Positions 1 to 64,000 are shown, counted from the first letter of the stretch. The stretch is DNA of 64,000 nucleotides from an uncultured Nitrospiraceae bacterium (GCA_964412455.1 CAYPOT010000001.1:2173-66172), one strand, 5' to 3'. Notes: a model not told the origin generated them from the sequence alone. Made by a program: numbers and translations.

Positions 1-387
1 TTTTTATTCGCGATCGCGGCGCTTTTGTCCGCCCTCTCGCTCAAAAACCTGCTCTGGCCGTTGTCCAACAAACAAATAATGCTGAGCATTCACAAGCATT
101 CCGTTTGGATCACGTTTTCCGTTTATGTATTTATCTCTTTTTCCTGTATTTATTTTCATTTTCCCCTTGAGCAGCCATCACATGCGCTAAATCTCGGATG
201 GTTTATCATACACATGATATCCGGAGCGCTCGGGCTGGTTCTGTATGGAGGTAAAATCATTACGGTAAGAATATATAAGAAAGGATGGGCATATCAGGGG
301 GTTCTTTGGGGAGCAGCCCTGTTTATCTTCTGGCTCATACAATACATCACCGTCCTGCTCCATTTTTTCAATTTGCTGGAGGTGTAA
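1..387 (+). CDS. hypothetical small membrane protein; the 5' end probably lies before the window start (the frame is open back to base 1)
   Basis: Track ORF 25..387. The translation is hydrophobic, consistent with transmembrane helices. The region is AT-richer than the rest of the window. The reading frame stays open upstream to position 1. No family was recognised. Confidence 0.3.
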   Translation, partial: FLFAIAALLSALSLKNLLWPLSNKQIMLSIHKHSVWITFSVYVFISFSCIYFHFPLEQPSHALNLGWFIIHMISGALGLVLYGGKIITVRIYKKGWAYQGVLWGAALFIFWLIQYITVLLHFFNLLEV

Positions 388-452
388 ATACGTAATATGC
401 CATACACGCTTAGAACAGTGACAGAGTATACGGAAATATTCATTTCCGGCAA

Positions 453-2927
453 ATGAAAGGGAATATGATCATGAAAACAAAGAAAATGTCTGAAAAGAGC
501 ATTGTTCGGGAGGTAAAAAAGGGGTTTGAGGAGAACATCGCCGCGAAAACGGAAAAGATGAAGGTGCCGGATAATTCATTGTCGCCCGATCTGCTGCGAA
601 AGATGAACGCCTATTGGCGCGCCGCCAATTACCTGTCAATCGGCCAGATATACCTCTATGACAATCCGATGCTGAAAAAACCGTTAAAGCGGGAGCACGT
701 GAAGCCGCGACTGCTGGGCCATTTCGGTACGACGCCCGGGCTGAACCTTATTTATGTCCATCTCAACCGGATCATAAAACAGTATGACCTGAACACGATT
801 TATATCACGGGCCCTGGGCATGGCGGGCCGGGATTGGTGGCCAACACGTATCTGGAAGGCACCTACAGCGAGTTGTACCCGAACATAACCCAAGACGAAC
901 AGGGCATGAAGAAGCTCTTCACCCAGTTCTCTTTTCCCGGCGGCATCCCCAGCCACACGGCGCCCGAAACACCAGGGTCCATTCATGAAGGCGGCGAACT
1001 CGGTTATTCTTTGTCCCATGCCTACGGCGCGGCATTCGATAATCCCGACCTGCTGGTCGCCTGTGTGGTGGGCGACGGCGAGGCGGAAACCGGCCCGCTG
1101 GCCACCAGTTGGCACTCGAATAAATTTCTCAATCCCGTCATTGACGGGGCCGTGCTGCCGATCCTGCATTTGAACGGCTACAAGATCGCCGGTCCCACCG
1201 TGCTGGGCCGCATCGATCACGAGGAATTGGACCAGCTCTTCCGGGGTTACGGTTACAAGCCCTATTTCGTTGAGGGAGACGATCCCCTGAAGGTCCATCA
1301 GCGTCTGGCTGCGACACTCGATACGGTCGTCGCGGAGATCAAAGACATTCAGAATAGGGCGCGTACCAAAGGATTCAGGAAGCGTCCGCAGTGGCCGATG
1401 ATAATTTTACGCACACCGAAAGGCTGGACGTGCCCGAAGGTGGTTGATGGACTGCCCATCGAAGGCACGTTTCGCGCGCACCAGGTGCCGGTTACCGATT
1501 TCGCGACGAAACCCAAACACCTGAAAATCCTTGAACAATGGATGAAGAGTTATAAGGCTGAGGAGTTATTTGACAAGAGCGGCAGGCTCATTCCTGAACT
1601 GGCTGAACTGGCCCCCAAAGGAGAGCGGCGCATGGGAGCTAACCCCCATGCCAATGGAGGCCTTCTCCTGAAGGAGCTGAAAATGCCGGATTTCCGCGAC
1701 TACGCGGTCAAAGTACCGAAGCCCGGCGGCCTGGAAGCGGAAAGCACGCGAGTCCAGGGAGAGTTCATCCGTGATGTGCTCAAGCTCAACACCGAGTCGC
1801 GCAATTTCCGCGTTTTCAGCCCGGACGAAACCGCGTCGAACCGCTGGACCAACCTCTTCGAGATCACGGACCGGAGCTCGACCGCGGAAATCATTAAGAT
1901 CGACGACCATGTCGCGCCTGACGGCCGGGTGATGGAGATGCTGAGCGAGCACCAGTGCGAGGGCTGGCTGGAAGGCTACCTCCTGACCGGGAGGCACGGC
2001 TTTTTCTCGTGCTACGAAGCGTTCATCCACATCATCGATTCGATGTTCAACCAGCACGCAAAGTGGCTCAAGGTGGCGGGCGAGATCCCGTGGCGAAGGC
2101 CGATCGCATCCCTGAACTACCTGCTCTCGTCGCACGTGTGGCGGCAGGACCACAATGGATTCAGCCACCAGGACCCGGGGTTCATCGACCACGTGGTGAA
2201 CAAGAAGGCGGAGATCATCCGCGTGTATCTGCCTCCGGACGCCAACACCCTGCTGTCGGTCACCGACCATTGCCTCCGCAGCCGCAATTACGTCAATGTT
2301 ATCGTCGCGGGCAAACAGCCTGAACTCCAATGGCTGGATATGGATGCAGCCATCAAGCACTGCACGGCCGGGCTCGGCATCTGGGAATGGGCCAGCAACG
2401 ACAAGGGCGGCGATCCCGACGTGGTGATGGCCTGCTGCGGCGACGTGCCGACCCTGGAAACGCTTGCCGCTGTCGAGGTCCTGCGGCAGCACTTCCCGGA
2501 ACTGAAGATCCGAGTCATCAACGTGGTGGACCTGATGACGCTCCAGCCGCGGAGCGAGCATCCGCACGGGTTGAGCGATAAGGATTTTGATGTCCTCTTC
2601 ACCAGGGACAAGCCGATCATCTTCGCCTTCCACGGCTATCCCTGGCTGATCCATCGCCTTGCATATCGCCGGACCAATCATGACAATCTCCACGTACGCG
2701 GGTACAAGGAGAACGGAACGACCACCACGCCCTTCGATATGGTGGTGTTGAACGATCTCGACCGATTTCACCTGGCCGGCGACGTGATCGACCGTGTGCC
2801 CGGTCTGGGTTCAAGGGCAGCATACGCCAAACAGTTCCTTCGCGACAAACTGCTGGACCACAAGGCATACATCGAGAAGCACGGCCAGGACATGCCGGAG
2901 ATCCGCAACTGGAAGTGGAAAGGATGA
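453..2927 (+). CDS. xfp: xylulose-5-phosphate/fructose-6-phosphate phosphoketolase
   Basis: The 824-aa ORF contains phosphoketolase hallmark stretches ([35 protein letters not shown], the [25 protein letters not shown]-binding region). Length and N-terminus are typical of Xfp. Confidence 0.9.
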
Positions 2928-2985
2928 TCAGTTGTGCAGGCAGCGGTTGCGCGGACCGCCCGAGGGCGGAGAAAGATTGGGCCAG

Positions 2986-3873
2986 ATGAACATGCGAAAC
3001 CGGCTTGAACAAAAAACCCGCAAGGTCTGGGCGCTGCTCAAGCTCGCCGTTAAAAAGTTCTTTCAGATCGACGGGACACATTGGGCGGAAGCCTTCGCCT
3101 ACAATGCGTTCTTCTCGCTGTTTCCCTTGATGGTCCTGTTTGTCACGATTTTCTCGTTCTTCGTTGCCCGGGACCGGGCAGGGAAAGAGGTCATTGCCTA
3201 CATGGAAAGCTACATCCCGATCAGCGGGGAGATGCAAGCTTACATCTTTGACACCATCGGCGGCGTGATCACGGCGCGCGGGCAGGCGGGCGTTGTCGCG
3301 TTTTTCATCCTGGTCTGGGTCGCCCTCCAGTGCTTCACCACCCTCATCAGCGCGACCAACCACGCCTGGGGCGCCAAAGGGTACAACTGGTGGCGGCTGC
3401 CGATGAAAAGTCTGGCGCTGCTCGGCACCACGGCGGGCGCCGTTCTCCTGGGCATGGCGGCGCCCATGCTGGTGAAAATTGTGAACGAACGGTTTTTTCC
3501 TGTGCAGGATTTTCGTTCCTGGGTCTCTGCCGCGGGGCGCTTTGTCATCCCTTTGCTGGTGGTGTTCCTCAGCCTGAGCCTGTTTTACAAGCTGGCGCCT
3601 CGGCGGGAGACGCGGTTTGCCGAAGTGTGGGTCGCCGCCCTGTGCGCCACGGTCCTTTTACAGGTGGCCAATAGTCTCTTCGCGAGCTACCTCAAGAACT
3701 TCGCCACGCTCAACGCGGTCTATGGAGTGTTTGGCGGGATCATGGCATTGTTGCTGTGGATCTACCTTTCAGGATGCATTTTTATCTTCGGCGCCTGTCA
3801 GTGCGCCGCTCAGGCTGAAGGGCGTTCATCGCCGGCAATAACAAGCGTGGCAAGCAAAAAAAAGGAGAGTTGA
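2986..3873 (+). CDS. YihY/BrkB family inner-membrane protein
   Basis: The multi-TM protein contains 'AFAYNAFFSLFPLMVLFVTIFS', typical of the YihY/virulence-factor BrkB family. The start was moved to ATG at 2986 (MNMRN...) because the longer track ORF overlaps the xfp 3' end. Confidence 0.8.
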   Translation: MNMRNRLEQKTRKVWALLKLAVKKFFQIDGTHWAEAFAYNAFFSLFPLMVLFVTIFSFFVARDRAGKEVIAYMESYIPISGEMQAYIFDTIGGVITARGQAGVVAFFILVWVALQCFTTLISATNHAWGAKGYNWWRLPMKSLALLGTTAGAVLLGMAAPMLVKIVNERFFPVQDFRSWVSAAGRFVIPLLVVFLSLSLFYKLAPRRETRFAEVWVAALCATVLLQVANSLFASYLKNFATLNAVYGVFGGIMALLLWIYLSGCIFIFGACQCAAQAEGRSSPAITSVASKKKES

Positions 3874-3876
3874 ACC

Positions 3877-5938
<2,062 letters not shown>

Positions 5939-5946
<8 letters not shown>

Positions 5947-6277
5947 AAAACCGGAAATCAAGAGCGGCAAGGACCGGACTGCGTTCAGCCGGGAGGTCGG
6001 CGCGAAGGCGGCGCGCAAGCTCAAGGCGCAGCGTAACGTCACGCAGGGAGTCTGGTTTGGCCTGGGCATGATGGGCCTGATCGGATGGTCGGTGGTGGTG
6101 CCGACGCTGCTCGGCGCAGCGCTTGGTCTCTGGCTGGACAAGCGCTATCCGGGAAGCCATTCCTGGACGCTTATGCTGCTGGTTGCCGGCCTTGCGATCG
6201 GGTGCTGGAACGCGTGGCATTGGGTGTCAAAGCAAGACAAGGAAATGCAGGAGGAACAGGAGGATAACGATGAATGA
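5939..6277 (+). CDS. atpQ: N-ATPase AtpQ (AtpI/AtpZ-like small membrane subunit)
   Basis: The 112-aa protein has two TM helices with the 'WFGLGMMGLIGWSVVVPTLLGAALGLWLDKRY' motif characteristic of the ATP-synthase protein I family. Its position after atpC matches the atpDCQRBEFAG order. Confidence 0.65.
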
Positions 6278-6584
6278 AAATCTGATGCTGGTGTCGGCGT
6301 GGGTGGCGGGTGTTGTGCTCGGCGCGATATTCTTCGGCGGCCTTTGGTGGACGGTGCGGAAGGGGGTTTCGTCCCAACAGCCCGCGCTGTGGTTCTTCGG
6401 CAGCTTGCTGCTGCGGATGAGCATTGCACTGGCCGGTTTTTATTTTGTCTCCGGCGGTCATTGGGGGCGGCTGCTGCTGTGTCTGCTTGGATTTGCTATC
6501 GCGCGTTTCATCGTGACGCGGCTTGCCGGCCCGCCAATCGAACGACTTAACTCCCCGGAAAAGGAGGCCGGTCATGCGTCTTAG
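6270..6584 (+). CDS. atpR: N-ATPase AtpR subunit
   Basis: The 104-aa two-TM protein has the conserved intramembrane Arg (GGLWWTVRKG). Its start ATG at 6270 overlaps the atpQ stop. The position fits the N-ATPase operon order. Confidence 0.6.
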   Translation: MNENLMLVSAWVAGVVLGAIFFGGLWWTVRKGVSSQQPALWFFGSLLLRMSIALAGFYFVSGGHWGRLLLCLLGFAIARFIVTRLAGPPIERLNSPEKEAGHAS

Positions 6585-7269
6585 TCCCGATGAGATCATC
6601 TTCTGGCAACAGGGGCCTTTCAAGCTCAACGCCACCATTGTGTTCACCTGGGGACTGATGCTCGTGCTGGCCGTCGGTTCAAAACTCATCACGCGAAAAC
6701 TTTCCACGGGTCTGGCGCGTTCCCACTGGCAGAACCTTCTGGAGATCGTCGTCACGGGCATCGAGAAACAAATTGAAGAGGTAGGCTTGAGTCAGCCGAA
6801 TAAATATCTCGGCTTTCTGGGCACGCTCTTCCTGTTCGTCGCCGCAGCCAGCATCTCCACCGTCGTTCCCGGATACGAGCCGCCGACGGGCTCGCTCTCG
6901 ACCACGGTTGCGCTCGCGCTGTGCGTGTTTGTGGCCGTGCCGTTCTTCGGCATCGAGGAACAAGGGGTGGGAAACTACCTTAAATCCTATGTGAAGCCGA
7001 CGTTCATCATGCTGCCCTTTAACATCATCAGCGAACTTTCGCGGACACTAGCGTTGGCCGTCCGATTGTTCGGCAACATGATGAGCGGGGCGATGATCAT
7101 CGCTATCCTGGTCACTATTACGCCCTTCATCTTCCCGGTCATCATGACGCTGCTTGGCCTGCTCACCGGCATGGTGCAGGCCTACATCTTCTTTATCCTG
7201 GCCACGGTTTACATCGCGGCAGCCACGCGCGTCCGTAAGCCAAAGCCCGGACCCGAGGTAAAACTGTGA
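6574..7269 (+). CDS. atpB: F0 a subunit
   Basis: A multi-TM protein carrying the stator Arg in 'LALAVRLFGNMMSGAMI'. Its start overlaps the atpR 3' end. Confidence 0.85.
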   Translation: MRLSPDEIIFWQQGPFKLNATIVFTWGLMLVLAVGSKLITRKLSTGLARSHWQNLLEIVVTGIEKQIEEVGLSQPNKYLGFLGTLFLFVAAASISTVVPGYEPPTGSLSTTVALALCVFVAVPFFGIEEQGVGNYLKSYVKPTFIMLPFNIISELSRTLALAVRLFGNMMSGAMIIAILVTITPFIFPVIMTLLGLLTGMVQAYIFFILATVYIAAATRVRKPKPGPEVKL

Positions 7270-7303
7270 AGCATAATCTACAGCAACAACAAAAGGAGAC
7301 ACT

Positions 7304-7585
7304 ATGGATAGCATGACTATTATCGCGGTAGCATCAATTGTCACCGCCGGCATTACCACCGGCTTCGGCACCATGGCCCCGGCGTTGGGCGAGGGGAGGG
7401 CGGTCGCGACGGCGCTCTCTTCTCTGGCCCAGCAGCCTGATGCCTCAGCCACCATCACCCGGACCTTGTTCGTGGGCCTGGCGATGATCGAGTCCACGGC
7501 CATTTACTGCTTCGTGGTCTCGATGATCCTCATCTTCGCCAACCCGTTCTGGAACCACGTCATTGCCCAGGGCGCGGGAAAGTAA
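7304..7585 (+). CDS. atpE: F0 c subunit (c-ring rotor) with a Na+-binding ligand set
   Basis: The 93-aa hairpin protein has Q in helix 1 and E-S-T-x-x-Y in helix 2 (LAMIESTAIY). This matches the Na+-coordinating signature of Na+ F-ATPase and N-ATPase c subunits. Confidence 0.85.
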   Translation: MDSMTIIAVASIVTAGITTGFGTMAPALGEGRAVATALSSLAQQPDASATITRTLFVGLAMIESTAIYCFVVSMILIFANPFWNHVIAQGAGK

Positions 7586-7589
7586 GCCT

Positions 7590-8408
7590 ATGTTGATCGA
7601 TTGGTTCACCATCGTTGCGCAGGCACTCAACTTTCTCATCCTGGTGTGGTTGTTGAAGCGCTTCCTGTACAAACCCATCCTCCACGCCATCGACGAGCGG
7701 GAGAAGAGGATCGCCGCGGAACTCGCGAACGCCGACAAGAATAAGGCCGAAGCCCAAAAGGAGCGCGACGAGTTTCAGCATAAGAACGAGGAGTTCGACC
7801 GGGAACGTGCCGCGCTGTTGAGCAAGGCGACGGACGAGGCGCAGGACGAACGTCAGCGGCTCCTCGATGAAGCGCGGAAGGCCGCCGCGGCCTTGGCTGC
7901 CAAACGGATGGAAACGCTGAGAAAGAGCGAACAGAACTTATATCAGGAAATCAGCCGCCGGACACAACAGGAAGTATTCGCCATCGCGCGAAAGGCGTTG
8001 ACGGATCTCGCCGGGAAGAGTCTGGAAGAACGCCTGGGCGAGGTGTTCACCCGCCGCTTGCGGGAGATGGACAGCCAGGCGAAAGCAAGCCTCGCCGAGG
8101 CCCTTAAGAAAGCGTCGGAACCCGCGCTCGTGCGCAGCGCTTTTGACCTGCCCGCGGAGCAACGCGCGGCGATACAAAAAGCGCTCAACGAAACGTTCTC
8201 GGCCAAGATCCATATCCGGTTCGAAACCGCGCCGGACCTGATCAGCGGCATTGAACTAAGCACGAATGGACAAAAGGTGGCGTGGAGCATCGCGGATTAC
8301 CTGTCGTCACTGGAAGAAGGCGTCACTGAACTTCTGAAAGAGAAGGACAAACCTGAAACCAAAGCCGGGCCTGAACCTGAAGAACTGAAACCCGAAACGG
8401 AGAACTAA
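7590..8408 (+). CDS. atpF: F0 b subunit (long form)
   Basis: An N-terminal single TM ([21 protein letters not shown]) is followed by a long Lys/Glu/Ala-rich coiled coil. The start ATG at 7590 overlaps the atpE stop region. Confidence 0.75.
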
Positions 8409-10078
8409 TGAACAGTGCGCCGGAAAGCCTCCAGAACATTTTCGACAGCGCGTTTGACGGCATAAGCCGGGTGCGGGAAGCATTCACGCCGCAATTGTTG
8501 CCACGAGAGGTGGGGACGATCACCAGTGTCGCCACCGGCATCGCGAAGGTGTCGGGTCTTCCCAACGTGGGCTTTGATGAATTGGTGACGTTTCCGGGCG
8601 AGGTGCCCGGCATTGCGTTCAACGTGGACGCGGAAGAGATCGGCGTCGTTCTGCTCGGCGAATACTGGCATCTCCACGCGGGAGATGAGGTACGTCGCAC
8701 GGGCCGGGTCATGGACGTGGCTGTGGGCGAGGGATTGCTGGGGCGCGTCATCGACCCGCTCGGCCGGCCGCTCGATGGCGACGGGCCGGTGGCCGCAGGC
8801 CCGCGCCTGCCGATCGAACGCCCCGCCCCACCCATCATGGACCGCGCGCCCGTAACAGCGCCTCTCCAGACCGGCATCAAAGTCATCGATGCGCTCATTC
8901 CCGTCGGGCGCGGTCAGCGCGAGTTGATCCTCGGCGACCGCCAGACGGGCAAAACCGCCATTGCGATCGACACCATCCTCAACCAGCGGGGCCGGAATGT
9001 CCTGTGCGTTTATTGCGCCATCGGTCAGCGCGCGTCCGCCGTGGCGAAGGCCGTGGCAACCTTGCGGGAAAAGGGGGCGATGGATTATACCGTCCTCGTC
9101 GTGACCGAGGGCAACGACCCGCCGGGTCTCGCGTACATCGCTCCGTACGCCGCGACCAGCATCGCGGAGTATTTCATGGAAGCGGGCCGGGATGTGCTGA
9201 TCGTTTACGACGACCTCACCCATCACGCTCGCGCCTACCGCGAACTCTCTCTCTTGCTGCGCCGTCCGCCCGGCCGCGAAGCGTTTCCCGGTGACATATT
9301 TTATATCCACTCGAGGCTGCTGGAACGAGCCACGCACTTGCGTAAGGAACTCGGCGGCGGCTCCCTCACCGCGCTGCCCATTATCGAAACCGAAGCGCAG
9401 AACATTTCCGCCTATATCCCGACCAACTTGATCTCCATCACGGATGGGCAGATCTACCTCTCGCCGACGCTGTTCGAATTGGGCGTGCTGCCCGCGGTCG
9501 ATGTCGGTAAATCCGTTTCGCGCGTGGGCGGCAAGGCGCAGCGGTCGGCCTACCGCGCGGTGGCGGGAGACCTCAAGCTCGCCTACGCGCAGTTTGAGGA
9601 ACTCGAGACCTTTGCCCGGTTCGGCGCACGCCTGGATGAAGACACCCGCAGGATCATCGAGCATGGACAACGGATCCGCGCCTGTCTCAAACAGCAGGAA
9701 TCCGCCGCCGTGTCCGTGCCCGCGCAGATCGCCATCCTGCTGGCGTTGACCGCGGAACTCTTCGACAACGTGCCGCTTGACCGGATGGCGGACGCCGAGC
9801 GCGCCGTGCATGAGGCGGCGGCGGATATCCCGGACGAAGTACGCGGGCGCCTGGATAGCTCCGAAAAATTGAGCGACGAGGATCGTGAAACGATCATCCA
9901 GATCGCCCGCAAAGCGCTCGAGGCGTTCCTGGCCGAACCGGACTCCAGGTCCGAGCCGGAACAAGGGCCCGAAGAGCGGCACAAACCTGAAGCGAAAGCC
10001 GGGTTCAAATCCGGAACAACGCCGGATGAGACCAGGGCTGATCCCCAAACCAATGCTTCACCAAAGGAGAAGTCATGA
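8408..10078 (+). CDS. atpA: F1 alpha subunit
   Basis: Contains the Walker A motif GDRQTGKT and an F1-alpha signature throughout ([14 protein letters not shown]; [41 protein letters not shown]). It has an approximately 50-aa charged C-terminal extension. Confidence 0.93.
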
Positions 10079-11229
10079 TAAATTTGCTTACCATCGAATC
10101 GCCGGCAGAGTTGGCAGCGGCTCTTCAGCCGCCGTGTCTCTCGCTGTACCAGCCGACCCATCGGCGCAGTCCCGAGAATCAGCAGGACCCGATCCGGTTT
10201 CGCAATCTGGTAAAGGAGCTGGAGTCATCACTTCGGCAGAAGTATCCGAAAGTCGAGACCCGGCTCCTGTTGGAACCGTTTGAAGCCCTCGCCCGCGATC
10301 ATGTCTTCTGGACCCACACGCTGGATGGCCTGGCCGTGCTGGGCGGGCCGGGGCTGTTTCGCGTGTTCCGGCTGCAACGGCCGGTCGCCGAATTGGTCGT
10401 CGTGGCCGACAGCTTTCACACCAAGCCCCTGCGACGCTTTCTGCAATCAGTCGATCGCTATCAGGTCCTGGGATTAAGCCTTCGCCGGATCCAGCTTTTC
10501 GAGGGGAACCGCGACGCGCTCGACGAGATCGATCCGGCGCCGGGCGTCCCGCGGACGATGACCGAGGCGCTGGGCGATGAACTGACCGATTCGCATTCGA
10601 CCGTCGCCTCCTACGGCGGCGTCGGCGTGGACAGCATGGCCATGCACCACGGCCACGGCGGGAAGAAGGATCAGGCAAACAACGACGCGGAGCGGTTTTT
10701 TCGCGCCATCGACCGCGCGGTACTCGAGCGCCATTCCCGGCCCTCGGGCCTGCCGCTGATCCTGGCGGCGCTGCCGGAGCACCATCATCTTTTCCGTCAA
10801 GTCAGCCATAACCCGTTTCTGATAGCTGATGGCCTCACGATCAATCCCGATACCCTGCCGATCGATGAACTTCGGGAACGCGCCTGGCAAGTCGTCGAGC
10901 CGCAGTATCAAGCGCAAATGGCGACACTGGCCGACGAGTTCGCAGTTGCGAAATCCAAGGGGCTTGGCAGTGACGACCTGGCGGAGGTTGCCCGGGAGGC
11001 GGCCACCGGGCGGGTAGCCACGCTGCTGATCGAGGCCGACCGCCAGATAGCCGGCCGGCTCGACGACGAGACGGGTCGGATCGAACACGCTGATCTGAGC
11101 CACTTGCAGGTCGATGACCTGCTCGACGATCTGGGCGAGTTGGTAGTGAAGATGGGCGGCCGGGTCCTGGTCATTCCGGCCGAGCGGATGCCGGGACGGA
11201 CGGGACTGGCCGCCAGCTACCGGTATTAA
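10075..11229 (+). CDS. eRF1/Pelota-superfamily protein (bacterial aeRF1-like, 'baeRF') with a modified GGQ loop; inserted in the ATPase operon
   Basis: The 384-aa protein begins with ATGA overlapping the atpA stop. The central loop '[19 protein letters not shown]' resembles eukaryotic eRF1 'KKHGRGGQSALRF'. The C-terminus '...[11 protein letters not shown]' resembles eRF1 '...GIGGILRYRVD'. The three-segment length distribution is compatible with eRF1 domains 1-3. This is motif-level recognition from memory and has not been checked by a profile search. Confidence 0.5.
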
Positions 11230-11251
11230 ACAATCACAAAAGGAAAGCGCC

Positions 11252-11629
11252 ATGCAAATCCAGGTAAATACCGACCGTAACATCAAAGAGCACGAGGCGC
11301 CGGCCGCTCAGGTAAGCGGCGCAGTGGAAAGCGCCCTGAGTCGATTCAGCGATCACATAACGCGAGTGGAGGTCCACCTGGGCGACGAGAACAGCGACAA
11401 GAAGGCCGGCCATGACAGCATGCGTTGCATGATGGAAGCCCGCCTCGAGGGCCGCCGACCCGTCGCGGTCACGCACCAGGCAGCGACCCTGGACCTGGCC
11501 GTCAACGGCGCCGCGGACAAGCTGACCGGATTGATCGAGCGCACGCTCGGGCGGCTGCGAGAGCAACAGAGTGACCGAACAGACCCTGATCCGTCCGCAC
11601 TTGAACCGGAACTCGAGGAGGATTCATGA
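11252..11629 (+). CDS. short HPF/RaiA (YfiA) family ribosome hibernation/ribosome-associated inhibitor protein
   Basis: The 125-aa protein has an HPF-like N-terminus 'MQIQVNTDRNI', a 'RVEVHLGDEN' strand, and an 'ATLDLAVNGAADKLTGLIER' C-terminal helix typical of the short HPF family. Its TGA overlaps the atpG ATG as ATGA. Confidence 0.65.
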   Translation: MQIQVNTDRNIKEHEAPAAQVSGAVESALSRFSDHITRVEVHLGDENSDKKAGHDSMRCMMEARLEGRRPVAVTHQAATLDLAVNGAADKLTGLIERTLGRLREQQSDRTDPDPSALEPELEEDS

Positions 11630-12519
11630 GCGACACCACGGCGAGTCTGCGCCGAAAGATCAACGGAGCAGGGGACCTCCAATCCGTTGTCCGTACGATG
11701 AAGGCCGTGGCCGCATCGAGCATCGGACAATACGAGCAATCGGTGCGCGCGTTAGGGGACTACTATCGCACGGTGGAACTGGGGTTGGGCGTCTGTTTCC
11801 GGGGCGCCGGTTCTGCGGCATTGATGACTGGAGAGGCAAAACAAATGGATGCGGGTGCGATCGGCGCGGTCGTGTTCGGTTCGGACCAGGGACTGGTGGG
11901 CCAGTTCAACGATGTGGTGGCCGATTATGCTGTCAAGACGCTGGCGGCTCTGCCGGGGGAGCCCCGGGTCTGGGCCGTAGGCGAGCGCGTTCATGCGCGC
12001 CTGGAGGACGCGGGCCTGCCGTCGATCGGACTCTACGCCGTGCCGAACTCCGTCAAGGCCATCACCCCGCTCGTCGGGCGGATTCTCATGGAGAGCGAGG
12101 CGCGACGCGGCCGGGAGGAGATCGCGGAACTCCACCTCTTCTACAACCGCCCCGAGAACGGGGCGGTCTATGCGCCCGTCAGTCAGCGACTGCTGCCGCT
12201 GGACGAAAGCTGGCGGCGCAGGCTGGCCAAGCTTCCCTGGCCGACGGGAAACCTGCCCGAGGTCATGAGCGGCGGCACCGTGACCTTGCGGGCGCTCATC
12301 CGCGAATATCTTTTCGTCTCGCTCTTTCGGGCGTGCGCCGAATCCCTCGCGAGCGAGAACGCGAGCCGCCTGGCGGCGATGCAACGCGCCGACAAAAATA
12401 TCGTCGAATTGCTGGAGGATCTCAACGGAAAATTCCATCGTTTGCGCCAGAGCGGCATCGACGAGGAACTGTTCGACGTCATTTCCGGCTTCGAAGCGCT
12501 GAGCGCGGAGAAGAAATAA
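11626..12519 (+). CDS. atpG: F1 gamma subunit
   Basis: The 297-aa protein has the gamma-typical N-terminus (LRRKINGAGDLQSVVRTMKAVAASSIGQYEQS) and C-terminal helix. It is the last gene of the N-ATPase order. Confidence 0.85.
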   Translation: MSDTTASLRRKINGAGDLQSVVRTMKAVAASSIGQYEQSVRALGDYYRTVELGLGVCFRGAGSAALMTGEAKQMDAGAIGAVVFGSDQGLVGQFNDVVADYAVKTLAALPGEPRVWAVGERVHARLEDAGLPSIGLYAVPNSVKAITPLVGRILMESEARRGREEIAELHLFYNRPENGAVYAPVSQRLLPLDESWRRRLAKLPWPTGNLPEVMSGGTVTLRALIREYLFVSLFRACAESLASENASRLAAMQRADKNIVELLEDLNGKFHRLRQSGIDEELFDVISGFEALSAEKK

Positions 12520-12619
12520 TGTGGATTGCCTGAGCGCATGACCGTGCGTTTCGTTGATACAGTACAGTAAGGAAACCAATACGCCACGAAGGAGGACGAG
12601 GAAGATGAAAAGACCACTG

Positions 12620-12797
12620 GTGTTTTAGCGGTTATGTTTGTTTTGAGTACCAGGCATTTGCCCAGATGGGCGCCGGTCAAGGTGGTGGCATGATGGACCA
12701 TGGCTGGGGGTGGGGCATGGGCTAGGGAGGGGGCCTCGTGATCATTTTCGTGATCCTCGTTGTTGCGGGTGTGGTGTATATGATGAAGCGAAAGTAG
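12620..12797 (+). pseudogene. TAG-interrupted, frameshifted paralog of the small Met/His/Trp/Gly-rich membrane peptide gene at 18058-18297
   Basis: It is about 80% nucleotide-identical to 18121-18297. It is readable as MGAGQGGGMMDHGWGWGMG-TAG-GGGLVIIFVILVVAGVVYMMKRK. The region encoding the N-terminal signal peptide is frameshifted relative to the intact copy. Confidence 0.5.
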
Positions 12798-13050
12798 AAT
12801 AAGATCTGTATCGTGTTCGGGCTATCTAGCGCCCTTGCTTCGATCAGGCAGGACAAGGTTATGGCAATCCGGCTATCGGGATGGGTGCTGGAGCAAAGAG
12901 AGAGGCCGGAAGGTAGGTGAATTCTGTGGAGTGGGCGCATACCCCGCAGCTTGCTGCAGGGAGCTTCAATAGCGAATTGCGAGAAAAGTTTTTTGCAAGA
13001 AAGGTCGCATCGGCGGTGCAAACAATAAAAATAATACAGGGCGGAATACA

Positions 13051-13278
13051 ATGAAAAAGATAGTAGCAATAAGCCTGGTAGTCCTGATGTTGACGGCAAC
13101 CTATTGCTTTGCCCAGACGGACAGCGGCATGAAGGGGCCAGCAAACGGGGGAGAGGGATCATCCGTGTGTGAAGATGGACGAAGGGATGATGAAACAAAA
13201 TGCTCCATTCCACGGCTGACAGCCGGAGGGATGGACGACGCTTTTTTTATTGCGAGAGCCCTTAATGTGATAAAATAA
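13051..13278 (+). CDS. hypothetical small secreted protein (signal peptide plus a Cys-containing 50-aa mature part)
   Basis: The N-terminus MKKIVAISLVVLMLTATYCFAQT resembles a Sec signal peptide. It lies in a lower-GC intergenic region. No homolog was recognised. Confidence 0.3.
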   Translation: MKKIVAISLVVLMLTATYCFAQTDSGMKGPANGGEGSSVCEDGRRDDETKCSIPRLTAGGMDDAFFIARALNVIK

Positions 13279-13462
13279 CGCATCTTCAATTGTATAGCGA
13301 AAGATACGACGGTCTCATAAGAAGTCCAGAACAGCTTTCTGTACGTCATTCCCGTGGAAACGGGGATCCAGTCTTGTTTAAAGTATTTTGGGGCACTGGA
13401 TACCCGCTTGCGCGGGTATGACGACTTTGGTGGGCGCATTATCAATGCGAGCGGGAGGGAAG

Positions 13463-16400
13463 ATGGCCAAGAAGCGATCACCGGCAGGGCCTCCGTCGAA
13501 AAAGGTCAAAAAAGCGTTGCCTCTCAAAAAGGGCCCGATCGCCGGCAAAGGCGGAAAGAACACCACGCCGGCAAAAGCGTCTTCCAAACGCACGGCCAGC
13601 CCGGCAATAGAACGTCAGCCTGATGAACAAGCCCGATCGGACAGGAACGCGTTCCTCGTTGTCGGGGTCGGCGCCTCAGCGGGCGGGCTGGAAGCGTTCA
13701 CGATGCTGTTGAAGAACATTCCGCCGCATACGGGCATGGCGTTCGTGCTCGTGCAGCACCTTGCCCCCGCCAAAGACAGTATTTTGACCGATCTCCTTTC
13801 GAAAGCGACCTCCCTGCCGGTGCATGAGGTACGGGAAGGCATGGCCATAGAACCTGACCATGTCTACGTCATCCCGCCCAATGCGTTCATGACCATTTTT
13901 CACGGCGTGCTCCGGCTTTCTCCGCGCGCCGAATCTCCCGTCCAGCACATGCCTATTGATTCGTTTTTCCGGTCGCTTGCCGAGGACCAGGGACAGCATG
14001 CCGTCGGCATCATCCTTTCCGGGACCGGCTCCGACGGTTCTCTGGGCATCCGGGCAATAAAGGCCGAGGGAGGGATCGTCCTGGCGCAGGACGGATCGGC
14101 AAAATACGACGGCATGCCCAAAAGCGCCGTTGCGACCGGCTCGGTCGATTATATCCTGCCCCCGGAAAAGATGGCCGCCGAGCTGGCGCGGATCAGCCGC
14201 CATCCCTTCCTGACCGTCCACCCGGCCGTGAAGACCGGCCCGCTGCTTCAGGCAGGGGAGAACGATCTGAGCAAGATATTCATGCGGATCAGGACGGCCA
14301 CGGGCGTTGATTTCACCTATTACAAACAGGCAACGGTGCTGCGCAGGATCAACCGGCGCATGCTCCTGCACAAGATCGATAAATTGGAACACTACGTCCG
14401 TTATCTGCAGGAGAACCCCAAGGAAGCCGGGGTCCTGTACCAGGACATCCTCATCAACGTCACCTCTTTTTTCCGGGACCCGGTGACGTTCACCGCGCTG
14501 AAGAACGTCGTGTTCCCACGATTCATTGAAAAAAGACCATCTGACACCCCGCTCCGGGTATGGGTCCCGGGATGCTCGACCGGAGAGGAGGCCTACTCGA
14601 TCGCTATGTGTTTCGCGGAATTCTGCGAAGAGCGGGGCGTTTCCCATCCGATCCAGTTCTTCGCGTCCGACATCGACGAAGCGGCGATCGACAAGGCCCG
14701 CCAGGGCCTTTACCCGGACACCATCGCGCAGGACGTCTCGCCGGAACGGCTCCGGCGTTTTTTTGTAAAGACGGAGCAAGGATACCATGTCAGCAAACCG
14801 ATCAGGGAACAGTGCGTATTTGCCCGTCAGAACCTGGTCAAAGACCCGCCGTTCTCAAGGATGGACCTGATCAGCTGCAGGAACCTGATGATCTACTTCG
14901 GCCCGGTGCTGCAGAAAAAGGTGCTCCCGATCCTGCACTATGCCCTCAATCCTTCGGGATACCTCATGCTCGGGAGGTCCGAGTCCATCGGCGAGTTTGC
15001 GAACCTGTTTTCCCTGGTCGACAAGAACAGCAGGATCTATTCCAAGAAGACCGCATTGCAGGGACTGCGCCTCGACGCGGATCTGGGGCCTGTCCGGGAA
15101 AGGGCCGACATGAAAAAGAAGAAAGATGATCATGCCGCAGGCGGGACCGACATCCAGAAGGAAGCGGACAGCATCATCCTGAGCAGATACAGCCCCCCGG
15201 GTCTGGTCATTAACGAGGACATGGATATCCTGCAATTCCGCGGGAACATCAGCCCCTATCTGAGGCCCCAGCCCGGCAAAGCCAGCCTCAATCTCATGAA
15301 GATGGCGGGTGAAAGCCTTGCCATGGAACTGCGGGTCCTCATCCGCCAGGCCGCCGGAAAGGACGCTTCCGCCAGAAAAGAAGGGATCAAGGTCAGGCAC
15401 AACGGCATGGTCACGGACGTGACCATTGAGGTGTTCGCCTTCAAGCCCCGTGATTCCCAGGAGCGCCACTTTCTGGTCGTTATTGAGGATGCTGCCCCGC
15501 CGGCGGCGCGGGAGCCGAAAAAACCGGGGAAAGCCGCTGCAACGACAAAGGGCAGGCCCCCGGAGGACCAGGTGACCCCGCTGGCGCGCGAGCTTGCCGC
15601 TACCCAACAGCACCTGAAGACGATCATTGCGGAGCATGAGGCGTCCACCGAGGAGCTCAAGGCGCTCAATGAGGAAGTGCAGTCCAGCAACGAAGAGCTG
15701 CAGAGCATCAACGAGGAACTTGAAACGTCGAAGGAAGAGCTTCAATCCACCAATGAAGAACTGAGCACCGTGAACGACGAGCTCCAGAACCGCAACGAAG
15801 AGATAATGCAGAGCAACAACGACCTCGTGAATGTCCTGTCCGGCGTCGATATCCCGATCCTGCTGATCGGGAACAAGCTGCAGATCAGGCGGTTCAATGC
15901 GGCCGCGGGCAAGGCGCTGAACCTTATCGCCACCGATATCGGGCGGCCGATCTCCGACATCAGGCCCAATATCAACGTCCCGGACTTTGACAAAATGATC
16001 CACGAGGTGGTCGACACGTTGACGATAAAGACGCAGGAGGTCCGTGACACGCGGGGCCGCTGGTACACCCTGGCGATACGGCCGTACAAGACAATAGACA
16101 ACAGGATCGACGGCGCGATCGTGACCTTCGAGGACATCCACGACCTGAAGCAGGGCATGACGCGCATCCAGGAAGCCCGTGAGTATGCCGAAGCGATCGT
16201 CGAGACCGTACGGGAACACCTTATCGTGCTGAACAAGGACCTGCGCGTGGTCAGCGCGAACCAGTCGTACTATAAGAACTTCGCGGTAACGCCGGAGGCG
16301 ATCAAGGACAAGTATATATACGATATCCAGGGCGGCCTCTGGAACATGCCGAAACTCCGGGAACTGCTCGATGAGATCATCCGGGAGAACAAAGCGTTCA

Positions 16401-16774
16401 ACGATTTCGAGTTCAATTACGAAGCACCCGGCGCCGGCCGCAAGATGATGCTGCTGAACGCGCGAAGGGTCGCCCGGGAGGAGCAGTTGATCCTGCTTGC
16501 CGTCGAAGACATTACCGCGCGGCGAATGGCGGAAGAGGAACGGGACAGGATCGATCTGGATCGAAAGGAAGCGCTGTCCAAGATCAAGAGACTGGCCGGA
16601 TTGCTTCCGATCTGCGCTTCGTGCAAGAAAATACGCGACGATGAAGGCTATTGGAAGCAGATCGAAGCCTATATCAGCGAGCATTCCGAGGCGGAATTCA
16701 CCCACAGCCTCTGCCCGGATTGCGCGGTGAAAGCATATGCGGATCTCGATGAGTTGAAAAAGAACAAAAAATAA
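13463..16774 (+). CDS. CheB methylesterase - CheR methyltransferase - PAS - coiled coil - PAS hybrid signalling protein with a C-terminal Cys/His zinc-ribbon-like tail (no histidine kinase)
   Basis: CheB catalytic region (LVVGVGASAGGLEAF...GTGSDGSLG). CheR SAM-binding region (VWVPGCSTGEEAYSIAMC). A heptad coiled coil (EELKALNEEVQSSNEELQSINEELETSKEELQSTNEELSTVNDELQNRNEEI). PAS-like segments. A terminal 'LPICASCKKIRDDEGYWKQIEAYISEHSEAEFTHSLCPDCAVK'. The start was set to ATG 13463, which follows GGGAGGGA. Confidence 0.85.
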   Translation: MAKKRSPAGPPSKKVKKALPLKKGPIAGKGGKNTTPAKASSKRTASPAIERQPDEQARSDRNAFLVVGVGASAGGLEAFTMLLKNIPPHTGMAFVLVQHLAPAKDSILTDLLSKATSLPVHEVREGMAIEPDHVYVIPPNAFMTIFHGVLRLSPRAESPVQHMPIDSFFRSLAEDQGQHAVGIILSGTGSDGSLGIRAIKAEGGIVLAQDGSAKYDGMPKSAVATGSVDYILPPEKMAAELARISRHPFLTVHPAVKTGPLLQAGENDLSKIFMRIRTATGVDFTYYKQATVLRRINRRMLLHKIDKLEHYVRYLQENPKEAGVLYQDILINVTSFFRDPVTFTALKNVVFPRFIEKRPSDTPLRVWVPGCSTGEEAYSIAMCFAEFCEERGVSHPIQFFASDIDEAAIDKARQGLYPDTIAQDVSPERLRRFFVKTEQGYHVSKPIREQCVFARQNLVKDPPFSRMDLISCRNLMIYFGPVLQKKVLPILHYALNPSGYLMLGRSESIGEFANLFSLVDKNSRIYSKKTALQGLRLDADLGPVRERADMKKKKDDHAAGGTDIQKEADSIILSRYSPPGLVINEDMDILQFRGNISPYLRPQPGKASLNLMKMAGESLAMELRVLIRQAAGKDASARKEGIKVRHNGMVTDVTIEVFAFKPRDSQERHFLVVIEDAAPPAAREPKKPGKAAATTKGRPPEDQVTPLARELAATQQHLKTIIAEHEASTEELKALNEEVQSSNEELQSINEELETSKEELQSTNEELSTVNDELQNRNEEIMQSNNDLVNVLSGVDIPILLIGNKLQIRRFNAAAGKALNLIATDIGRPISDIRPNINVPDFDKMIHEVVDTLTIKTQEVRDTRGRWYTLAIRPYKTIDNRIDGAIVTFEDIHDLKQGMTRIQEAREYAEAIVETVREHLIVLNKDLRVVSANQSYYKNFAVTPEAIKDKYIYDIQGGLWNMPKLRELLDEIIRENKAFNDFEFNYEAPGAGRKMMLLNARRVAREEQLILLAVEDITARRMAEEERDRIDLDRKEALSKIKRLAGLLPICASCKKIRDDEGYWKQIEAYISEHSEAEFTHSLCPDCAVKAYADLDELKKNKK

Positions 16775-16866
16775 TTTTGGCAAGGACCAACCGGACAGGA
16801 ATAGCGTCAAGCGATGAAATGCTTCTTCACGCAAGACCTCAGCAGGTTGCCGGAACATACCGGGTA

Positions 16867-16975
16867 CGTCATTGCGACGAGCGCCTTTAGCCCCGGACGC
16901 GATCCGAAGGACGCGGCGATCTCTCACGTGCCGGTTCCTTCAACTGCGAGAGTGCTTCGCTCCGCCTGCAAAGAC
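16867..16975. repeat. MITE-like palindromic element with terminal inverted repeats CGTCATTGCGA ... TCGCAAAGAC (copy 1)
   Basis: Its termini are shared with the element at 63040-63127. Internally it is an imperfect palindrome (..CGAAGGACGCGGCGATCTCTC ... GCGAGAGTGCTTCGCTCCGC..). Confidence 0.5.
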
Positions 16976-17095
16976 GGCTAAGTGACAGTTTCAATTCTGG
17001 TGAGCCTGGGAGCTTTGTGCCGGAGCGCTGGTTCGATCTTATGAAGTAACAGAGGACCAGGGCCTATTTGTTGTTTAGGACTATGTCTCCCCGCA

Positions 17096-17953
17096 ATGAA
17101 GAAACATCAAAAAATATACATGCACTCCAGCAGGTACGTTGGTTTCCTCACCAAAGTCCTGCGTGATTTCAAGCGCAATCAGGGCCTCCTGCTGGCCGGA
17201 GCCATCGCCTATTATACCCTGCTGTCCATTGTGCCCCTGTCGATCCTGGCCCTCATTGCGCTGTCCCGTTTTGTAGAGGAGGCCCAGTTATTTCACACGT
17301 TGTCGACCTATATAGAAATGATGATACCGGGGTACGCGGCTGTACTGACCGAACAAGTGCGGGTATTTCTCGAGCGCGGCAGTTCGGTCGGGAGCTTTGT
17401 ATTGCTGGCCATGCTCTTTTTCAGTTCCATAGCCTTTACCGTGCTCGAAAGCGCCATGTCCGTGATCTTTTTTCATCGTGTCAAAGCACGGCGCCGTCAT
17501 TTTCTCCTGTCCGCCATCATCCCGTACGCATATATCTTTCTATTCGGCCTGGGCATCCTGCTGGTGTCGTTCATAGCGGGCGCCATAGAGACGCATAGCG
17601 ACAGACAACTGGTCATATTTGGATGGGGTATCAGCCTCGAGGGCCCTTCCTTCTTTGCGCTTTATTCGATCGGGATATTGGGAGAGATATTGCTGCTGAC
17701 CTCCTTCTATCTGGTCATGCCCATAGTGCGCATTACGTTCCGGCACGCTCTGATGGGCGGGACGCTCGCGACGGTCTTATGGGAGCTCACCCGCCGCGTG
17801 CTGGTCTGGTATTATTCGGTCCTCTCCTCGGTGACGTTGATCTACGGTTCTTTTGCCACGTCGGTGGTGGCCCTGCTCAGTATAGAAGCGATAGCGGTCA
17901 TTATCTTGCTGGGGGCCCAGGTCATCGCAGAACTTGAGCGCATAGACACTTAG
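17096..17953 (+). CDS. YihY/BrkB family inner-membrane protein (second paralog)
   Basis: The 285-aa multi-TM protein has 'LLLAGAIAYYTLLSIVPLSILALIAL' and the overall YihY architecture. Confidence 0.8.
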   Translation: MKKHQKIYMHSSRYVGFLTKVLRDFKRNQGLLLAGAIAYYTLLSIVPLSILALIALSRFVEEAQLFHTLSTYIEMMIPGYAAVLTEQVRVFLERGSSVGSFVLLAMLFFSSIAFTVLESAMSVIFFHRVKARRRHFLLSAIIPYAYIFLFGLGILLVSFIAGAIETHSDRQLVIFGWGISLEGPSFFALYSIGILGEILLLTSFYLVMPIVRITFRHALMGGTLATVLWELTRRVLVWYYSVLSSVTLIYGSFATSVVALLSIEAIAVIILLGAQVIAELERIDT

Positions 17954-18057
17954 TTCCTTGAGAAGCAAATTCTTCTCAAAACGGCAAGAAATTTTCTCGC
18001 AACCAAAAGCAGGCGCTTCTGCGCGAGACGCAATATTTTCAAAGAAAGACCATATCT

Positions 18058-18297
18058 TTGGGTTTTATATACCAGGATTTTAAGATTTTATTAAGGATTA
18101 AGACGATAAAAAGATTAATCGTTTTAACGGTTATGTTTGTATTCAGCAGCGCAGCATTTGGCCAGACGGGCGCCGGTCAAGACGGCGGCATGATGGATCA
18201 TGGTTGGGGGTGGGGTATGGGCTATGGAGGGGGATTCGGGATCATTATCGTGATCCTCGTTGTTGCGGGCGTCGTGTATATGATGAAACGAAAGTAA
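18058..18297 (+). CDS. small secreted/membrane-anchored Met-His-Trp-Gly-rich peptide (putative metal-binding, possibly Cu(I))
   Basis: The 79-aa protein has a signal-like N-terminus, then 'QTGAGQDGGMMDHGWGWGMGYGGG', a C-terminal TM helix and KRK. The Met/His-rich motif is reminiscent of MDHG/MxxM Cu-binding repeats in CopA/PcoA/CusF-type proteins. Confidence 0.5.
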   Translation: MGFIYQDFKILLRIKTIKRLIVLTVMFVFSSAAFGQTGAGQDGGMMDHGWGWGMGYGGGFGIIIVILVVAGVVYMMKRK

Positions 18298-18651
18298 CGT
18301 AAGATCTGTATCGGATCAGGGCTGCCGCCCTTGCTGCAATCAAGCAGGAAAGGGTCATGGGCATTCCGGTTATCGGGAAGGGTACTCTATCAAAAAGAGA
18401 AGCCGGAAGGAAGGTGATTAGCAAATTACAGGAAAGGTATCGCATGAAGAATTATATCGGCGCAAGTAATAAAATAAGGTAATTATCCCCTTGCTATTAG
18501 CCACAAAAAAGCGCAAGAGGCGCAAAAAGGGAACAGTAACACTTTGCGTATTTTGCGCCTTTTTGCGGCAAATACCTGAGCCTGTCTTAGATTCGTCGTT
18601 TGCTGAATGGATCCATTTGAACTTGGCTTGAGAATAAAACCTTGGTCAGGC

Positions 18652-19434
18652 TCATTTTTTCCTGTGCTCATGGTTGTCGATGTGGTCAATGCAGTATCCC
18701 AGGCCACCGCAGTCCGGACAGTAGCGGAACTCCATCTCGGGGTGGGTAAGGTCGGTCTTGGCGCACGATGTGCAACGGTGGAACGCTTCGCGTGTTCCCG
18801 TGAGGTCGCGCGCCTGCTCCGCCATCTTTTTCTTCCCCGTCTTCATCTTCAACCAGATGTCCCTTCCGAAGAACAGGAAAAAATTGCTGATCGAGGCAAC
18901 GACGAGCAGCCGGGTCGACCAGTCACCGGAAATGAACGACATCCCGTACCCGATCCAGGTGAGGAGCGCCAGCCATTTTACCTTCACCGGGAGGATGAAA
19001 AAGAGGTAGAACTGGAACTCGGGGTACAGGGCCGCAAATGCAAGAAAGATCGACCCGCCAAGGAAAATATTGCTGGCGGGATAGGCGGGGAACAGGAACG
19101 ACACCGTGACGGTTGCCGCGTAGCCTGTCAGGAGAAATACATTGTACCGGAACGCGCCCCAACGGCCCTCCAGCGCGCCGCCCATCATGTAAAAGATGTA
19201 GAGAGCGAAGAAGATGAAGAACAGGCTCGAAGACGGCGGGATGAATGGAAAGGTGAGGACCCTCCACCACTCTCCCGCGAGGACGCGATTGGGGACCAGC
19301 ATCGCGCGGGTAATGTCCAGTTGTCCTGAATAGGAAAAAAGGTACAGGAATGCCTGTCCGATCACGATATACAGGGTGATATTCGGTATCGCGTATCTTC
19401 CGAAGCTGCGTTCAAGCTTGTCTAAAAAGGCCAT
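18652..19434 (-). CDS. polytopic membrane protein with a C-terminal zinc-ribbon (CxxC...CPDC) domain
   Basis: There are about seven predicted TM helices, then 'FHRCTSCAKTDLTHPEMEFRYCPDCGGLGYC'. Start ATG at 19434 (MAFLDK), preceded by GGAAG. Confidence 0.6.
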   Translation of the reverse strand: MAFLDKLERSFGRYAIPNITLYIVIGQAFLYLFSYSGQLDITRAMLVPNRVLAGEWWRVLTFPFIPPSSSLFFIFFALYIFYMMGGALEGRWGAFRYNVFLLTGYAATVTVSFLFPAYPASNIFLGGSIFLAFAALYPEFQFYLFFILPVKVKWLALLTWIGYGMSFISGDWSTRLLVVASISNFFLFFGRDIWLKMKTGKKKMAEQARDLTGTREAFHRCTSCAKTDLTHPEMEFRYCPDCGGLGYCIDHIDNHEHRKK

Positions 19435-19532
19435 GATCACTTCCTTCCTCAAGCTGTTTCAAAGTCCGTTCCGTGTCATTGCGGGAAAATCGGTCCGGTT
19501 GAGATGTTTATCCTGAAAATCCCGTCATCCTG

Positions 19533-19811
19533 TCAAATCGGCTTAAGACGTACGATCGTGGCGCCCCAGCCGCCCGCCTGTTCATCTGCCAGCTTGTATG
19601 AAACGACGTCCGGCATCAGGGCAAGGAGCGCGTGAACTTTTTCCCGGAGCGTTCCAATGCCCTTGCCGTGGATGATCCGTACCTGCAGGATGCCCTGTCT
19701 GCGGCATTCGGCCAGGTAGTCCGGGACCAGGTCCTTTACGTCCTTCGGCTGGAAGGTGTGCAGGTCAAGCACGCCATTAATCGGGACCGCTATGTGGCTT
19801 TCTTCGTGCAC
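19533..19811 (-). CDS. Smr domain protein
   Basis: Smr signature 'LDLHTF...VRIIHGKGIG...GGWGATIVRL'. It overlaps the TfoX 3' end by about 35 nt. Confidence 0.7.
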   Translation of the reverse strand: MHEESHIAVPINGVLDLHTFQPKDVKDLVPDYLAECRRQGILQVRIIHGKGIGTLREKVHALLALMPDVVSYKLADEQAGGWGATIVRLKPI

Positions 19812-20154
19812 GGGGCGGTATCTTCCTGCGGGCCGCGGATTTTCTCATGGCGGCGGTGACCGCCTTTTGCGCCCACTCCTTCAGCTGCTCCTCGTCCTCC
19901 AGAACATCGGCGGGTACCTCGTAGTAGCTCATCGCATACGAGCCGAAGGGCTTGAACGGCCCCGTCCCGGCTTTCAGGTAGTCAGCTTTATTCGCTTCGT
20001 CAACCTTGAAGTAAAGCACATCATCCGCGATCAACGCGAAGAACAATCCTTCAAGGTACAAGCCCGCGCCGCCGAACATTCTTTTCGCGGAGACCGGTCC
20101 GAGGGCCTTCAGCAGATCGAGCGCGTATTGAATATAGCTATTGTTGACAGGCAT
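19777..20154 (-). CDS. TfoX/Sxy N-terminal domain protein
   Basis: TfoX_N motif 'AKRMFGGAGLYLEGLFFALIADDVLYFKVDE'. Confidence 0.7.
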   Translation of the reverse strand: MPVNNSYIQYALDLLKALGPVSAKRMFGGAGLYLEGLFFALIADDVLYFKVDEANKADYLKAGTGPFKPFGSYAMSYYEVPADVLEDEEQLKEWAQKAVTAAMRKSAARRKIPPRARRKPHSGPD

Positions 20155-20210
20155 GACCCAAACTCACCAAGACCGCAAAAGCACCCACCACAAGACCACC
20201 CCGATGAAAA

Positions 20211-20603
20211 TCATGCTGATGATGCGTTCGGCTTTTGTTGCTGGAGCGCATTTAAGACCATATCGAGAACGTCCTTCTGGTTTTTTTCGAACTTATTGAG
20301 CACGCCAAGACAACTTCCCATGGGGAACTTTTTGTGCAGGTAGTCGGCGTCCCGCCCGGAGAGGATGATGATACGGTTTTTGTCCACTCCGATGGAGGTA
20401 GCGTAAGAAAGCACCTTGGTCCCGTCCAGTCCCGGCATCTCGAGGTCGACCAGGAGCAGGTCAAGGTCCGTCGTGATGGAAGGCAGGCATTTAACCGGGT
20501 CAGTGCAGGTCGCCACTACGAGTTCCGGGTATCGCTCCTGCATATATTCGCGAAGGCGCTTCAGAAAACCCGCGTCATCATCGATGATCAGTATCTTGCT
20601 CAT
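20211..20603 (-). CDS. single-domain response regulator (CheY-like receiver)
   Basis: 'KILIIDDDAGFLKRL...DLLLVDLEMPGLDGTKVL' contains the receiver Asp pocket and the phospho-acceptor D. Confidence 0.85.
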   Translation of the reverse strand: MSKILIIDDDAGFLKRLREYMQERYPELVVATCTDPVKCLPSITTDLDLLLVDLEMPGLDGTKVLSYATSIGVDKNRIIILSGRDADYLHKKFPMGSCLGVLNKFEKNQKDVLDMVLNALQQQKPNASSA

Positions 20604-20651
20604 GATCCTCCATCCCGTAATGGGGCCGAATCGTGCAGGAGACGGCCGGCG

Positions 20652-21419
20652 TCAGGATAGTGACTCACCGTTGATCGTTATCACCTGTCCAGCATGATCG
20701 AGCGAGGCAATAAGCCGTTCGCCTCCTGCAAGTTCGCCATTAACGGTGTCGCCCGCGTCGGAGAAGGGCAGGCTTTTTATGCTGAAGTAGGAAAGCAGGG
20801 CTTTCCGGTGATTGAAATCGTATCGGCTTACGAGCTCTTTCATCGCACGTAGAAGACCGGCACGGTCGAATTCCGGAGGTTGATCGCTGTCCGCGCCGAA
20901 CAGCAGGATGAACAGGGTGCCGCCATCATACGCATCCCGGTAGTAACCGCTCGCCGCGCAGACCCCTGAGGCGATTAGAGAGAGCATGGTCCCGTCTGCG
21001 CGGTTCAGGTCGAGTGAGGGAACGGTGAACTCGGCCACTCCTTCCCTCGCGCCCCACGCTATCAGGTCCCGTGCGGACCTGAGAAGTTCATCGGCAACCT
21101 CGGGCTGTTCGTCAGACCACGCCCAAAGCCAGGTGAGCGAGTTGTCCGATTCCGTTCCCAGGAGCTGGAAAGGAAATGCGGCATCGGTGCTGAACCGCGC
21201 CACTCCCGTTGCAAGGTCAAGCTCAATGATATGTTCGCCGAGGCGCCTGATCAGGCCGTCCTGCTTTTCAAGAGAGACAAGCGCGTACTTCTCAAAGTAA
21301 TTGTTCACTGAGTTCATAAGCTGTTTGCGTGAAAATGATACGGTATGGGTCACTATAACGCCATTATCGGGATTTTGCAAGGAACCGGTGATCAGGAAGT
21401 GCTCGGTCAGAGAGGTCAA
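20652..21419 (-). CDS. hypothetical protein (255 aa) lying between two response-regulator genes
   Basis: Codon usage is consistent with the flanks and there is no internal stop. No recognisable family. The start is uncertain. Confidence 0.5.
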   Translation of the reverse strand: MTSLTEHFLITGSLQNPDNGVIVTHTVSFSRKQLMNSVNNYFEKYALVSLEKQDGLIRRLGEHIIELDLATGVARFSTDAAFPFQLLGTESDNSLTWLWAWSDEQPEVADELLRSARDLIAWGAREGVAEFTVPSLDLNRADGTMLSLIASGVCAASGYYRDAYDGGTLFILLFGADSDQPPEFDRAGLLRAMKELVSRYDFNHRKALLSYFSIKSLPFSDAGDTVNGELAGGERLIASLDHAGQVITINGESLS

Positions 21420-21469
21420 CGCAGCGGCCTTACGAGAACATATCCGGAATCGGTCATTATCGAACGACC

Positions 21470-22405
21470 TTATGCTGATTCAACCCGGTTCCTTCCGTTC
21501 TTTTTTGCTTCGTACATGGCGAGGTCAGCGGCATGGATCAACTTGTCCTGGGTGTCGATGGAAGAGTTTGGGATGCCGGCGACGCCGATGCTGACAGTTG
21601 CATTTTTGGTCGCTGTTCTGGTGAATTCGCAGCTGGCGACTGCTTTTCGCACTCGCTCAGCCGCCAGCAGGGCCTTTTCCATGTTCGTGTTGGGACACAG
21701 GACCATAAACTCTTCTCCGCCCCAGCGGGCGGGCGTATCGACCTCGCGGATGGTGGTCTGGATGATCCGGGCGATCTCCTTGAGCACTGCATCGCCCTCC
21801 TGGTGCCCGTGGGAATCGTTGATCAACTTGAAATGGTCTATGTCGATCATCATGCACGTGAGCGGGAGCTGATACCGCGTGGCACGCTTGAACTCGTTGG
21901 CGAAGATGGTCTCGAACCGCCTGCGATTGTAGATCCCCGTCAGCGGGTCCATGATCGCGAGACTTTCTACCCGGGTGAGCATGTCCTCCAACTGGCGGTT
22001 CTTTGTTTTCAGATCATCCTGCTGCTGCTTGGTCCTCAGGCGGGCAAAGATGCGGACGTTGAGCTCCGACTCATCGAAGGGCTTGGGAAGGTAATCGTCG
22101 GCGCCGGACTCAAGCCCTGATATCTTGTCGGACATGGCCCCTTTTTCGGTCAGCATGATGATGGGGGTGTCGCGGGTGGTCTGGTCAAGCTTGAGCCAGC
22201 GGCAGACCTCGCTGCCATCCATGTCAGGCAGAATGCGATCCAGGAGAATGATGTCCACCTTGCTCGTCTTGGCGGCCTTGATGGCGGACATGCCGTCCTC
22301 GACGATCGCGACCTGATAGCCGTTCTTCGTGAGGTAGTCCCGGATGATAGCTGCCTGGGCCTTGTTGTCTTCAACCAGCAGTATGTTGGCTTTTGCCACG
22401 ATCAT
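21470..22405 (-). CDS. response regulator-diguanylate cyclase (REC-GGDEF)
   Basis: The receiver has 'ILLVEDNKAQ...DIILLDRILPDMDGSEV'. The GGDEF domain has 'RWGGEEF', the RxxD I-site region and the 'IDIDHFKLINDSHGH' motif. Confidence 0.9.
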   Translation of the reverse strand: MIVAKANILLVEDNKAQAAIIRDYLTKNGYQVAIVEDGMSAIKAAKTSKVDIILLDRILPDMDGSEVCRWLKLDQTTRDTPIIMLTEKGAMSDKISGLESGADDYLPKPFDESELNVRIFARLRTKQQQDDLKTKNRQLEDMLTRVESLAIMDPLTGIYNRRRFETIFANEFKRATRYQLPLTCMMIDIDHFKLINDSHGHQEGDAVLKEIARIIQTTIREVDTPARWGGEEFMVLCPNTNMEKALLAAERVRKAVASCEFTRTATKNATVSIGVAGIPNSSIDTQDKLIHAADLAMYEAKKNGRNRVESA

Positions 22406-22782
22406 GTCGTCCTTGCCACCGATGGGAACTGTGCGGCTGCTCCAATTCCGTGCTGATAAAGCAACGGGATCTGCAGTGGAAACCAGATATTGAATTTTCA
22501 GATTATGTCACAGAGACGGAGAAAAAACAACAACATTTATGATCGTTTTGGGACAAGTATCTGCGAACGGCCATGCTCATCCGGCATGATGCAATTCAAT
22601 GGTCCTATGCAGGAACAGAGGGATATCGTCTACGTACTTTTTATTGGTCCGAACCATATCGCCTGGAGGCGGATGCTTTTGGTCATCAGTGGTTATGACT
22701 GCCTTTTAACAGTAACAGGATATACGAGATTCGATCGAAAACTGTTTGCATTTCATGGGATGATGTCGTAATATCTTAAACA

Positions 22783-24222
22783 ATGCTGACTAACCTTCAC
22801 CCAATAATATTCCTCCTCGCTCTCTTCCTGTTCGGGACAGGTTGTACGACTTTGTCGGGCGGCCAGGCGCAGAACGACCAGTCCGCGGCGGATGCGTTCA
22901 TGTCCGCAGAGACCGACGAGACAACGCCGGTCTTTTCGCTGCAGCTGCAGGATCCGGCGCTTCATTCAGGCGAGGCCGGGACCTTGGAACTCGAGACGGC
23001 GGATGACGAAGATCCTGACGCCGCTCAGGTTGACGAAAGCGTCCTTGATGCCGCGCTGGAACTGATCGATCTCTCCCAGGAGCACTGGTATGCAGGGGAC
23101 CTCGATCGGGCGATAGAAGCGCTTGATCAGGCGTACGCCATTCTCCTGAAAGTTCCCGCCGACGCCGGAGAAAAAGAGCTGCAGCAGAAAGAAGACCTGC
23201 GGTTCGTGATCTCCAAGCGGCTGACGGAGATCTACGCTTCCCGATTCACTTCGGTAAACGGGAACGGCAAGGAAATACCGCTTACGCTGAATGAGCACGT
23301 GGAGCGGGAGATCAAGCAGTTCCAGACCTATGAACGGGATTTTTTCATGGAATCGTACTGGCGTTCGGGCAGATACCGGGAACAGTTCAAGAAGGAGTTC
23401 CGGGACGCGGGAATGCCCGAAGACCTTGCCTGGCTGCCGCTCATCGAGAGCGGCTTCAAGGCAAAGGCATTGTCGCGCGCGCGCGCGCTCGGCCTGTGGC
23501 AGTTCATTCCGTCAACAGGGTATAAGTTCGGGCTCAAGCGCAACGCATGGATCGACGAGCGGCTGGACCCGGAAAAGTCCACGCAGGCCGCCATTGCCTA
23601 TTTGAAGGAACTGCATCAGATCTTCGGGGATTGGGCGACGGTCCTCGCGGCCTACAACTGCGGCGAGGGCAGGGTCCTGAGGATCATACGGCAGCAGAAG
23701 ATAAACTATCTCGACAACTTCTGGGACCTCTACCAGCGGCTCCCGCGGGAGACCGCCCGGTACTATCCCCGGTTCATCGCGGTCCTGATGATCATCAAGG
23801 AACCGGCGAAGTACGGCTTCACGTTCGACGAGGTGAGCAAGCCGCTTCCCTATGAGACCGTATCGATCGAGAAGCCGGTCCATCTGCGGAAGCTGGCCGA
23901 GATGTCGGGAGTGGCGTTCGGTGAACTGGCGGACCTGAACCCGGAACTGCGCCAGGAAGCGACACCCGGCTCTGCATACGACCTGAAGATCCCGGCAGGC
24001 ATGGGTCAGACCATTCTTGCATCGGTGGACGCACTGCCGAAATGGTCTCCGCCGAAGCTGGCCTATGTTGTCCATCGCGTGCGGCGGGGAGAGAGTTTGT
24101 CAACCATCGCGGTCAGGTATCGGACCAGCATCGGACGGATCATGGATGCGAACAACATGAGGAACGGTCGCCTTATCCGTATCGGCCAGAAGCTGAAGAT
24201 ACCCGTTCGTGACACCACGTAA
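22783..24222 (+). CDS. mltD: membrane-bound lytic murein transglycosylase D-like (SLT domain plus C-terminal LysM)
   Basis: The SLT catalytic region is 'LPLIESGFKAKALSRARALGLWQFIPSTG'. LysM is 'YVVHRVRRGESLSTIAVRY...GQKLKIP'. An N-terminal lipoprotein-like signal is present. Confidence 0.85.
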   Translation: MLTNLHPIIFLLALFLFGTGCTTLSGGQAQNDQSAADAFMSAETDETTPVFSLQLQDPALHSGEAGTLELETADDEDPDAAQVDESVLDAALELIDLSQEHWYAGDLDRAIEALDQAYAILLKVPADAGEKELQQKEDLRFVISKRLTEIYASRFTSVNGNGKEIPLTLNEHVEREIKQFQTYERDFFMESYWRSGRYREQFKKEFRDAGMPEDLAWLPLIESGFKAKALSRARALGLWQFIPSTGYKFGLKRNAWIDERLDPEKSTQAAIAYLKELHQIFGDWATVLAAYNCGEGRVLRIIRQQKINYLDNFWDLYQRLPRETARYYPRFIAVLMIIKEPAKYGFTFDEVSKPLPYETVSIEKPVHLRKLAEMSGVAFGELADLNPELRQEATPGSAYDLKIPAGMGQTILASVDALPKWSPPKLAYVVHRVRRGESLSTIAVRYRTSIGRIMDANNMRNGRLIRIGQKLKIPVRDTT

Positions 24223-24461
24223 CGTTTTTTTCGCAGTCCTGCCCAATACTACATCGTAACTCTGACAAGCCTGAACCACATCTGCCACTAAGACACCAAG
24301 GCACGAAGACTTCAAAATTCATGGACCGTAAAGAGGCACGGAAAGCACAAAGAATCCGATGCTTATTTTGCGCGTTTTGGCGGCAAACAGTCTTTCCAAG
24401 TAAAGGTCATTGGTCATGTTGTTTCTGATGGTGACGTCGGAGAGCTGCAGGCAGATGGGAC

Positions 24462-27400
24462 CTATGCCAGGGACACTGCTCCCGCTCCAAGGACGGATTC
24501 GATCTCGCTGATGAGCTGGTCGGAAGGGGTCACGCGGATATCCCTGCCTACGGATATCAACGACTCTTTGCGGGAGGGATTCCGAAGGCGGAGATAGACG
24601 GGGATGTCACCTTTGTAGCGGAGCAGGATGCTCTTTACCTTTACGAGGTCGTCCTGGGTGAGGCCGGTGGCGTTCAGAAGGATGTCCATACGGGTGGTGC
24701 CCCGCTTTTTCACATCGGCGAGCAGATGGATCCGTATGGCCTTGATCTTGTTTCCCTGTTCGCTTTTGTCGAGCTGGCCTGCCACGATGAGCGGCGTGTC
24801 GGTCAGGAGCATGTGGTTAGCCGTCGTGTAGAGGTCCGGAAAGACGATGACCTCCACGGTCCCCGAAAGGTCCTCGAGGTTGATGATGGCCATCTTGTCG
24901 CCCTTTTTGGTGATCTTTGGTTTCAATCCGGCGATGATCCCGCAAATGGTCACCTCCTTCCCGTCCGCCGCCTGGTCCAGCGTCTCCGTGGTCACCGACG
25001 CGTAGCGCTTCATGTCCGCCTGGAAGGCCGCGAGGGGATGGCCGGTGATGTAGAAGCCGATGCTCTCCTTTTCGAACGCCAGCAGCTGACTTTCCTTCCA
25101 CTCCGGGATGTTGGGAAGATCGGGCTCCTTCGTCTCCCCGAGGGAATCAAAGATATTGAACTGTCCGATGGCCTCCTGCTCCTGGTGCCGCGCCGCCTGG
25201 TCGATCATCATGTCGATGGCTTCCATCATCTGGCTGCGGCGTGCGCCGGTCGTGTCAAACGCGCCACATTTGATCAGCGCTTCGATCACCCGCCGGTTCA
25301 CCCGCCGCTGGTCCACCTTGGAGCAGAAATCCGCCAGAGAGGTGAATGCTCCCTTGGCCTCACGCGCTTCAAGGATCGCTTCAATGGCGGCGAGACCGAT
25401 GTTCTTGACCGCGGCGAGACCAAAGCGAACGGACCCAATGGCGCTGCCCGGCTCGATGGTCTCACGATCATGGGCCTCGATGACCGTAAAATCCCACCGG
25501 CTCTCATTCGCGTCAGGAGGCAGGACCGAAATTCCCATCTCACGCGCCTCGTAGATGTATTTTACGACCTTGTCGGTGTCCTGGACCTCGCTCGTGAGCA
25601 GGGCGGCCATGTATTCGACCGGGTAGTGGGTCTTGAGGTATGCCGTCTGGTAGGAGATGAGGGCATAGGCGGCACTGTGCGATTTGTTGAACCCGTAGTC
25701 GGCGAACTTGGCCATGAGGTCGAAGATCGCCCCGGCCTTTTTCGGATCAATGCCGTTGTTCTTCGCGCCCTCCAGGAACGTGGCGCGCTGCCGTGACATC
25801 TCGGCCTGGTCCTTTTTCCCCATGGCGCGCCGGAGCAGGTCAGCTCCGCCAAGCGAGTAGCCTGCCAGGGTACGCGCCATCTGCATGACCTGTTCCTGGT
25901 ACACGATGACGCCGTAGGTGTCCTTGAGGATCTCCTCGAGCGCGGGCAGTTCGTAGGTGATCTTGGTGGAGCCTTTCTTGCGCTTGATGAAATCGTCCAC
26001 CATGCCGCTGTTGAGCGGTCCCGGACGGTACAGGGCCAGGAGCGCGATGATGTCCTCAAAGCACTGGGGTTTCATCTTGAGCACGAGGTCCCGCATGCCT
26101 GACGATTCGAGCTGGAAGATGCCCGCCGTACTGCCCCGTCCCAGGAACTCATAGGTCTTCGCGTCGTCCAGGGGGAGGCGGCTGACGGAGAAGCGGTCCG
26201 CCGCAGCGAGCGGCGCCTTCTGGAGTCGTAGATTGATCACATCCTCGGCCTTGCGGATCACCGTGAGGTTCCGGAGACCCAGGAAGTCGAACTTTACGAG
26301 GCCGATCTTCTCGACGCCCTTCATGTCGAACTGCGTCATCACCTCGTCCTTCGCGGTCTTGTACAGCGGGAGATATTCGGTCAGCGGCTCCTGCGAGATG
26401 ACCACGCCGGCGGCGTGCTTGGACGCGTGGCGAACCTGGCCCTCGAGGTTCAGGGCGATCTCCATGAGCTCCGCCATGCGCGGTTCCTTCTTCGTCAGCT
26501 CCTTGAGCTTCGGCTCCTGCTCCATGGCCTTTTCCAGGGTGATGTTCAGGACGTTCGGAACGAGCTTGGCGACCCTGTCCACTTCGGCATAGGGGATGTC
26601 GAGGACCCTGCCCACGTCGCGGATCACGCCCTTGGCCATCATGGTCCCGTAGGTGATGATCTGGGTCACGTGGTCCGGGCCGTACTTCTCCGTGACATAC
26701 TTGATGACCTCGTCGCGGCGGTCCTGGCAGAAGTCCACGTCGATGTCCGGCATGCTGATGCGTTCGGGGTTCAGGAACCGTTCGAACAGCAGGTTGTAGG
26801 GGATCGGGTCGAGGTCGGTGATCCGGAGGCTGTAGGCAACCAGGCTGCCGGCGGCGGACCCGCGGCCCGGACCGACGGGGATGCCGTGCTCGCGGGCGTA
26901 GCGGATGAAGTCCCACACGATCAGCATATATCCAGGAAAACCCATTTTCTCGATCATCAGGATCTCGGATTCCAGCCGCTTTTTGTAGGCCTCGCGGTCG
27001 ATGGTGCCGGATCCGCGCACTGCCTCGATCTCGCCGAAGCGCTCTTCGAGGCCTTTCCTGGCCAGCTCTGCCATGTAGGTCTCGCGGGTGTATCCTTCGG
27101 GGACCGGGAAGTTGGGCAGGTGGTATTTGCCGAGCTCAAGCTCGAGGTTGCAGCGCTCGGCGATCTTGATGGTGTTCGTGATGGCCTCGGGAATATAGGA
27201 AAAGGACTTTTTCATCTCCTCAGGGGTCTTCATGTAAAAGGTCTCCGAGGAGAACTTGAGGCGCTTTTCGTCCTTTACCAGTTTGCCCTGGTTGATGCAG
27301 AGCAGGGCGTCATGGGACTTATGGTCCTCCATGTTCAGATAGTGGCAATCGTTCGTGGCGACGACGGGGATGCCTGTGTCCTGGCTCAGGCGAATGAGCT

Positions 27401-27980
27401 CTCGGTTCACCTGTTCCTGCTCGGGGATGCCGTTGTCCTGGAGTTCTAAATAGAAGTTGTCCTTGCCCAGGAGGTCCTGGTACTGGAGGGCGGCCTTTTT
27501 CGCTTCCTCGTAGCGGTTGCTGTTCAGGAGAGAGGGGATCTCGCCGCCCAGGCACGCTGAGAGGCCGATGAGCCCTTCGTGGTGCTGTTTGAGCAGTTCT
27601 TTGTCGATGCGGGGCTTGTAATAGAAGCCTTCCAGATACGCGGCGGTCACGAGCTTGACGAGGTTCTTGTAGCCCTGCTTGTTCCGGGAGAGGAGGATGA
27701 GATGATAGGAGGCTTCTTCCTGGTTGCCGCCGGGCGTGGATTTTTCGAAGCGCGATCCGGGGGCGACATAGATCTCGCAGCCGATGATCGGCTTGATGCC
27801 GGCCTTCATCGCTTTCTGATAGAAATCCAGGACGGAGAACAGGTTTCCGTGGTCCGTGACGGCCACGGCCGGCATTTTCAGTTCGATGGCCTTCTTGACG
27901 AGGTTGTCGATGCTGATGGCGCCGTCGAGCAGGCTGTATTCCGTGTGGAGATGAAGGTGGACGAATTCGGCGTGATGCAT
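24462..27980 (-). CDS. dnaE: DNA polymerase III alpha subunit
   Basis: PHP N-terminus 'FVHLHLHTEYSLLDGA'. The full-length (about 1170 aa) Pol IIIalpha architecture includes the C-terminal OB/tau-binding region. Start ATG set at 27980 (MHHAEFVHLH). Confidence 0.92.
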   Translation of the reverse strand: MHHAEFVHLHLHTEYSLLDGAISIDNLVKKAIELKMPAVAVTDHGNLFSVLDFYQKAMKAGIKPIIGCEIYVAPGSRFEKSTPGGNQEEASYHLILLSRNKQGYKNLVKLVTAAYLEGFYYKPRIDKELLKQHHEGLIGLSACLGGEIPSLLNSNRYEEAKKAALQYQDLLGKDNFYLELQDNGIPEQEQVNRELIRLSQDTGIPVVATNDCHYLNMEDHKSHDALLCINQGKLVKDEKRLKFSSETFYMKTPEEMKKSFSYIPEAITNTIKIAERCNLELELGKYHLPNFPVPEGYTRETYMAELARKGLEERFGEIEAVRGSGTIDREAYKKRLESEILMIEKMGFPGYMLIVWDFIRYAREHGIPVGPGRGSAAGSLVAYSLRITDLDPIPYNLLFERFLNPERISMPDIDVDFCQDRRDEVIKYVTEKYGPDHVTQIITYGTMMAKGVIRDVGRVLDIPYAEVDRVAKLVPNVLNITLEKAMEQEPKLKELTKKEPRMAELMEIALNLEGQVRHASKHAAGVVISQEPLTEYLPLYKTAKDEVMTQFDMKGVEKIGLVKFDFLGLRNLTVIRKAEDVINLRLQKAPLAAADRFSVSRLPLDDAKTYEFLGRGSTAGIFQLESSGMRDLVLKMKPQCFEDIIALLALYRPGPLNSGMVDDFIKRKKGSTKITYELPALEEILKDTYGVIVYQEQVMQMARTLAGYSLGGADLLRRAMGKKDQAEMSRQRATFLEGAKNNGIDPKKAGAIFDLMAKFADYGFNKSHSAAYALISYQTAYLKTHYPVEYMAALLTSEVQDTDKVVKYIYEAREMGISVLPPDANESRWDFTVIEAHDRETIEPGSAIGSVRFGLAAVKNIGLAAIEAILEAREAKGAFTSLADFCSKVDQRRVNRRVIEALIKCGAFDTTGARRSQMMEAIDMMIDQAARHQEQEAIGQFNIFDSLGETKEPDLPNIPEWKESQLLAFEKESIGFYITGHPLAAFQADMKRYASVTTETLDQAADGKEVTICGIIAGLKPKITKKGDKMAIINLEDLSGTVEVIVFPDLYTTANHMLLTDTPLIVAGQLDKSEQGNKIKAIRIHLLADVKKRGTTRMDILLNATGLTQDDLVKVKSILLRYKGDIPVYLRLRNPSRKESLISVGRDIRVTPSDQLISEIESVLGAGAVSLA

Positions 27981-28104
27981 AGGGGAAAACCGTGGGGCGC
28001 TTAATTGCAAATGGTAAATAGCAAATTGGAAATTGCAAAGTACGGGAACGGCAGGTCAATCAATTTGCAATTTCCAATCGACACTTTGCAATGGGTGGTT
28101 TAAT

Positions 28105-28180
28105 TGGAGGCGGCGATCGGATTTGAACCGATGAATGAAGGTTTTGCAGACCTCTGCCTTAGCCACTTGGCTACGCCGCC
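28105..28180 (-). tRNA. tRNA-Cys (GCA)
   Basis: Manually folded cloverleaf: acceptor GGCGGCG/CGCCGCC, a 3-bp D stem, anticodon stem GAGGU/ACCUU with loop CUGCAAA, T stem AUCGG/CCGAU with loop UUCAAAU, and a CCA 3' end. Confidence 0.85.
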
Positions 28181-28310
28181 CGGGAAACAAATGCTGGAAA
28201 ATCACGGAGATGCGTTCTCCCGAGAATCTTGCACAAGCGATAAAATACGAGAAACGGAGGGGTAAGTCAAGCCCAAAAGCGGAGGTTCAGTGGACAGGTA
28301 GAGCAGCGCC

Positions 28311-29624
28311 TCACACTTTGATATGCAGCATCGGCAGACCGAGACGCTGTCGTTTATTCTCTCCCTTGAACAGGTCCGCTTTCCGCACCGGCACATCGCC
28401 CCGTTCGCCTTCGTGTTGCGCCTGGAGCTTCGTGGGCAGGCTGGCCCCGTGCTGGACCGCGTGCTTGCCGTACTTCCGCGACAGCTCGTCAATGCTTTCA
28501 TAGATCTTCGCCATCTTCGCGATCTTCGCGGTGTCCTCGAACAGGCCGTACTGGACACCGCTCTCCGCGACCAGGCCGGACAGGACGACGCCGGTCTGGC
28601 GGTAGGGGGTGGCGGGCAGGTACAGTCCCCGGAACCCTTCGCGCAGGAGCGTGTAGAGCTCGGCGGGGAATGCGGTCGGACGGCTCAGCTTCAGCTCCGC
28701 GCCGGCGCTTTGGTAATCCTGCTGCCGGAGAAAGACGATCACCCGGCTGGCGGCAAGATGATACCGCCGGGCCTTGATGCAGGCGTTCTCCAGGTTCTTG
28801 GACAGCTGGGCGAAGACGAAGGACTCGTCCGTCGAGGCCGGGGTGAAGGTCTTCGCCTTGTTGATGGACTGGTAGGCGCTTTTGGTCTCGGTGGTGACGG
28901 GATATACGCTCCTGCCATTCAGCTCGTGCCAGATCTCCCGGTAGGGCTTGGACAGGTATTTTGTGACGAACTCCTCATCCCGCTGCGCGAACTCCAGGGC
29001 GGTCGTGATGCCGTGCTTGTTCAGGTAGGCCGCAGTGTTCGACCCGATGCCCCATACCTTTTCGATCGGCAGCGTTTCGAGATACCGATGGATCTCCCGG
29101 CCCGGGATCATGGTGAGGCCGTCCGGTTTCCTGTGCTTCGAGCCGATCTTCGCAAGGACCTTGGAGAGGGAGACGCCTGCGGACACGGTGATGCCGAGCT
29201 CCTGCTTGATGGTGGCGCGCATTTTCTCGGCGATGGACTCGTAGGAACCGTGGTAGGTCCGCCTGAGGCCCGTGAGGTCCACGAAGGCCTCGTCAATGGA
29301 GTCTTCCTCCACGTCGGGGGAGAAACGCCGCAATATTTCGAACATGCGGACGGAGAAAAGGCTGTAGGTCTCGTAATCCGACGGCAGGATGACCGCGTCG
29401 GGGCAGAGCTTCTTCACGTCCGAGAGCCGCACCCCGCGCTGGACGCCGCGCGCCTTGGCCTCGTAGCTCGCTGCGGCCACAATGCCGCGTTCCTTGCCGC
29501 AGATCACCGGCTTGCCGCGCAGTTCCGGGTGGATGGCCTGCTCGCAGGACGCGAAAAAGGCGTCGGCGTCCAGGTGGAGGATGGCTCGGGGCCAGGAGGA
29601 TATGATGAGGGGCTGGTCGTTCAT
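28311..29624 (-). CDS. dinB: Y-family DNA polymerase (DinB/Pol IV-like, catalytic residues intact)
   Basis: 'LHLDADAFFASCEQ' and 'SIDEAFVDLTG' retain the catalytic Asp/Glu residues, so this is not a dead ImuB. Start ATG 29624 (MNDQPLII). Confidence 0.85.
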   Translation of the reverse strand: MNDQPLIISSWPRAILHLDADAFFASCEQAIHPELRGKPVICGKERGIVAAASYEAKARGVQRGVRLSDVKKLCPDAVILPSDYETYSLFSVRMFEILRRFSPDVEEDSIDEAFVDLTGLRRTYHGSYESIAEKMRATIKQELGITVSAGVSLSKVLAKIGSKHRKPDGLTMIPGREIHRYLETLPIEKVWGIGSNTAAYLNKHGITTALEFAQRDEEFVTKYLSKPYREIWHELNGRSVYPVTTETKSAYQSINKAKTFTPASTDESFVFAQLSKNLENACIKARRYHLAASRVIVFLRQQDYQSAGAELKLSRPTAFPAELYTLLREGFRGLYLPATPYRQTGVVLSGLVAESGVQYGLFEDTAKIAKMAKIYESIDELSRKYGKHAVQHGASLPTKLQAQHEGERGDVPVRKADLFKGENKRQRLGLPMLHIKV

Positions 29625-29946
29625 AGGGTAAACCCGACACGGGGACACGGGGACGGGGGGACACGGAGACAGAGACAAATCCAAGCCCGTGCCAGAGACG
29701 TTGAAGCGATCACGTCAAATGCTTTCACCGCGACCAAAAGTAGGCGCTTCTAAGCGAGGCGCGAAGAGCGCGAGGAAACCTTAAAGCTATAGGCTTGCAT
29801 TAACGTCAAAAGAACTTTTCGGTAGTGCTTCTGTCCTGCCGTCCTCGCGCCTTCGCGGTTCCAATGTTTTGGCTCCGGCCTGTCTCGGTCAGGAGTTCAC
29901 GGCTCAACAGCCGCGATCATCCCCGGTCAAGCAGGGGAGGAGCGCC

Positions 29947-32316
29947 TTACTGGCCGCTCGTCTTGCCGTTCCGCGGATGATCCGCTGTCTTCTCTCGCGC
30001 GGTCAGCGGCTCTTTGTTGCCGTTCTCTTTTTTCGAATCCTCGTCCACCGGCGCCGCATTGTCGTCGTCCGTCTCACGGCGCTCGGCGCCCTCTTCGACC
30101 AGCGACATCTCCTTCTTCGTGTTCACGAACAGCACGTTCCCCACGCCTTCATAGCCCGTGAAGACCTCCTGCTTGCGCCGCTTGATGGCCTCGGCCCGGA
30201 AACCCACGATGATCAGGTCCGCGTCCCTTGAGCGTTCCCTGATGAGGTCCCGCCGGTCCAGGTCCTTTATCTGCGGGATCACCTCCACGTTGTGCTCCGA
30301 GATCGGCAGCCTGCCCGAACGGATCATCTGCCTGAGGTCTTTTTCTTCTTCCTGCAGCGATTCGATCGGCAGGACCGAGAAGATCTTGATGGAGGCGCCC
30401 TTCCAGTCCGGGTGCCCCAGCAGGATGTAGGCAAGCACGATCATGAGCGATTCGTTCGCGTAGTCGTCGGGGCTGAGCCAGATATGGATCTCCTTGCGGT
30501 ACCCGAACCCGCGTTCCGCGATAGCGAGTATGCAGACGTCGAATCCCGTGGATGCCACGAGCTGGTAGTTCTCCACAATGGGCTTCAGACCCTCGGGCTC
30601 GTCCTTGGCGAATTCGAGCAGCAGCATGTTGTTCTCTTTACCCGAGATGCCGGGAAGCTGGATGATCTGGGAGATCGTCGTGGTATAGGACGGGCTGACG
30701 ATGGTGTCCACATAGATGTTGCTCTCGCTCACGCTGGCCATCTTGACCAGCCGGTCCAGCACCTCCAGCGACTCCTTCCAGGTGGTGCGGGAGAGATACC
30801 CCTCGATATGATGAATATAGGTCCCGAACCCGTAGCGGTGGGAGATCCAGCGCATGAGGTCGAAGGAGTGCAGCCGCTTGAAGGAAGCGTCGGTCAGGCA
30901 GACCACGGCGGGCCGCCAGCTGTCCCGCTCCTGCTTCCGCGACTTCTGCAGGAAGATGTGGAGCTGACGGCTGAGCTGGAAGATGGCGCCCTGTACGATG
31001 TTCGAAAGTCCCTGTTTGTCCTTGTTGTAATAACTGATCGTCTGATAGAGCGAGAACATCAGCACGATCGCCAGGATCGCGTAGGGCGTGCTCATCTGGA
31101 ACATCAGCCAGCCGCACAGGACGGCGCCGAAGAAGGAGATGAACCAGCGGGAACGGAACGTGGGGCGGTACGACGGGTCGGCGGCAAAGTGCTCCAGAAA
31201 GGAGATGAGGCAGATGGACCCGTAGGTCACCATGAAGAACATGGAGATGATCTTGGCCACGAAGTTTACGTCTCCCATCAGGACAAAGACAACGGCGATC
31301 GTCGCGGTCACCATCGAGGCGTTGGCCGGCTCGTAGGCGCTGCCCTTGCCTTTTGACAGCCAGGCGCTGAGGCGCCTGAGCGGAAGCACGTTGTCCTCGC
31401 CGATGGCCTGGAGCGTGCGCGGCGCCACCATGAAGGACCCGAGGGCCGACGAGATCGTGGCGCAGGCCAGACCGATGGGGATCATGGGGCCCCACAGGGC
31501 GATCTTGCTCATCACGAGCTGGTCCCCGGCGAGGTCCTGCGGGGAGGCCGAGATGGACAGTTTGTAGGCGATCAGGACGTACACGATCATGCCGGTTAAC
31601 GTGGCCGCCAGGGTGCCGAGGGGAATGGACTTTCGGGGATTGCGGAGGTTGCCGGAGAGGCCCACGCCGGCGGTCATGCCGGTGAAGGCAGGGAAGCAGA
31701 TGGCGAAGACCACGAAGAAGGGGTCCGCATGCTCGATGGTCGCGATGAGCGACTCAGGACCCGCCGTGGCTGTGTAGCCCGTATTGCCCATGAAGAAGGC
31801 GGCGAGGGACGTGAACAGCACCGCTACGACCACGTAGAGAGCCTTCATCCCCAGGTTCGCGCCCTTGGCCGTGATGATCAGCGTCATGATCAGAACGGCC
31901 GGCAGGCTGATCCAGCGCTTGTCCGCGATCACGATGCCGTAGTTCTCCCGGAGCCAGGTGATCACGGGATCGAAGGCCTCGGCAAAGGCGATGATGTAAA
32001 AGGCGACGCTGATGGCCTGGGAGAGATAGAGGGACAGGCCGATGGCCGAGCCGATGATCAGGCCGAAGGACCGCGATATGATGAAGTACTCGCCGCCGCC
32101 CTCCACCTTCTGGTTCGTGGCTATCTCCGCGATGGCCATGGCCGTGGGGATCGTGACCAGGTGCCCGATCAGGATGATGACGAGTACGCCCAGGAAGCCC
32201 ACGTTCCCCACGGCATACCCGAAACGCAGGAACATGACGGCCCCGAGGATCGTCGAAATGGCCATTAAAAAAACGGGAGCGGTTCCGAAGGTTGCGCTTT
32301 TTCTATTTTCGATCAA
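29947..32316 (-). CDS. APC-superfamily (amino acid/cation-coupled) permease with a C-terminal cytoplasmic UspA-like domain
   Basis: A 12-TM APC core (GxG...EIATNQKVEGGGEYFIISRSFG) is followed by an approximately 300-aa soluble tail. The TTG start at 32316 is preceded by GGAGG at an 8-nt spacing. Confidence 0.8.
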   Translation of the reverse strand: MIENRKSATFGTAPVFLMAISTILGAVMFLRFGYAVGNVGFLGVLVIILIGHLVTIPTAMAIAEIATNQKVEGGGEYFIISRSFGLIIGSAIGLSLYLSQAISVAFYIIAFAEAFDPVITWLRENYGIVIADKRWISLPAVLIMTLIITAKGANLGMKALYVVVAVLFTSLAAFFMGNTGYTATAGPESLIATIEHADPFFVVFAICFPAFTGMTAGVGLSGNLRNPRKSIPLGTLAATLTGMIVYVLIAYKLSISASPQDLAGDQLVMSKIALWGPMIPIGLACATISSALGSFMVAPRTLQAIGEDNVLPLRRLSAWLSKGKGSAYEPANASMVTATIAVVFVLMGDVNFVAKIISMFFMVTYGSICLISFLEHFAADPSYRPTFRSRWFISFFGAVLCGWLMFQMSTPYAILAIVLMFSLYQTISYYNKDKQGLSNIVQGAIFQLSRQLHIFLQKSRKQERDSWRPAVVCLTDASFKRLHSFDLMRWISHRYGFGTYIHHIEGYLSRTTWKESLEVLDRLVKMASVSESNIYVDTIVSPSYTTTISQIIQLPGISGKENNMLLLEFAKDEPEGLKPIVENYQLVASTGFDVCILAIAERGFGYRKEIHIWLSPDDYANESLMIVLAYILLGHPDWKGASIKIFSVLPIESLQEEEKDLRQMIRSGRLPISEHNVEVIPQIKDLDRRDLIRERSRDADLIIVGFRAEAIKRRKQEVFTGYEGVGNVLFVNTKKEMSLVEEGAERRETDDDNAAPVDEDSKKENGNKEPLTAREKTADHPRNGKTSGQ

Positions 32317-32455
32317 AGGCCGATACCTCCAAGCGTATGTGTACTGTCCCGTAGTGTTCGGTTGTCGTTTTTCCGGGAACGCGCGGCTGACACGCCGTGC
32401 AAAGCCCGGGCGACGTCGAGCCGCTTATTGGGACATTTGCACAAATAGACGCGGT

Positions 32456-32773
32456 TTAGACGTGAGCTAAGGCAGGTAATCTTTTTATTTTCTTTATCTC
32501 TTTTGCAGTTGATGAGTGGGTTACATGATATAAATCCCACGCCAGCTGCAAATTAAGCCAAAATTGCGCCTCCATGCCGAATAGTTTCTCCAGACGAAGT
32601 GCCGTGTCAGGGGTGACCCCCCGCTTCGCATGAATCAGTTCATTAACGCGAGGGTATGAAACGCCGAGTTTTTCCGCCAACTCGCTCTGGGTTATTTTCA
32701 GAGGCTTGAGAAACTCCTCCAATAGCATTTCGCCGGGATGCGTCGGTGGACCATGTTTAGGTATGCGTACCAT
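32456..32773 (-). CDS. higA: HigA-family antitoxin (XRE HTH)
   Basis: 'ITQSELAEKLGVSYPRVNELIHAKRGVTPDTALRLEKLFG' is an HTH_XRE / HigA-type motif. It lies immediately downstream of higB. Confidence 0.75.
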   Translation of the reverse strand: MVRIPKHGPPTHPGEMLLEEFLKPLKITQSELAEKLGVSYPRVNELIHAKRGVTPDTALRLEKLFGMEAQFWLNLQLAWDLYHVTHSSTAKEIKKIKRLPALAHV

Positions 32774-32791
32774 TTTCTTCTCCTTCACTCT

Positions 32792-33085
32792 TCAGTGGTA
32801 ATCGGTAATTTCCACGTTTTCCACGCCATCATCCGTCCACACAAAACAAACGCGGAACTGGTCATTCATCCGTATGCTGTGCTGACCTTTCCGATCATGC
32901 TTAAGGGCTTCAAGTAAGTTGCCCGGTGGAATTTTCAAAGACGCCAAAGAAATGACGCCATTAAGTTGGTCGAGTTTTCGCTGCGCTATTCGCCAGATTT
33001 GCTGCGGACAGGTCAGCCTGGCTTCTCTGGTGTTTTTCCTGTCAAAAATATCCTCTGTACCTTTGTCGCGGAACGATTTTATCAC
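32792..33085 (-). CDS. higB: HigB-family toxin (RelE/ParE superfamily mRNA interferase)
   Basis: A 97-aa protein 'MIKSFRDKGTEDIF...' with the family-typical N-terminus and size. It is paired with higA 3 nt downstream. Confidence 0.75.
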   Translation of the reverse strand: MIKSFRDKGTEDIFDRKNTREARLTCPQQIWRIAQRKLDQLNGVISLASLKIPPGNLLEALKHDRKGQHSIRMNDQFRVCFVWTDDGVENVEITDYH

Positions 33086-33683
33086 CAGGCATCCTCGAAC
33101 GGGTTAATTCATCACTACGATAGATTATAACGGGTACCGTTATATATGGCAACAGCTATTTGGCGGTCACGACTGGAATCTTCAGCGTTTTCTTTTGAAT
33201 AGACCTGCTCCTGCACCAAAGATAATGCCGAAACCGCCACAGAACAGACAGGTTAGTAACGGCGGTGGGCCGGCATAAGGATTCGATGCATACTTGAAAG
33301 CTCCAATCTGAATTAACCGTAACCAAGCACCGCCGAAAATAATACGAAGCCAAGCAAGGAAAATAGAAACATCTGCAAATGGAGTCGTTTCCTCGATTTA
33401 AATTCGGAATTGTCTTCAGTACTTATGTAGATTCCTCACACCGCACAATGATGAGTTGAGCCCTGCGCTACTCAGCGCGGGGCTCGAACGACTCGTTATC
33501 ATTTCGGTGTAAGGGGCTCAAGTCTATCCTTTGCCGAGACTCTGCATCATATTTGAAGCGAATGCACAGTAGGGCATCGCCGCACTTTTCCGTGAGCTTT
33601 TTGGTCCCGGGTTGCCCCGGTTTGAGGATCAGTCGTGTTTTCACTGAGCTCTCCGAATACAACGGTGCTGCTCCCTCGATTCG

Positions 33684-33995
33684 TCAAAGGTCCAGCGCAA
33701 AACCTATGGCTTTGCGAAGTTCACCGAGTTTGTCTCTTGATAAGGTCGTGATCAACGCTCCGATGTTCGATTTTGACACCGTTTGGAGGTGGTCACAATT
33801 GATCGCGCAATCCGTTTGCATGCCATCCTGCCGGGACAAGAGCACTTCGCTCGGAATGTCCCTTATGGTGGATGTTATCGGTGCAACGGTGGCCTCACCC
33901 AGGTACTCCAGAACGGAATTTCTCGTCAAAACGACCACGGGGCGCTTCTTGTCGGGGTGCTTGAACTTGTACCACCTCACCTCGCCGCGTTTCAT
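33684..33995 (-). CDS. mazF: MazF/PemK-family toxin
   Basis: 'RGEVRWYKFKHPDKKRPVVVLT' is the MazF/PemK N-terminal motif. It overlaps the upstream RHH antitoxin gene by 4 nt. Confidence 0.75.
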   Translation of the reverse strand: MKRGEVRWYKFKHPDKKRPVVVLTRNSVLEYLGEATVAPITSTIRDIPSEVLLSRQDGMQTDCAINCDHLQTVSKSNIGALITTLSRDKLGELRKAIGFALDL

Positions 33996-34225
33996 TTGTC
34001 ACCCCATTCCTGCTCCGACTCCCAGACGCTGAACTCCGCCTTGCCTGCAGGGTGGTGCCCGTATCCCTTTTTATGCTTTTTCTCGAGCAGGTCGGCATTC
34101 ACCTGCTTGATGGCATTCCGCAGCGCCTTGCGCGCGAAGGCGGACCGGGTCGTTTTCAGTTTTTTTACAACCTGGTCCACGGTCGCGACCAGTTCATCAT
34201 CCAGGGTCATTTGGATCGTCTTCAT
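33992..34225 (-). CDS. mazE: ribbon-helix-helix (CopG/MazE-like) antitoxin
   Basis: A small basic protein 'MKTIQMTLDDELVATVDQVVKKLKTTRSAFARKALRNAI' with an RHH fold signature. ATG at 34225 follows AGGAGG. Confidence 0.7.
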   Translation of the reverse strand: MKTIQMTLDDELVATVDQVVKKLKTTRSAFARKALRNAIKQVNADLLEKKHKKGYGHHPAGKAEFSVWESEQEWGDK

Positions 34226-34331
34226 GCCATCCTCCTGCAATGTGGATACGTATAGCTATGATAGTCCACATTGCATCGTGTGTCAAGGCTGCGGCGTCGT
34301 GATGGCCATGCCCCGCTTCTCCGAAGCGCCG

Positions 34332-34925
34332 TTATTTGTACTTCCTCACCACTGCCGTCACGACGCCGGCCACTTTCAGCTCGTTCTTGGGTTTGATGGG
34401 CTGGTACTTCGGGTTGGCGGGGATGAGGGTGATCGTTTCGCCCCGTTTACGGAGATACTTCATGGTCCATTCACCATCCACCTGGGCGATGACGATGTCG
34501 CCGCTCTTCGGCGTCTGGCCCTTGTCCACGATGACCATGTCGCCGGGCAGGATGCCCGCGCCGGACATGGAATCGCCCGATACTTTCAGCAGAAAGGTCG
34601 CCTCGCGGTTCTGGATGAGGAAATCGTCCAGGGAGAGGGTGTCGACCAGCTCTTCCTCGGCGGGAGAGGGGAAGCCCGCCTCGACGGTGCCCAGGACCCG
34701 GACCGGCTTGGCCATGGCTAGGGGGATCAGCCTGCCTTTGTTGTCCTTTTCGAGGACCTTCAGCTTCTCGAGCTTGGCGATGAGCTTAAAGACGGCGTTC
34801 TTCGAGCGCAGGCCGGTCATATCGCCGATCTCGGCGTAGCTTGGCATCCTGCCGCTGTTTGTGTAGAACTTTTTGATCTTCCGAACACGGGAGGCGATCG
34901 TGTCCTCTTTCAGGGTACGTGGCAT
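34332..34925 (-). CDS. lexA: LexA repressor
   Basis: An N-terminal wHTH is followed by the S24 peptidase domain with cleavage site 'VEAGFP' and the catalytic 'GDSM' Ser and 'MKY' Lys. ATG at 34925. Confidence 0.88.
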   Translation of the reverse strand: MPRTLKEDTIASRVRKIKKFYTNSGRMPSYAEIGDMTGLRSKNAVFKLIAKLEKLKVLEKDNKGRLIPLAMAKPVRVLGTVEAGFPSPAEEELVDTLSLDDFLIQNREATFLLKVSGDSMSGAGILPGDMVIVDKGQTPKSGDIVIAQVDGEWTMKYLRKRGETITLIPANPKYQPIKPKNELKVAGVVTAVVRKYK

Positions 34926-34961
34926 GGAGGCATTATAGGTGAACGAACGTTCACTTGTCAA
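34926..34961 (-). promoter_or_regulatory. lexA promoter with an embedded Cheo-type LexA operator
   Basis: The minus strand reads TTGACA-agtGAACGTTCGTTCacc-TATAAT-gcctcc-ATG. The -35 and -10 hexamers are perfect. GAAC-N4-GTTC matches the Cheo box used by the Gram-positive-type LexA of deltaproteobacteria. The ATG lies 6 nt after the -10, so the transcript is leaderless or nearly so. Confidence 0.5.
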
Positions 34962-35050
34962 GGGTGAAGTGGGATCCCGGGCTGCTGTTCCTCAGGAAGG
35001 GGACAAAAACAAAAGAGGCCAGTCTTTTCGACTGACCCCTTCATTCATTA

Positions 35051-35126
<76 letters not shown>

Positions 35127-35343
35127 GCTCTTTTTGAGCAGGGACAAATATAACAAAACAGGTCGAGTCTTGTCAACATAAAAGTGGGAAGATCAGGCTG
35201 AAATAACGCTGCCACCGCAGATTTTCCGTCACCGCGCCGTGCCGCCCGCGGGTCCACAGACTGTTGACTCAGCGTCGTTCCTGTGGTATTTTGTTCATGG
35301 TGGTAAAGACTCGTTATGGTCATAAGGGAGGCGTAAAAGCAGT

Positions 35344-36195
35344 ATGAATACACTTAAGACAGTTGCTCTTCTCACCTTTTTGACGGTGCTTCTCGTGTTC
35401 GCCGGCGGCGCTCTCGGCGGCAGGAACGGCATGATCATCGCTTTTGCCATGGCGCTGGTCATGAACTTCGTTTCCTACTGGTTCAGCGACAAGATCGTCC
35501 TTAAAATGTACAAGGCGCAGCCGGTAACCGAGGCGCAGGCGCCCGATCTGCATGCCATGGTGCGCAGGCTCATCCAGAAGGCGGGACTTCCCATGCCGAA
35601 GGTCTATATCATTCCCGATGCGTCTATGAACGCCTTTGCCACGGGCCGGGACCCGGAGCACGGCGTCGTGGCGGTGACCGAGGGCATCATGCGGGCCCTC
35701 GACCGGGAGGAGTTGGAGGGCGTCATCGCTCACGAACTGGCCCACATCAAGCACCGCGATATCCTGACCGGCACGATCGTGGCGACCATTGCAGGCGCCA
35801 TCAGTATGATGGCGCAGATGGCCCAGTGGGCCATGATCTTCGGCGGCGGCAGGAGGAGCGATAACGATGAGGGCGGGAGCCCCATTGCCGCCCTGGTGAT
35901 GATGATCGTGGCGCCCATCGCCGCCATGATGGTCCAGATGGCCATCTCACGCACGCGGGAGTACGAAGCCGACAAGGGCGGCGCGGCGATCGCCGGAAAT
36001 CCCTACGGCCTCGCGAACGCGCTTCTGAAACTGGAGCGCGGCGCGCAGGTCGTCCCGCTGCATGACGCGAAACCCGCGACAGCTCATATGTTCATCGTGA
36101 ACCCGCTTACGGGTGGCGGTCTCATGAAACTGTTCAGCACCCACCCCCCTATCGCAGAGCGGGTGAAGCGGCTGAAGGAACTGCGCGGAAGATAG
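35344..36195 (+). CDS. htpX: membrane zinc metalloprotease HtpX
   Basis: Two N-terminal TM helices, then '[12 protein letters not shown]' (HExxH) and the M48 protease C-terminal region. Confidence 0.88.
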
Positions 36196-36224
36196 TCTGT
36201 GCACTGATACCTGATCACTGCGAA

Positions 36225-36254
36225 GCCCTGCCGGGACGCCGGCAGGGCTTTTTA
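36225..36254 (+). terminator. rho-independent terminator after htpX
   Basis: GCCCTGCCGG-gacg-CCGGCAGGGC forms a perfect 10-bp stem, followed by TTTTT. Confidence 0.5.
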
Positions 36255-36384
36255 TTATCCTTTCTCCTGAGCGCGAAAGGATCTTGATGTCCGCAGGAAT
36301 GCCTTGAATTTACGCAACCCCTGTGATAAATTTATGATCTGTCAGCTGTCAACAACAAGGACGGCAGCTGAAGGAGGTGTGGAT

Positions 36385-36792
36385 GTGCGGTACCGGTATA
36401 TTTCCTATAAATATTCCCGTAAGGTGAGCTCGGACACGGCGCTCCAGAACATCTGGGATACCTTCGGTACCTGGGCGGTGCCCGTGGCTTCGGGGTGGCG
36501 GCCTCCGACGGACGTCTTCGAAACGCCTGACCAGTTCATCGTTCTGATCGAGGTGGCGGGTGTGGCCGAGGAGGACATTTCCGTAACCCTGTTCAGCGAC
36601 CTCCTGGTGGTGGAGGGCGTTCGCGAACAGCCGTCATTCTTCAGGTCGGGCATGTCGGCATGCCACCAGCTCGGCATTAAGTACGGCGACTTCCGGTCCG
36701 AGGTCTATATTCCGGTCAACGTGGACCACGATAACGTCTCCGCTGAATACAAGAACGGCCTGCTGAAGATCGTCCTGCGGAAGCTCGGCTGA
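36385..36792 (+). CDS. Hsp20/alpha-crystallin family small heat-shock protein
   Basis: Alpha-crystallin domain 'PPTDVFETPDQFIVLIEVAGVAEEDISV...AEYKNGLLKIVL'. The start is probably GTG at 36385, 7 nt after AGGAGG; the track ORF begins earlier at a TTG. A TTGAAT-N17-TAAATT promoter-like element lies at about 36304-36332. Confidence 0.72.
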   Translation: MRYRYISYKYSRKVSSDTALQNIWDTFGTWAVPVASGWRPPTDVFETPDQFIVLIEVAGVAEEDISVTLFSDLLVVEGVREQPSFFRSGMSACHQLGIKYGDFRSEVYIPVNVDHDNVSAEYKNGLLKIVLRKLG

Positions 36793-36885
36793 TCCGGTCA
36801 CGCAGGCATCATGAGGATCAGAGAAGTGTTCAAAGGAATGTTCAGAAAACACCCGAAACCGACACACCCAGCGAGGAGCAACGAG

Positions 36886-39267
36886 ATGGAAGATAAACTG
36901 GAGGCACAGCCCGAAAAAGGACCGCCGGTGCCCGCGGAGCTGCCGGTCCTGCCGCTCAAGGACACGGTGGTCTATCCCATGACCGTCTATCCCCTCGTGA
37001 TCGGCAAGGAAAAATCCATCAGGTTGATCAACGACGTCACGGTGGGCGACAAGATCCTGGCACTCACCGCTCAGAAGAAGGCGGAGACCGAGGTCTCGGG
37101 CACGGGGGACGTTTACACCATCGGGACCATGGCGCGCATCCTCCAGATGGTGAAGGCGCCCGATGGAACGCTCCGGGTGCTGGTCCAGGGGATGGAGCGC
37201 ATTGCCATAGCCGAATTCGTGCAGAACGAACCTTACATCAAAGCGAAGGTAAACGCGCAGCCCGAGGTGAGCGAAAAATCGGTACCCATCGAGGCGCTGA
37301 TGCGGGGACTGGCCGAGCTCTTTCAGAAGATGGTGTCGCTGACGCCGAACATGCCGGAAGAGCTTTCAACGGCCGCACTCAATATTGAGGACCCGCGTCA
37401 GCTTGCCTACCTCGTGGCGACGAACATCCGCCTGGACCTCCCGCAGCGGCAGGAGATCCTGGAGATCGATCCCGTTGAAGAGAAGATGAACCGCCTCGTA
37501 CAGGCGCTGAACCGTGAGATTGAGGTCCTGGAACTGGGCAGAAAGATCCAGGGCCAGGCGAAAGACCAGATGCAGAAGGCAGAGCGGGAGTATATCCTCC
37601 GGCAGCAGCTCGCAGCCATTCGCAAGGAGCTGGGTGAGGAGGCCGAGGACGGCTCCGAGTCCAGGAGCCTGAGGGAGAAGATCGAACAGGCGAAACTGCC
37701 CCCGGAAGCGGAAAAGGAAGCAAAGCGGGAGCTTTCGCGCATGGAAAAGCTTTCCCAGGCCTCGCCCGAGTATTCCGTGATCCGCACGTACCTCGAGTGG
37801 ATGACGGGCCTGCCCTGGAACACGCTGTCATCGTCGGCCATCGACATCGCGAAGGCGAAGGAGACCCTGGACGAGGACCATTATGATCTCGAGAAGATCA
37901 AGGACCGGATCCTGGAATATCTTGCCGTAAAGAAACTGGGCGATGAGCGCGGCGCGCAGGAGGGGGCCAGGATACGGGAGCCGATCCTCTGCTTCGGAGG
38001 GCCTCCCGGCGTCGGCAAGACATCCCTGGGCCAGTCCATTGCCCGGGCGCTCAACCGGAAGTTCGTCCGCCTGTCCCTGGGAGGACTCCACGACGAGGCC
38101 GAGATCCGCGGACATCGCCGGACCTACATCGGCGCCATGCCGGGCCGCATCATCCAGGTCCTGAAGCGCGTGGAGACCCGCGACCCCGTCATCATGCTTG
38201 ACGAGGTGGACAAGGTGGGCAAGGACTGGCGCGGAGACCCGTCGTCGGCCCTGCTGGAGGTGCTGGACCCGGAGCAGAACAAGGATTTCCGGGACAACTA
38301 TCTTGATGTACCCTTCGACCTTTCGAAGGTGATGTTCATCACCACGGCGAACCAGTTGGAGACCATTCCGGCGCCGCTCCTCGACCGCATGGAAGTGCTT
38401 CATCTCTCAGGCTATACGGAAGATGAAAAACTGAATATCGCCCGTAAATATCTTGTTCCGAAGGAGATCAAGGCGAACGCGCTCAAGGTCGAGGAGATCA
38501 TTTTTGAGGACGACTCGATCCAGGGCATCATCAAGGATTTTACGCGGGAAGCCGGCGTCCGGAACCTGGAACGGGAGATCGCGAACGTCTGCCGCAAGGC
38601 GGCGAAGGCCGTTGCCGAGGGCAAACCGACGCCCATAACCATCACGCAGAAGAATCTCCATGAGTATCTCGGGAAGCCAAAGTACTTTGCGGAAACGTCG
38701 ACGATGATCGACCGGCCGGGAGTGGTCACCGGTCTCGCCTGGACGCCCGTGGGAGGGGACATCCTGTTCGTCGAAGCGTCGATGATGCCGGGGAACAAAC
38801 AGCTGACGCTGACCGGCCAGCTGGGGGACGTAATGAAAGAATCGGCCCAGGCGGCATTGTCCTATGTCCGTGCTCATGCCGAGGAATTGGGCATCAAAAA
38901 AGATTTCTTCGAAAAGACCGACCTCCATATCCATGTTCCGGCAGGGGCCATCCCGAAGGATGGGCCGTCGGCAGGCGTTACCATGACCACTGCCATCGTA
39001 TCCCTGCTGACGGGAAGGACCGTGAAGAACGACCTCGCCATGACAGGCGAGATCACCCTGCGGGGAAAGGTGATGCCCATCGGCGGGGTGAAGGAGAAAG
39101 TGCTGGCGGCGCGCCGTGCCGGGATCAAGACCGTGATCCTGCCAGAACGGAACATGAACGACCTGGACGACATCCCAGAAGATCTGCGCAAAGAGATGAC
39201 CTTCATACCCGTGGAGCGGATCGATCAGGTGATCGCCGCGGCGCTCGGGGAGAAGGGGGCGGTCTGA
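36886..39267 (+). CDS. lon: ATP-dependent Lon protease
   Basis: A Lon N-domain, the AAA+ Walker A 'GPPGVGKTS', and a protease domain with the catalytic 'PKDGPSAGVTM' Ser. ATG at 36886 follows GAGGAG. Confidence 0.92.
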   Translation: MEDKLEAQPEKGPPVPAELPVLPLKDTVVYPMTVYPLVIGKEKSIRLINDVTVGDKILALTAQKKAETEVSGTGDVYTIGTMARILQMVKAPDGTLRVLVQGMERIAIAEFVQNEPYIKAKVNAQPEVSEKSVPIEALMRGLAELFQKMVSLTPNMPEELSTAALNIEDPRQLAYLVATNIRLDLPQRQEILEIDPVEEKMNRLVQALNREIEVLELGRKIQGQAKDQMQKAEREYILRQQLAAIRKELGEEAEDGSESRSLREKIEQAKLPPEAEKEAKRELSRMEKLSQASPEYSVIRTYLEWMTGLPWNTLSSSAIDIAKAKETLDEDHYDLEKIKDRILEYLAVKKLGDERGAQEGARIREPILCFGGPPGVGKTSLGQSIARALNRKFVRLSLGGLHDEAEIRGHRRTYIGAMPGRIIQVLKRVETRDPVIMLDEVDKVGKDWRGDPSSALLEVLDPEQNKDFRDNYLDVPFDLSKVMFITTANQLETIPAPLLDRMEVLHLSGYTEDEKLNIARKYLVPKEIKANALKVEEIIFEDDSIQGIIKDFTREAGVRNLEREIANVCRKAAKAVAEGKPTPITITQKNLHEYLGKPKYFAETSTMIDRPGVVTGLAWTPVGGDILFVEASMMPGNKQLTLTGQLGDVMKESAQAALSYVRAHAEELGIKKDFFEKTDLHIHVPAGAIPKDGPSAGVTMTTAIVSLLTGRTVKNDLAMTGEITLRGKVMPIGGVKEKVLAARRAGIKTVILPERNMNDLDDIPEDLRKEMTFIPVERIDQVIAAALGEKGAV

Positions 39268-40166
39268 TGCATCCGGTGATCACGGCAAACGGGAAACGGG
39301 GAGATCGTCTCCCTCCGTGGTTCAAGGTGCGGTTGTCGATCGGTTCAGCATTCATCAAGGTGCGGAACCGCATCAGGGAAGGGGCGCTTCATACGGTCTG
39401 CGAGAGCGCCGCGTGTCCGAACCGGAACGAGTGCTGGAACGCGGGAACGGCCACGTTCCTGATCCTGGGCGACCGCTGCACCCGCTCCTGCGCGTTCTGC
39501 AACATCTCCTCAGGTGAGCCCCGCGCTGTTGATCAGGACGAGCCGAGGCGCGTCGCCGAGGCGGTCGCCTCGATGGCGCTCGCGTACGCGGTCGTCACGT
39601 CGGTGACGCGGGACGATCTGCCCGATGGCGGAGCGAACGTGTTCGCCGATGTCATCCGGACAATTCATACCATCTCTCCGCACTGCCGGATCGAGGTCCT
39701 CGTCCCGGACTTCCAGGGATCAGTTGCATCACTGGAAACAGTGCTGGACGCCGCGCCTCACGTTGTGAACCATAACGTAGAGACCGTTCCGTCGCTCTAT
39801 CCCCGGGTGCGGCCCGCCGCCGATTATGGCCGGTCACTCCGCCTCCTGGAGCGCGCAAAGCAGCGCGGCTTCGTCACCAAGTCTGGGATCATGCTTGGAC
39901 TGGGGGAGGGGATGGACATGGTGCGACCCGTCCTGCAGGACCTTCTGAGCGCCGGATGCAAGATACTTACTATCGGCCAGTACCTGCAGCCCTCCCTGAA
40001 CCATCTCCCCGTTGAGCGGTACTATCGGCCGGAGGAGTTCGAAGAACTCCGCACCGAGGCGCTGGGCCTTGGTTTTGATCACGTGGTCTCCGGCCCGCTC
40101 GTACGAAGCTCCTATCATGCGGCTTGCTATGGGGCGGAGCCTGTTACCTGCGAGCGAAATCTATGA
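39267..40166 (+). CDS. lipA: lipoyl synthase
   Basis: Two Fe-S Cys triads: 'CESAACPNRNECW' and 'CTRSCAFC' (radical SAM). Confidence 0.9.
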   Translation: MHPVITANGKRGDRLPPWFKVRLSIGSAFIKVRNRIREGALHTVCESAACPNRNECWNAGTATFLILGDRCTRSCAFCNISSGEPRAVDQDEPRRVAEAVASMALAYAVVTSVTRDDLPDGGANVFADVIRTIHTISPHCRIEVLVPDFQGSVASLETVLDAAPHVVNHNVETVPSLYPRVRPAADYGRSLRLLERAKQRGFVTKSGIMLGLGEGMDMVRPVLQDLLSAGCKILTIGQYLQPSLNHLPVERYYRPEEFEELRTEALGLGFDHVVSGPLVRSSYHAACYGAEPVTCERNL

Positions 40167-41110
40167 CCGCCACGTGCAGGATCTGCAATACCAGCGCGGA
40201 CCACCCCGAATATACGGTTCGGGAAATGATGATGGGGACCGGAGAACCGTTCACCTATTTTCAGTGCGAACGTTGCCACTGTCTCCAGATCGCGGAATTC
40301 CCGCGGGAGATCGCAAGATACTATCCGGCAAACTACTACAGTTTTTCAACGACCTCGCGGGACAAAACAGGGAATCGGGTCCTCAAATGGGTCCGCAGGA
40401 TCAGGAATGCCAGTTCGGTGTGTGAAAAGGGGTTCGGGAACGGCCTGATCAGGAAATTGTTCCCGAATAAAAAACTGCTTCCCCTGATGCGGCTGGGCCT
40501 TACCCCCGCGTCCCGGATCCTTGACGTGGGATGCGGAGCAGGATGGCGGCTCTACGCCTTGCGGGAATCCGGCTTTCCCAACACGCTGGGAGTCGATCCC
40601 TACTTGGAGCACGACCTCACGTACGCGAACGGCCTGCAGGTCCTGAAGAGGACCGTGAACGAGGTGGAAGGCTTGTGGGACGTGGTCATGTTCCATCATT
40701 CCCTTGAGCATATTCCCGGCCAGGCTGCCGCGCTCCGGGCTGCCGCCGGCCTCCTGCGTCCCGGCGGTACATGCCTGATCAGGGTACCGGTCGCATCTTC
40801 GTACGCGTGGGAGTTCTACCGCGAACATTGGTACCAGATCGACGCACCGAGGCACTTTTATCTGCACTCCTATGAGAGCATGAGGCGGTTGGCGGAACAA
40901 TGCGGATTGGTGCTGCGGTCGACGGAGTGTGATTCAACCCTCGATCAATTCAGGACCAGCGAACTGTACAAGCAAGGACTCCGGTCCTTCAGGGAGGCTG
41001 GGTTCGACCGGACGCAGAAGACCGAGTGGAAGCGCCGCGCCGAGAAATTGAACCAGGAAGGCCGGGGAGACCAGGCAGTCTTCTATTTAGAAAAATCCGG
41101 GACGAACTGA
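40163..41110 (+). CDS. class I SAM-dependent methyltransferase with an N-terminal Cys4 zinc ribbon
   Basis: 'CRICNTS...CERCHC' is followed by the SAM motif I 'ILDVGCGAGW'. Its ATG overlaps the lipA stop as ATGA. Confidence 0.7.
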   Translation: MTATCRICNTSADHPEYTVREMMMGTGEPFTYFQCERCHCLQIAEFPREIARYYPANYYSFSTTSRDKTGNRVLKWVRRIRNASSVCEKGFGNGLIRKLFPNKKLLPLMRLGLTPASRILDVGCGAGWRLYALRESGFPNTLGVDPYLEHDLTYANGLQVLKRTVNEVEGLWDVVMFHHSLEHIPGQAAALRAAAGLLRPGGTCLIRVPVASSYAWEFYREHWYQIDAPRHFYLHSYESMRRLAEQCGLVLRSTECDSTLDQFRTSELYKQGLRSFREAGFDRTQKTEWKRRAEKLNQEGRGDQAVFYLEKSGTN

Positions 41111-41167
41111 ACCAGTTCGCGCGGTCACGATCAAGGATATTTGATATTTTAAGTAGGGGAGACAACA

Positions 41168-41872
41168 ATGACGAAAGAACAGTACCGCACGCTGACCAGA
41201 AATATCCGCAAACCTTTCAACCGCTATTTTGCGGTCCGGCGGCTCAGGAAGTTCCATGAACAGCCGCGGTCCCTGGATGAGGTCATTCAGTGGGCAATGA
41301 ACTTCGGCAGCAGCGGCTTCTATCGGGTGAGGACATCGCAGATGCCGTCAGAGATACTGGCGCTCGCCGGGGCCGTCGCAGAACTGAAGCCCGAGATCAT
41401 CCTCGAGATCGGCACCGCCCGCGGCGGAACCCTGCTCATCTGGTCGCAGCTGGCGTCACAACAGGTGATCACCTGTGACATCGATGACCTCCGCGAGAAG
41501 GAGGCGTTTCTCAAGTCATTTCCACCGTCCGGATCATCATGTCGGGTGACGCTGCTTCGCGGAGACTCTCACACATCCGCCTTTAAAGACCGTGTTGCGC
41601 GACAGCTCGACGGAAAGAAGGCCGATTTCCTTTTCATCGACGGAGATCACACGGAAGAAGGTGTTACCGCGGATTATACGGGGTATCGCGAGTTCGTCAG
41701 GCCAGGTGGCATCATCGCATTTCACGATATTGTAGAGTCGCAGCCATTCCCCACGAACCAGGTATACAACCTCTGGAAGCGCATTCGCCTCGAACAGCAG
41801 ACGGAGGAGTTCATCCAGGACCCCGCTCAGAGCGGATTCGGTATAGGCATTGTCAGGGTGCCGATTGGATAG
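41168..41872 (+). CDS. class I SAM-dependent O-methyltransferase (CmcI/TylF-like)
   Basis: 'ILEIGTARGGTLLIW' and 'FLFIDGDHTEEGV' are typical of the Methyltransf_24 / macrocin-O-MT family, which often act on deoxysugars. Confidence 0.65.
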   Translation: MTKEQYRTLTRNIRKPFNRYFAVRRLRKFHEQPRSLDEVIQWAMNFGSSGFYRVRTSQMPSEILALAGAVAELKPEIILEIGTARGGTLLIWSQLASQQVITCDIDDLREKEAFLKSFPPSGSSCRVTLLRGDSHTSAFKDRVARQLDGKKADFLFIDGDHTEEGVTADYTGYREFVRPGGIIAFHDIVESQPFPTNQVYNLWKRIRLEQQTEEFIQDPAQSGFGIGIVRVPIG

Positions 41873-41894
41873 CACTGGGACAGGCGAAGGAAGA

Positions 41895-42758
41895 ATGAGA
41901 ATCACGGTCATTGTACCCACCTACAACAGACCTCGGGCGCTCGCGCTGTGCCTGCGAAGCCTAGCGATGCAGAGCCTGCTTCCCGACGAGGTCATGATCG
42001 CCGACGATGGAAGCGGTCCGGAGACGAAAGAGACGATCCAGATGATGACCGGCGAATTGAAGGATGGTTTTCCCATACGCCACGTATGGCAGGAGGACAT
42101 CGGATTTCGGAAGCCAAAGATCCTGAACGAGACGGTCCGGCAGTCCACCGGTGACTACCTGATATTCATTGACGGTGATTCCATGGCGCACCGGGACTTT
42201 GTCCTTTCCCATGTCGGGATGAGCGCGCCATTCTCAATATTGAGCGGCAAGCGGGCTGAGATCGGCAGGCGTTTGACGGATCGGATGACGAAGAAGGGGC
42301 GGCCCATTGTGTCATTGAGGCCGGTCCTGGTATGGGACGCGGTGTTCGGCGGCGAGAAAAAATCCCGGAAGGTAGAAGAAGCAATTCGCATCGAGAACGT
42401 TCTGCTGCGCAGGATGCTGCACCGGGACCGGATCACCGATGACGGGGTCTGGGGATGCAATTTCAGCCTCTATAAGGAACTGTTCTACGCTATCAACGGT
42501 TGCGACGAGGATTTTGTAGACGGATCGATCGAGGACAATGATCTTGGCATACGGGTGTTGAACCAGGGTGGGAAGTTGAGGTCAGTCAGAAATTATGCAA
42601 TCATATTTCATCTCTGGCATAAATCATCATGGAACTTCCAAAATGAAAAGTATTTGCACAATATGGCGATCATGCATAGACGCATGGAGAACAATGAAAA
42701 GCAATGCAGGAACGGCATCCGGAGGCTGGAGAGGACGGACGAAGTGAAGAAAGGGTAA
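41895..42758 (+). CDS. family 2 glycosyltransferase
   Basis: 'ITVIVPTYNRP' and 'IADDGSGPET ... FIDGDSM' (DxD) form a GT-A fold signature. Confidence 0.8.
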   Translation: MRITVIVPTYNRPRALALCLRSLAMQSLLPDEVMIADDGSGPETKETIQMMTGELKDGFPIRHVWQEDIGFRKPKILNETVRQSTGDYLIFIDGDSMAHRDFVLSHVGMSAPFSILSGKRAEIGRRLTDRMTKKGRPIVSLRPVLVWDAVFGGEKKSRKVEEAIRIENVLLRRMLHRDRITDDGVWGCNFSLYKELFYAINGCDEDFVDGSIEDNDLGIRVLNQGGKLRSVRNYAIIFHLWHKSSWNFQNEKYLHNMAIMHRRMENNEKQCRNGIRRLERTDEVKKG

Positions 42759-42903
42759 GGGGCGGCTAAAGAACAGGATGCTCGACCTCTATATGAGCAA
42801 TAGAATTCGAAGCAACTTTGATTTGACATAATATACATTATCAGACTATATAGTATTTAAATCATATTGTTATAATATAGCGTGTAACGCATTGATATAT
42901 TGG

Positions 42904-43740
42904 TTATAATTTAACGCTTATGATACCTATCATTCTATTCGAATCCTCGAATCCTTCCTGTGACTTGTGAATGAACTGAGTTCCCAGTGAAAGATTAAAC
43001 CGTTCGTTGACCAGGCGTAATCCATAGGTCACTGCGCTGAAATCCGCGCCATCAACCGACATGATGTCTTTTCCCTTGCGGTGATTATACTCGATGATCA
43101 TTTGCAGGTTCCTGTATTTGCTTATGGGAAACACAATTCCTGCATTTGCCTGTGAGTAGCTGTCCCTGAACTCTTTATCAGACTGGTCCTGGACCGCGAC
43201 CTGCCCGTCGGCGAAGATGCCGATAATATGGTCTTCCCATATGAGCTCACTGCCCAGGGATATTCCCAGACGTCCGCCCCAATGAATGATACTGTTCATC
43301 CCCGCAAGTCTATCACCCGTCGGGAATACACCGGTCAGGATCAGTGCAATGCCCGGTATGCCGCTGAATTCGGACTGCGGTCTGACATTCCATTTATAGG
43401 ACAGCTCCGTATCACCCATGCCACGGGATATTTGATCAGGGTCCTCGTTCACATAATAAAACGCGCTTTTTAGGGCGATCTCGCTGTTATGAGAAAGCCC
43501 CAGACCGATCGTCATGGGATATGCCGTTGCCGTGTAATTAGGAATGAGACTGCTCTCGGAAAGGGCCATAATGCCTATTTCCAGGGAGTTCGGCGGCAGC
43601 GTGAACGGTGAGGTCGTTACGAGAAGCCCGGTCATTCCCGAGGTATTGACCGGCCGATTGACGATCTCCAGTTCTTCTGAGTGAAGAGCCGCGGGCAAGA
43701 GAAAAGCAATGATGATCGGGAGAAGCAGAATGTGTCGCAT
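42904..43740 (-). CDS. putative outer-membrane beta-barrel protein (MetA/phenol-degradation-like transporter family?)
   Basis: A signal peptide MRHILLLPIIIAFLLPAALHS is followed by alternating amphipathic strands and a C-terminal aromatic residue. The family assignment is tentative. Confidence 0.5.
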   Translation of the reverse strand: MRHILLLPIIIAFLLPAALHSEELEIVNRPVNTSGMTGLLVTTSPFTLPPNSLEIGIMALSESSLIPNYTATAYPMTIGLGLSHNSEIALKSAFYYVNEDPDQISRGMGDTELSYKWNVRPQSEFSGIPGIALILTGVFPTGDRLAGMNSIIHWGGRLGISLGSELIWEDHIIGIFADGQVAVQDQSDKEFRDSYSQANAGIVFPISKYRNLQMIIEYNHRKGKDIMSVDGADFSAVTYGLRLVNERFNLSLGTQFIHKSQEGFEDSNRMIGIISVKL

Positions 43741-43884
43741 AGTGAGTGAACTGTATCAATAAGACCGGATCGCGTCAAGAAAATTATGTCCTACGAAAGG
43801 AGGTCGTACTTGCTTGACAAAGAAGCCCCCCTCTTGGTATCTTTACGATACACGGTGGTGAATGATAAAAAAGGAGGGCTTGGT

Positions 43885-44238
43885 ATGAGAACAATTGTCA
43901 TGAGTGCAGTCGCGGTTTTTATCGCATGGACCATGGTCAGTGTTGTTTTTGCAGCGAAGCATGAAGCGACGGCGGACAAGGGCAAGGTAATGTTCAACGA
44001 CACGAAGCTTGGTGCGAACGGAAAAACGTGTAATGACTGCCACAAGGATGGAGCCGGACTGGAGAAGGCCGGTGTAAAAAAAGGCGTGGAAACGATGGTG
44101 AACACCTGCATCACCAAGGCATTGAACGGCAAGGCCCTGAAGAAAAAATCCATGGAGATGCAGTCGCTGGTGCTGTATATAAAAAGCCTCGGCAGTGAGA
44201 AAAAACCGGTCAAAAAAAAGGCGCCGGTTGGCTGCTGA
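43885..44238 (+). CDS. small mono-haem c-type cytochrome (class I)
   Basis: A signal peptide, then one 'CNDCH' haem-binding motif and a downstream Met ligand candidate. ATG at 43885 follows AAGGAGGG. Confidence 0.7.
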   Translation: MRTIVMSAVAVFIAWTMVSVVFAAKHEATADKGKVMFNDTKLGANGKTCNDCHKDGAGLEKAGVKKGVETMVNTCITKALNGKALKKKSMEMQSLVLYIKSLGSEKKPVKKKAPVGC

Positions 44239-44266
44239 AACCACCCGGGAGTTAACAGCAGACAGA

Positions 44267-44304
44267 AACCCCTTTGCTTGATCATGAGCAAAGGGGTTTT
44301 TATT
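44267..44304. terminator. bidirectional rho-independent terminator between the cytochrome c gene and bioD
   Basis: AACCCCTTTGCT-tgatcatg-AGCAAAGGGGTT forms a 12-bp stem, followed by TTTTAT. It is flanked by A-runs on the other strand. Confidence 0.5.
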
Positions 44305-44974
44305 TCAACGTCAACAGATACCGCATAATAGTCTTTACGTCCTTTTTTCCATATTTGACATGACCGATGATCGGGACGCCGGACAGGCGTTCTATGACCG
44401 GCGGGCCTGTTTGTTCCGCCAGTCCGGGTCTTTTCTGCGAGCTGTGGTTGATCACGATCCCCGCGATGCGCAGCCCGCGGGAACGAAGTGCCATGATGGT
44501 CAAAAGCGTATGATTGATCGTGCCCAGCCCGGGTCGCGCAACAACGAGTACCGGCAGATCCAGGACCCCGGCAAGGTCCAGGTACTGGCGGCTGTTGGTC
44601 AACGGTACCATGATGCCGCCTGCCCCTTCTACTACCATACAGGCGTGTTTCCGGGCAAGCGTACGGAAGGCCGAAACGATCCTTTTGATATCGATCTGTT
44701 TCCCTTCACGAGCCGCGGCGACGGCCGGCGCGAGAGGAGCGCGGAACCGGTAGGGATTCACGAGGTCCAGCGGATCGTCCACACCTCCCGCCTTTATCAG
44801 CTTCAATGCGTCACGCGGCACCAGGATACCGTTACGGATCACGCATCCTGTTTCAGCGGGTTTCATCACGCCGACGTTGATCCCTTGTTCGCGCAAGGCC
44901 GTTGCAAGGCCGGAGCCGACAAAGGTCTTTCCCACTCCCGTATCCGTCCCGGTAATAAAAATGCCTTTCATCAT
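44300..44974 (-). CDS. bioD: dethiobiotin synthetase
   Basis: P-loop 'GTDTGVGKT' and 'MKPAETG', with the BioD length. Confidence 0.85.
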   Translation of the reverse strand: MMKGIFITGTDTGVGKTFVGSGLATALREQGINVGVMKPAETGCVIRNGILVPRDALKLIKAGGVDDPLDLVNPYRFRAPLAPAVAAAREGKQIDIKRIVSAFRTLARKHACMVVEGAGGIMVPLTNSRQYLDLAGVLDLPVLVVARPGLGTINHTLLTIMALRSRGLRIAGIVINHSSQKRPGLAEQTGPPVIERLSGVPIIGHVKYGKKDVKTIMRYLLTLK

Positions 44975-45057
44975 AATAGTTCATTGCTCATGGTCATTGA
45001 CCTGTACGGATAATTACGAGACGATTGATAGCTATCACCTATGAGCTATGAGCTGCC

Positions 45058-45795
45058 TTATAATATCCTGCTGTCCAGATTGAATACCTGCCCTGACACA
45101 TGCTGCATAAGTGAAAGATGATAGATGAAATCCGCGACCTCTTCCTGAGTAGACGCCCTGCCGAGGGTATTCTCCTCGATGATCATGTTCCGCATAGAGT
45201 CGGAAACCGAGTTTCCCATCTCTGTCTCGAGAAAACCGGGGAGAACGGCATTTGCCTTGATGTTGAACCTTCCCAGTTCTTTTGCCGTCGTTCGGGTAAG
45301 TCCGATAAGACCTGCTTTCGCCGCAGAATAATTAGCCTGGCCCGCCCTTCCCTGCATGCCGGTCAGGGAAGCAAGGGAGATGATATGGCCGGTGCGCTGA
45401 CGCATCATGGCCTGGGAAACAGCGCGGATACACTGAAAGGGCCCTGTCAGGTTCGTCGCGATGACGTCGTCCCAGTCCTTCTCGGACATGCGGACGGCGA
45501 GGCCGTCACGGGTTATGCCGGCGTTGTTCACCAGGACATCGACCGTCCCCCACCGCTTCATGACCATGTCTATCATCGCATCGACCATTGTCCCCTGACG
45601 GACATCGGCCTGAATGGCCAGGGCCTCTCCACCCTGCTTTGTTATACTGTCAGCTACGGCAGCAGCGTCCAGACGCCGTTCTAGGTAATTTACCGCGACC
45701 CGCGCGCCTGCAAGGCCGAACCGCAGGGCAATCATCCTGCCGAGGCCGCGGGAAGCTCCGGTGACGATAATAACGCGGTTATCCCTTACAGTCAT
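45058..45795 (-). CDS. fabG: SDR-family 3-oxoacyl-ACP reductase-like protein embedded in the bio operon
   Basis: 'IVTGASRGLG' Rossmann motif, 'NNAG', and the catalytic 'YSAAK'. Confidence 0.8.
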   Translation of the reverse strand: MTVRDNRVIIVTGASRGLGRMIALRFGLAGARVAVNYLERRLDAAAVADSITKQGGEALAIQADVRQGTMVDAMIDMVMKRWGTVDVLVNNAGITRDGLAVRMSEKDWDDVIATNLTGPFQCIRAVSQAMMRQRTGHIISLASLTGMQGRAGQANYSAAKAGLIGLTRTTAKELGRFNIKANAVLPGFLETEMGNSVSDSMRNMIIEENTLGRASTQEEVADFIYHLSLMQHVSGQVFNLDSRIL

Positions 45796-46954
45796 GGGAG
45801 AAATACCCCTTTTCGTTCAATATCCTGAAGATCCTGACTGCCTGCTCAATATCTTCTTCCGAGTGCGTGGCCATGACCGTTGCCCTGAGCCGCGCGCTGC
45901 CGTCGGGGACGGTGGGCGGCCTGATGGCAGTAACGTAAATACCTTGTGCGAAGGCCGTTTGAGAGGCCTGAAGCGCCTGAGCGGAGCTTCCTACCAGGAG
46001 CGGGAAGATCGGGGTTTCCGACGGAGCGGTACTGACACCCAGGGACGCCAGACCATGGGCGAGGCGGTCCCTGTTGTCCCAAAGCCTTTCCCTGCGCCAG
46101 GGTTCCGCTTCCAGGACATCGAGGGCCGCGATCGATGCGGCGCAGACCGAAGGCGGAAGCGACGTGCTGAACAGGTAGCTTCTGCAGGTGTTCAATAGAT
46201 AGCGCACTATGTCCCGGGCGCCTGCAACATAGGCGCCGAACGACCCCAGGGCCTTCCCCAGGGTGCCCATCTGGATATGCACCCTGTCTTCCAGTCCGAA
46301 GTGTTCGGCGGTCCCCCTGCCCTTTTTGCCAAGGACGCCGGTGGCATGGGCATCATCGACCATCAGGATCGCATCATAGCGCTCGGCGAGCTTCACGAGG
46401 TCGGGGAGAGGCGCAATATCGCCGTCCATGCTGAAAACACCATCGGTGACGATGAGTTTCCGGGGCGCCGTCGTGTTCGATCGCAGAAGGGCTTCCAGGT
46501 GGTCCATGTCCCGATGCCGAAAGACCTCGGTCCTGGCCCTGCTCAGGCGGCAGCCGTCGATGATGCTCGCGTGGTTCAGCCTGTCGCTCAGGACAAGGTC
46601 TCCCTCTCCGGCAACGGCGGGGATGACACCGGTATTCGCTGCATAGCCGGAATTGAACAGGATCGCGGATTCCGCGCCTTTGAACGCGGCTATGCGGCGC
46701 TCCAGCTCTTCATGCAGTTCGGAGTTCCCGGAGATCAACCGTGCCGCGCCGGAGCCGAATCCATAGCGTTCCATGGCGTCGCAGGCTGCTTTCTTTAGCG
46801 CTGGATGTTCGGCAAGGCCGAGATAGTTGTTGGAGGACAGAAGGACGACCGGTTTCCCGTCAACCATCACCCGGGGGCCCTGGGCAGAATCAATATGGAC
46901 AAGGTTCCTCAGGAGGTGCTGTTGTTCTCTCTGTGCGAGGTCGTGCTCAAACAT
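45779..46954 (-). CDS. bioF: 8-amino-7-oxononanoate synthase
   Basis: A PLP fold type I alpha-oxoamine synthase: 'NNYLGL...' and the PLP lysine region 'GTLGKALG'. It overlaps the SDR gene by 17 nt. Confidence 0.88.
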   Translation of the reverse strand: MFEHDLAQREQQHLLRNLVHIDSAQGPRVMVDGKPVVLLSSNNYLGLAEHPALKKAACDAMERYGFGSGAARLISGNSELHEELERRIAAFKGAESAILFNSGYAANTGVIPAVAGEGDLVLSDRLNHASIIDGCRLSRARTEVFRHRDMDHLEALLRSNTTAPRKLIVTDGVFSMDGDIAPLPDLVKLAERYDAILMVDDAHATGVLGKKGRGTAEHFGLEDRVHIQMGTLGKALGSFGAYVAGARDIVRYLLNTCRSYLFSTSLPPSVCAASIAALDVLEAEPWRRERLWDNRDRLAHGLASLGVSTAPSETPIFPLLVGSSAQALQASQTAFAQGIYVTAIRPPTVPDGSARLRATVMATHSEEDIEQAVRIFRILNEKGYFSHDCKG

Positions 46955-47780
46955 GGCGGTTGCTCGTTCCGTCCGGTATGAGGGCCGAAAGGTCGCTGAT
47001 CTGACCGCAACTGCCGATGCGGGTAATGATCACCGGTTCCTCCTGGAGGTACGAGAGCAGTGCATTCAGATCGAATCCTTCGCGCTTGACGAAAAATGCC
47101 CGTCCACCTGTTGTCCGGCCTTTTTCCTTCATGAACGGAAAACGCACATACCCGGTCGGGAGCGAGGACACGTATCCGGCGGAATAATCAGGATCGTCCG
47201 ACCAGCAGAGCTCGGCGATCACACCTGGAGCATGAGCTACCTTTGTGGCGAGCGACAGGGCCTCCCGGGTCCGGAAATGCGTGAGGCCTGTCTCCGTCAG
47301 CTCGTGGTGGATGGCGGCGCAGGCCTCGCTGCTCCAATCGAACCGGGAAACACGGACCCCGCGCTCCCGGTCGGGTTCGAGCCGTTCTCCGGTCACGGCA
47401 TCCATGAGCATCGCGCCCCGCATGATGCCTCCCGACGGCGCCGGACCGCGGTCAAGAAGCTGAAAGGCGCTCTCACTGGCAGCGGGCGATACCCCTGCCG
47501 TTAAGAGGACCTGCCTGCTTGCATTCCAACATGAGGCGACATCAGGTGAGGCAACCGCCGTAAGGTCAAGGGCCTGAATGGTCCGGATAAAGGCGCCCTG
47601 AAGCGAGTCGATGGTCACCACAACATGATCGGGGTCTATTCCCTTTCCCCGGGCGCGCTCGACGAGTTCCTGCACCGTGCCGGCGATCTGTTCGGCGGGG
47701 ACCAGACGCTCGGCTCCGGAGAGGTGCCTTTCTCCTGTCGATGCCCGCATACGGATGCTGTAAAGGAATGGAGAGGTCAT
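46947..47780 (-). CDS. bioW: 6-carboxyhexanoate-CoA ligase (pimeloyl-CoA synthetase)
   Basis: 'YSIRMRAS', 'SGAERL', 'GVRVSRFDW' and 'VIAELCWSDDPDY' match conserved blocks of Bacillus BioW as I recall them. Confidence 0.75.
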   Translation of the reverse strand: MTSPFLYSIRMRASTGERHLSGAERLVPAEQIAGTVQELVERARGKGIDPDHVVVTIDSLQGAFIRTIQALDLTAVASPDVASCWNASRQVLLTAGVSPAASESAFQLLDRGPAPSGGIMRGAMLMDAVTGERLEPDRERGVRVSRFDWSSEACAAIHHELTETGLTHFRTREALSLATKVAHAPGVIAELCWSDDPDYSAGYVSSLPTGYVRFPFMKEKGRTTGGRAFFVKREGFDLNALLSYLQEEPVIITRIGSCGQISDLSALIPDGTSNRHV

Positions 47781-48769
47781 GCCGGTAGAATGGAAAGACC
47801 AAGCTTTTTGATCATCCGGAGGTCGCTCTCCGGATCGAGCCCGGTCCTGGTAAGATAGTTTCCGATCATGAAGCCATCTGCCCCCGCCTCAAAGATCCGG
47901 GGATGAAGATCTCCCAATACCGATCCTCTGCCGCCGCATACACGGATCTCCCTGTCCGGAAGGACCATCCGGAACAGGGCGATGGCATGAAGCGCTTCGA
48001 GAGGAGCAATCGGCGTCACCTTGTCCATCGGCGTTCCCATGATCGGCATCAGAAAGTTGAGGGGGACCGATTCGACGTCCAGTTCCTTCAAAGAGAACGC
48101 CATGCTGACACGGTCCCGCATGGTTTCGCCCATACCCAGGATCCCGCCGCTACAGGCCGAAAGGCCGATCGAGCGGGCATGGCGCAAAAGATCCGCGCGA
48201 TCATCAAAGGTATGGGTCGTGCATATGTTCGGGAAGAACTCCCGGGAGGTCTCAATGTTGTGGTGATAGCGATCAAGACCCGCGTCCTTGAGATACCGGA
48301 GCTGGTCATGGGTGAGCGTCCCCAGGGTGGCGCAGGGCGAAAGGCCTGCATCACGGACCCGCTTAATGCCACGGGCTATGTTCCGCAGGTCCGCGTCGTC
48401 GTCGATGCCGCGTCCGCTGGTCACGATGCAGAACCGGCGGGCTCCGTTCTTTCTGGCCCCCCGGGCGGCCTCATCCATCCGGTCCACATCGATAAGCGGA
48501 TAGACCGGCGAATCGGTGGAATAATGGGACGACTGCGCGCAGAAGCGGCAGTCCTCGCCGCAGGCGCCGGATTTCGCGTTGACGATAGAGCAAATGTCCA
48601 CGGAGGAACCGCGGTAGTGCTCCCTGACGCGGTTGGCCGCTATGAATAGCTCAGCGAGGTCGGTCCCGGCGCACTCCGAAAGTGCAAGGGCCTCAGCAAT
48701 ATCGATCCTGCCGCCGCTTAATATCTTGTCCGACGCTGAATCGATCTTTGTTCGTAACGATGCGCTCAT
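47777..48769 (-). CDS. bioB: biotin synthase
   Basis: Radical SAM 'CGEDCRFCAQ' and the BioB C-terminal cluster residues. Confidence 0.9.
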   Translation of the reverse strand: MSASLRTKIDSASDKILSGGRIDIAEALALSECAGTDLAELFIAANRVREHYRGSSVDICSIVNAKSGACGEDCRFCAQSSHYSTDSPVYPLIDVDRMDEAARGARKNGARRFCIVTSGRGIDDDADLRNIARGIKRVRDAGLSPCATLGTLTHDQLRYLKDAGLDRYHHNIETSREFFPNICTTHTFDDRADLLRHARSIGLSACSGGILGMGETMRDRVSMAFSLKELDVESVPLNFLMPIMGTPMDKVTPIAPLEALHAIALFRMVLPDREIRVCGGRGSVLGDLHPRIFEAGADGFMIGNYLTRTGLDPESDLRMIKKLGLSILPA

Positions 48770-49009
48770 AGAGTATTGTTGTACCTGATGGAGGTTCTAT
48801 TGTCAACCATAAATGGATAGCAGGTTGACATAGGGTCTCGTTTCACCAAATGCGGGTCAGTATTCTGGCAGGGATCGCATCAGGCGAGAAGCAAAGAACA
48901 GCGATAGAACATGAAGACACTGAAGAAGCGGATCAACTGACGATGCATGCGGATAATCAGTGAAACCTGTTCGTGTTAAATGCCGTTTCCAGAGTTAATG
49001 CTATTGCGA

Positions 49010-50443
49010 TCAGCTCAGGCCGTCGATCACCTTCCGGACCTGCTCTTCCATGAGGCTCCGGATGGCCTGGAGCGATGCCTGGTCAACAGCTTCAAAGCGC
49101 ATGACCAGAACAGGCTGGGTGTTGGACGCCCGTATGAGACCCCACCCTTTCTCATAGACGGCACGGATCCCGTCAACGGTTATTACTTCACGGACCGGAA
49201 GGGATATCTTCCCGGGAGCTGCGTAGATATGCTGGACCTGCTCAACGACCTTGAACTTGAGAGCGTCGGGACAGTCGAAGCGTATCTCGGGCGTATTGAA
49301 GGTCTTCGGAAGATCAGCGAGGAGGGAGCTCATGAGTACCTTCATCTTTTTCTGCGTGCGCGTCTTCTTCAGGAGTTCCACGACTCTGCAGGCGGCATAG
49401 ATCGCGTCGTCATAGCCGAAATACCGGTCAGCGAAGAAGATGTGGCCGCTCATTTCGCCGGCCAGCACAGCGCCGGTCTCCTTCATCTTCGCCTTGATAA
49501 GCGAATGACCGGTCTTCCACATGATGGCATTGCCGCCGCGCGACCGGATATCGTCATACATGGTCTGGGAACACTTGACCTCGGACACGAACGTGGCTCC
49601 CGGCCTATCGAGCAGGATGTCACGGGAGAACAGGACCATGAGCTGATCGCCCCAGAGAACGGTCCCCTGCTCATCGACGACACCTATGCGGTCGGAGTCG
49701 CCATCAAAAGCCACGCCGAAATCCGCGTGCTCTTTTTTGACCGTGCTGATGAGGGCCTCGAGGTTCTTCGGGATCGTCGGATCGGGGTGATGATTGGGAA
49801 AGCGTCCGTCAGGCTCGGAGAACAGCTCGGTCACCTCGCACCCCATGGAGCGGATCACTTCCGGCGCTGCAAGTCCGGCGGTGCCGTTCCCGCTGTCAAG
49901 CACGACCTTGAGCGGTATATCATGAAATTCCTTGAACAAACCTTTCAGGTGGCCGGCATAGTCAGGTAGTATAGAATGTTGCCGTACTTGTCCGTTCACT
50001 CCTGACTTCTGGTTCCTGATTCCTGACTCCTGTATTGATTGCATGATGGCGCGCAATTTCTGGATCTCTTCCCCGTAGATTGTCTCCTTGCCGACACAGA
50101 GCTTGAACCCGTTGAACTCTGCGGGATTATGGCTGCCGGTGATCATGATGCCGCCGCCAGGCTTCAGGTGATACAGGGAAAAGTAAAGGGCCGGCGTGGG
50201 ACAGAGGCCGATGTCGATCACATCGACACCCGATGCGGTCAGTCCGCGGGCGAGAGCGTCCCGGAGCCGGGGCGAGCTGAGGCGGGCATCATAGCCTATC
50301 GTGACGGTCGTGACGCCCGACGGCCTGAGGTACTGGGCGAAGGCCTTGCCCAGCATCTCTATGACCGGGTCAATAAGGTCCCGGTCGGCAATGCCACGGA
50401 TGTCGTATTCGCGAAAAATGTCAGGATTAAAAGAATAGGTCAT
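49010..50443 (-). CDS. manB: phosphomannomutase/phosphoglucomutase
   Basis: Active-site 'TGSHNPAEFNGFK', the Mg-binding 'FDGDSDR', and the 'GEMSGH' sugar loop. Confidence 0.85.
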   Translation of the reverse strand: MTYSFNPDIFREYDIRGIADRDLIDPVIEMLGKAFAQYLRPSGVTTVTIGYDARLSSPRLRDALARGLTASGVDVIDIGLCPTPALYFSLYHLKPGGGIMITGSHNPAEFNGFKLCVGKETIYGEEIQKLRAIMQSIQESGIRNQKSGVNGQVRQHSILPDYAGHLKGLFKEFHDIPLKVVLDSGNGTAGLAAPEVIRSMGCEVTELFSEPDGRFPNHHPDPTIPKNLEALISTVKKEHADFGVAFDGDSDRIGVVDEQGTVLWGDQLMVLFSRDILLDRPGATFVSEVKCSQTMYDDIRSRGGNAIMWKTGHSLIKAKMKETGAVLAGEMSGHIFFADRYFGYDDAIYAACRVVELLKKTRTQKKMKVLMSSLLADLPKTFNTPEIRFDCPDALKFKVVEQVQHIYAAPGKISLPVREVITVDGIRAVYEKGWGLIRASNTQPVLVMRFEAVDQASLQAIRSLMEEQVRKVIDGLS

Positions 50444-50483
50444 AGGTTATAGGTCACAGGTGATAGGATTAGGATACATCAAG

Positions 50484-50855
50484 TCATCTCTTCTGGTGCG
50501 CGTTTATCAGACTGGAAATCATTTTCGCAATTTCTGTCGCCAACATCTTCAGTTCATGAAGATCAGCTTCTGATATCCATGCGCTTTTGAAAAATATTAT
50601 GAGCTGGGTGACTGATTCATAAAGCGAACCACGGGCAATATACAAAAAATGGATGTACTCCTTTGTCGAATGTCTCCCATTCCCTTCGGCGATATTCGAC
50701 GCAATTGATACAGCAGCCGATTCACAATTTTCGATAATGCGATAGTGTCTGCGATCGGTTTCTATCTTATCCACTACGTGCATAACTCTCGTTGCGTATT
50801 CTACTGATTTTTGCCATACAATGAGTTCCTCAAAACTGAATTTGTCGTTATTCAT
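50484..50855 (-). CDS. four-helix-bundle protein (23S rRNA intervening-sequence protein family)
   Basis: 'FSFEELIVWQKSVEYA...' and 'IAEGNGR' are family hallmarks. ATG at 50855 (MNNDKF). The gene is flanked on both sides by inverted heptamer-repeat arrays. Confidence 0.7.
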   Translation of the reverse strand: MNNDKFSFEELIVWQKSVEYATRVMHVVDKIETDRRHYRIIENCESAAVSIASNIAEGNGRHSTKEYIHFLYIARGSLYESVTQLIIFFKSAWISEADLHELKMLATEIAKMISSLINAHQKR

Positions 50856-50957
50856 TGTATAGACTCGCACCGTGATTTGGTAAGCGGGTGCACCTTCACA
50901 CCTATCACCTATGACCTTTCACCTATCACCTATCATCTATGACCTATCACCTGCCAC

Positions 50958-52418
50958 CTACGTCGGAAGCTCCGGAAGCGGGGATCTGTTCTTCGTGTCA
51001 TGGCGGTTGTAGTCGTCGTCAAACCGGACGATATCGTCCTCTCCAAGATATTCACCGTTCTGGACCTCGATGATCTGGAGCGGGACCTTGCCGGGATTCT
51101 CCAGCCGGTGTTTCGTGGAAATGGGGATATAGGTGCTTTCGTTCGTATGGACGTCATAGACCTTGTCGCCGTTCGTGACCCGCGCCGTTCCCGAGACCAC
51201 GACCCAGTGCTCGCTGCGGTGATGATGGCTTTGATAGGACAATTTTGCGCCGGAATTAACGACAATGCGCTTTATCTTGAACCGCTCCCCTTCCTCCAGT
51301 ACCGTATAGTTCCCCCAGGGGCGGTGGACGGTGCGGTGGGTCATGCGTTCTTCTGAATTGCGTTTTTTCAGTTCGTCCACGACCTTCTTGACGTCCTGAG
51401 CGCGGTCCCTGCTGCAGACCAGCGTGGCATCGGGCGTGTCGACAACGATGGTATTGCTCAGGCCGATCGTGGCCACGAGCCGCTTCTCCGCATAGACCAC
51501 GGAATCGGTGCTGTCGATATCAATGACATTGCCCGAAATGATATTGCCGGCAGCGTCCTTGTCGGTCACCTCTTCCAGGGCGGTCCAGCTGCCCACATCG
51601 GACCAGCCGATGTCCGCGGGCACGATCGCGGCCCGGTCGGTCTTCTCCATGATGCCGTAATCAATGGAGACCGGGTCCAGCCGGGAGAACAGGGTGCGGA
51701 CCGTGTCAGCCTCCCTGCCGCTGCCGATGCTCTTCTGGACATCCATGAGCCCCTGGTGGAGTGAAGGCAGGTGACGTTCAATTTCCTGGAGGAAGGTGCG
51801 CACCTTCCAGACGAACATGCCGCTGTTCCAGTAATACTGGCCGCTTTTCAGGTATCCCTGCGCGGTCTTCAGGTCGGGTTTTTCCACGAAACGCTCCACG
51901 CGGGAAATCCCGGAGAGTCCGGCTTCACGGCATGGTTCACCGGCCTTGATGTAGCCATAGCCTGTCTCGGGACGGCTCGGCTTGATGCCGAGGGTCACCA
52001 GGTAGTCCTGACGGGCCGCCTGCTCCGCGATCTTTATACAGGCCAGGAAGGCCTCGATGTTCCTGATGGCATGGTCCGCTGAAAGGACCACCATGATGCC
52101 GTCGGGATCGATCCTGTTCACGTGGACCGCGGACAGCCCCAGTGCCGGTGCGGTATTCTTCGCTTCCGGCTCGAGGATCAGGTTCCGGTCCCAGGAGCCG
52201 CCGAAGCGCTGGGTGAGCTGTGTCTCGATATCGCAGGCGATCCCCTGATTGGTCACGATAAAGATGTGCTCTTGTTTGATCAGCGGCAGCACCCTGTCGA
52301 CGGTCTGCTGGATAAGGGTATCTTCGCTCCCGATCTTCAGGAGCTGCTTGGGCATCTTTTCGCGGGACAGCGGCCAGAACCGCGTTCCCGATCCGCCCGC
52401 CATGATCACTGCGTACAT
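50958..52418 (-). CDS. manC: mannose-1-phosphate guanylyltransferase / mannose-6-phosphate isomerase (bifunctional, cupin C-terminus)
   Basis: 'VIMAGGSGTRFWPLS' NTP-transferase motif, plus a C-terminal cupin. ATG at 52418 follows GGAGG. Confidence 0.88.
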   Translation of the reverse strand: MYAVIMAGGSGTRFWPLSREKMPKQLLKIGSEDTLIQQTVDRVLPLIKQEHIFIVTNQGIACDIETQLTQRFGGSWDRNLILEPEAKNTAPALGLSAVHVNRIDPDGIMVVLSADHAIRNIEAFLACIKIAEQAARQDYLVTLGIKPSRPETGYGYIKAGEPCREAGLSGISRVERFVEKPDLKTAQGYLKSGQYYWNSGMFVWKVRTFLQEIERHLPSLHQGLMDVQKSIGSGREADTVRTLFSRLDPVSIDYGIMEKTDRAAIVPADIGWSDVGSWTALEEVTDKDAAGNIISGNVIDIDSTDSVVYAEKRLVATIGLSNTIVVDTPDATLVCSRDRAQDVKKVVDELKKRNSEERMTHRTVHRPWGNYTVLEEGERFKIKRIVVNSGAKLSYQSHHHRSEHWVVVSGTARVTNGDKVYDVHTNESTYIPISTKHRLENPGKVPLQIIEVQNGEYLGEDDIVRFDDDYNRHDTKNRSPLPELPT

Positions 52419-52556
52419 GAATGAACCTCCAAACATCAGATTACAGGTGATAGATTATAGGTGATAGGTGACGCGTGATGGACAAAAGCTATTTACGATC
52501 TTTGCGCCTTGACCTTTGACCTATAACCTATGACCTATCACCTACGACCTAATAAC

Positions 52557-53648
<1,092 letters not shown>

Positions 53649-53672
53649 TCAATTATTCCAGAGAGTTACAAG

Positions 53673-55106
53673 GTGCAACGCATGCGCTCTTATCGCAGAA
53701 GACTGGGCACGATTATACTGTTTCTCGGTGATATTGTCATTCTTTTTTTCATTGCCGCTCTCGCTATTGCGGTGCGGGATGTCCTCCCCTCAGTGGTCCC
53801 CGGCTTTCCAAAATTTTCGCGTACCATCAATTATGCGTGGTGGTTCTTCCCCGTCTGGATCATCATCCTGACCTATGAAGGGGCCTACACGAAGAAATTC
53901 ACCTTTTGGGATGAAGTGAAATTGCTCTGGAAGGCGGCGTTGTTCTCCACGCTGGCGATCCTGAGCATCGTGTTCATCGGCAAGGTCGGAGTGTCCGTCT
54001 CCCGCACGGTTGTGATCCTGATCGGGGTCCTCTCCATGGTCCTGTTCCCCCTGTTCAGGATCTCTCTGAAACGGCGCCTTATCAGCGCGGGGCTGCTCAA
54101 GCGGAAGGTACTGATCCTCGGCGCGAACGAGAGCGGTGTGCTTGCCCTGAAGGCGCTGCGGGGTGAGCCGAACCTCGGGTACGAGGTCATCGGATTTCTC
54201 GACGATACGCACCGGCAGGGCCGAACCTGTGTTGAGGGGATCAAGGTGCATGGACGGCTCGACCGTATCGAGCGTTATCTCAGCAACGCGGACATCCACG
54301 ATGTGGTCCTGGCTTTGCCGGACCACGACAAGGGAGCCTTGAACAACCTGGTAACCCGCCTCCAGCACAAGGCGGCGAGCGTCCTCTATTTCCCCGACTA
54401 TTCCGGCATCGCGGTCATCGGGACCGAGATCCGGCATTTTTTTCACGACCAGGCGTTCGCGCTGGAGATCAAGAACAATCTAGCCGAGCCGCTCAATGCC
54501 TACACGAAAAAGGCCTTCGATCTTATCATCGGGCTGCTGCTGTTCCTGCTCCTCGCCGTTCCCCTGGCGGTCATCTCCCTGCTGATCCGGGCGACCTCGC
54601 GAGGACCGGCGATCTATAAGCAGGAACGGATCGGAAAGAACGGAAGGCCCTTCCTGTGCTACAAGTTCAGGACCATGTACCAAGACGCGGACGAGCGGCT
54701 GTCCGGCATTCTGGAAAGCGACCGGTCGGCTAAGAAAGAGTGGGAGGCATTCCGGAAGCTGAAGGACGACCCTCGGATCACCCGACTCGGCGGTCTTCTC
54801 CGCAGGACGTCGCTCGACGAGCTTCCGCAGATCCTGAACGTGCTGAAGGGCGAGATGAGCCTTGTGGGGCCGAGGCCGGTCACCGCTGAGGAGATCGAAC
54901 AGTACTACAAGGAGAGCGCCGATATCTGTTATTCCGTTCTTCCCGGGATCACCGGGCTCTGGCAGGTCAGCGGGAGGAGCAATACGTCCTACGACTACCG
55001 GATCATGCTCGACTCGTGGTATGTGCGGAACTGGAACCTCTGGCTGGACATCGTGATCCTGTTGAAAACGGCCTATGTGGTGGTTAAGAAGGAAGGGGCG
55101 AGGTAG
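53673..55106 (+). CDS. undecaprenyl-phosphate hexose-1-phosphate transferase (WbaP/exopolysaccharide priming sugar transferase)
   Basis: Four to five N-terminal TM helices, and the C-terminal bacterial sugar-transferase domain 'RPFLCYKFRTM...LPQILNVLKGEMSLVGPRP'. Confidence 0.85.
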   Translation: MQRMRSYRRRLGTIILFLGDIVILFFIAALAIAVRDVLPSVVPGFPKFSRTINYAWWFFPVWIIILTYEGAYTKKFTFWDEVKLLWKAALFSTLAILSIVFIGKVGVSVSRTVVILIGVLSMVLFPLFRISLKRRLISAGLLKRKVLILGANESGVLALKALRGEPNLGYEVIGFLDDTHRQGRTCVEGIKVHGRLDRIERYLSNADIHDVVLALPDHDKGALNNLVTRLQHKAASVLYFPDYSGIAVIGTEIRHFFHDQAFALEIKNNLAEPLNAYTKKAFDLIIGLLLFLLLAVPLAVISLLIRATSRGPAIYKQERIGKNGRPFLCYKFRTMYQDADERLSGILESDRSAKKEWEAFRKLKDDPRITRLGGLLRRTSLDELPQILNVLKGEMSLVGPRPVTAEEIEQYYKESADICYSVLPGITGLWQVSGRSNTSYDYRIMLDSWYVRNWNLWLDIVILLKTAYVVVKKEGAR

Positions 55107-55179
55107 ATCAGCACAGAGATGGCAGCTCGTAGTTGCTAGTTTATGGGTCATAGCTGAAAACAGCGGCAAAAGCTATGAG

Positions 55180-56331
55180 CTATACGCGGTGGGCGGAAAT
55201 CCTTGATTCAACGAACTCCTTATACTCTCTTCTGAACCGCTCCGTGCTGAACTGTTCGGCATTTTTCCTGATGGCGGCAGGATCGAACATCTCCCGGTTG
55301 TCCTCGAAGCGCTGCACGGCCTCCCTCAATGAACCGACCGTCTGCTCATCAAAGAACACTCCGGTCGGGGCTCTGTCTTCGCCATTCCGCGCTCCATTCG
55401 CCGCATTCCGCAACGGAACTACGGTCTCCGTCACCCCTCCCCTGCCGAAGGCGATCACCGGTGTGCCGCACGCCTGCGCCTCGACCGGGATGATGCCGAA
55501 ATCCTCCTCCGCGGCAAAAATGAACGCTTTGGCCTTCTGCATCAGATCCCGCAAAATATCGCTGGACTGGTACCCGAGGAACTCGACGTTCTTGCCGGCG
55601 CGTGCGCGGATTTTCTCGTAATCCGGTCCATCTCCCACGACGGTAAGACGCTTGCCCTGCATGGTTGAGAACGCTTCGACGATCAGGTTCATTTTCTTGT
55701 AGGGGACCATCCTCGATGCGGCCAGATAGAACTCCTCTTTCAGGAAGCTGACGGGGAACCCGTCGACATCCACGGGAGGATAGATCACCGTTGATTCCCT
55801 TCCATAGGCCCGCCTGATGCGATCGGCAATATAATGGGAATTTGCGATGAAATAGTCCACCCGATTTGCCGTTCTTGCGTCCCACGCCTTCAAACGTCCG
55901 AGCAGAAGTTTCACGAAGATGCCTGTAATACCTTTGTCAAGACCCGCCTCCTTCAGGTACTGGTCCCGGAGGTCCCAGGCGTACCTCATGGGGGTATGGC
56001 AGTAGCAGATATGCAGCTGGTCAGGGTTCTTCCGCACGCCCTTTGCCACGGCATGGGACGACGAGAGGATCAGATCATAGGCGGAGAGGTCGAACCGCTC
56101 AACCGCAAGGGGCATAAGCGGCAGGTAGGAACGGTACCTATGCCGGGCAAAAGGCAGACTCTGGATGAACGAGATCCGTGACTTCTTGAATATGCCGTGC
56201 CGGTCTCTGTCTGGCAGAAAGTCTACCAGGCTGTAAAGGTCGGCATCGGGAAAGAGCGCCAGCATCTGCTCGACCACCCGCTCCGATCCCGCATAGGTCA
56301 CCAGCCAGTCATGGATAATGGCGATCTTCAT
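55180..56331 (-). CDS. family 4 (GT-B) glycosyltransferase
   Basis: The N-terminus 'KIAIIHDWL' and a C-terminal Glycos_transf_1 'E..E' region. Confidence 0.8.
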   Translation of the reverse strand: MKIAIIHDWLVTYAGSERVVEQMLALFPDADLYSLVDFLPDRDRHGIFKKSRISFIQSLPFARHRYRSYLPLMPLAVERFDLSAYDLILSSSHAVAKGVRKNPDQLHICYCHTPMRYAWDLRDQYLKEAGLDKGITGIFVKLLLGRLKAWDARTANRVDYFIANSHYIADRIRRAYGRESTVIYPPVDVDGFPVSFLKEEFYLAASRMVPYKKMNLIVEAFSTMQGKRLTVVGDGPDYEKIRARAGKNVEFLGYQSSDILRDLMQKAKAFIFAAEEDFGIIPVEAQACGTPVIAFGRGGVTETVVPLRNAANGARNGEDRAPTGVFFDEQTVGSLREAVQRFEDNREMFDPAAIRKNAEQFSTERFRREYKEFVESRISAHRV

Positions 56332-57287
56332 GATGTTGTCTTCCCGATGGTAGGGTCGCTGATCAGTTCACGGAAGGCTACCCACACGCTCGAAAGGAGA
56401 ACCCCGGCTTCTTCCCTGTTCTTCGACCTGACGTCCGGGTGGGCGAAGAACGAAAGGTCCCATCGCGTCCGCTTTACGAGGAGTAGAAATAGAGTTGCAC
56501 AGGCAACAGCAACGAATTCGGCGATACCGCGGTTTTTCCTGAAATAGTACAAATGACTGCGTCGGACCTCAATTACGATCTTCAGGTTTATGCGATTTTT
56601 CTTTGAGGCGAGCGGCGCCTTGTGGATGATCGACGTTGTGGGATCATAGAGCACACTCCAACCCCTTTTGCGCGCCCGAAGACACCAGTCCACCTCCTCA
56701 TAATACATAAAAAAACGTTCATCAAGCAGTCCGATATCTTCGACTACGCTCCTGCGGATAAGGAGGAAGGCGCCGGTCACCCAGTCTACGTCGTGCGCAT
56801 GATCGTATCCCGTCAAGTCATATTTCCGCAGGTGTCGAGGCCTGAACATGTCCCTGATCGTGGACCAGAGCGACGGGAAATTGCCGGTCGAATACTGGAG
56901 CGAACCATCAGGATTCATGAGCCTGCATCCCACGATGCCCGCTATGGAATTGGGGAGTTCCTGCACCAGGAGCCTTCCGAGCGATTCGAGTGTATCCGGG
57001 AGCAGTTCCGTATCGCTGTTCAGGAGAATGATATAGCGTCCTCTGCTGGCACGGATGCCCTGATTGCAGGCCTTCGAAAAACCCAGATTATCGGTATTTT
57101 CGATCACGGCGACCGCGGGGAACTCCTGCCGGAGCATGTCCGTACTTCCATCCGACGAATGGTTGTCCACGACGATGATCTCAAGGGACAGAGGATGGAT
57201 ATCCATCCGGATACTCTTCAGACACGACCTGAGCAGATCGCGGGTATTGTAGTTCACAATGATGATCGAGAAAAAGATTACGCTCAT
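56328..57287 (-). CDS. family 2 glycosyltransferase
   Basis: 'FSIIIVNYNTRDLL' and 'DNHSSDGS...LNSDTE'. It overlaps its neighbours by 4 nt on each side. Confidence 0.8.
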   Translation of the reverse strand: MSVIFFSIIIVNYNTRDLLRSCLKSIRMDIHPLSLEIIVVDNHSSDGSTDMLRQEFPAVAVIENTDNLGFSKACNQGIRASRGRYIILLNSDTELLPDTLESLGRLLVQELPNSIAGIVGCRLMNPDGSLQYSTGNFPSLWSTIRDMFRPRHLRKYDLTGYDHAHDVDWVTGAFLLIRRSVVEDIGLLDERFFMYYEEVDWCLRARKRGWSVLYDPTTSIIHKAPLASKKNRINLKIVIEVRRSHLYYFRKNRGIAEFVAVACATLFLLLVKRTRWDLSFFAHPDVRSKNREEAGVLLSSVWVAFRELISDPTIGKTTS

Positions 57288-57907
57288 CGAGACCGCTTTC
57301 GGGCACGAAAGATGAGATGTACGGCAAACAACGAAGGAAATGACCGTACGAGAAACAAAGGCATCCGGGTGGCGGCAGGATGGAACTGATCAATTTGACA
57401 GCCTGCGCGTTCGAGCAGCTGACGGGCTGATGCGATGGTGAAGAACCTGAGGTGAGTGCGGTCGAGGATGCCCTCGTCTGCATACTCGAATCTTCCGAGC
57501 AAAAGGCTGATCCGAACCTTCCAGTTCGCCACATTAGGCAGGGAGACTATGAAACAACCATCTTCATGCAGGTAACTTCCGAGCCGTTCAAGCACCGAAA
57601 GCGGCGACCGAAGATGTTCCAGTACGTCAGCACACACGATGACGTCATAGGTCCCTGCTGCTGCCTGCAGAATGTTAGGATCCTCAATGGATCCGATAAT
57701 GATCCGGGAGCAGTACGGCCGCGCTTTTTCTGCCTCTGCCTGGTCCAGCTCGATCGCCGTCACGGTACAGCCGGTATGGGTGAACATCTCGCTGAGATAC
57801 CCTGCTGAGCAGCCGACCTCCAGGATACGCTTCGCGCTGCCGACCAGTCGTATGATGGTCGCATGCGCGGTATGTGGATGAGCGATGTTGAGACCATAGT
57901 GTGCCAT
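57284..57907 (-). CDS. class I SAM-dependent methyltransferase
   Basis: Motif I 'ILEVGCSAGYL'. ATG at 57907 (MAHYG). Confidence 0.65.
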   Translation of the reverse strand: MAHYGLNIAHPHTAHATIIRLVGSAKRILEVGCSAGYLSEMFTHTGCTVTAIELDQAEAEKARPYCSRIIIGSIEDPNILQAAAGTYDVIVCADVLEHLRSPLSVLERLGSYLHEDGCFIVSLPNVANWKVRISLLLGRFEYADEGILDRTHLRFFTIASARQLLERAGCQIDQFHPAATRMPLFLVRSFPSLFAVHLIFRARKRSR

Positions 57908-57911
57908 AATC

Positions 57912-59102
57912 CTAGGAAGAAGCCCCTCTCTTCGCGAGCCGGTGATATGCAGTAGCGGTGCTCTCGGCGACGACGGTTGGGTGGTATTTCCGTTCAGCAA
58001 GATCTCGGCCCATTTTGCCGTACCGTTCACGGAGAGCGGGATTCTGCACGAGAGACCGCAGACCCTGGTAGAGAGCGGTGGCATCAGCCGGCTGCACCAG
58101 AATGCCAGCGTCCTCCACGACATCGGGAATGGACCCGCTAAGCGTGGATACCACCGGTCTGCCGCACGCCAGGGCCTCGATCAGGACCATGCCGAATTGC
58201 TCCTGCCATTCTTCGGTCGGAATGCTCGGGAGTACAAAGATGTCCGCCGCCGCATAATAGTCCGGCAACCGGTCATGGTCAACGCCGCCGCACCAGATGA
58301 CCCGATCACTGATCCCTAGTCGATCCGCAGTGGCCTTCAACGTCAACTCCTGTTCACCGGTGCCGACGATGGCGAGTTTGAGACCACTCCCGGGGGGTGC
58401 ATCCTGCAGTAGCCTCCTGAAGGCGTACAGGAGGAACTCAATACCCTTTGATCGGTGGAGACGTGCGACGGTCAGAATGAGGGTGTCGTCCTTGCCGCAC
58501 TCGAGAGAGAGCCGAACAGGGTTCTGCTGCGCCGACGGTCTGAACAGCGCCAGATCGACCGGCTGCGGTATCACCATGATCTTATGGTCTGGCACGCCTT
58601 GCAGGATCAGCATCTGCTTGGCACGTTCGGTTACCGGAAGGAACAAGTCAGTCTGTTCACGTACCACCCTGCTGAGATTCAGGTAAATACCTCTCCGCTC
58701 GTCCTGGAACGGGATGTTCTCCCACACGGTCAGCGCGAGTTTGTTTCCATGTCGCTTCCTGATCAAGGCCGCCTGATAGGAGAAGAGATGGTGCGTGTCG
58801 GCGGAGTGGATGATATCGCACGAGCTGAGCACAGCATCCAGTCCGAACAGCCATTGATTGTATCGGACATACTTGTAGAGCCCGCGATTGATCAGCCGGC
58901 CGGCAGACCTGCCGAAAGCATAGAAACACTCGCCTGGCCAATGCAACCGGGAAACGGGAAGCGGTATCCCCGATATGTCGAACAGGGGATGATGCGTCCC
59001 GATGGCATGGATATCGAACTGGTCCGCGAGGGACGAATAACGCATCATTTCCCAGGGATTCAGGTACCAACCCCTCAATATGGCGATCTTAAGTTTTCGC
59101 AT
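57912..59102 (-). CDS. family 4 glycosyltransferase
   Basis: GT-B C-terminal domain 'VGTGEQE...FVLPSIPTEEWQEQFGMVLIEALACGRPVV' (EX7E). Confidence 0.75.
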   Translation of the reverse strand: MRKLKIAILRGWYLNPWEMMRYSSLADQFDIHAIGTHHPLFDISGIPLPVSRLHWPGECFYAFGRSAGRLINRGLYKYVRYNQWLFGLDAVLSSCDIIHSADTHHLFSYQAALIRKRHGNKLALTVWENIPFQDERRGIYLNLSRVVREQTDLFLPVTERAKQMLILQGVPDHKIMVIPQPVDLALFRPSAQQNPVRLSLECGKDDTLILTVARLHRSKGIEFLLYAFRRLLQDAPPGSGLKLAIVGTGEQELTLKATADRLGISDRVIWCGGVDHDRLPDYYAAADIFVLPSIPTEEWQEQFGMVLIEALACGRPVVSTLSGSIPDVVEDAGILVQPADATALYQGLRSLVQNPALRERYGKMGRDLAERKYHPTVVAESTATAYHRLAKRGASS

Positions 59103-59153
59103 GGTTTTCAGATGATTAAGCGACAGTACGTCATTCTGTCAGAAATGATCCTC

Positions 59154-60059
59154 TCAGATAAGTGCTTTTTTCATACGTTTGTATTGATCGATTGCTTTCC
59201 GCGTACATGTCGTTCCGATCGTTCGATAGAGAAAGCTCCTGGTCCAAAGTTTCATTGGCATCCAGATTCTGTTGAATATGAGGAACGCTGTCCGTTTGAG
59301 CGAGAGGGTGCCAAAATACGATCTGTTGATGGCGTTCACTTCCCGCTTGCTCTGAGCTGAACGGGAGAAAGTTGCTCCCGTGTTCCTGCAGTTGACGAGA
59401 GCACTATCGATCCGGATAAAAGGAATGTTGTGCCGCATGCTCCGTGCAAAGAAGTCGTAGTCGCCGCCTAATTGAAACCGGGTATCGTAGAGACCGATCG
59501 CCTCGTATATATCCTTGTGCACGAACATGCTCTGATGATTAACCGTCATGCCAAGCCAGTAGCTCAAGGTCGAATGGAACAGGGCCTTCAGGCCGTACGC
59601 TTCGTCCATATAATAAGCATTGCCGTAGATAATACTGGGTATACGACACGTCATAAAACGCTCGCTCACGAGCTGGAGCGCACCTGGTTCCAGATAGTCG
59701 TCGGCGTTCAAGAGGTTGATCAGGTCCCCTGTGGCGGCCCTGATCCCTTTGTTCATGGCATCATAGATGCCCTTGTCCGGTTCACTGACCCAATAGTCGA
59801 CCCTGTCCGCAAACTTCCGTATAATATCGAGCGTACCATCGGTCGAGCCCCCGTCAATGATGATATACTCGATCCTGTCATAGGATTGATCGATAATGCT
59901 CTTTATGGTGCATTCGAGAGTTTTTTCTCCGTTGCGTACGGCGGTAATGATGGTAATGAGAGGTGCGGACACACATCCTTCGGAAGAAGACGGTATACTG
60001 CGGCGCGATCCTCCTTCGATCCGTGTGGAATGAGAAGGCTGGTTCTGATAATAGGACAT
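59154..60059 (-). CDS. family 2 glycosyltransferase
   Basis: 'ITIITAVRNGEKTL' and 'IIDGGSTDGT...DKGIYDAMNKG...LNADD'. Confidence 0.8.
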   Translation of the reverse strand: MSYYQNQPSHSTRIEGGSRRSIPSSSEGCVSAPLITIITAVRNGEKTLECTIKSIIDQSYDRIEYIIIDGGSTDGTLDIIRKFADRVDYWVSEPDKGIYDAMNKGIRAATGDLINLLNADDYLEPGALQLVSERFMTCRIPSIIYGNAYYMDEAYGLKALFHSTLSYWLGMTVNHQSMFVHKDIYEAIGLYDTRFQLGGDYDFFARSMRHNIPFIRIDSALVNCRNTGATFSRSAQSKREVNAINRSYFGTLSLKRTAFLIFNRIWMPMKLWTRSFLYRTIGTTCTRKAIDQYKRMKKALI

Positions 60060-60116
60060 TGTCAATAGTTTATGCAAATTGTCGCCGCCTTTAGGTCTAC
60101 ATCTGAAACTTATAGG

Positions 60117-60842
60117 CTATTTTCGAAAAAAGACCCCGTCCATCTGGAGAAGCCTGCCGCTCTGAACATCGCTGAAAACGGGGAAAAGAGCATGCAGGGC
60201 ATAACCGAGTCCGTCAAGCTTTTCGATCATTTCACGATAGAGAACCTGGTTCTCATAAAGCGGTATAAGCGACAGCTCAAGCTGAATGCCCATGATACGC
60301 GGCAAGATGCCGGCAGTTCCATCTATCACCTGGGATTCATATCCCTGAACGTCGATTTTGAGATACGCTGCAGAGGAACTGGCAACATAATTCATTGCAC
60401 TCTCGTCCAGTCGGCGCAGCGGAACCAACTGATCAGCGATATAGACCGAATCCGGCGCGGACTTGACATGAGCGTCGAGCATATTGAGCACTGAGCTGCT
60501 CTGGGAATTGCCGGAAATATGCAAGGTGATCTCGCCTGATCTTTCACCGACAGCCATCCGGGGCGCAATGATCCAGTCCTGGACATTTCGGCTCCGCTTG
60601 ACAAGCTGTTCATGAGCTGAAAGCAGTGGTTCAAAGGACACGATCGTGCCTCGGTAGCCAAGTTTACGAAGGAACATGCCATATTGTCCGGTATTCGCTC
60701 CAACATCGAGCACGAGGTCAATACCGTGATGTTCGAGCAACCGCTTGATTCTGCAACGCTCCGAAGTATCAACCGTATAGCGTCGCACTTCAAGGCCGCA
60801 GGCACGAAATAGGTATTTTACGAGAGATGAAAGAGATTGCAT
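60117..60842 (-). CDS. FkbM-family methyltransferase
   Basis: 'VLDVGANTGQY' and 'VSFEP' are FkbM-family blocks. Confidence 0.75.
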   Translation of the reverse strand: MQSLSSLVKYLFRACGLEVRRYTVDTSERCRIKRLLEHHGIDLVLDVGANTGQYGMFLRKLGYRGTIVSFEPLLSAHEQLVKRSRNVQDWIIAPRMAVGERSGEITLHISGNSQSSSVLNMLDAHVKSAPDSVYIADQLVPLRRLDESAMNYVASSSAAYLKIDVQGYESQVIDGTAGILPRIMGIQLELSLIPLYENQVLYREMIEKLDGLGYALHALFPVFSDVQSGRLLQMDGVFFRK

Positions 60843-60857
60843 CAGGTGAATCTCCGA

Positions 60858-62123
60858 TCAAGTGTGAGATTTATAGTACGGCAATACGATCTCACGATAG
60901 AGGTCAAGGTAGCGTTGAGCGACGATCTGCGACGAAAAGGTAGTGACGGCCTTGGCCCGGGCATTGCTCGATAATATTCTTCGTCTTGTATCGTTTTCGA
61001 GAACCCAGGCAATACCGTCTGCAAGGTTTTCAGTAGAAAACGGTGAGGCTAAATACCCATTTACCTGATGATCAACGATATCCTTCAGCCCCGTCCCATC
61101 AAAGGCGACAACCGGTATCCCGCATGCCATGGCTTCGGACGCGGTCTGCCCAAACGCTTCCTGTGTTGACGGCACAATCATGACATCCGCCGCAGAATAT
61201 ACCAAGGAAAGACTGATGTCATCATGAAGACGACCTAGATACCGTACGCGCGTGCGAACATCCATGGGCGTTGCAGGTTTCGAAGAACCAAAGACGAGCA
61301 GTTCAATGCCGGTCTTATCATTGCCATGGAGATATTTGTTTACCGCTAAGACAAGCTTGTCATATCCCTTCCGATTATCAGAGACGGCATTTACGGCGCC
61401 AAACAAGATCAGTTTGCGGTCTTTGGGGAGACCCAACAGTTCGCGTGCGACCGATTTGTCTATGGGTCTATACTCATTCACATTCAGTGCGTTTGGTATG
61501 ACCTCAATACGATAGCGACTCATGAGAGAACTGGACCTTGCTCTTTCGGCAAGCCATGTGCTGGGACAAACTATGGTAAGGGCGAGATCTTGATATGCCT
61601 GAGATTTGCGTTTCCATGTGCACCACGACAGGTCCGTACGGCTGTCGCTGGCCAGTTGAGGGCAATTACCGCAGTGTGACTGATATTTGTCGCAGTCATA
61701 ACCATAATGGCAGCCTCCGGTGAAGGGCCACATGTCATGAAGTGTCCATACAAGTGGTCGCTTCATGTGCCTGAGAGAGCCCAGGCGCAGGAAACCATCA
61801 CAGACCCAGTGAATGTTGATCACGGCGGGAGCAAGTTCGTTGACCTGATGTACCACCTGATCGGGGACCCATGCCAGGGAAAAGGCTGTACGCTTCCTGT
61901 TCGGATACAATCGCAAGGGTGCAGTGTCGATATGGGGAGCCAAGCGCGTCCACCCTCGCACGAACACGGATGGAAAAGTCTTGATCGAGGGATCTTCACT
62001 GCTCTTCCTGCCGACAAACATGCATGCGTCTGCACCGGCCGTCACGAGGCCCTGATGCAATCTACGAGCTGCAACAAATGCCCCTTCTCTTCCATCAGAT
62101 GCCGATAGGAGACAAATATTCAT
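60858..62123 (-). CDS. family 4 glycosyltransferase (Glyco_trans_4-like N-domain plus Glycos_transf_1)
   Basis: 'NIHWVCDGF' N-domain, and a C-terminal 'LLVFGS...PSTQEAFGQTASEAMACGIPVVAF'. Confidence 0.75.
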   Translation of the reverse strand: MNICLLSASDGREGAFVAARRLHQGLVTAGADACMFVGRKSSEDPSIKTFPSVFVRGWTRLAPHIDTAPLRLYPNRKRTAFSLAWVPDQVVHQVNELAPAVINIHWVCDGFLRLGSLRHMKRPLVWTLHDMWPFTGGCHYGYDCDKYQSHCGNCPQLASDSRTDLSWCTWKRKSQAYQDLALTIVCPSTWLAERARSSSLMSRYRIEVIPNALNVNEYRPIDKSVARELLGLPKDRKLILFGAVNAVSDNRKGYDKLVLAVNKYLHGNDKTGIELLVFGSSKPATPMDVRTRVRYLGRLHDDISLSLVYSAADVMIVPSTQEAFGQTASEAMACGIPVVAFDGTGLKDIVDHQVNGYLASPFSTENLADGIAWVLENDTRRRILSSNARAKAVTTFSSQIVAQRYLDLYREIVLPYYKSHT

Positions 62124-62150
62124 AATAAAATCTTCCCTAAGAATAAGGAG

Positions 62151-62990
62151 TCAGGCGCTCCGAGGAGTTGCGATTATGAAACAACGCGAGATGGATGCAC
62201 GTTCTTCATCAAGAATTTCCAACTCGTACTTATGTGCAGCGAGGAGGCGATGCACGTGGAACATCATGATGATATTATGCACTTCCATGAAGATCAATGG
62301 CCGAGCCTCGGCCAAGAGCTGATTTGCGCCTTCCAGCACCTGGAGCTCCGAGCCCTCAACGTCGATCTTAATAATATCAGGTTGTTTCAACGTGCCGGCA
62401 GCCAGGAGAGCATCGATCGTTGTGGTCGATACGTCATGTCTGATGAATTCGGCGTATGCGCCGGCTTCCAACGGCAACACGGCATTCTCCAAATGGCTTC
62501 CAGTGCTGGACCCCTGATCAACATTGCGACTAAGCATGAGTGATACTGTGCCATCGCGGTTCGACAGGGCGGTCGTGATCAACCGTATCCTTCCGGCCAA
62601 ACTCCCATTCTCATGCAAATGCATATTGAATCGCTCAATGTTGTATGGGTTCGGCTCAAACGCAGCGACCTGGCCGGTTTCCCCGACAAGTGCTGAAAAT
62701 GAGAGCGCATGATAGCCAAAATGAGCACCGACATCCCATATTGTCATCCCGGACAGCGGGGAACGCCGAAGCAGCTCGTCATAAAGAAAGCTATCGTAAA
62801 CACCGTTGATCATGTCCAGCCACAGCTCACACGCTTGCGGATTGACGTACAATCGGTTTCCTTGCAGAGGGCCCGCTTTTACTGTATGCCAAGCGGGCCG
62901 GGATCCTTTCCCACTTAATCGGCGCATGAGCGCAGCCGCGATGATGTTCGGTGGGGTCCTCCACAATTTAGACAATAAACTTCTCGGCAT
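62151..62990 (-). CDS. FkbM-family methyltransferase
   Basis: 'IWDVGAHFGYHAL...AFEPNP'. Confidence 0.7.
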   Translation of the reverse strand: MPRSLLSKLWRTPPNIIAAALMRRLSGKGSRPAWHTVKAGPLQGNRLYVNPQACELWLDMINGVYDSFLYDELLRRSPLSGMTIWDVGAHFGYHALSFSALVGETGQVAAFEPNPYNIERFNMHLHENGSLAGRIRLITTALSNRDGTVSLMLSRNVDQGSSTGSHLENAVLPLEAGAYAEFIRHDVSTTTIDALLAAGTLKQPDIIKIDVEGSELQVLEGANQLLAEARPLIFMEVHNIIMMFHVHRLLAAHKYELEILDEERASISRCFIIATPRSA

Positions 62991-63039
62991 ATGCATTCCT
63001 CATATCGTTTTAACGGTTGCTGAAAAAGTCAATATACGC

Positions 63040-63127
63040 CGTCATTGCGAGAAGCGTAAGCGACGAAGCAATCTATAAGTTCTTGATTTAATGAACGACG
63101 AGATTGCTTCGCTTCGCTCGCAAAGAC
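63040..63127. repeat. MITE-like palindromic element (copy 2)
   Basis: CGTCATTGCGAGAAGCGTAAGCGACGAAGCAATCT - 27 nt - GAGATTGCTTCGCTTCGCTCGCAAAGAC forms a near-perfect hairpin. Confidence 0.5.
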
Positions 63128-63177
63128 CCCCAAAAAGGTTTTTCAACAGCCTGTTAATGGCACTATCGGTGAACGAG

Positions 63178-64000
63178 CTACCTACTCGCAATGCGAAGCT
63201 TTCGCAGTATCCTTAACAATAACGACGGATCATACATCATCCGTTGAGTATAAACATCGGCCTCTACGTTGCGATCAATTGCCGATGGATGGTCAAGCGG
63301 GAACTGCATCGGCTCGGCGGGCATGGCGCTGAACGGGCTGTCGTGCGCTGTATGGGTCGCTCCGGCATGAAAACCGATGTTCGAAACCAAGTTCACGTTC
63401 GGCATGATCGACAGACCGCTCTGCAGCCTGCACGCAAAGGTCCACTGATAATCCCAGGTGTTGATCTCTCCGCGCGACACCCGGTCGTATATGTTCATCC
63501 AGTGGCGAACGCTCGCCGAGTCACCGAGCAGGTCACGGAGCCATCCGCCGTCCCTGATCGCGGGCCACAGCGCCATGTCGACATCGTAGTGCTGCCACGC
63601 CCGCCTCCATGAAGCCCATCCCCAAATATGGGTAAAATGGGAATAGTAATAGCTATGTGCCGATCGTCTTCTCCCAAACTGGAAGTTATCGCCTGAAATC
63701 ATCATGATACGTTCATCATCGCGATACCGTTCGAGCAGCTCCTCGCAGAAGCGGAAAAACGTCGGATGGGGCAGGCAGTCATCTTCAAGGATGATCGCTT
63801 CCGGGACGGTCCTGAACACCCAGTCGATGCCGCTCGACACGCGTTTTTTGCAGCCGAGATTGGTGTCCGCAAAGTTGGTCAACACCTCGCACGGCCAGTC
63901 GACGTTCGTTGCGATCCTCCGGGTTTTTTCGCAGAGTTCCGCCTCTCCTGCTCGGTCCGGTCGTGGTCCGTCTGCCACAATAAGTAATTTGAGCGGTTTC
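63178..64000 (-). CDS. putative nucleotide-sugar-dependent glycosyltransferase-like protein; the 5' end may extend beyond the window
   Basis: The frame is open to the window edge (upstream in-frame '...KLLIVADGPRPD'). 'ILEDDCLP' is an acidic DxD-like motif. The family was not recognised. Confidence 0.45.
   Translation of the reverse strand, partial: KPLKLLIVADGPRPDRAGEAELCEKTRRIATNVDWPCEVLTNFADTNLGCKKRVSSGIDWVFRTVPEAIILEDDCLPHPTFFRFCEELLERYRDDERIMMISGDNFQFGRRRSAHSYYYSHFTHIWGWASWRRAWQHYDVDMALWPAIRDGGWLRDLLGDSASVRHWMNIYDRVSRGEINTWDYQWTFACRLQSGLSIMPNVNLVSNIGFHAGATHTAHDSPFSAMPAEPMQFPLDHPSAIDRNVEADVYTQRMMYDPSLLLRILRKLRIASR

Follow-up and report, generated by a model that had tools for sequence, protein, structure and literature searches.

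Two genes for predicted ribosome hibernation proteins lie inside an otherwise complete N-ATPase operon of an uncultured Nitrospiraceae bacterium. That is, within the analyzed window (the whole stretch of 64,000 nt) the operon reads atpD-C-Q-R-B-E-F-A-[X-Y]-G, where X is a homologue of Balon and Y a short HPF/RaiA protein. We consider it the probable, though far from certain, reading that X-Y is a hibernation cassette which was inserted into atpG and is made together with an ATP-driven pump under energy or oxygen limitation. The data establish what the two proteins are, how their genes are arranged, that this arrangement recurs and by what insertion history it arose; ribosome binding by the X clade, co-transcription and the physiological logic of the locus are inferred.

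An N-ATPase operon split between atpA and atpG

All features given in the following are located on the plus strand. The operon starts with atpD (beta subunit, 4095..5567), which scores 890.6 bits for TIGR03305 (alternate F1F0 beta, cutoff 752), followed by atpC (epsilon, 5542..5946; PF02823, E 7.5e-17; an alternative start at the ATG at 5557 is possible), atpQ (gene 1, 5939..6277; PF09527, E 4e-19; TIGR02230, 143.6 bits) and atpR, the hallmark of N-ATPase operons (6270..6584; PF12966 AtpR, E 1.8e-31; TIGR03165, 110 bits). Next come atpB (a subunit, 6574..7269; PF00119, E 3.9e-42), atpE (c subunit, 7304..7585; TIGR03322 alternate F0 c, 165 bits vs. cutoff 131) and atpF (7590..8408), whose single ORF of 272 aa joins the b subunit to a delta-like C-terminus (PF00430 and PF00213 (OSCP)). 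The alpha gene atpA (8408..10078; TIGR03324, 934 bits vs. cutoff 750) ends in a low-complexity tail of about 50 aa. The gamma gene atpG (11626..12519; TIGR03323, 430.9 bits vs. cutoff 282) follows only after X (10075-11229, 384 aa) and Y (11252-11629, 125 aa), which is located 3' of X and 5' of atpG. The cutoffs of TIGR03305, TIGR03324, TIGR03323 and TIGR03322 are thus all exceeded and the AtpR and AtpQ models are matched as well, i.e., the flanking genes fit the 'alternate F1F0 ATPase' models and bear out the earlier claim that two genes break the canonical N-ATPase order.

The operon agrees with the atpDCQRBEFAG type of Dibrova, Galperin and Mulkidjanian (2010) in its nine genes, their canonical order and the presence of AtpR and AtpQ. 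It also shares the missing delta gene (no atpH ORF within 4095-12519), the b subunit with a delta-like part, and the helix-1 Glu (LGEGRAV) plus ESTxxY motif (IESTAIY) of the c subunit (...LGEGRAV...LAMIESTAIYCFV...). By the Na+-binding criteria of PMC2881411 the c-subunit ligand set is complete, which alone does not fix ion specificity, given that the Burkholderia N-ATPase is H+-coupled. Lateral transfer as a unit is a further common trait, with subunits of the present type being 70-94% identical across phyla. The difference is that the strict contiguous order is here split between atpA and atpG by two non-ATPase genes. Dibrova et al. mention an uncharacterised 'two-gene insertion' (Cyanothece) and a one-gene insertion (Acaryochloris) in N-ATPase operons (PMC2881411); no X homologue was found on the Acaryochloris plasmids.

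ORF calling confirmed the coordinates of both inserted genes and their overlaps with the operon at the two outer junctions. At the first (TCATGA, 10072..10078), the atpA stop and the X start share the ATGA at 10075-10078, and at the second (TCATGA, 11623..11629) the Y stop and the atpG start share the ATGA at 11626-11629. The spacer between X and Y has 22 nt and carries the ribosome-binding site AAGGAAAG. Chance ORFs do not explain the arrangement, because both ORFs match protein families strongly and the arrangement recurs in other genomes. GC content is uniform across atpA-X-Y-atpG (0.61-0.65). A consensus scan of the plus strand found no promoter-like site from 7323 to 13500, and from atpA onward terminator-like hairpins were located only within the coding sequences of atpA (8986, 9150) and atpG (12286); the overall counts are not above those for shuffled sequence.

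A Balon homologue and a short HPF/RaiA protein

X matches PF18845 (baeRF_family3, aeRF1-fold) over the whole profile (positions 1-168 of 168) with 180.3 bits (cutoff 31.5, E 5.3e-53). Balon of Psychrobacter urativorans (AOC03_06830; 8RD8/8RDV/8RDW) as well as Msmeg1130 and Rv2629 belong to the same Pfam family. Full-length homology to Balon is seen when X is compared with 8RD8_B, i.e., residues 18-383 align with residues 13-368 at E 1.3e-18 for the single sequence and at E 2.6e-42 with a profile. For NF052287 (AOC03_06830 family), X reaches 179.5 bits vs. an equivalog cutoff of 330. Judged by sequence, X is a Balon homologue, not an equivalog by the NCBI criterion.

Structure prediction points in the same direction. 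The AlphaFold (AF2) model of X has a pLDDT of 90.5 and a pTM of 0.82, and its top Foldseek matches are three Balon-ribosome structures (E 5e-24 for Balon, TM 0.60-0.64). Next come mycobacterial Balons and then aRF1 (4AF1, E 1e-12), eRF1 (5LZU, E 2e-9) and Pelota (3WXM, E 1e-7), where the Foldseek probability is 1.00 for Balon, aRF1, eRF1 and Pelota. Model and search together predict a three-domain aeRF1/Pelota-like fold, as found in Balon. Identity between X and Balon is about 22% in the structural alignment, and the residues common to both lie in all three domains. Profile, sequence match to a solved structure and predicted fold therefore agree in placing X in the aeRF1/Pelota (baeRF) superfamily. 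The first-pass annotation had proposed this from the strings 'HGHGGKKDQ...AERF' and a C-terminal '...SYRY', both of which we find in the translation.

The N-terminal THRxxPxNxQDPI block of X aligns well with THREHPANDQDPI of Balon, with S-P in X and H-P in Balon; within the X clade, P33 is invariant and position 32 variable. Further downstream, the model shows short strands at 326-329 and 336-338, and this region is aligned gap-free with Balon. The strands may correspond to the beta-hairpin insertion by which the C-terminal domain of Balon contacts EF-Tu. The X sequence contains no NIKS string, the stop-codon motif, which is absent from Balon as well.

The loop of X equivalent to the GGQ loop comprises residues ~189-209 (10639..10701), as placed by alignments and clade conservation. 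The close clade has H192, G195, G196, R207 and F208 without exception. Conservation does not extend to Q200, i.e., the close-clade consensus is HGHGGKKDE and that of the wider family HGHGxxxDE. The view that GGQ is replaced by GG-KKD-Q hence fails, since the Gln is variable, and we rejected GG-KKD-Q as a GGQ equivalent. X thus shares with Balon the absence of the GGQ glutamine. Unlike X, the P. urativorans protein lacks the HGHGGKKD motif, and when the two are aligned X has 9 inserted residues in the tip loop of its middle domain. In the model, pLDDT drops below 50 for residues 175-193, a stretch that immediately precedes the loop and includes its first residues.

Y scores 26.2 bits for the S30AE family (PF02482, cutoff 23.7). 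It strongly matches the 116-aa 'ribosomal subunit interface protein' bound to the A. baumannii ribosome (7M4Z_v; E 1e-17 for the single sequence, E 4e-29 with a profile of 20 homologues). The same profile also matches 8RD8_D, the RaiA that accompanies Balon on the ribosome (E 4e-4), as well as PSRP1/pY (E ~1e-3). Given the S30AE profile and the matches to ribosome-bound HPF/RaiA proteins, the earlier call of a short HPF/RaiA holds. Y has the single S30AE domain of ~100 aa known from short HPF/RaiA (YfiA) and pY, and no long-HPF C-terminal dimerisation domain. Its conserved core stops near residue 104 and gives way to a variable tail, which together with the length of 125 aa makes it a short type. 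In contrast to typical members, it scores marginally on the generic Pfam model and, with 18.9 bits, below the TIGR00741 (yfiA/HPF equivalog) cutoff of 40.9. On these scores, Y belongs to a divergent, Balon-associated HPF/RaiA subfamily. It may act in the manner of HPF (100S dimers) or of RaiA (70S).

Recurrence and insertion history

The pairing of X and Y as such (baeRF-HPF) was already published in 2019 and 2024 (PMC6514570; PMC10901736). The neighbourhood was predicted in PMC6514570, and Balon genes most often adjoin raiA (PMC10901736), i.e., a neighbouring short HPF/RaiA gene is the commonest Balon context and is shared by X. Among 80 related loci, X adjoins a Y-type gene in 57, with a spacer of 23-33 nt where measured. 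The ATPase context appears to be the new part. Our literature search found no paper that links hibernation factors with N-ATPase operons, in line with the first-pass remark that no such inserts were known, and neither 'ATPase' nor 'ATP synthase' occurs in the text of the Balon papers. Membership in, or descent from, an N-ATPase operon thus sets the X clade apart from published Balons, as does its unusual conservation (61-86% identity across phyla).

When comparing N-ATPase neighbourhoods, the order atpA-X-Y-atpG, or fragments of it on short contigs, was found in ~16 of the 80 loci. Their labels name Acidobacteriota, Planctomycetota, Nitrospirota, Desulfobacterota, Deferrisomatales and Gammaproteobacteria, i.e., five or more phyla, where the labels are those of metagenome bins and may contain binning errors. 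Two further loci (L011, L068) carry X-Y just upstream of atpD. X is co-inherited with the operon, in that its distances correlate with those of atpG (r 0.83, Mantel p ~2e-4) and it is as constrained as gamma. Where flanks of 3 kb or more were available on both sides (43 loci), we also recorded ion pumps near X, with an N-ATPase in 9 and a type IIIA H+ P-type ATPase in 12. The latter is coupled like the N-ATPase, or adjacent, in 14 loci. Roughly one half of the loci with such flanks lack a nearby ion-pump gene, so that the pump link is facultative.

Several loci preserve traces of how the cassette entered the operon. In L003, L006 and L021, it is flanked by a direct repeat of the atpA/atpG junction (110-116 nt, 79-86% identical), and L001 has a further, decayed atpG 5' fragment upstream of the cassette. 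In the direct-repeat comparison, the final ~21 nt of Y were aligned to the 3' end of atpA. The repeat is the scar of the insertion. In the canonical operon L068 and in the scar-bearing loci, the ATGA of the first junction is the start of atpG or of its remnant. We infer that the first junction originally coupled the atpA stop to the atpG start and was then taken over by X. In the non-operon loci L009, L020 and L051, remnants of the atpG 5' end sit precisely at the Y stop, and in L031 an atpA 3' remnant is fused to a P-type H+-ATPase with the same ATGA coupling to X. Some non-operon cassettes thus appear to descend from an operon-embedded state.

A conserved leader 5' of X, which may be a separate promoter or operator, is kept in most other copies and absent from the window and L049. 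The history that accounts for these observations begins with the insertion of an X-Y cassette ~31 codons into atpG of an ancestral N-ATPase operon, which duplicated ~110 nt of the atpA/atpG junction. In the lineage of the window, the scar and the cassette's own leader were lost afterwards. As a result, X begins at the former atpG start codon, which overlaps the atpA stop, and atpG at the duplicated junction, which overlaps the Y stop. This bears on the earlier statement that co-translation with the ATPase is forced. It stands for Y and atpG in most operon copies, i.e., among 14 measured operon loci, 12 have a junction that overlaps or is contiguous within 1 nt. It does not stand in general for atpA and X, whose overlap is a derived state of some copies only; since most copies keep the leader, tight atpA-X coupling is the exception. 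In itself, the scar is a clear worked example of an operon that gains foreign genes and then tidies its junctions.

A proposed link between hibernation and an ATP-driven pump

Balon, with EF-Tu-GDP, occupies the ribosomal A site alongside RaiA, and Balon homologues inhibit translation in vitro (PMC10901736). Of the earlier formula 'stalling, rescue or hibernation', it is hibernation that the evidence indicates; the broader set is not needed and we narrow the claim accordingly. Genes found repeatedly near X-Y are those for phosphoketolase, acetate kinase, PPK2, GH15, MscS and DUF2254. Phosphoketolase is encoded in the window by xfp (453..2927; XFP_N/XFP/XFP_C, E 1e-182; NCBIfam 1514 bits), and the family is present near X-Y in 9 other loci. 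The phosphoketolase, acetate kinase and PPK2 neighbours suggest an energy-starvation island. The role of N-ATPases is still 'largely unexplored' (PMC5376962). In Nitrospira marina, N-ATPase subunits rise at low O2 (PMC8115632); an HPF-like gene that rises as well lies outside that organism's N-ATPase operon. Hypoxia induction of Rv2629/Msmeg1130 is cited in PMC10901736.

Taken together, the locus suggests that translation shutdown and membrane energization are switched on together. X would act as a Balon-type A-site factor of aeRF1 fold without catalytic Gln, and Y would occupy the 30S decoding region. Expression of the operon would yield both hibernation factors along with an ATP-hydrolysing cation pump, with energy or oxygen limitation as the trigger suggested by the neighbouring genes. 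Translation, the main ATP/GTP sink, would be shut down and ribosomes preserved; what ATP is left, supplied by phosphoketolase/acetate kinase or polyphosphate, would go into keeping the membrane energized and ions balanced. Stoichiometry is an awkward point for this reading, as hibernation factors act per ribosome while gamma is used once per ATPase.

A comparable set is known from the mycobacterial DosR dormancy regulon, where hypoxia jointly induces Rv2629 (Balon), the HPF-like Rv0079 and the P-type ATPase CtpF. The present locus would likewise switch on a homologue of Balon, an HPF-like protein and a cation pump driven by ATP under respiratory limitation. In mycobacteria, a transcription factor co-regulates genes that lie scattered, whereas here the genes are combined by start/stop overlaps in a single operon, with a rotary N-type (or P-type H+) ATPase as the pump.

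Ribosome hibernation and membrane energization are two survival tasks of a non-growing bacterium that have so far been studied as separate regulons. The locus joins genes for both in one operon with start/stop overlaps, and this fusion was kept, streamlined and re-created with another ATP-driven pump among mostly uncultured bacteria of soil and sediment that belong to several phyla. Should the coupling be functional, it would provide a testable clue to the purpose of N-ATPases, a new, very widespread setting of Balon-type factors, and a compact genetic marker of dormancy capacity in metagenomes. A wider version, which we hold only tentatively, is that N-ATPase (or, interchangeably, P-type H+-ATPase), Balon and HPF form the core of a laterally mobile 'dormancy module'. 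The N-ATPase of these lineages, whose physiological role has long been unclear, would then serve ATP-driven membrane energization in respiratory arrest, with hibernation hard-wired such that the saved ATP feeds the pump. Stronger still, the hibernation factors would sense or respond to the ionic or energetic signal to which the pump responds, or act at the membrane beside it.

It is unlikely, yet deserves weighing, that X-Y is a passive hitchhiker, i.e., that it landed in atpG by a duplicative recombination accident, is harmless and spreads with the mobile operon without functional tie. The scar indeed points to a single recombination event, N-ATPase operons move as units (PMC2881411), canonical N-ATPases work without the insert, and half of the X loci lack any pump. 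On the other hand, the arrangement is kept down to ~72% X identity under strong constraint, with X as constrained as gamma, and the junction was streamlined to a start/stop overlap in several copies. Moreover, the cassette is still linked where it moved upstream of atpD (L011, L068), and a second, unrelated pump, the P-type H+-ATPase, is likewise coupled or adjacent in 14 loci.

We see little chance that X instead works as an active release or rescue factor on ribosomes that stall in ion or energy stress, be it a peptidyl-tRNA hydrolase or a Dom34-like splitter. The invariant HGHGG of the close clade resembles the HGRGGQ of eRF1, and Burroughs and Aravind left open that there are catalytic baeRF families (PMC6514570), but the GG is followed by no conserved Gln (Q200 to E; HGHGxxxDE) and structurally X is nearer to Balon than to eRF1 or Pelota. 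In solved Balon homologues the peptidyl-transferase centre stays inert, and the persistent pairing of X with HPF/RaiA (57/80 loci) also speaks for hibernation.

Even less credible is a co-option of X and/or Y as accessory or regulatory subunits of the N-ATPase, e.g., as an inhibitor of wasteful hydrolysis, off the ribosome. A gene position between alpha and gamma with translational coupling is typical of complex subunits, and X evolves in step with gamma. Nevertheless, cassettes up to 83% identical occur without ATPase nearby, Balon-shared residues lie in all three X domains, Y matches ribosome-bound HPF/RaiA proteins and was lost from the operon copies L002 and L014. Since canonical N-ATPase operons do without them, X and Y are not N-ATPase subunits. 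None of the outcomes that the first-pass annotation had named as refuting was observed. Least probable of all is an anti-phage or toxin-response shutdown of translation with incidental ATPase location, for which the mobility of the cassette and the conflict-driven baeRF diversification proposed by Burroughs and Aravind (PMC6514570) would speak, as X and Y match no PADLOC model, the neighbours are metabolic and ion-homeostasis genes rather than defence genes, and the window is a chromosomal housekeeping context.

This context includes dnaE and tRNAs. Between xfp and atpD, a BrkB/YihY-family membrane protein is encoded (2794..3873; PF03631, E 3e-45), whose domain begins at residue 93 and whose true start is probably the internal ATG near 2986. 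It is followed by a 73-aa ORF (3877..4098) without Pfam family, whose stop overlaps the atpD start (ATGA). This ORF is unconserved in other loci and shows weak N-terminal similarity to the phosphoketolase N-terminus (E 0.016); it is probably a decayed xfp 5' fragment and not a gene.

The operon and the two proteins encoded between atpA and atpG

Profile matches delineate a complete N-type ATPase operon on the plus strand of the window, i.e., atpD (4095-5567), atpC (5542-5946), the hallmark genes atpQ (5939-6277) and atpR (6270-6584), atpB (6574-7269), atpE (7304-7585), atpF (7590-8408, a b subunit with a delta-like C-terminus), atpA (8408-10078), X (10075-11229, 384 aa), Y (11252-11629, 125 aa) and atpG (11626-12519). 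The beta, alpha, gamma and c subunits exceed the curated cut-offs for the 'alternate F1F0 ATPase'. ORF calls confirm the two reading frames that the first-pass annotation had placed between atpA and atpG, and the ATGA stop/start overlaps it described are present at 10075-10078 and 11626-11629. The c subunit carries Glu together with the ESTxxY ligand set, which is a Na+-binding indicator according to Dibrova et al. (PMC2881411); the sole biochemically characterised N-ATPase is H+-coupled. The products of atpD, atpF and atpA end in Lys/Pro/Glu-rich low-complexity tails that extend beyond the family models (encoded at 5480-5567, 8330-8408 and 9930-10075, respectively).

From atpA to atpG, GC content shows no break. 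A consensus scan found no promoter-like site on the plus strand between 7323 and 13500, and from atpA onward terminator-like hairpins of this strand lie exclusively within the atpA and atpG coding sequences; overall, hairpin counts do not exceed those of shuffled sequences. The Rfam scan of the window returned two tRNAs only, i.e., no riboswitch or leader RNA. The operon would be read as one transcript, with translation of X coupled to atpA and translation of atpG coupled to Y. Directly upstream, a phosphoketolase (453-2927, plus strand) and a BrkB/YihY membrane protein (2794-3873, plus strand) share the operon's strand with hardly any intergenic space, and the transcription unit may extend beyond the atp genes. 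Between the BrkB/YihY gene and atpD, the interval is filled by a 73-aa ORF (3877-4098, plus strand) that overlaps the atpD start as ATGA at 4095-4098. This ORF matched no family, shows weak N-terminal similarity to a phosphoketolase N-terminus (E 0.016) and probably represents a piece of xfp in decay. Another BrkB/YihY paralogue is encoded at 17096-17953. Behind atpG, the region 12520-13390 shows low GC (0.49-0.53), high GC skew and no recognisable gene; its longest ORF (12722-13213, minus strand) has no Pfam match.

X matches Pfam baeRF_family3 with an E-value of 5e-53, which is also the Pfam family of Balon, the hibernation factor of Psychrobacter urativorans. The alignment with Balon (8RD8 chain B) is full-length, with E 1e-18 for the single sequence and 3e-42 for the family profile. 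A first AlphaFold model, based on a shallow alignment (31 sequences, 79-100% identity), was discarded given its pLDDT of 44. Using 87 diverse homologues, we obtained a model with pLDDT 90.5 and pTM 0.82, for which the top PDB matches are three Balon-ribosome structures (E about 5e-24, TM 0.60-0.64), followed by mycobacterial Balons and archaeal aRF1 and then by eRF1 and Pelota/Dom34. That is, the initial assignment to the eRF1/Pelota superfamily was right and can be sharpened to the Balon family. Since X scores 179.5 bits and thus below the NCBI Balon equivalog threshold of 330, we treat it as a divergent member.

The proposed equivalence of 'HGHGGKKDQ' in X with the eRF1 loop 'HGRGGQ' had to be given up, since the Gln is conserved in neither homologue set. 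All 31 close homologues share H192, G195 and G196 but not the Gln, and the consensus reads HGHGGKKDE; across the 87 homologues down to 33% identity it reads HGHGxxxDE. The loop segment is a 9-residue insertion with respect to Balon, and residues 175-193, upstream of the loop and overlapping its start, are disordered in the model. A NIKS motif is absent from X. Taken together, these features fit a non-catalytic A-site binder, as demonstrated for Balon, and speak against a release or rescue enzyme.

Y narrowly passes the Pfam S30AE threshold and strongly matches a homologue of 116 aa that is bound to the A. baumannii ribosome in entry 7M4Z (E 1e-17 as single sequence, 4e-29 by profile), such that the HPF/RaiA assignment holds. 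Its profile further reaches the RaiA seen beside Balon in 8RD8, chloroplast pY and E. coli HPF. The dimerisation domain of long HPFs is missing.

Recurrence and insertion history of the cassette

At E<=1e-3, X has homologues in about 7,900 representative clusters (50% identity level) of public protein data. Its close clade is strikingly conserved and comprises relatives encoded in 293 species-level genomes. The best 80 of the 293 (61-86% identical; all metagenome bins or draft genomes) are labelled as Acidobacteriota, Planctomycetota, Nitrospirota, Desulfobacterota, Actinomycetota, Chloroflexota, Verrucomicrobiota and several proteobacterial classes. For these 80, we scored the arrangement by mapping the window's operon proteins onto the loci. 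The order atpA-X-Y-atpG, or its visible part on short contigs, recurs in 14/80 loci. Two further loci show atpA-X-atpG without Y, and in another two (L011, L068) X-Y lies directly upstream of atpD while the canonical atpA-atpG junction is kept. Canonical N-ATPase operons are without the pair. Of 14 operon loci measured, 12 have the Y stop and atpG start overlapping or at most 1 nt from contiguous. Where measured, the X-Y spacer is 23-33 nt, and the distance from atpA to X ranges from an overlap to about 200 nt.

Distances between X proteins follow those of the ATPase subunits, most strongly of atpG (r 0.83, Mantel p about 2e-4), and the constraint on X equals that on the gamma subunit. X homologues are absent from all 16 plasmids that encode an N-type gamma (0/16), and the best plasmid-borne homologue reaches 33% identity, i.e., no close one was found. 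Plasmid carriage thus does not account for the spread of X. In the closest of these plasmids, from Legionella anisa, the atpA-atpG gap is 9 nt.

How the cassette entered the operon can be read from its junctions. In three Nitrospirota loci (L003, L006, L021) and one from Acidobacteriota (L001), the 'spacer' behind atpA opens with the canonical atpA-stop/atpG-start ATGA and then runs through 31-32 codons of atpG, in decayed form in L001 (7796-7888). Within the three Nitrospirota loci, repeat analysis identified a 110-116-nt direct repeat that brackets X-Y, with copies 79-86% identical and 1,754-1,759 nt apart (L003, 7766-7881 and 9525-9640; L021, 7770-7879 and 9529-9638; L006, 7768-7878 and 9522-9632). 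The repeat sets in about 21 nt ahead of the ATG, which makes the terminal codons of Y homologous to those of atpA. The direct repeat is an insertion scar, which has been deleted in the window.

Downstream of the atpG remnant, a conserved AT-rich leader of the form ttgttaagcgattattgag...GTGACTGAATCAC...AGGAGG combines a ribosome-binding site (AGGAGG) with a palindrome (GTGA-N5-TCAC). Located about 30-90 nt ahead of the start codon of X, it is seen in L001, L004, L007, L009, L010, L018, L036 and others. Operon-embedded and free-standing cassettes share this leader, which may serve them as a promoter or operator of their own. The palindrome is absent upstream of X in the window. Here, as in L049, both remnant and leader are gone and X begins at the old junction ATG, such that both junctions of the window read TCATGA. 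The N-terminus of X in the window is MINLL..., compared with the family consensus MTQKxTLL....

Genes appear to be gained particularly often between atpA and atpG. L025 shows an MscS-family gene inserted between Y and atpG (4512-6169), and atpA and X are separated by about 4 kb in L026 (3932-8001) and by about 0.9 kb in L002 (2521-3465). The X frame of L048 (8001-9536) has no stop before the end of Y, which could reflect a fusion of X with Y, a frameshift from sequencing or an artefact of the junction script.

Cassettes outside N-ATPase operons and linkage to ATP-driven pumps

Three loci have no N-ATPase genes in their flanks, yet an atpG 5' remnant of 26-30 codons is placed exactly at the Y stop (L009, 9553-9642; L020, 1982-2059; L051, 1926-2015); another atpG 5' remnant is found in L023 (4943-5020). 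Such remnants beside non-operon X-Y pairs indicate descent from the operon-embedded state.

In L031, the cassette follows a type IIIA proton-efflux P-type ATPase (TIGR01647, 1,067 bits; 5299-8004). This ATPase gene shares the same ATGA stop/start overlap with X, and over its final 93 nt it is 80% identical to the 3' end of the window's atpA. X (8001-9155) and Y (9185-9556) are succeeded by an ORF (9553-10263) that overlaps the Y stop and starts with MSNTIQPLRR (cf. MSDTTASLRR of atpG). Given the atpA-like tail and both ATGA couplings, a window-type cassette was moved behind another kind of ATP-driven cation pump. Among the 43 loci flanked by 3 kb or more on either side, X-Y is linked to an N-ATPase in 9, to a type IIIA P-type H+-ATPase in 12 and to a remnant only in 1, with neither in the remaining 21.

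Function of the pair and relation to published modules

The baeRF families were defined by Burroughs and Aravind (2019), who observed that these are persistently linked to HPF in operons and predicted that baeRF-HPF acts in non-catalytic translational shutdown (PMC6514570). Helena-Bueno et al. (2024) found that Balon binds the A site with RaiA and EF-Tu, that Balon homologues inhibit translation and that their commonest neighbour gene is raiA (PMC10901736). Given both studies, the X-Y pair belongs to a known kind of module, and judged by sequence X and Y are new divergent members of known families. An ATPase or ATP synthase context is mentioned neither in these two papers nor in a 2025 preprint on hibernation-factor evolution. 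Literature full text combining N-ATPase with hibernation or Balon yielded nothing relevant, in agreement with the first-pass annotation, which knew of no N-ATPase operon described with these inserts. The N-ATPase literature treats the order atpDCQRBEFAG as strictly conserved (PMC2881411) and mentions as insertions only a 'two-gene insertion' in Cyanothece and generic 'hypothetical intervening ORFs'; in ProAD, an uninterrupted gene order defines N-ATPases. The cassette within an N-ATPase operon, its evolutionary history and the echo with P-type H+-ATPases appear to be undescribed.

We propose that X and Y would bind ribosomes in the manner of Balon and RaiA. Energy limitation would induce the operon, such that translation is silenced, ribosomes are preserved and ATP is spent on ion extrusion. 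The alternative that the cassette is a passive hitchhiker is plausible, at a low probability; it is weakened in that the cassette has been retained for long, its junctions are streamlined, the linkage persists at a second position, i.e., upstream of atpD, and a P-type pump is coupled in parallel. That X is a catalytic rescue factor is unlikely with the conserved Gln absent, and an accessory ATPase subunit is likewise unlikely, as near-identical cassettes exist without any ATPase. A defence system is unsupported, with no PADLOC match.

Within a few kb of X-Y, recurrent genes encode DUF2254 (19 loci), P-type ATPase (14), PPK2 (11), phosphoketolase (9), GH15/trehalase-like and MscS-BON proteins (6 each), M50-CBS protease, HAD phosphatase and GH130 (5 each) and acetate kinase (4); transaldolase, class I aldolase, glucose-6-phosphate isomerase and VIT1 were identified by eye. 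Together, these genes suggest substrate-level ATP supply, polyphosphate use, mobilisation of storage glycans or compatible solutes, and ion or turgor control, i.e., the equipment of a cell that neither respires nor grows. The rise of N-ATPase subunits at low O2 in Nitrospira marina (PMC8115632) fits this reading of a non-respiring cell. A 125-aa S30AE protein of N. marina (IMG gene 2597410715) is also about 2.5-fold up at low O2 (PMC8115632, supplementary file 4). Its gene lies between msrB and phosphoglucomutase (pgm), outside the ATPase operon, and we thus rejected it as support for the fused arrangement. Two signalling genes of the window could be regulators, namely a CheB-CheR fusion with PAS domains downstream of the operon (13388-16774, plus strand, 1,128 aa) and a response-regulator diguanylate cyclase (21470-22405, minus strand).
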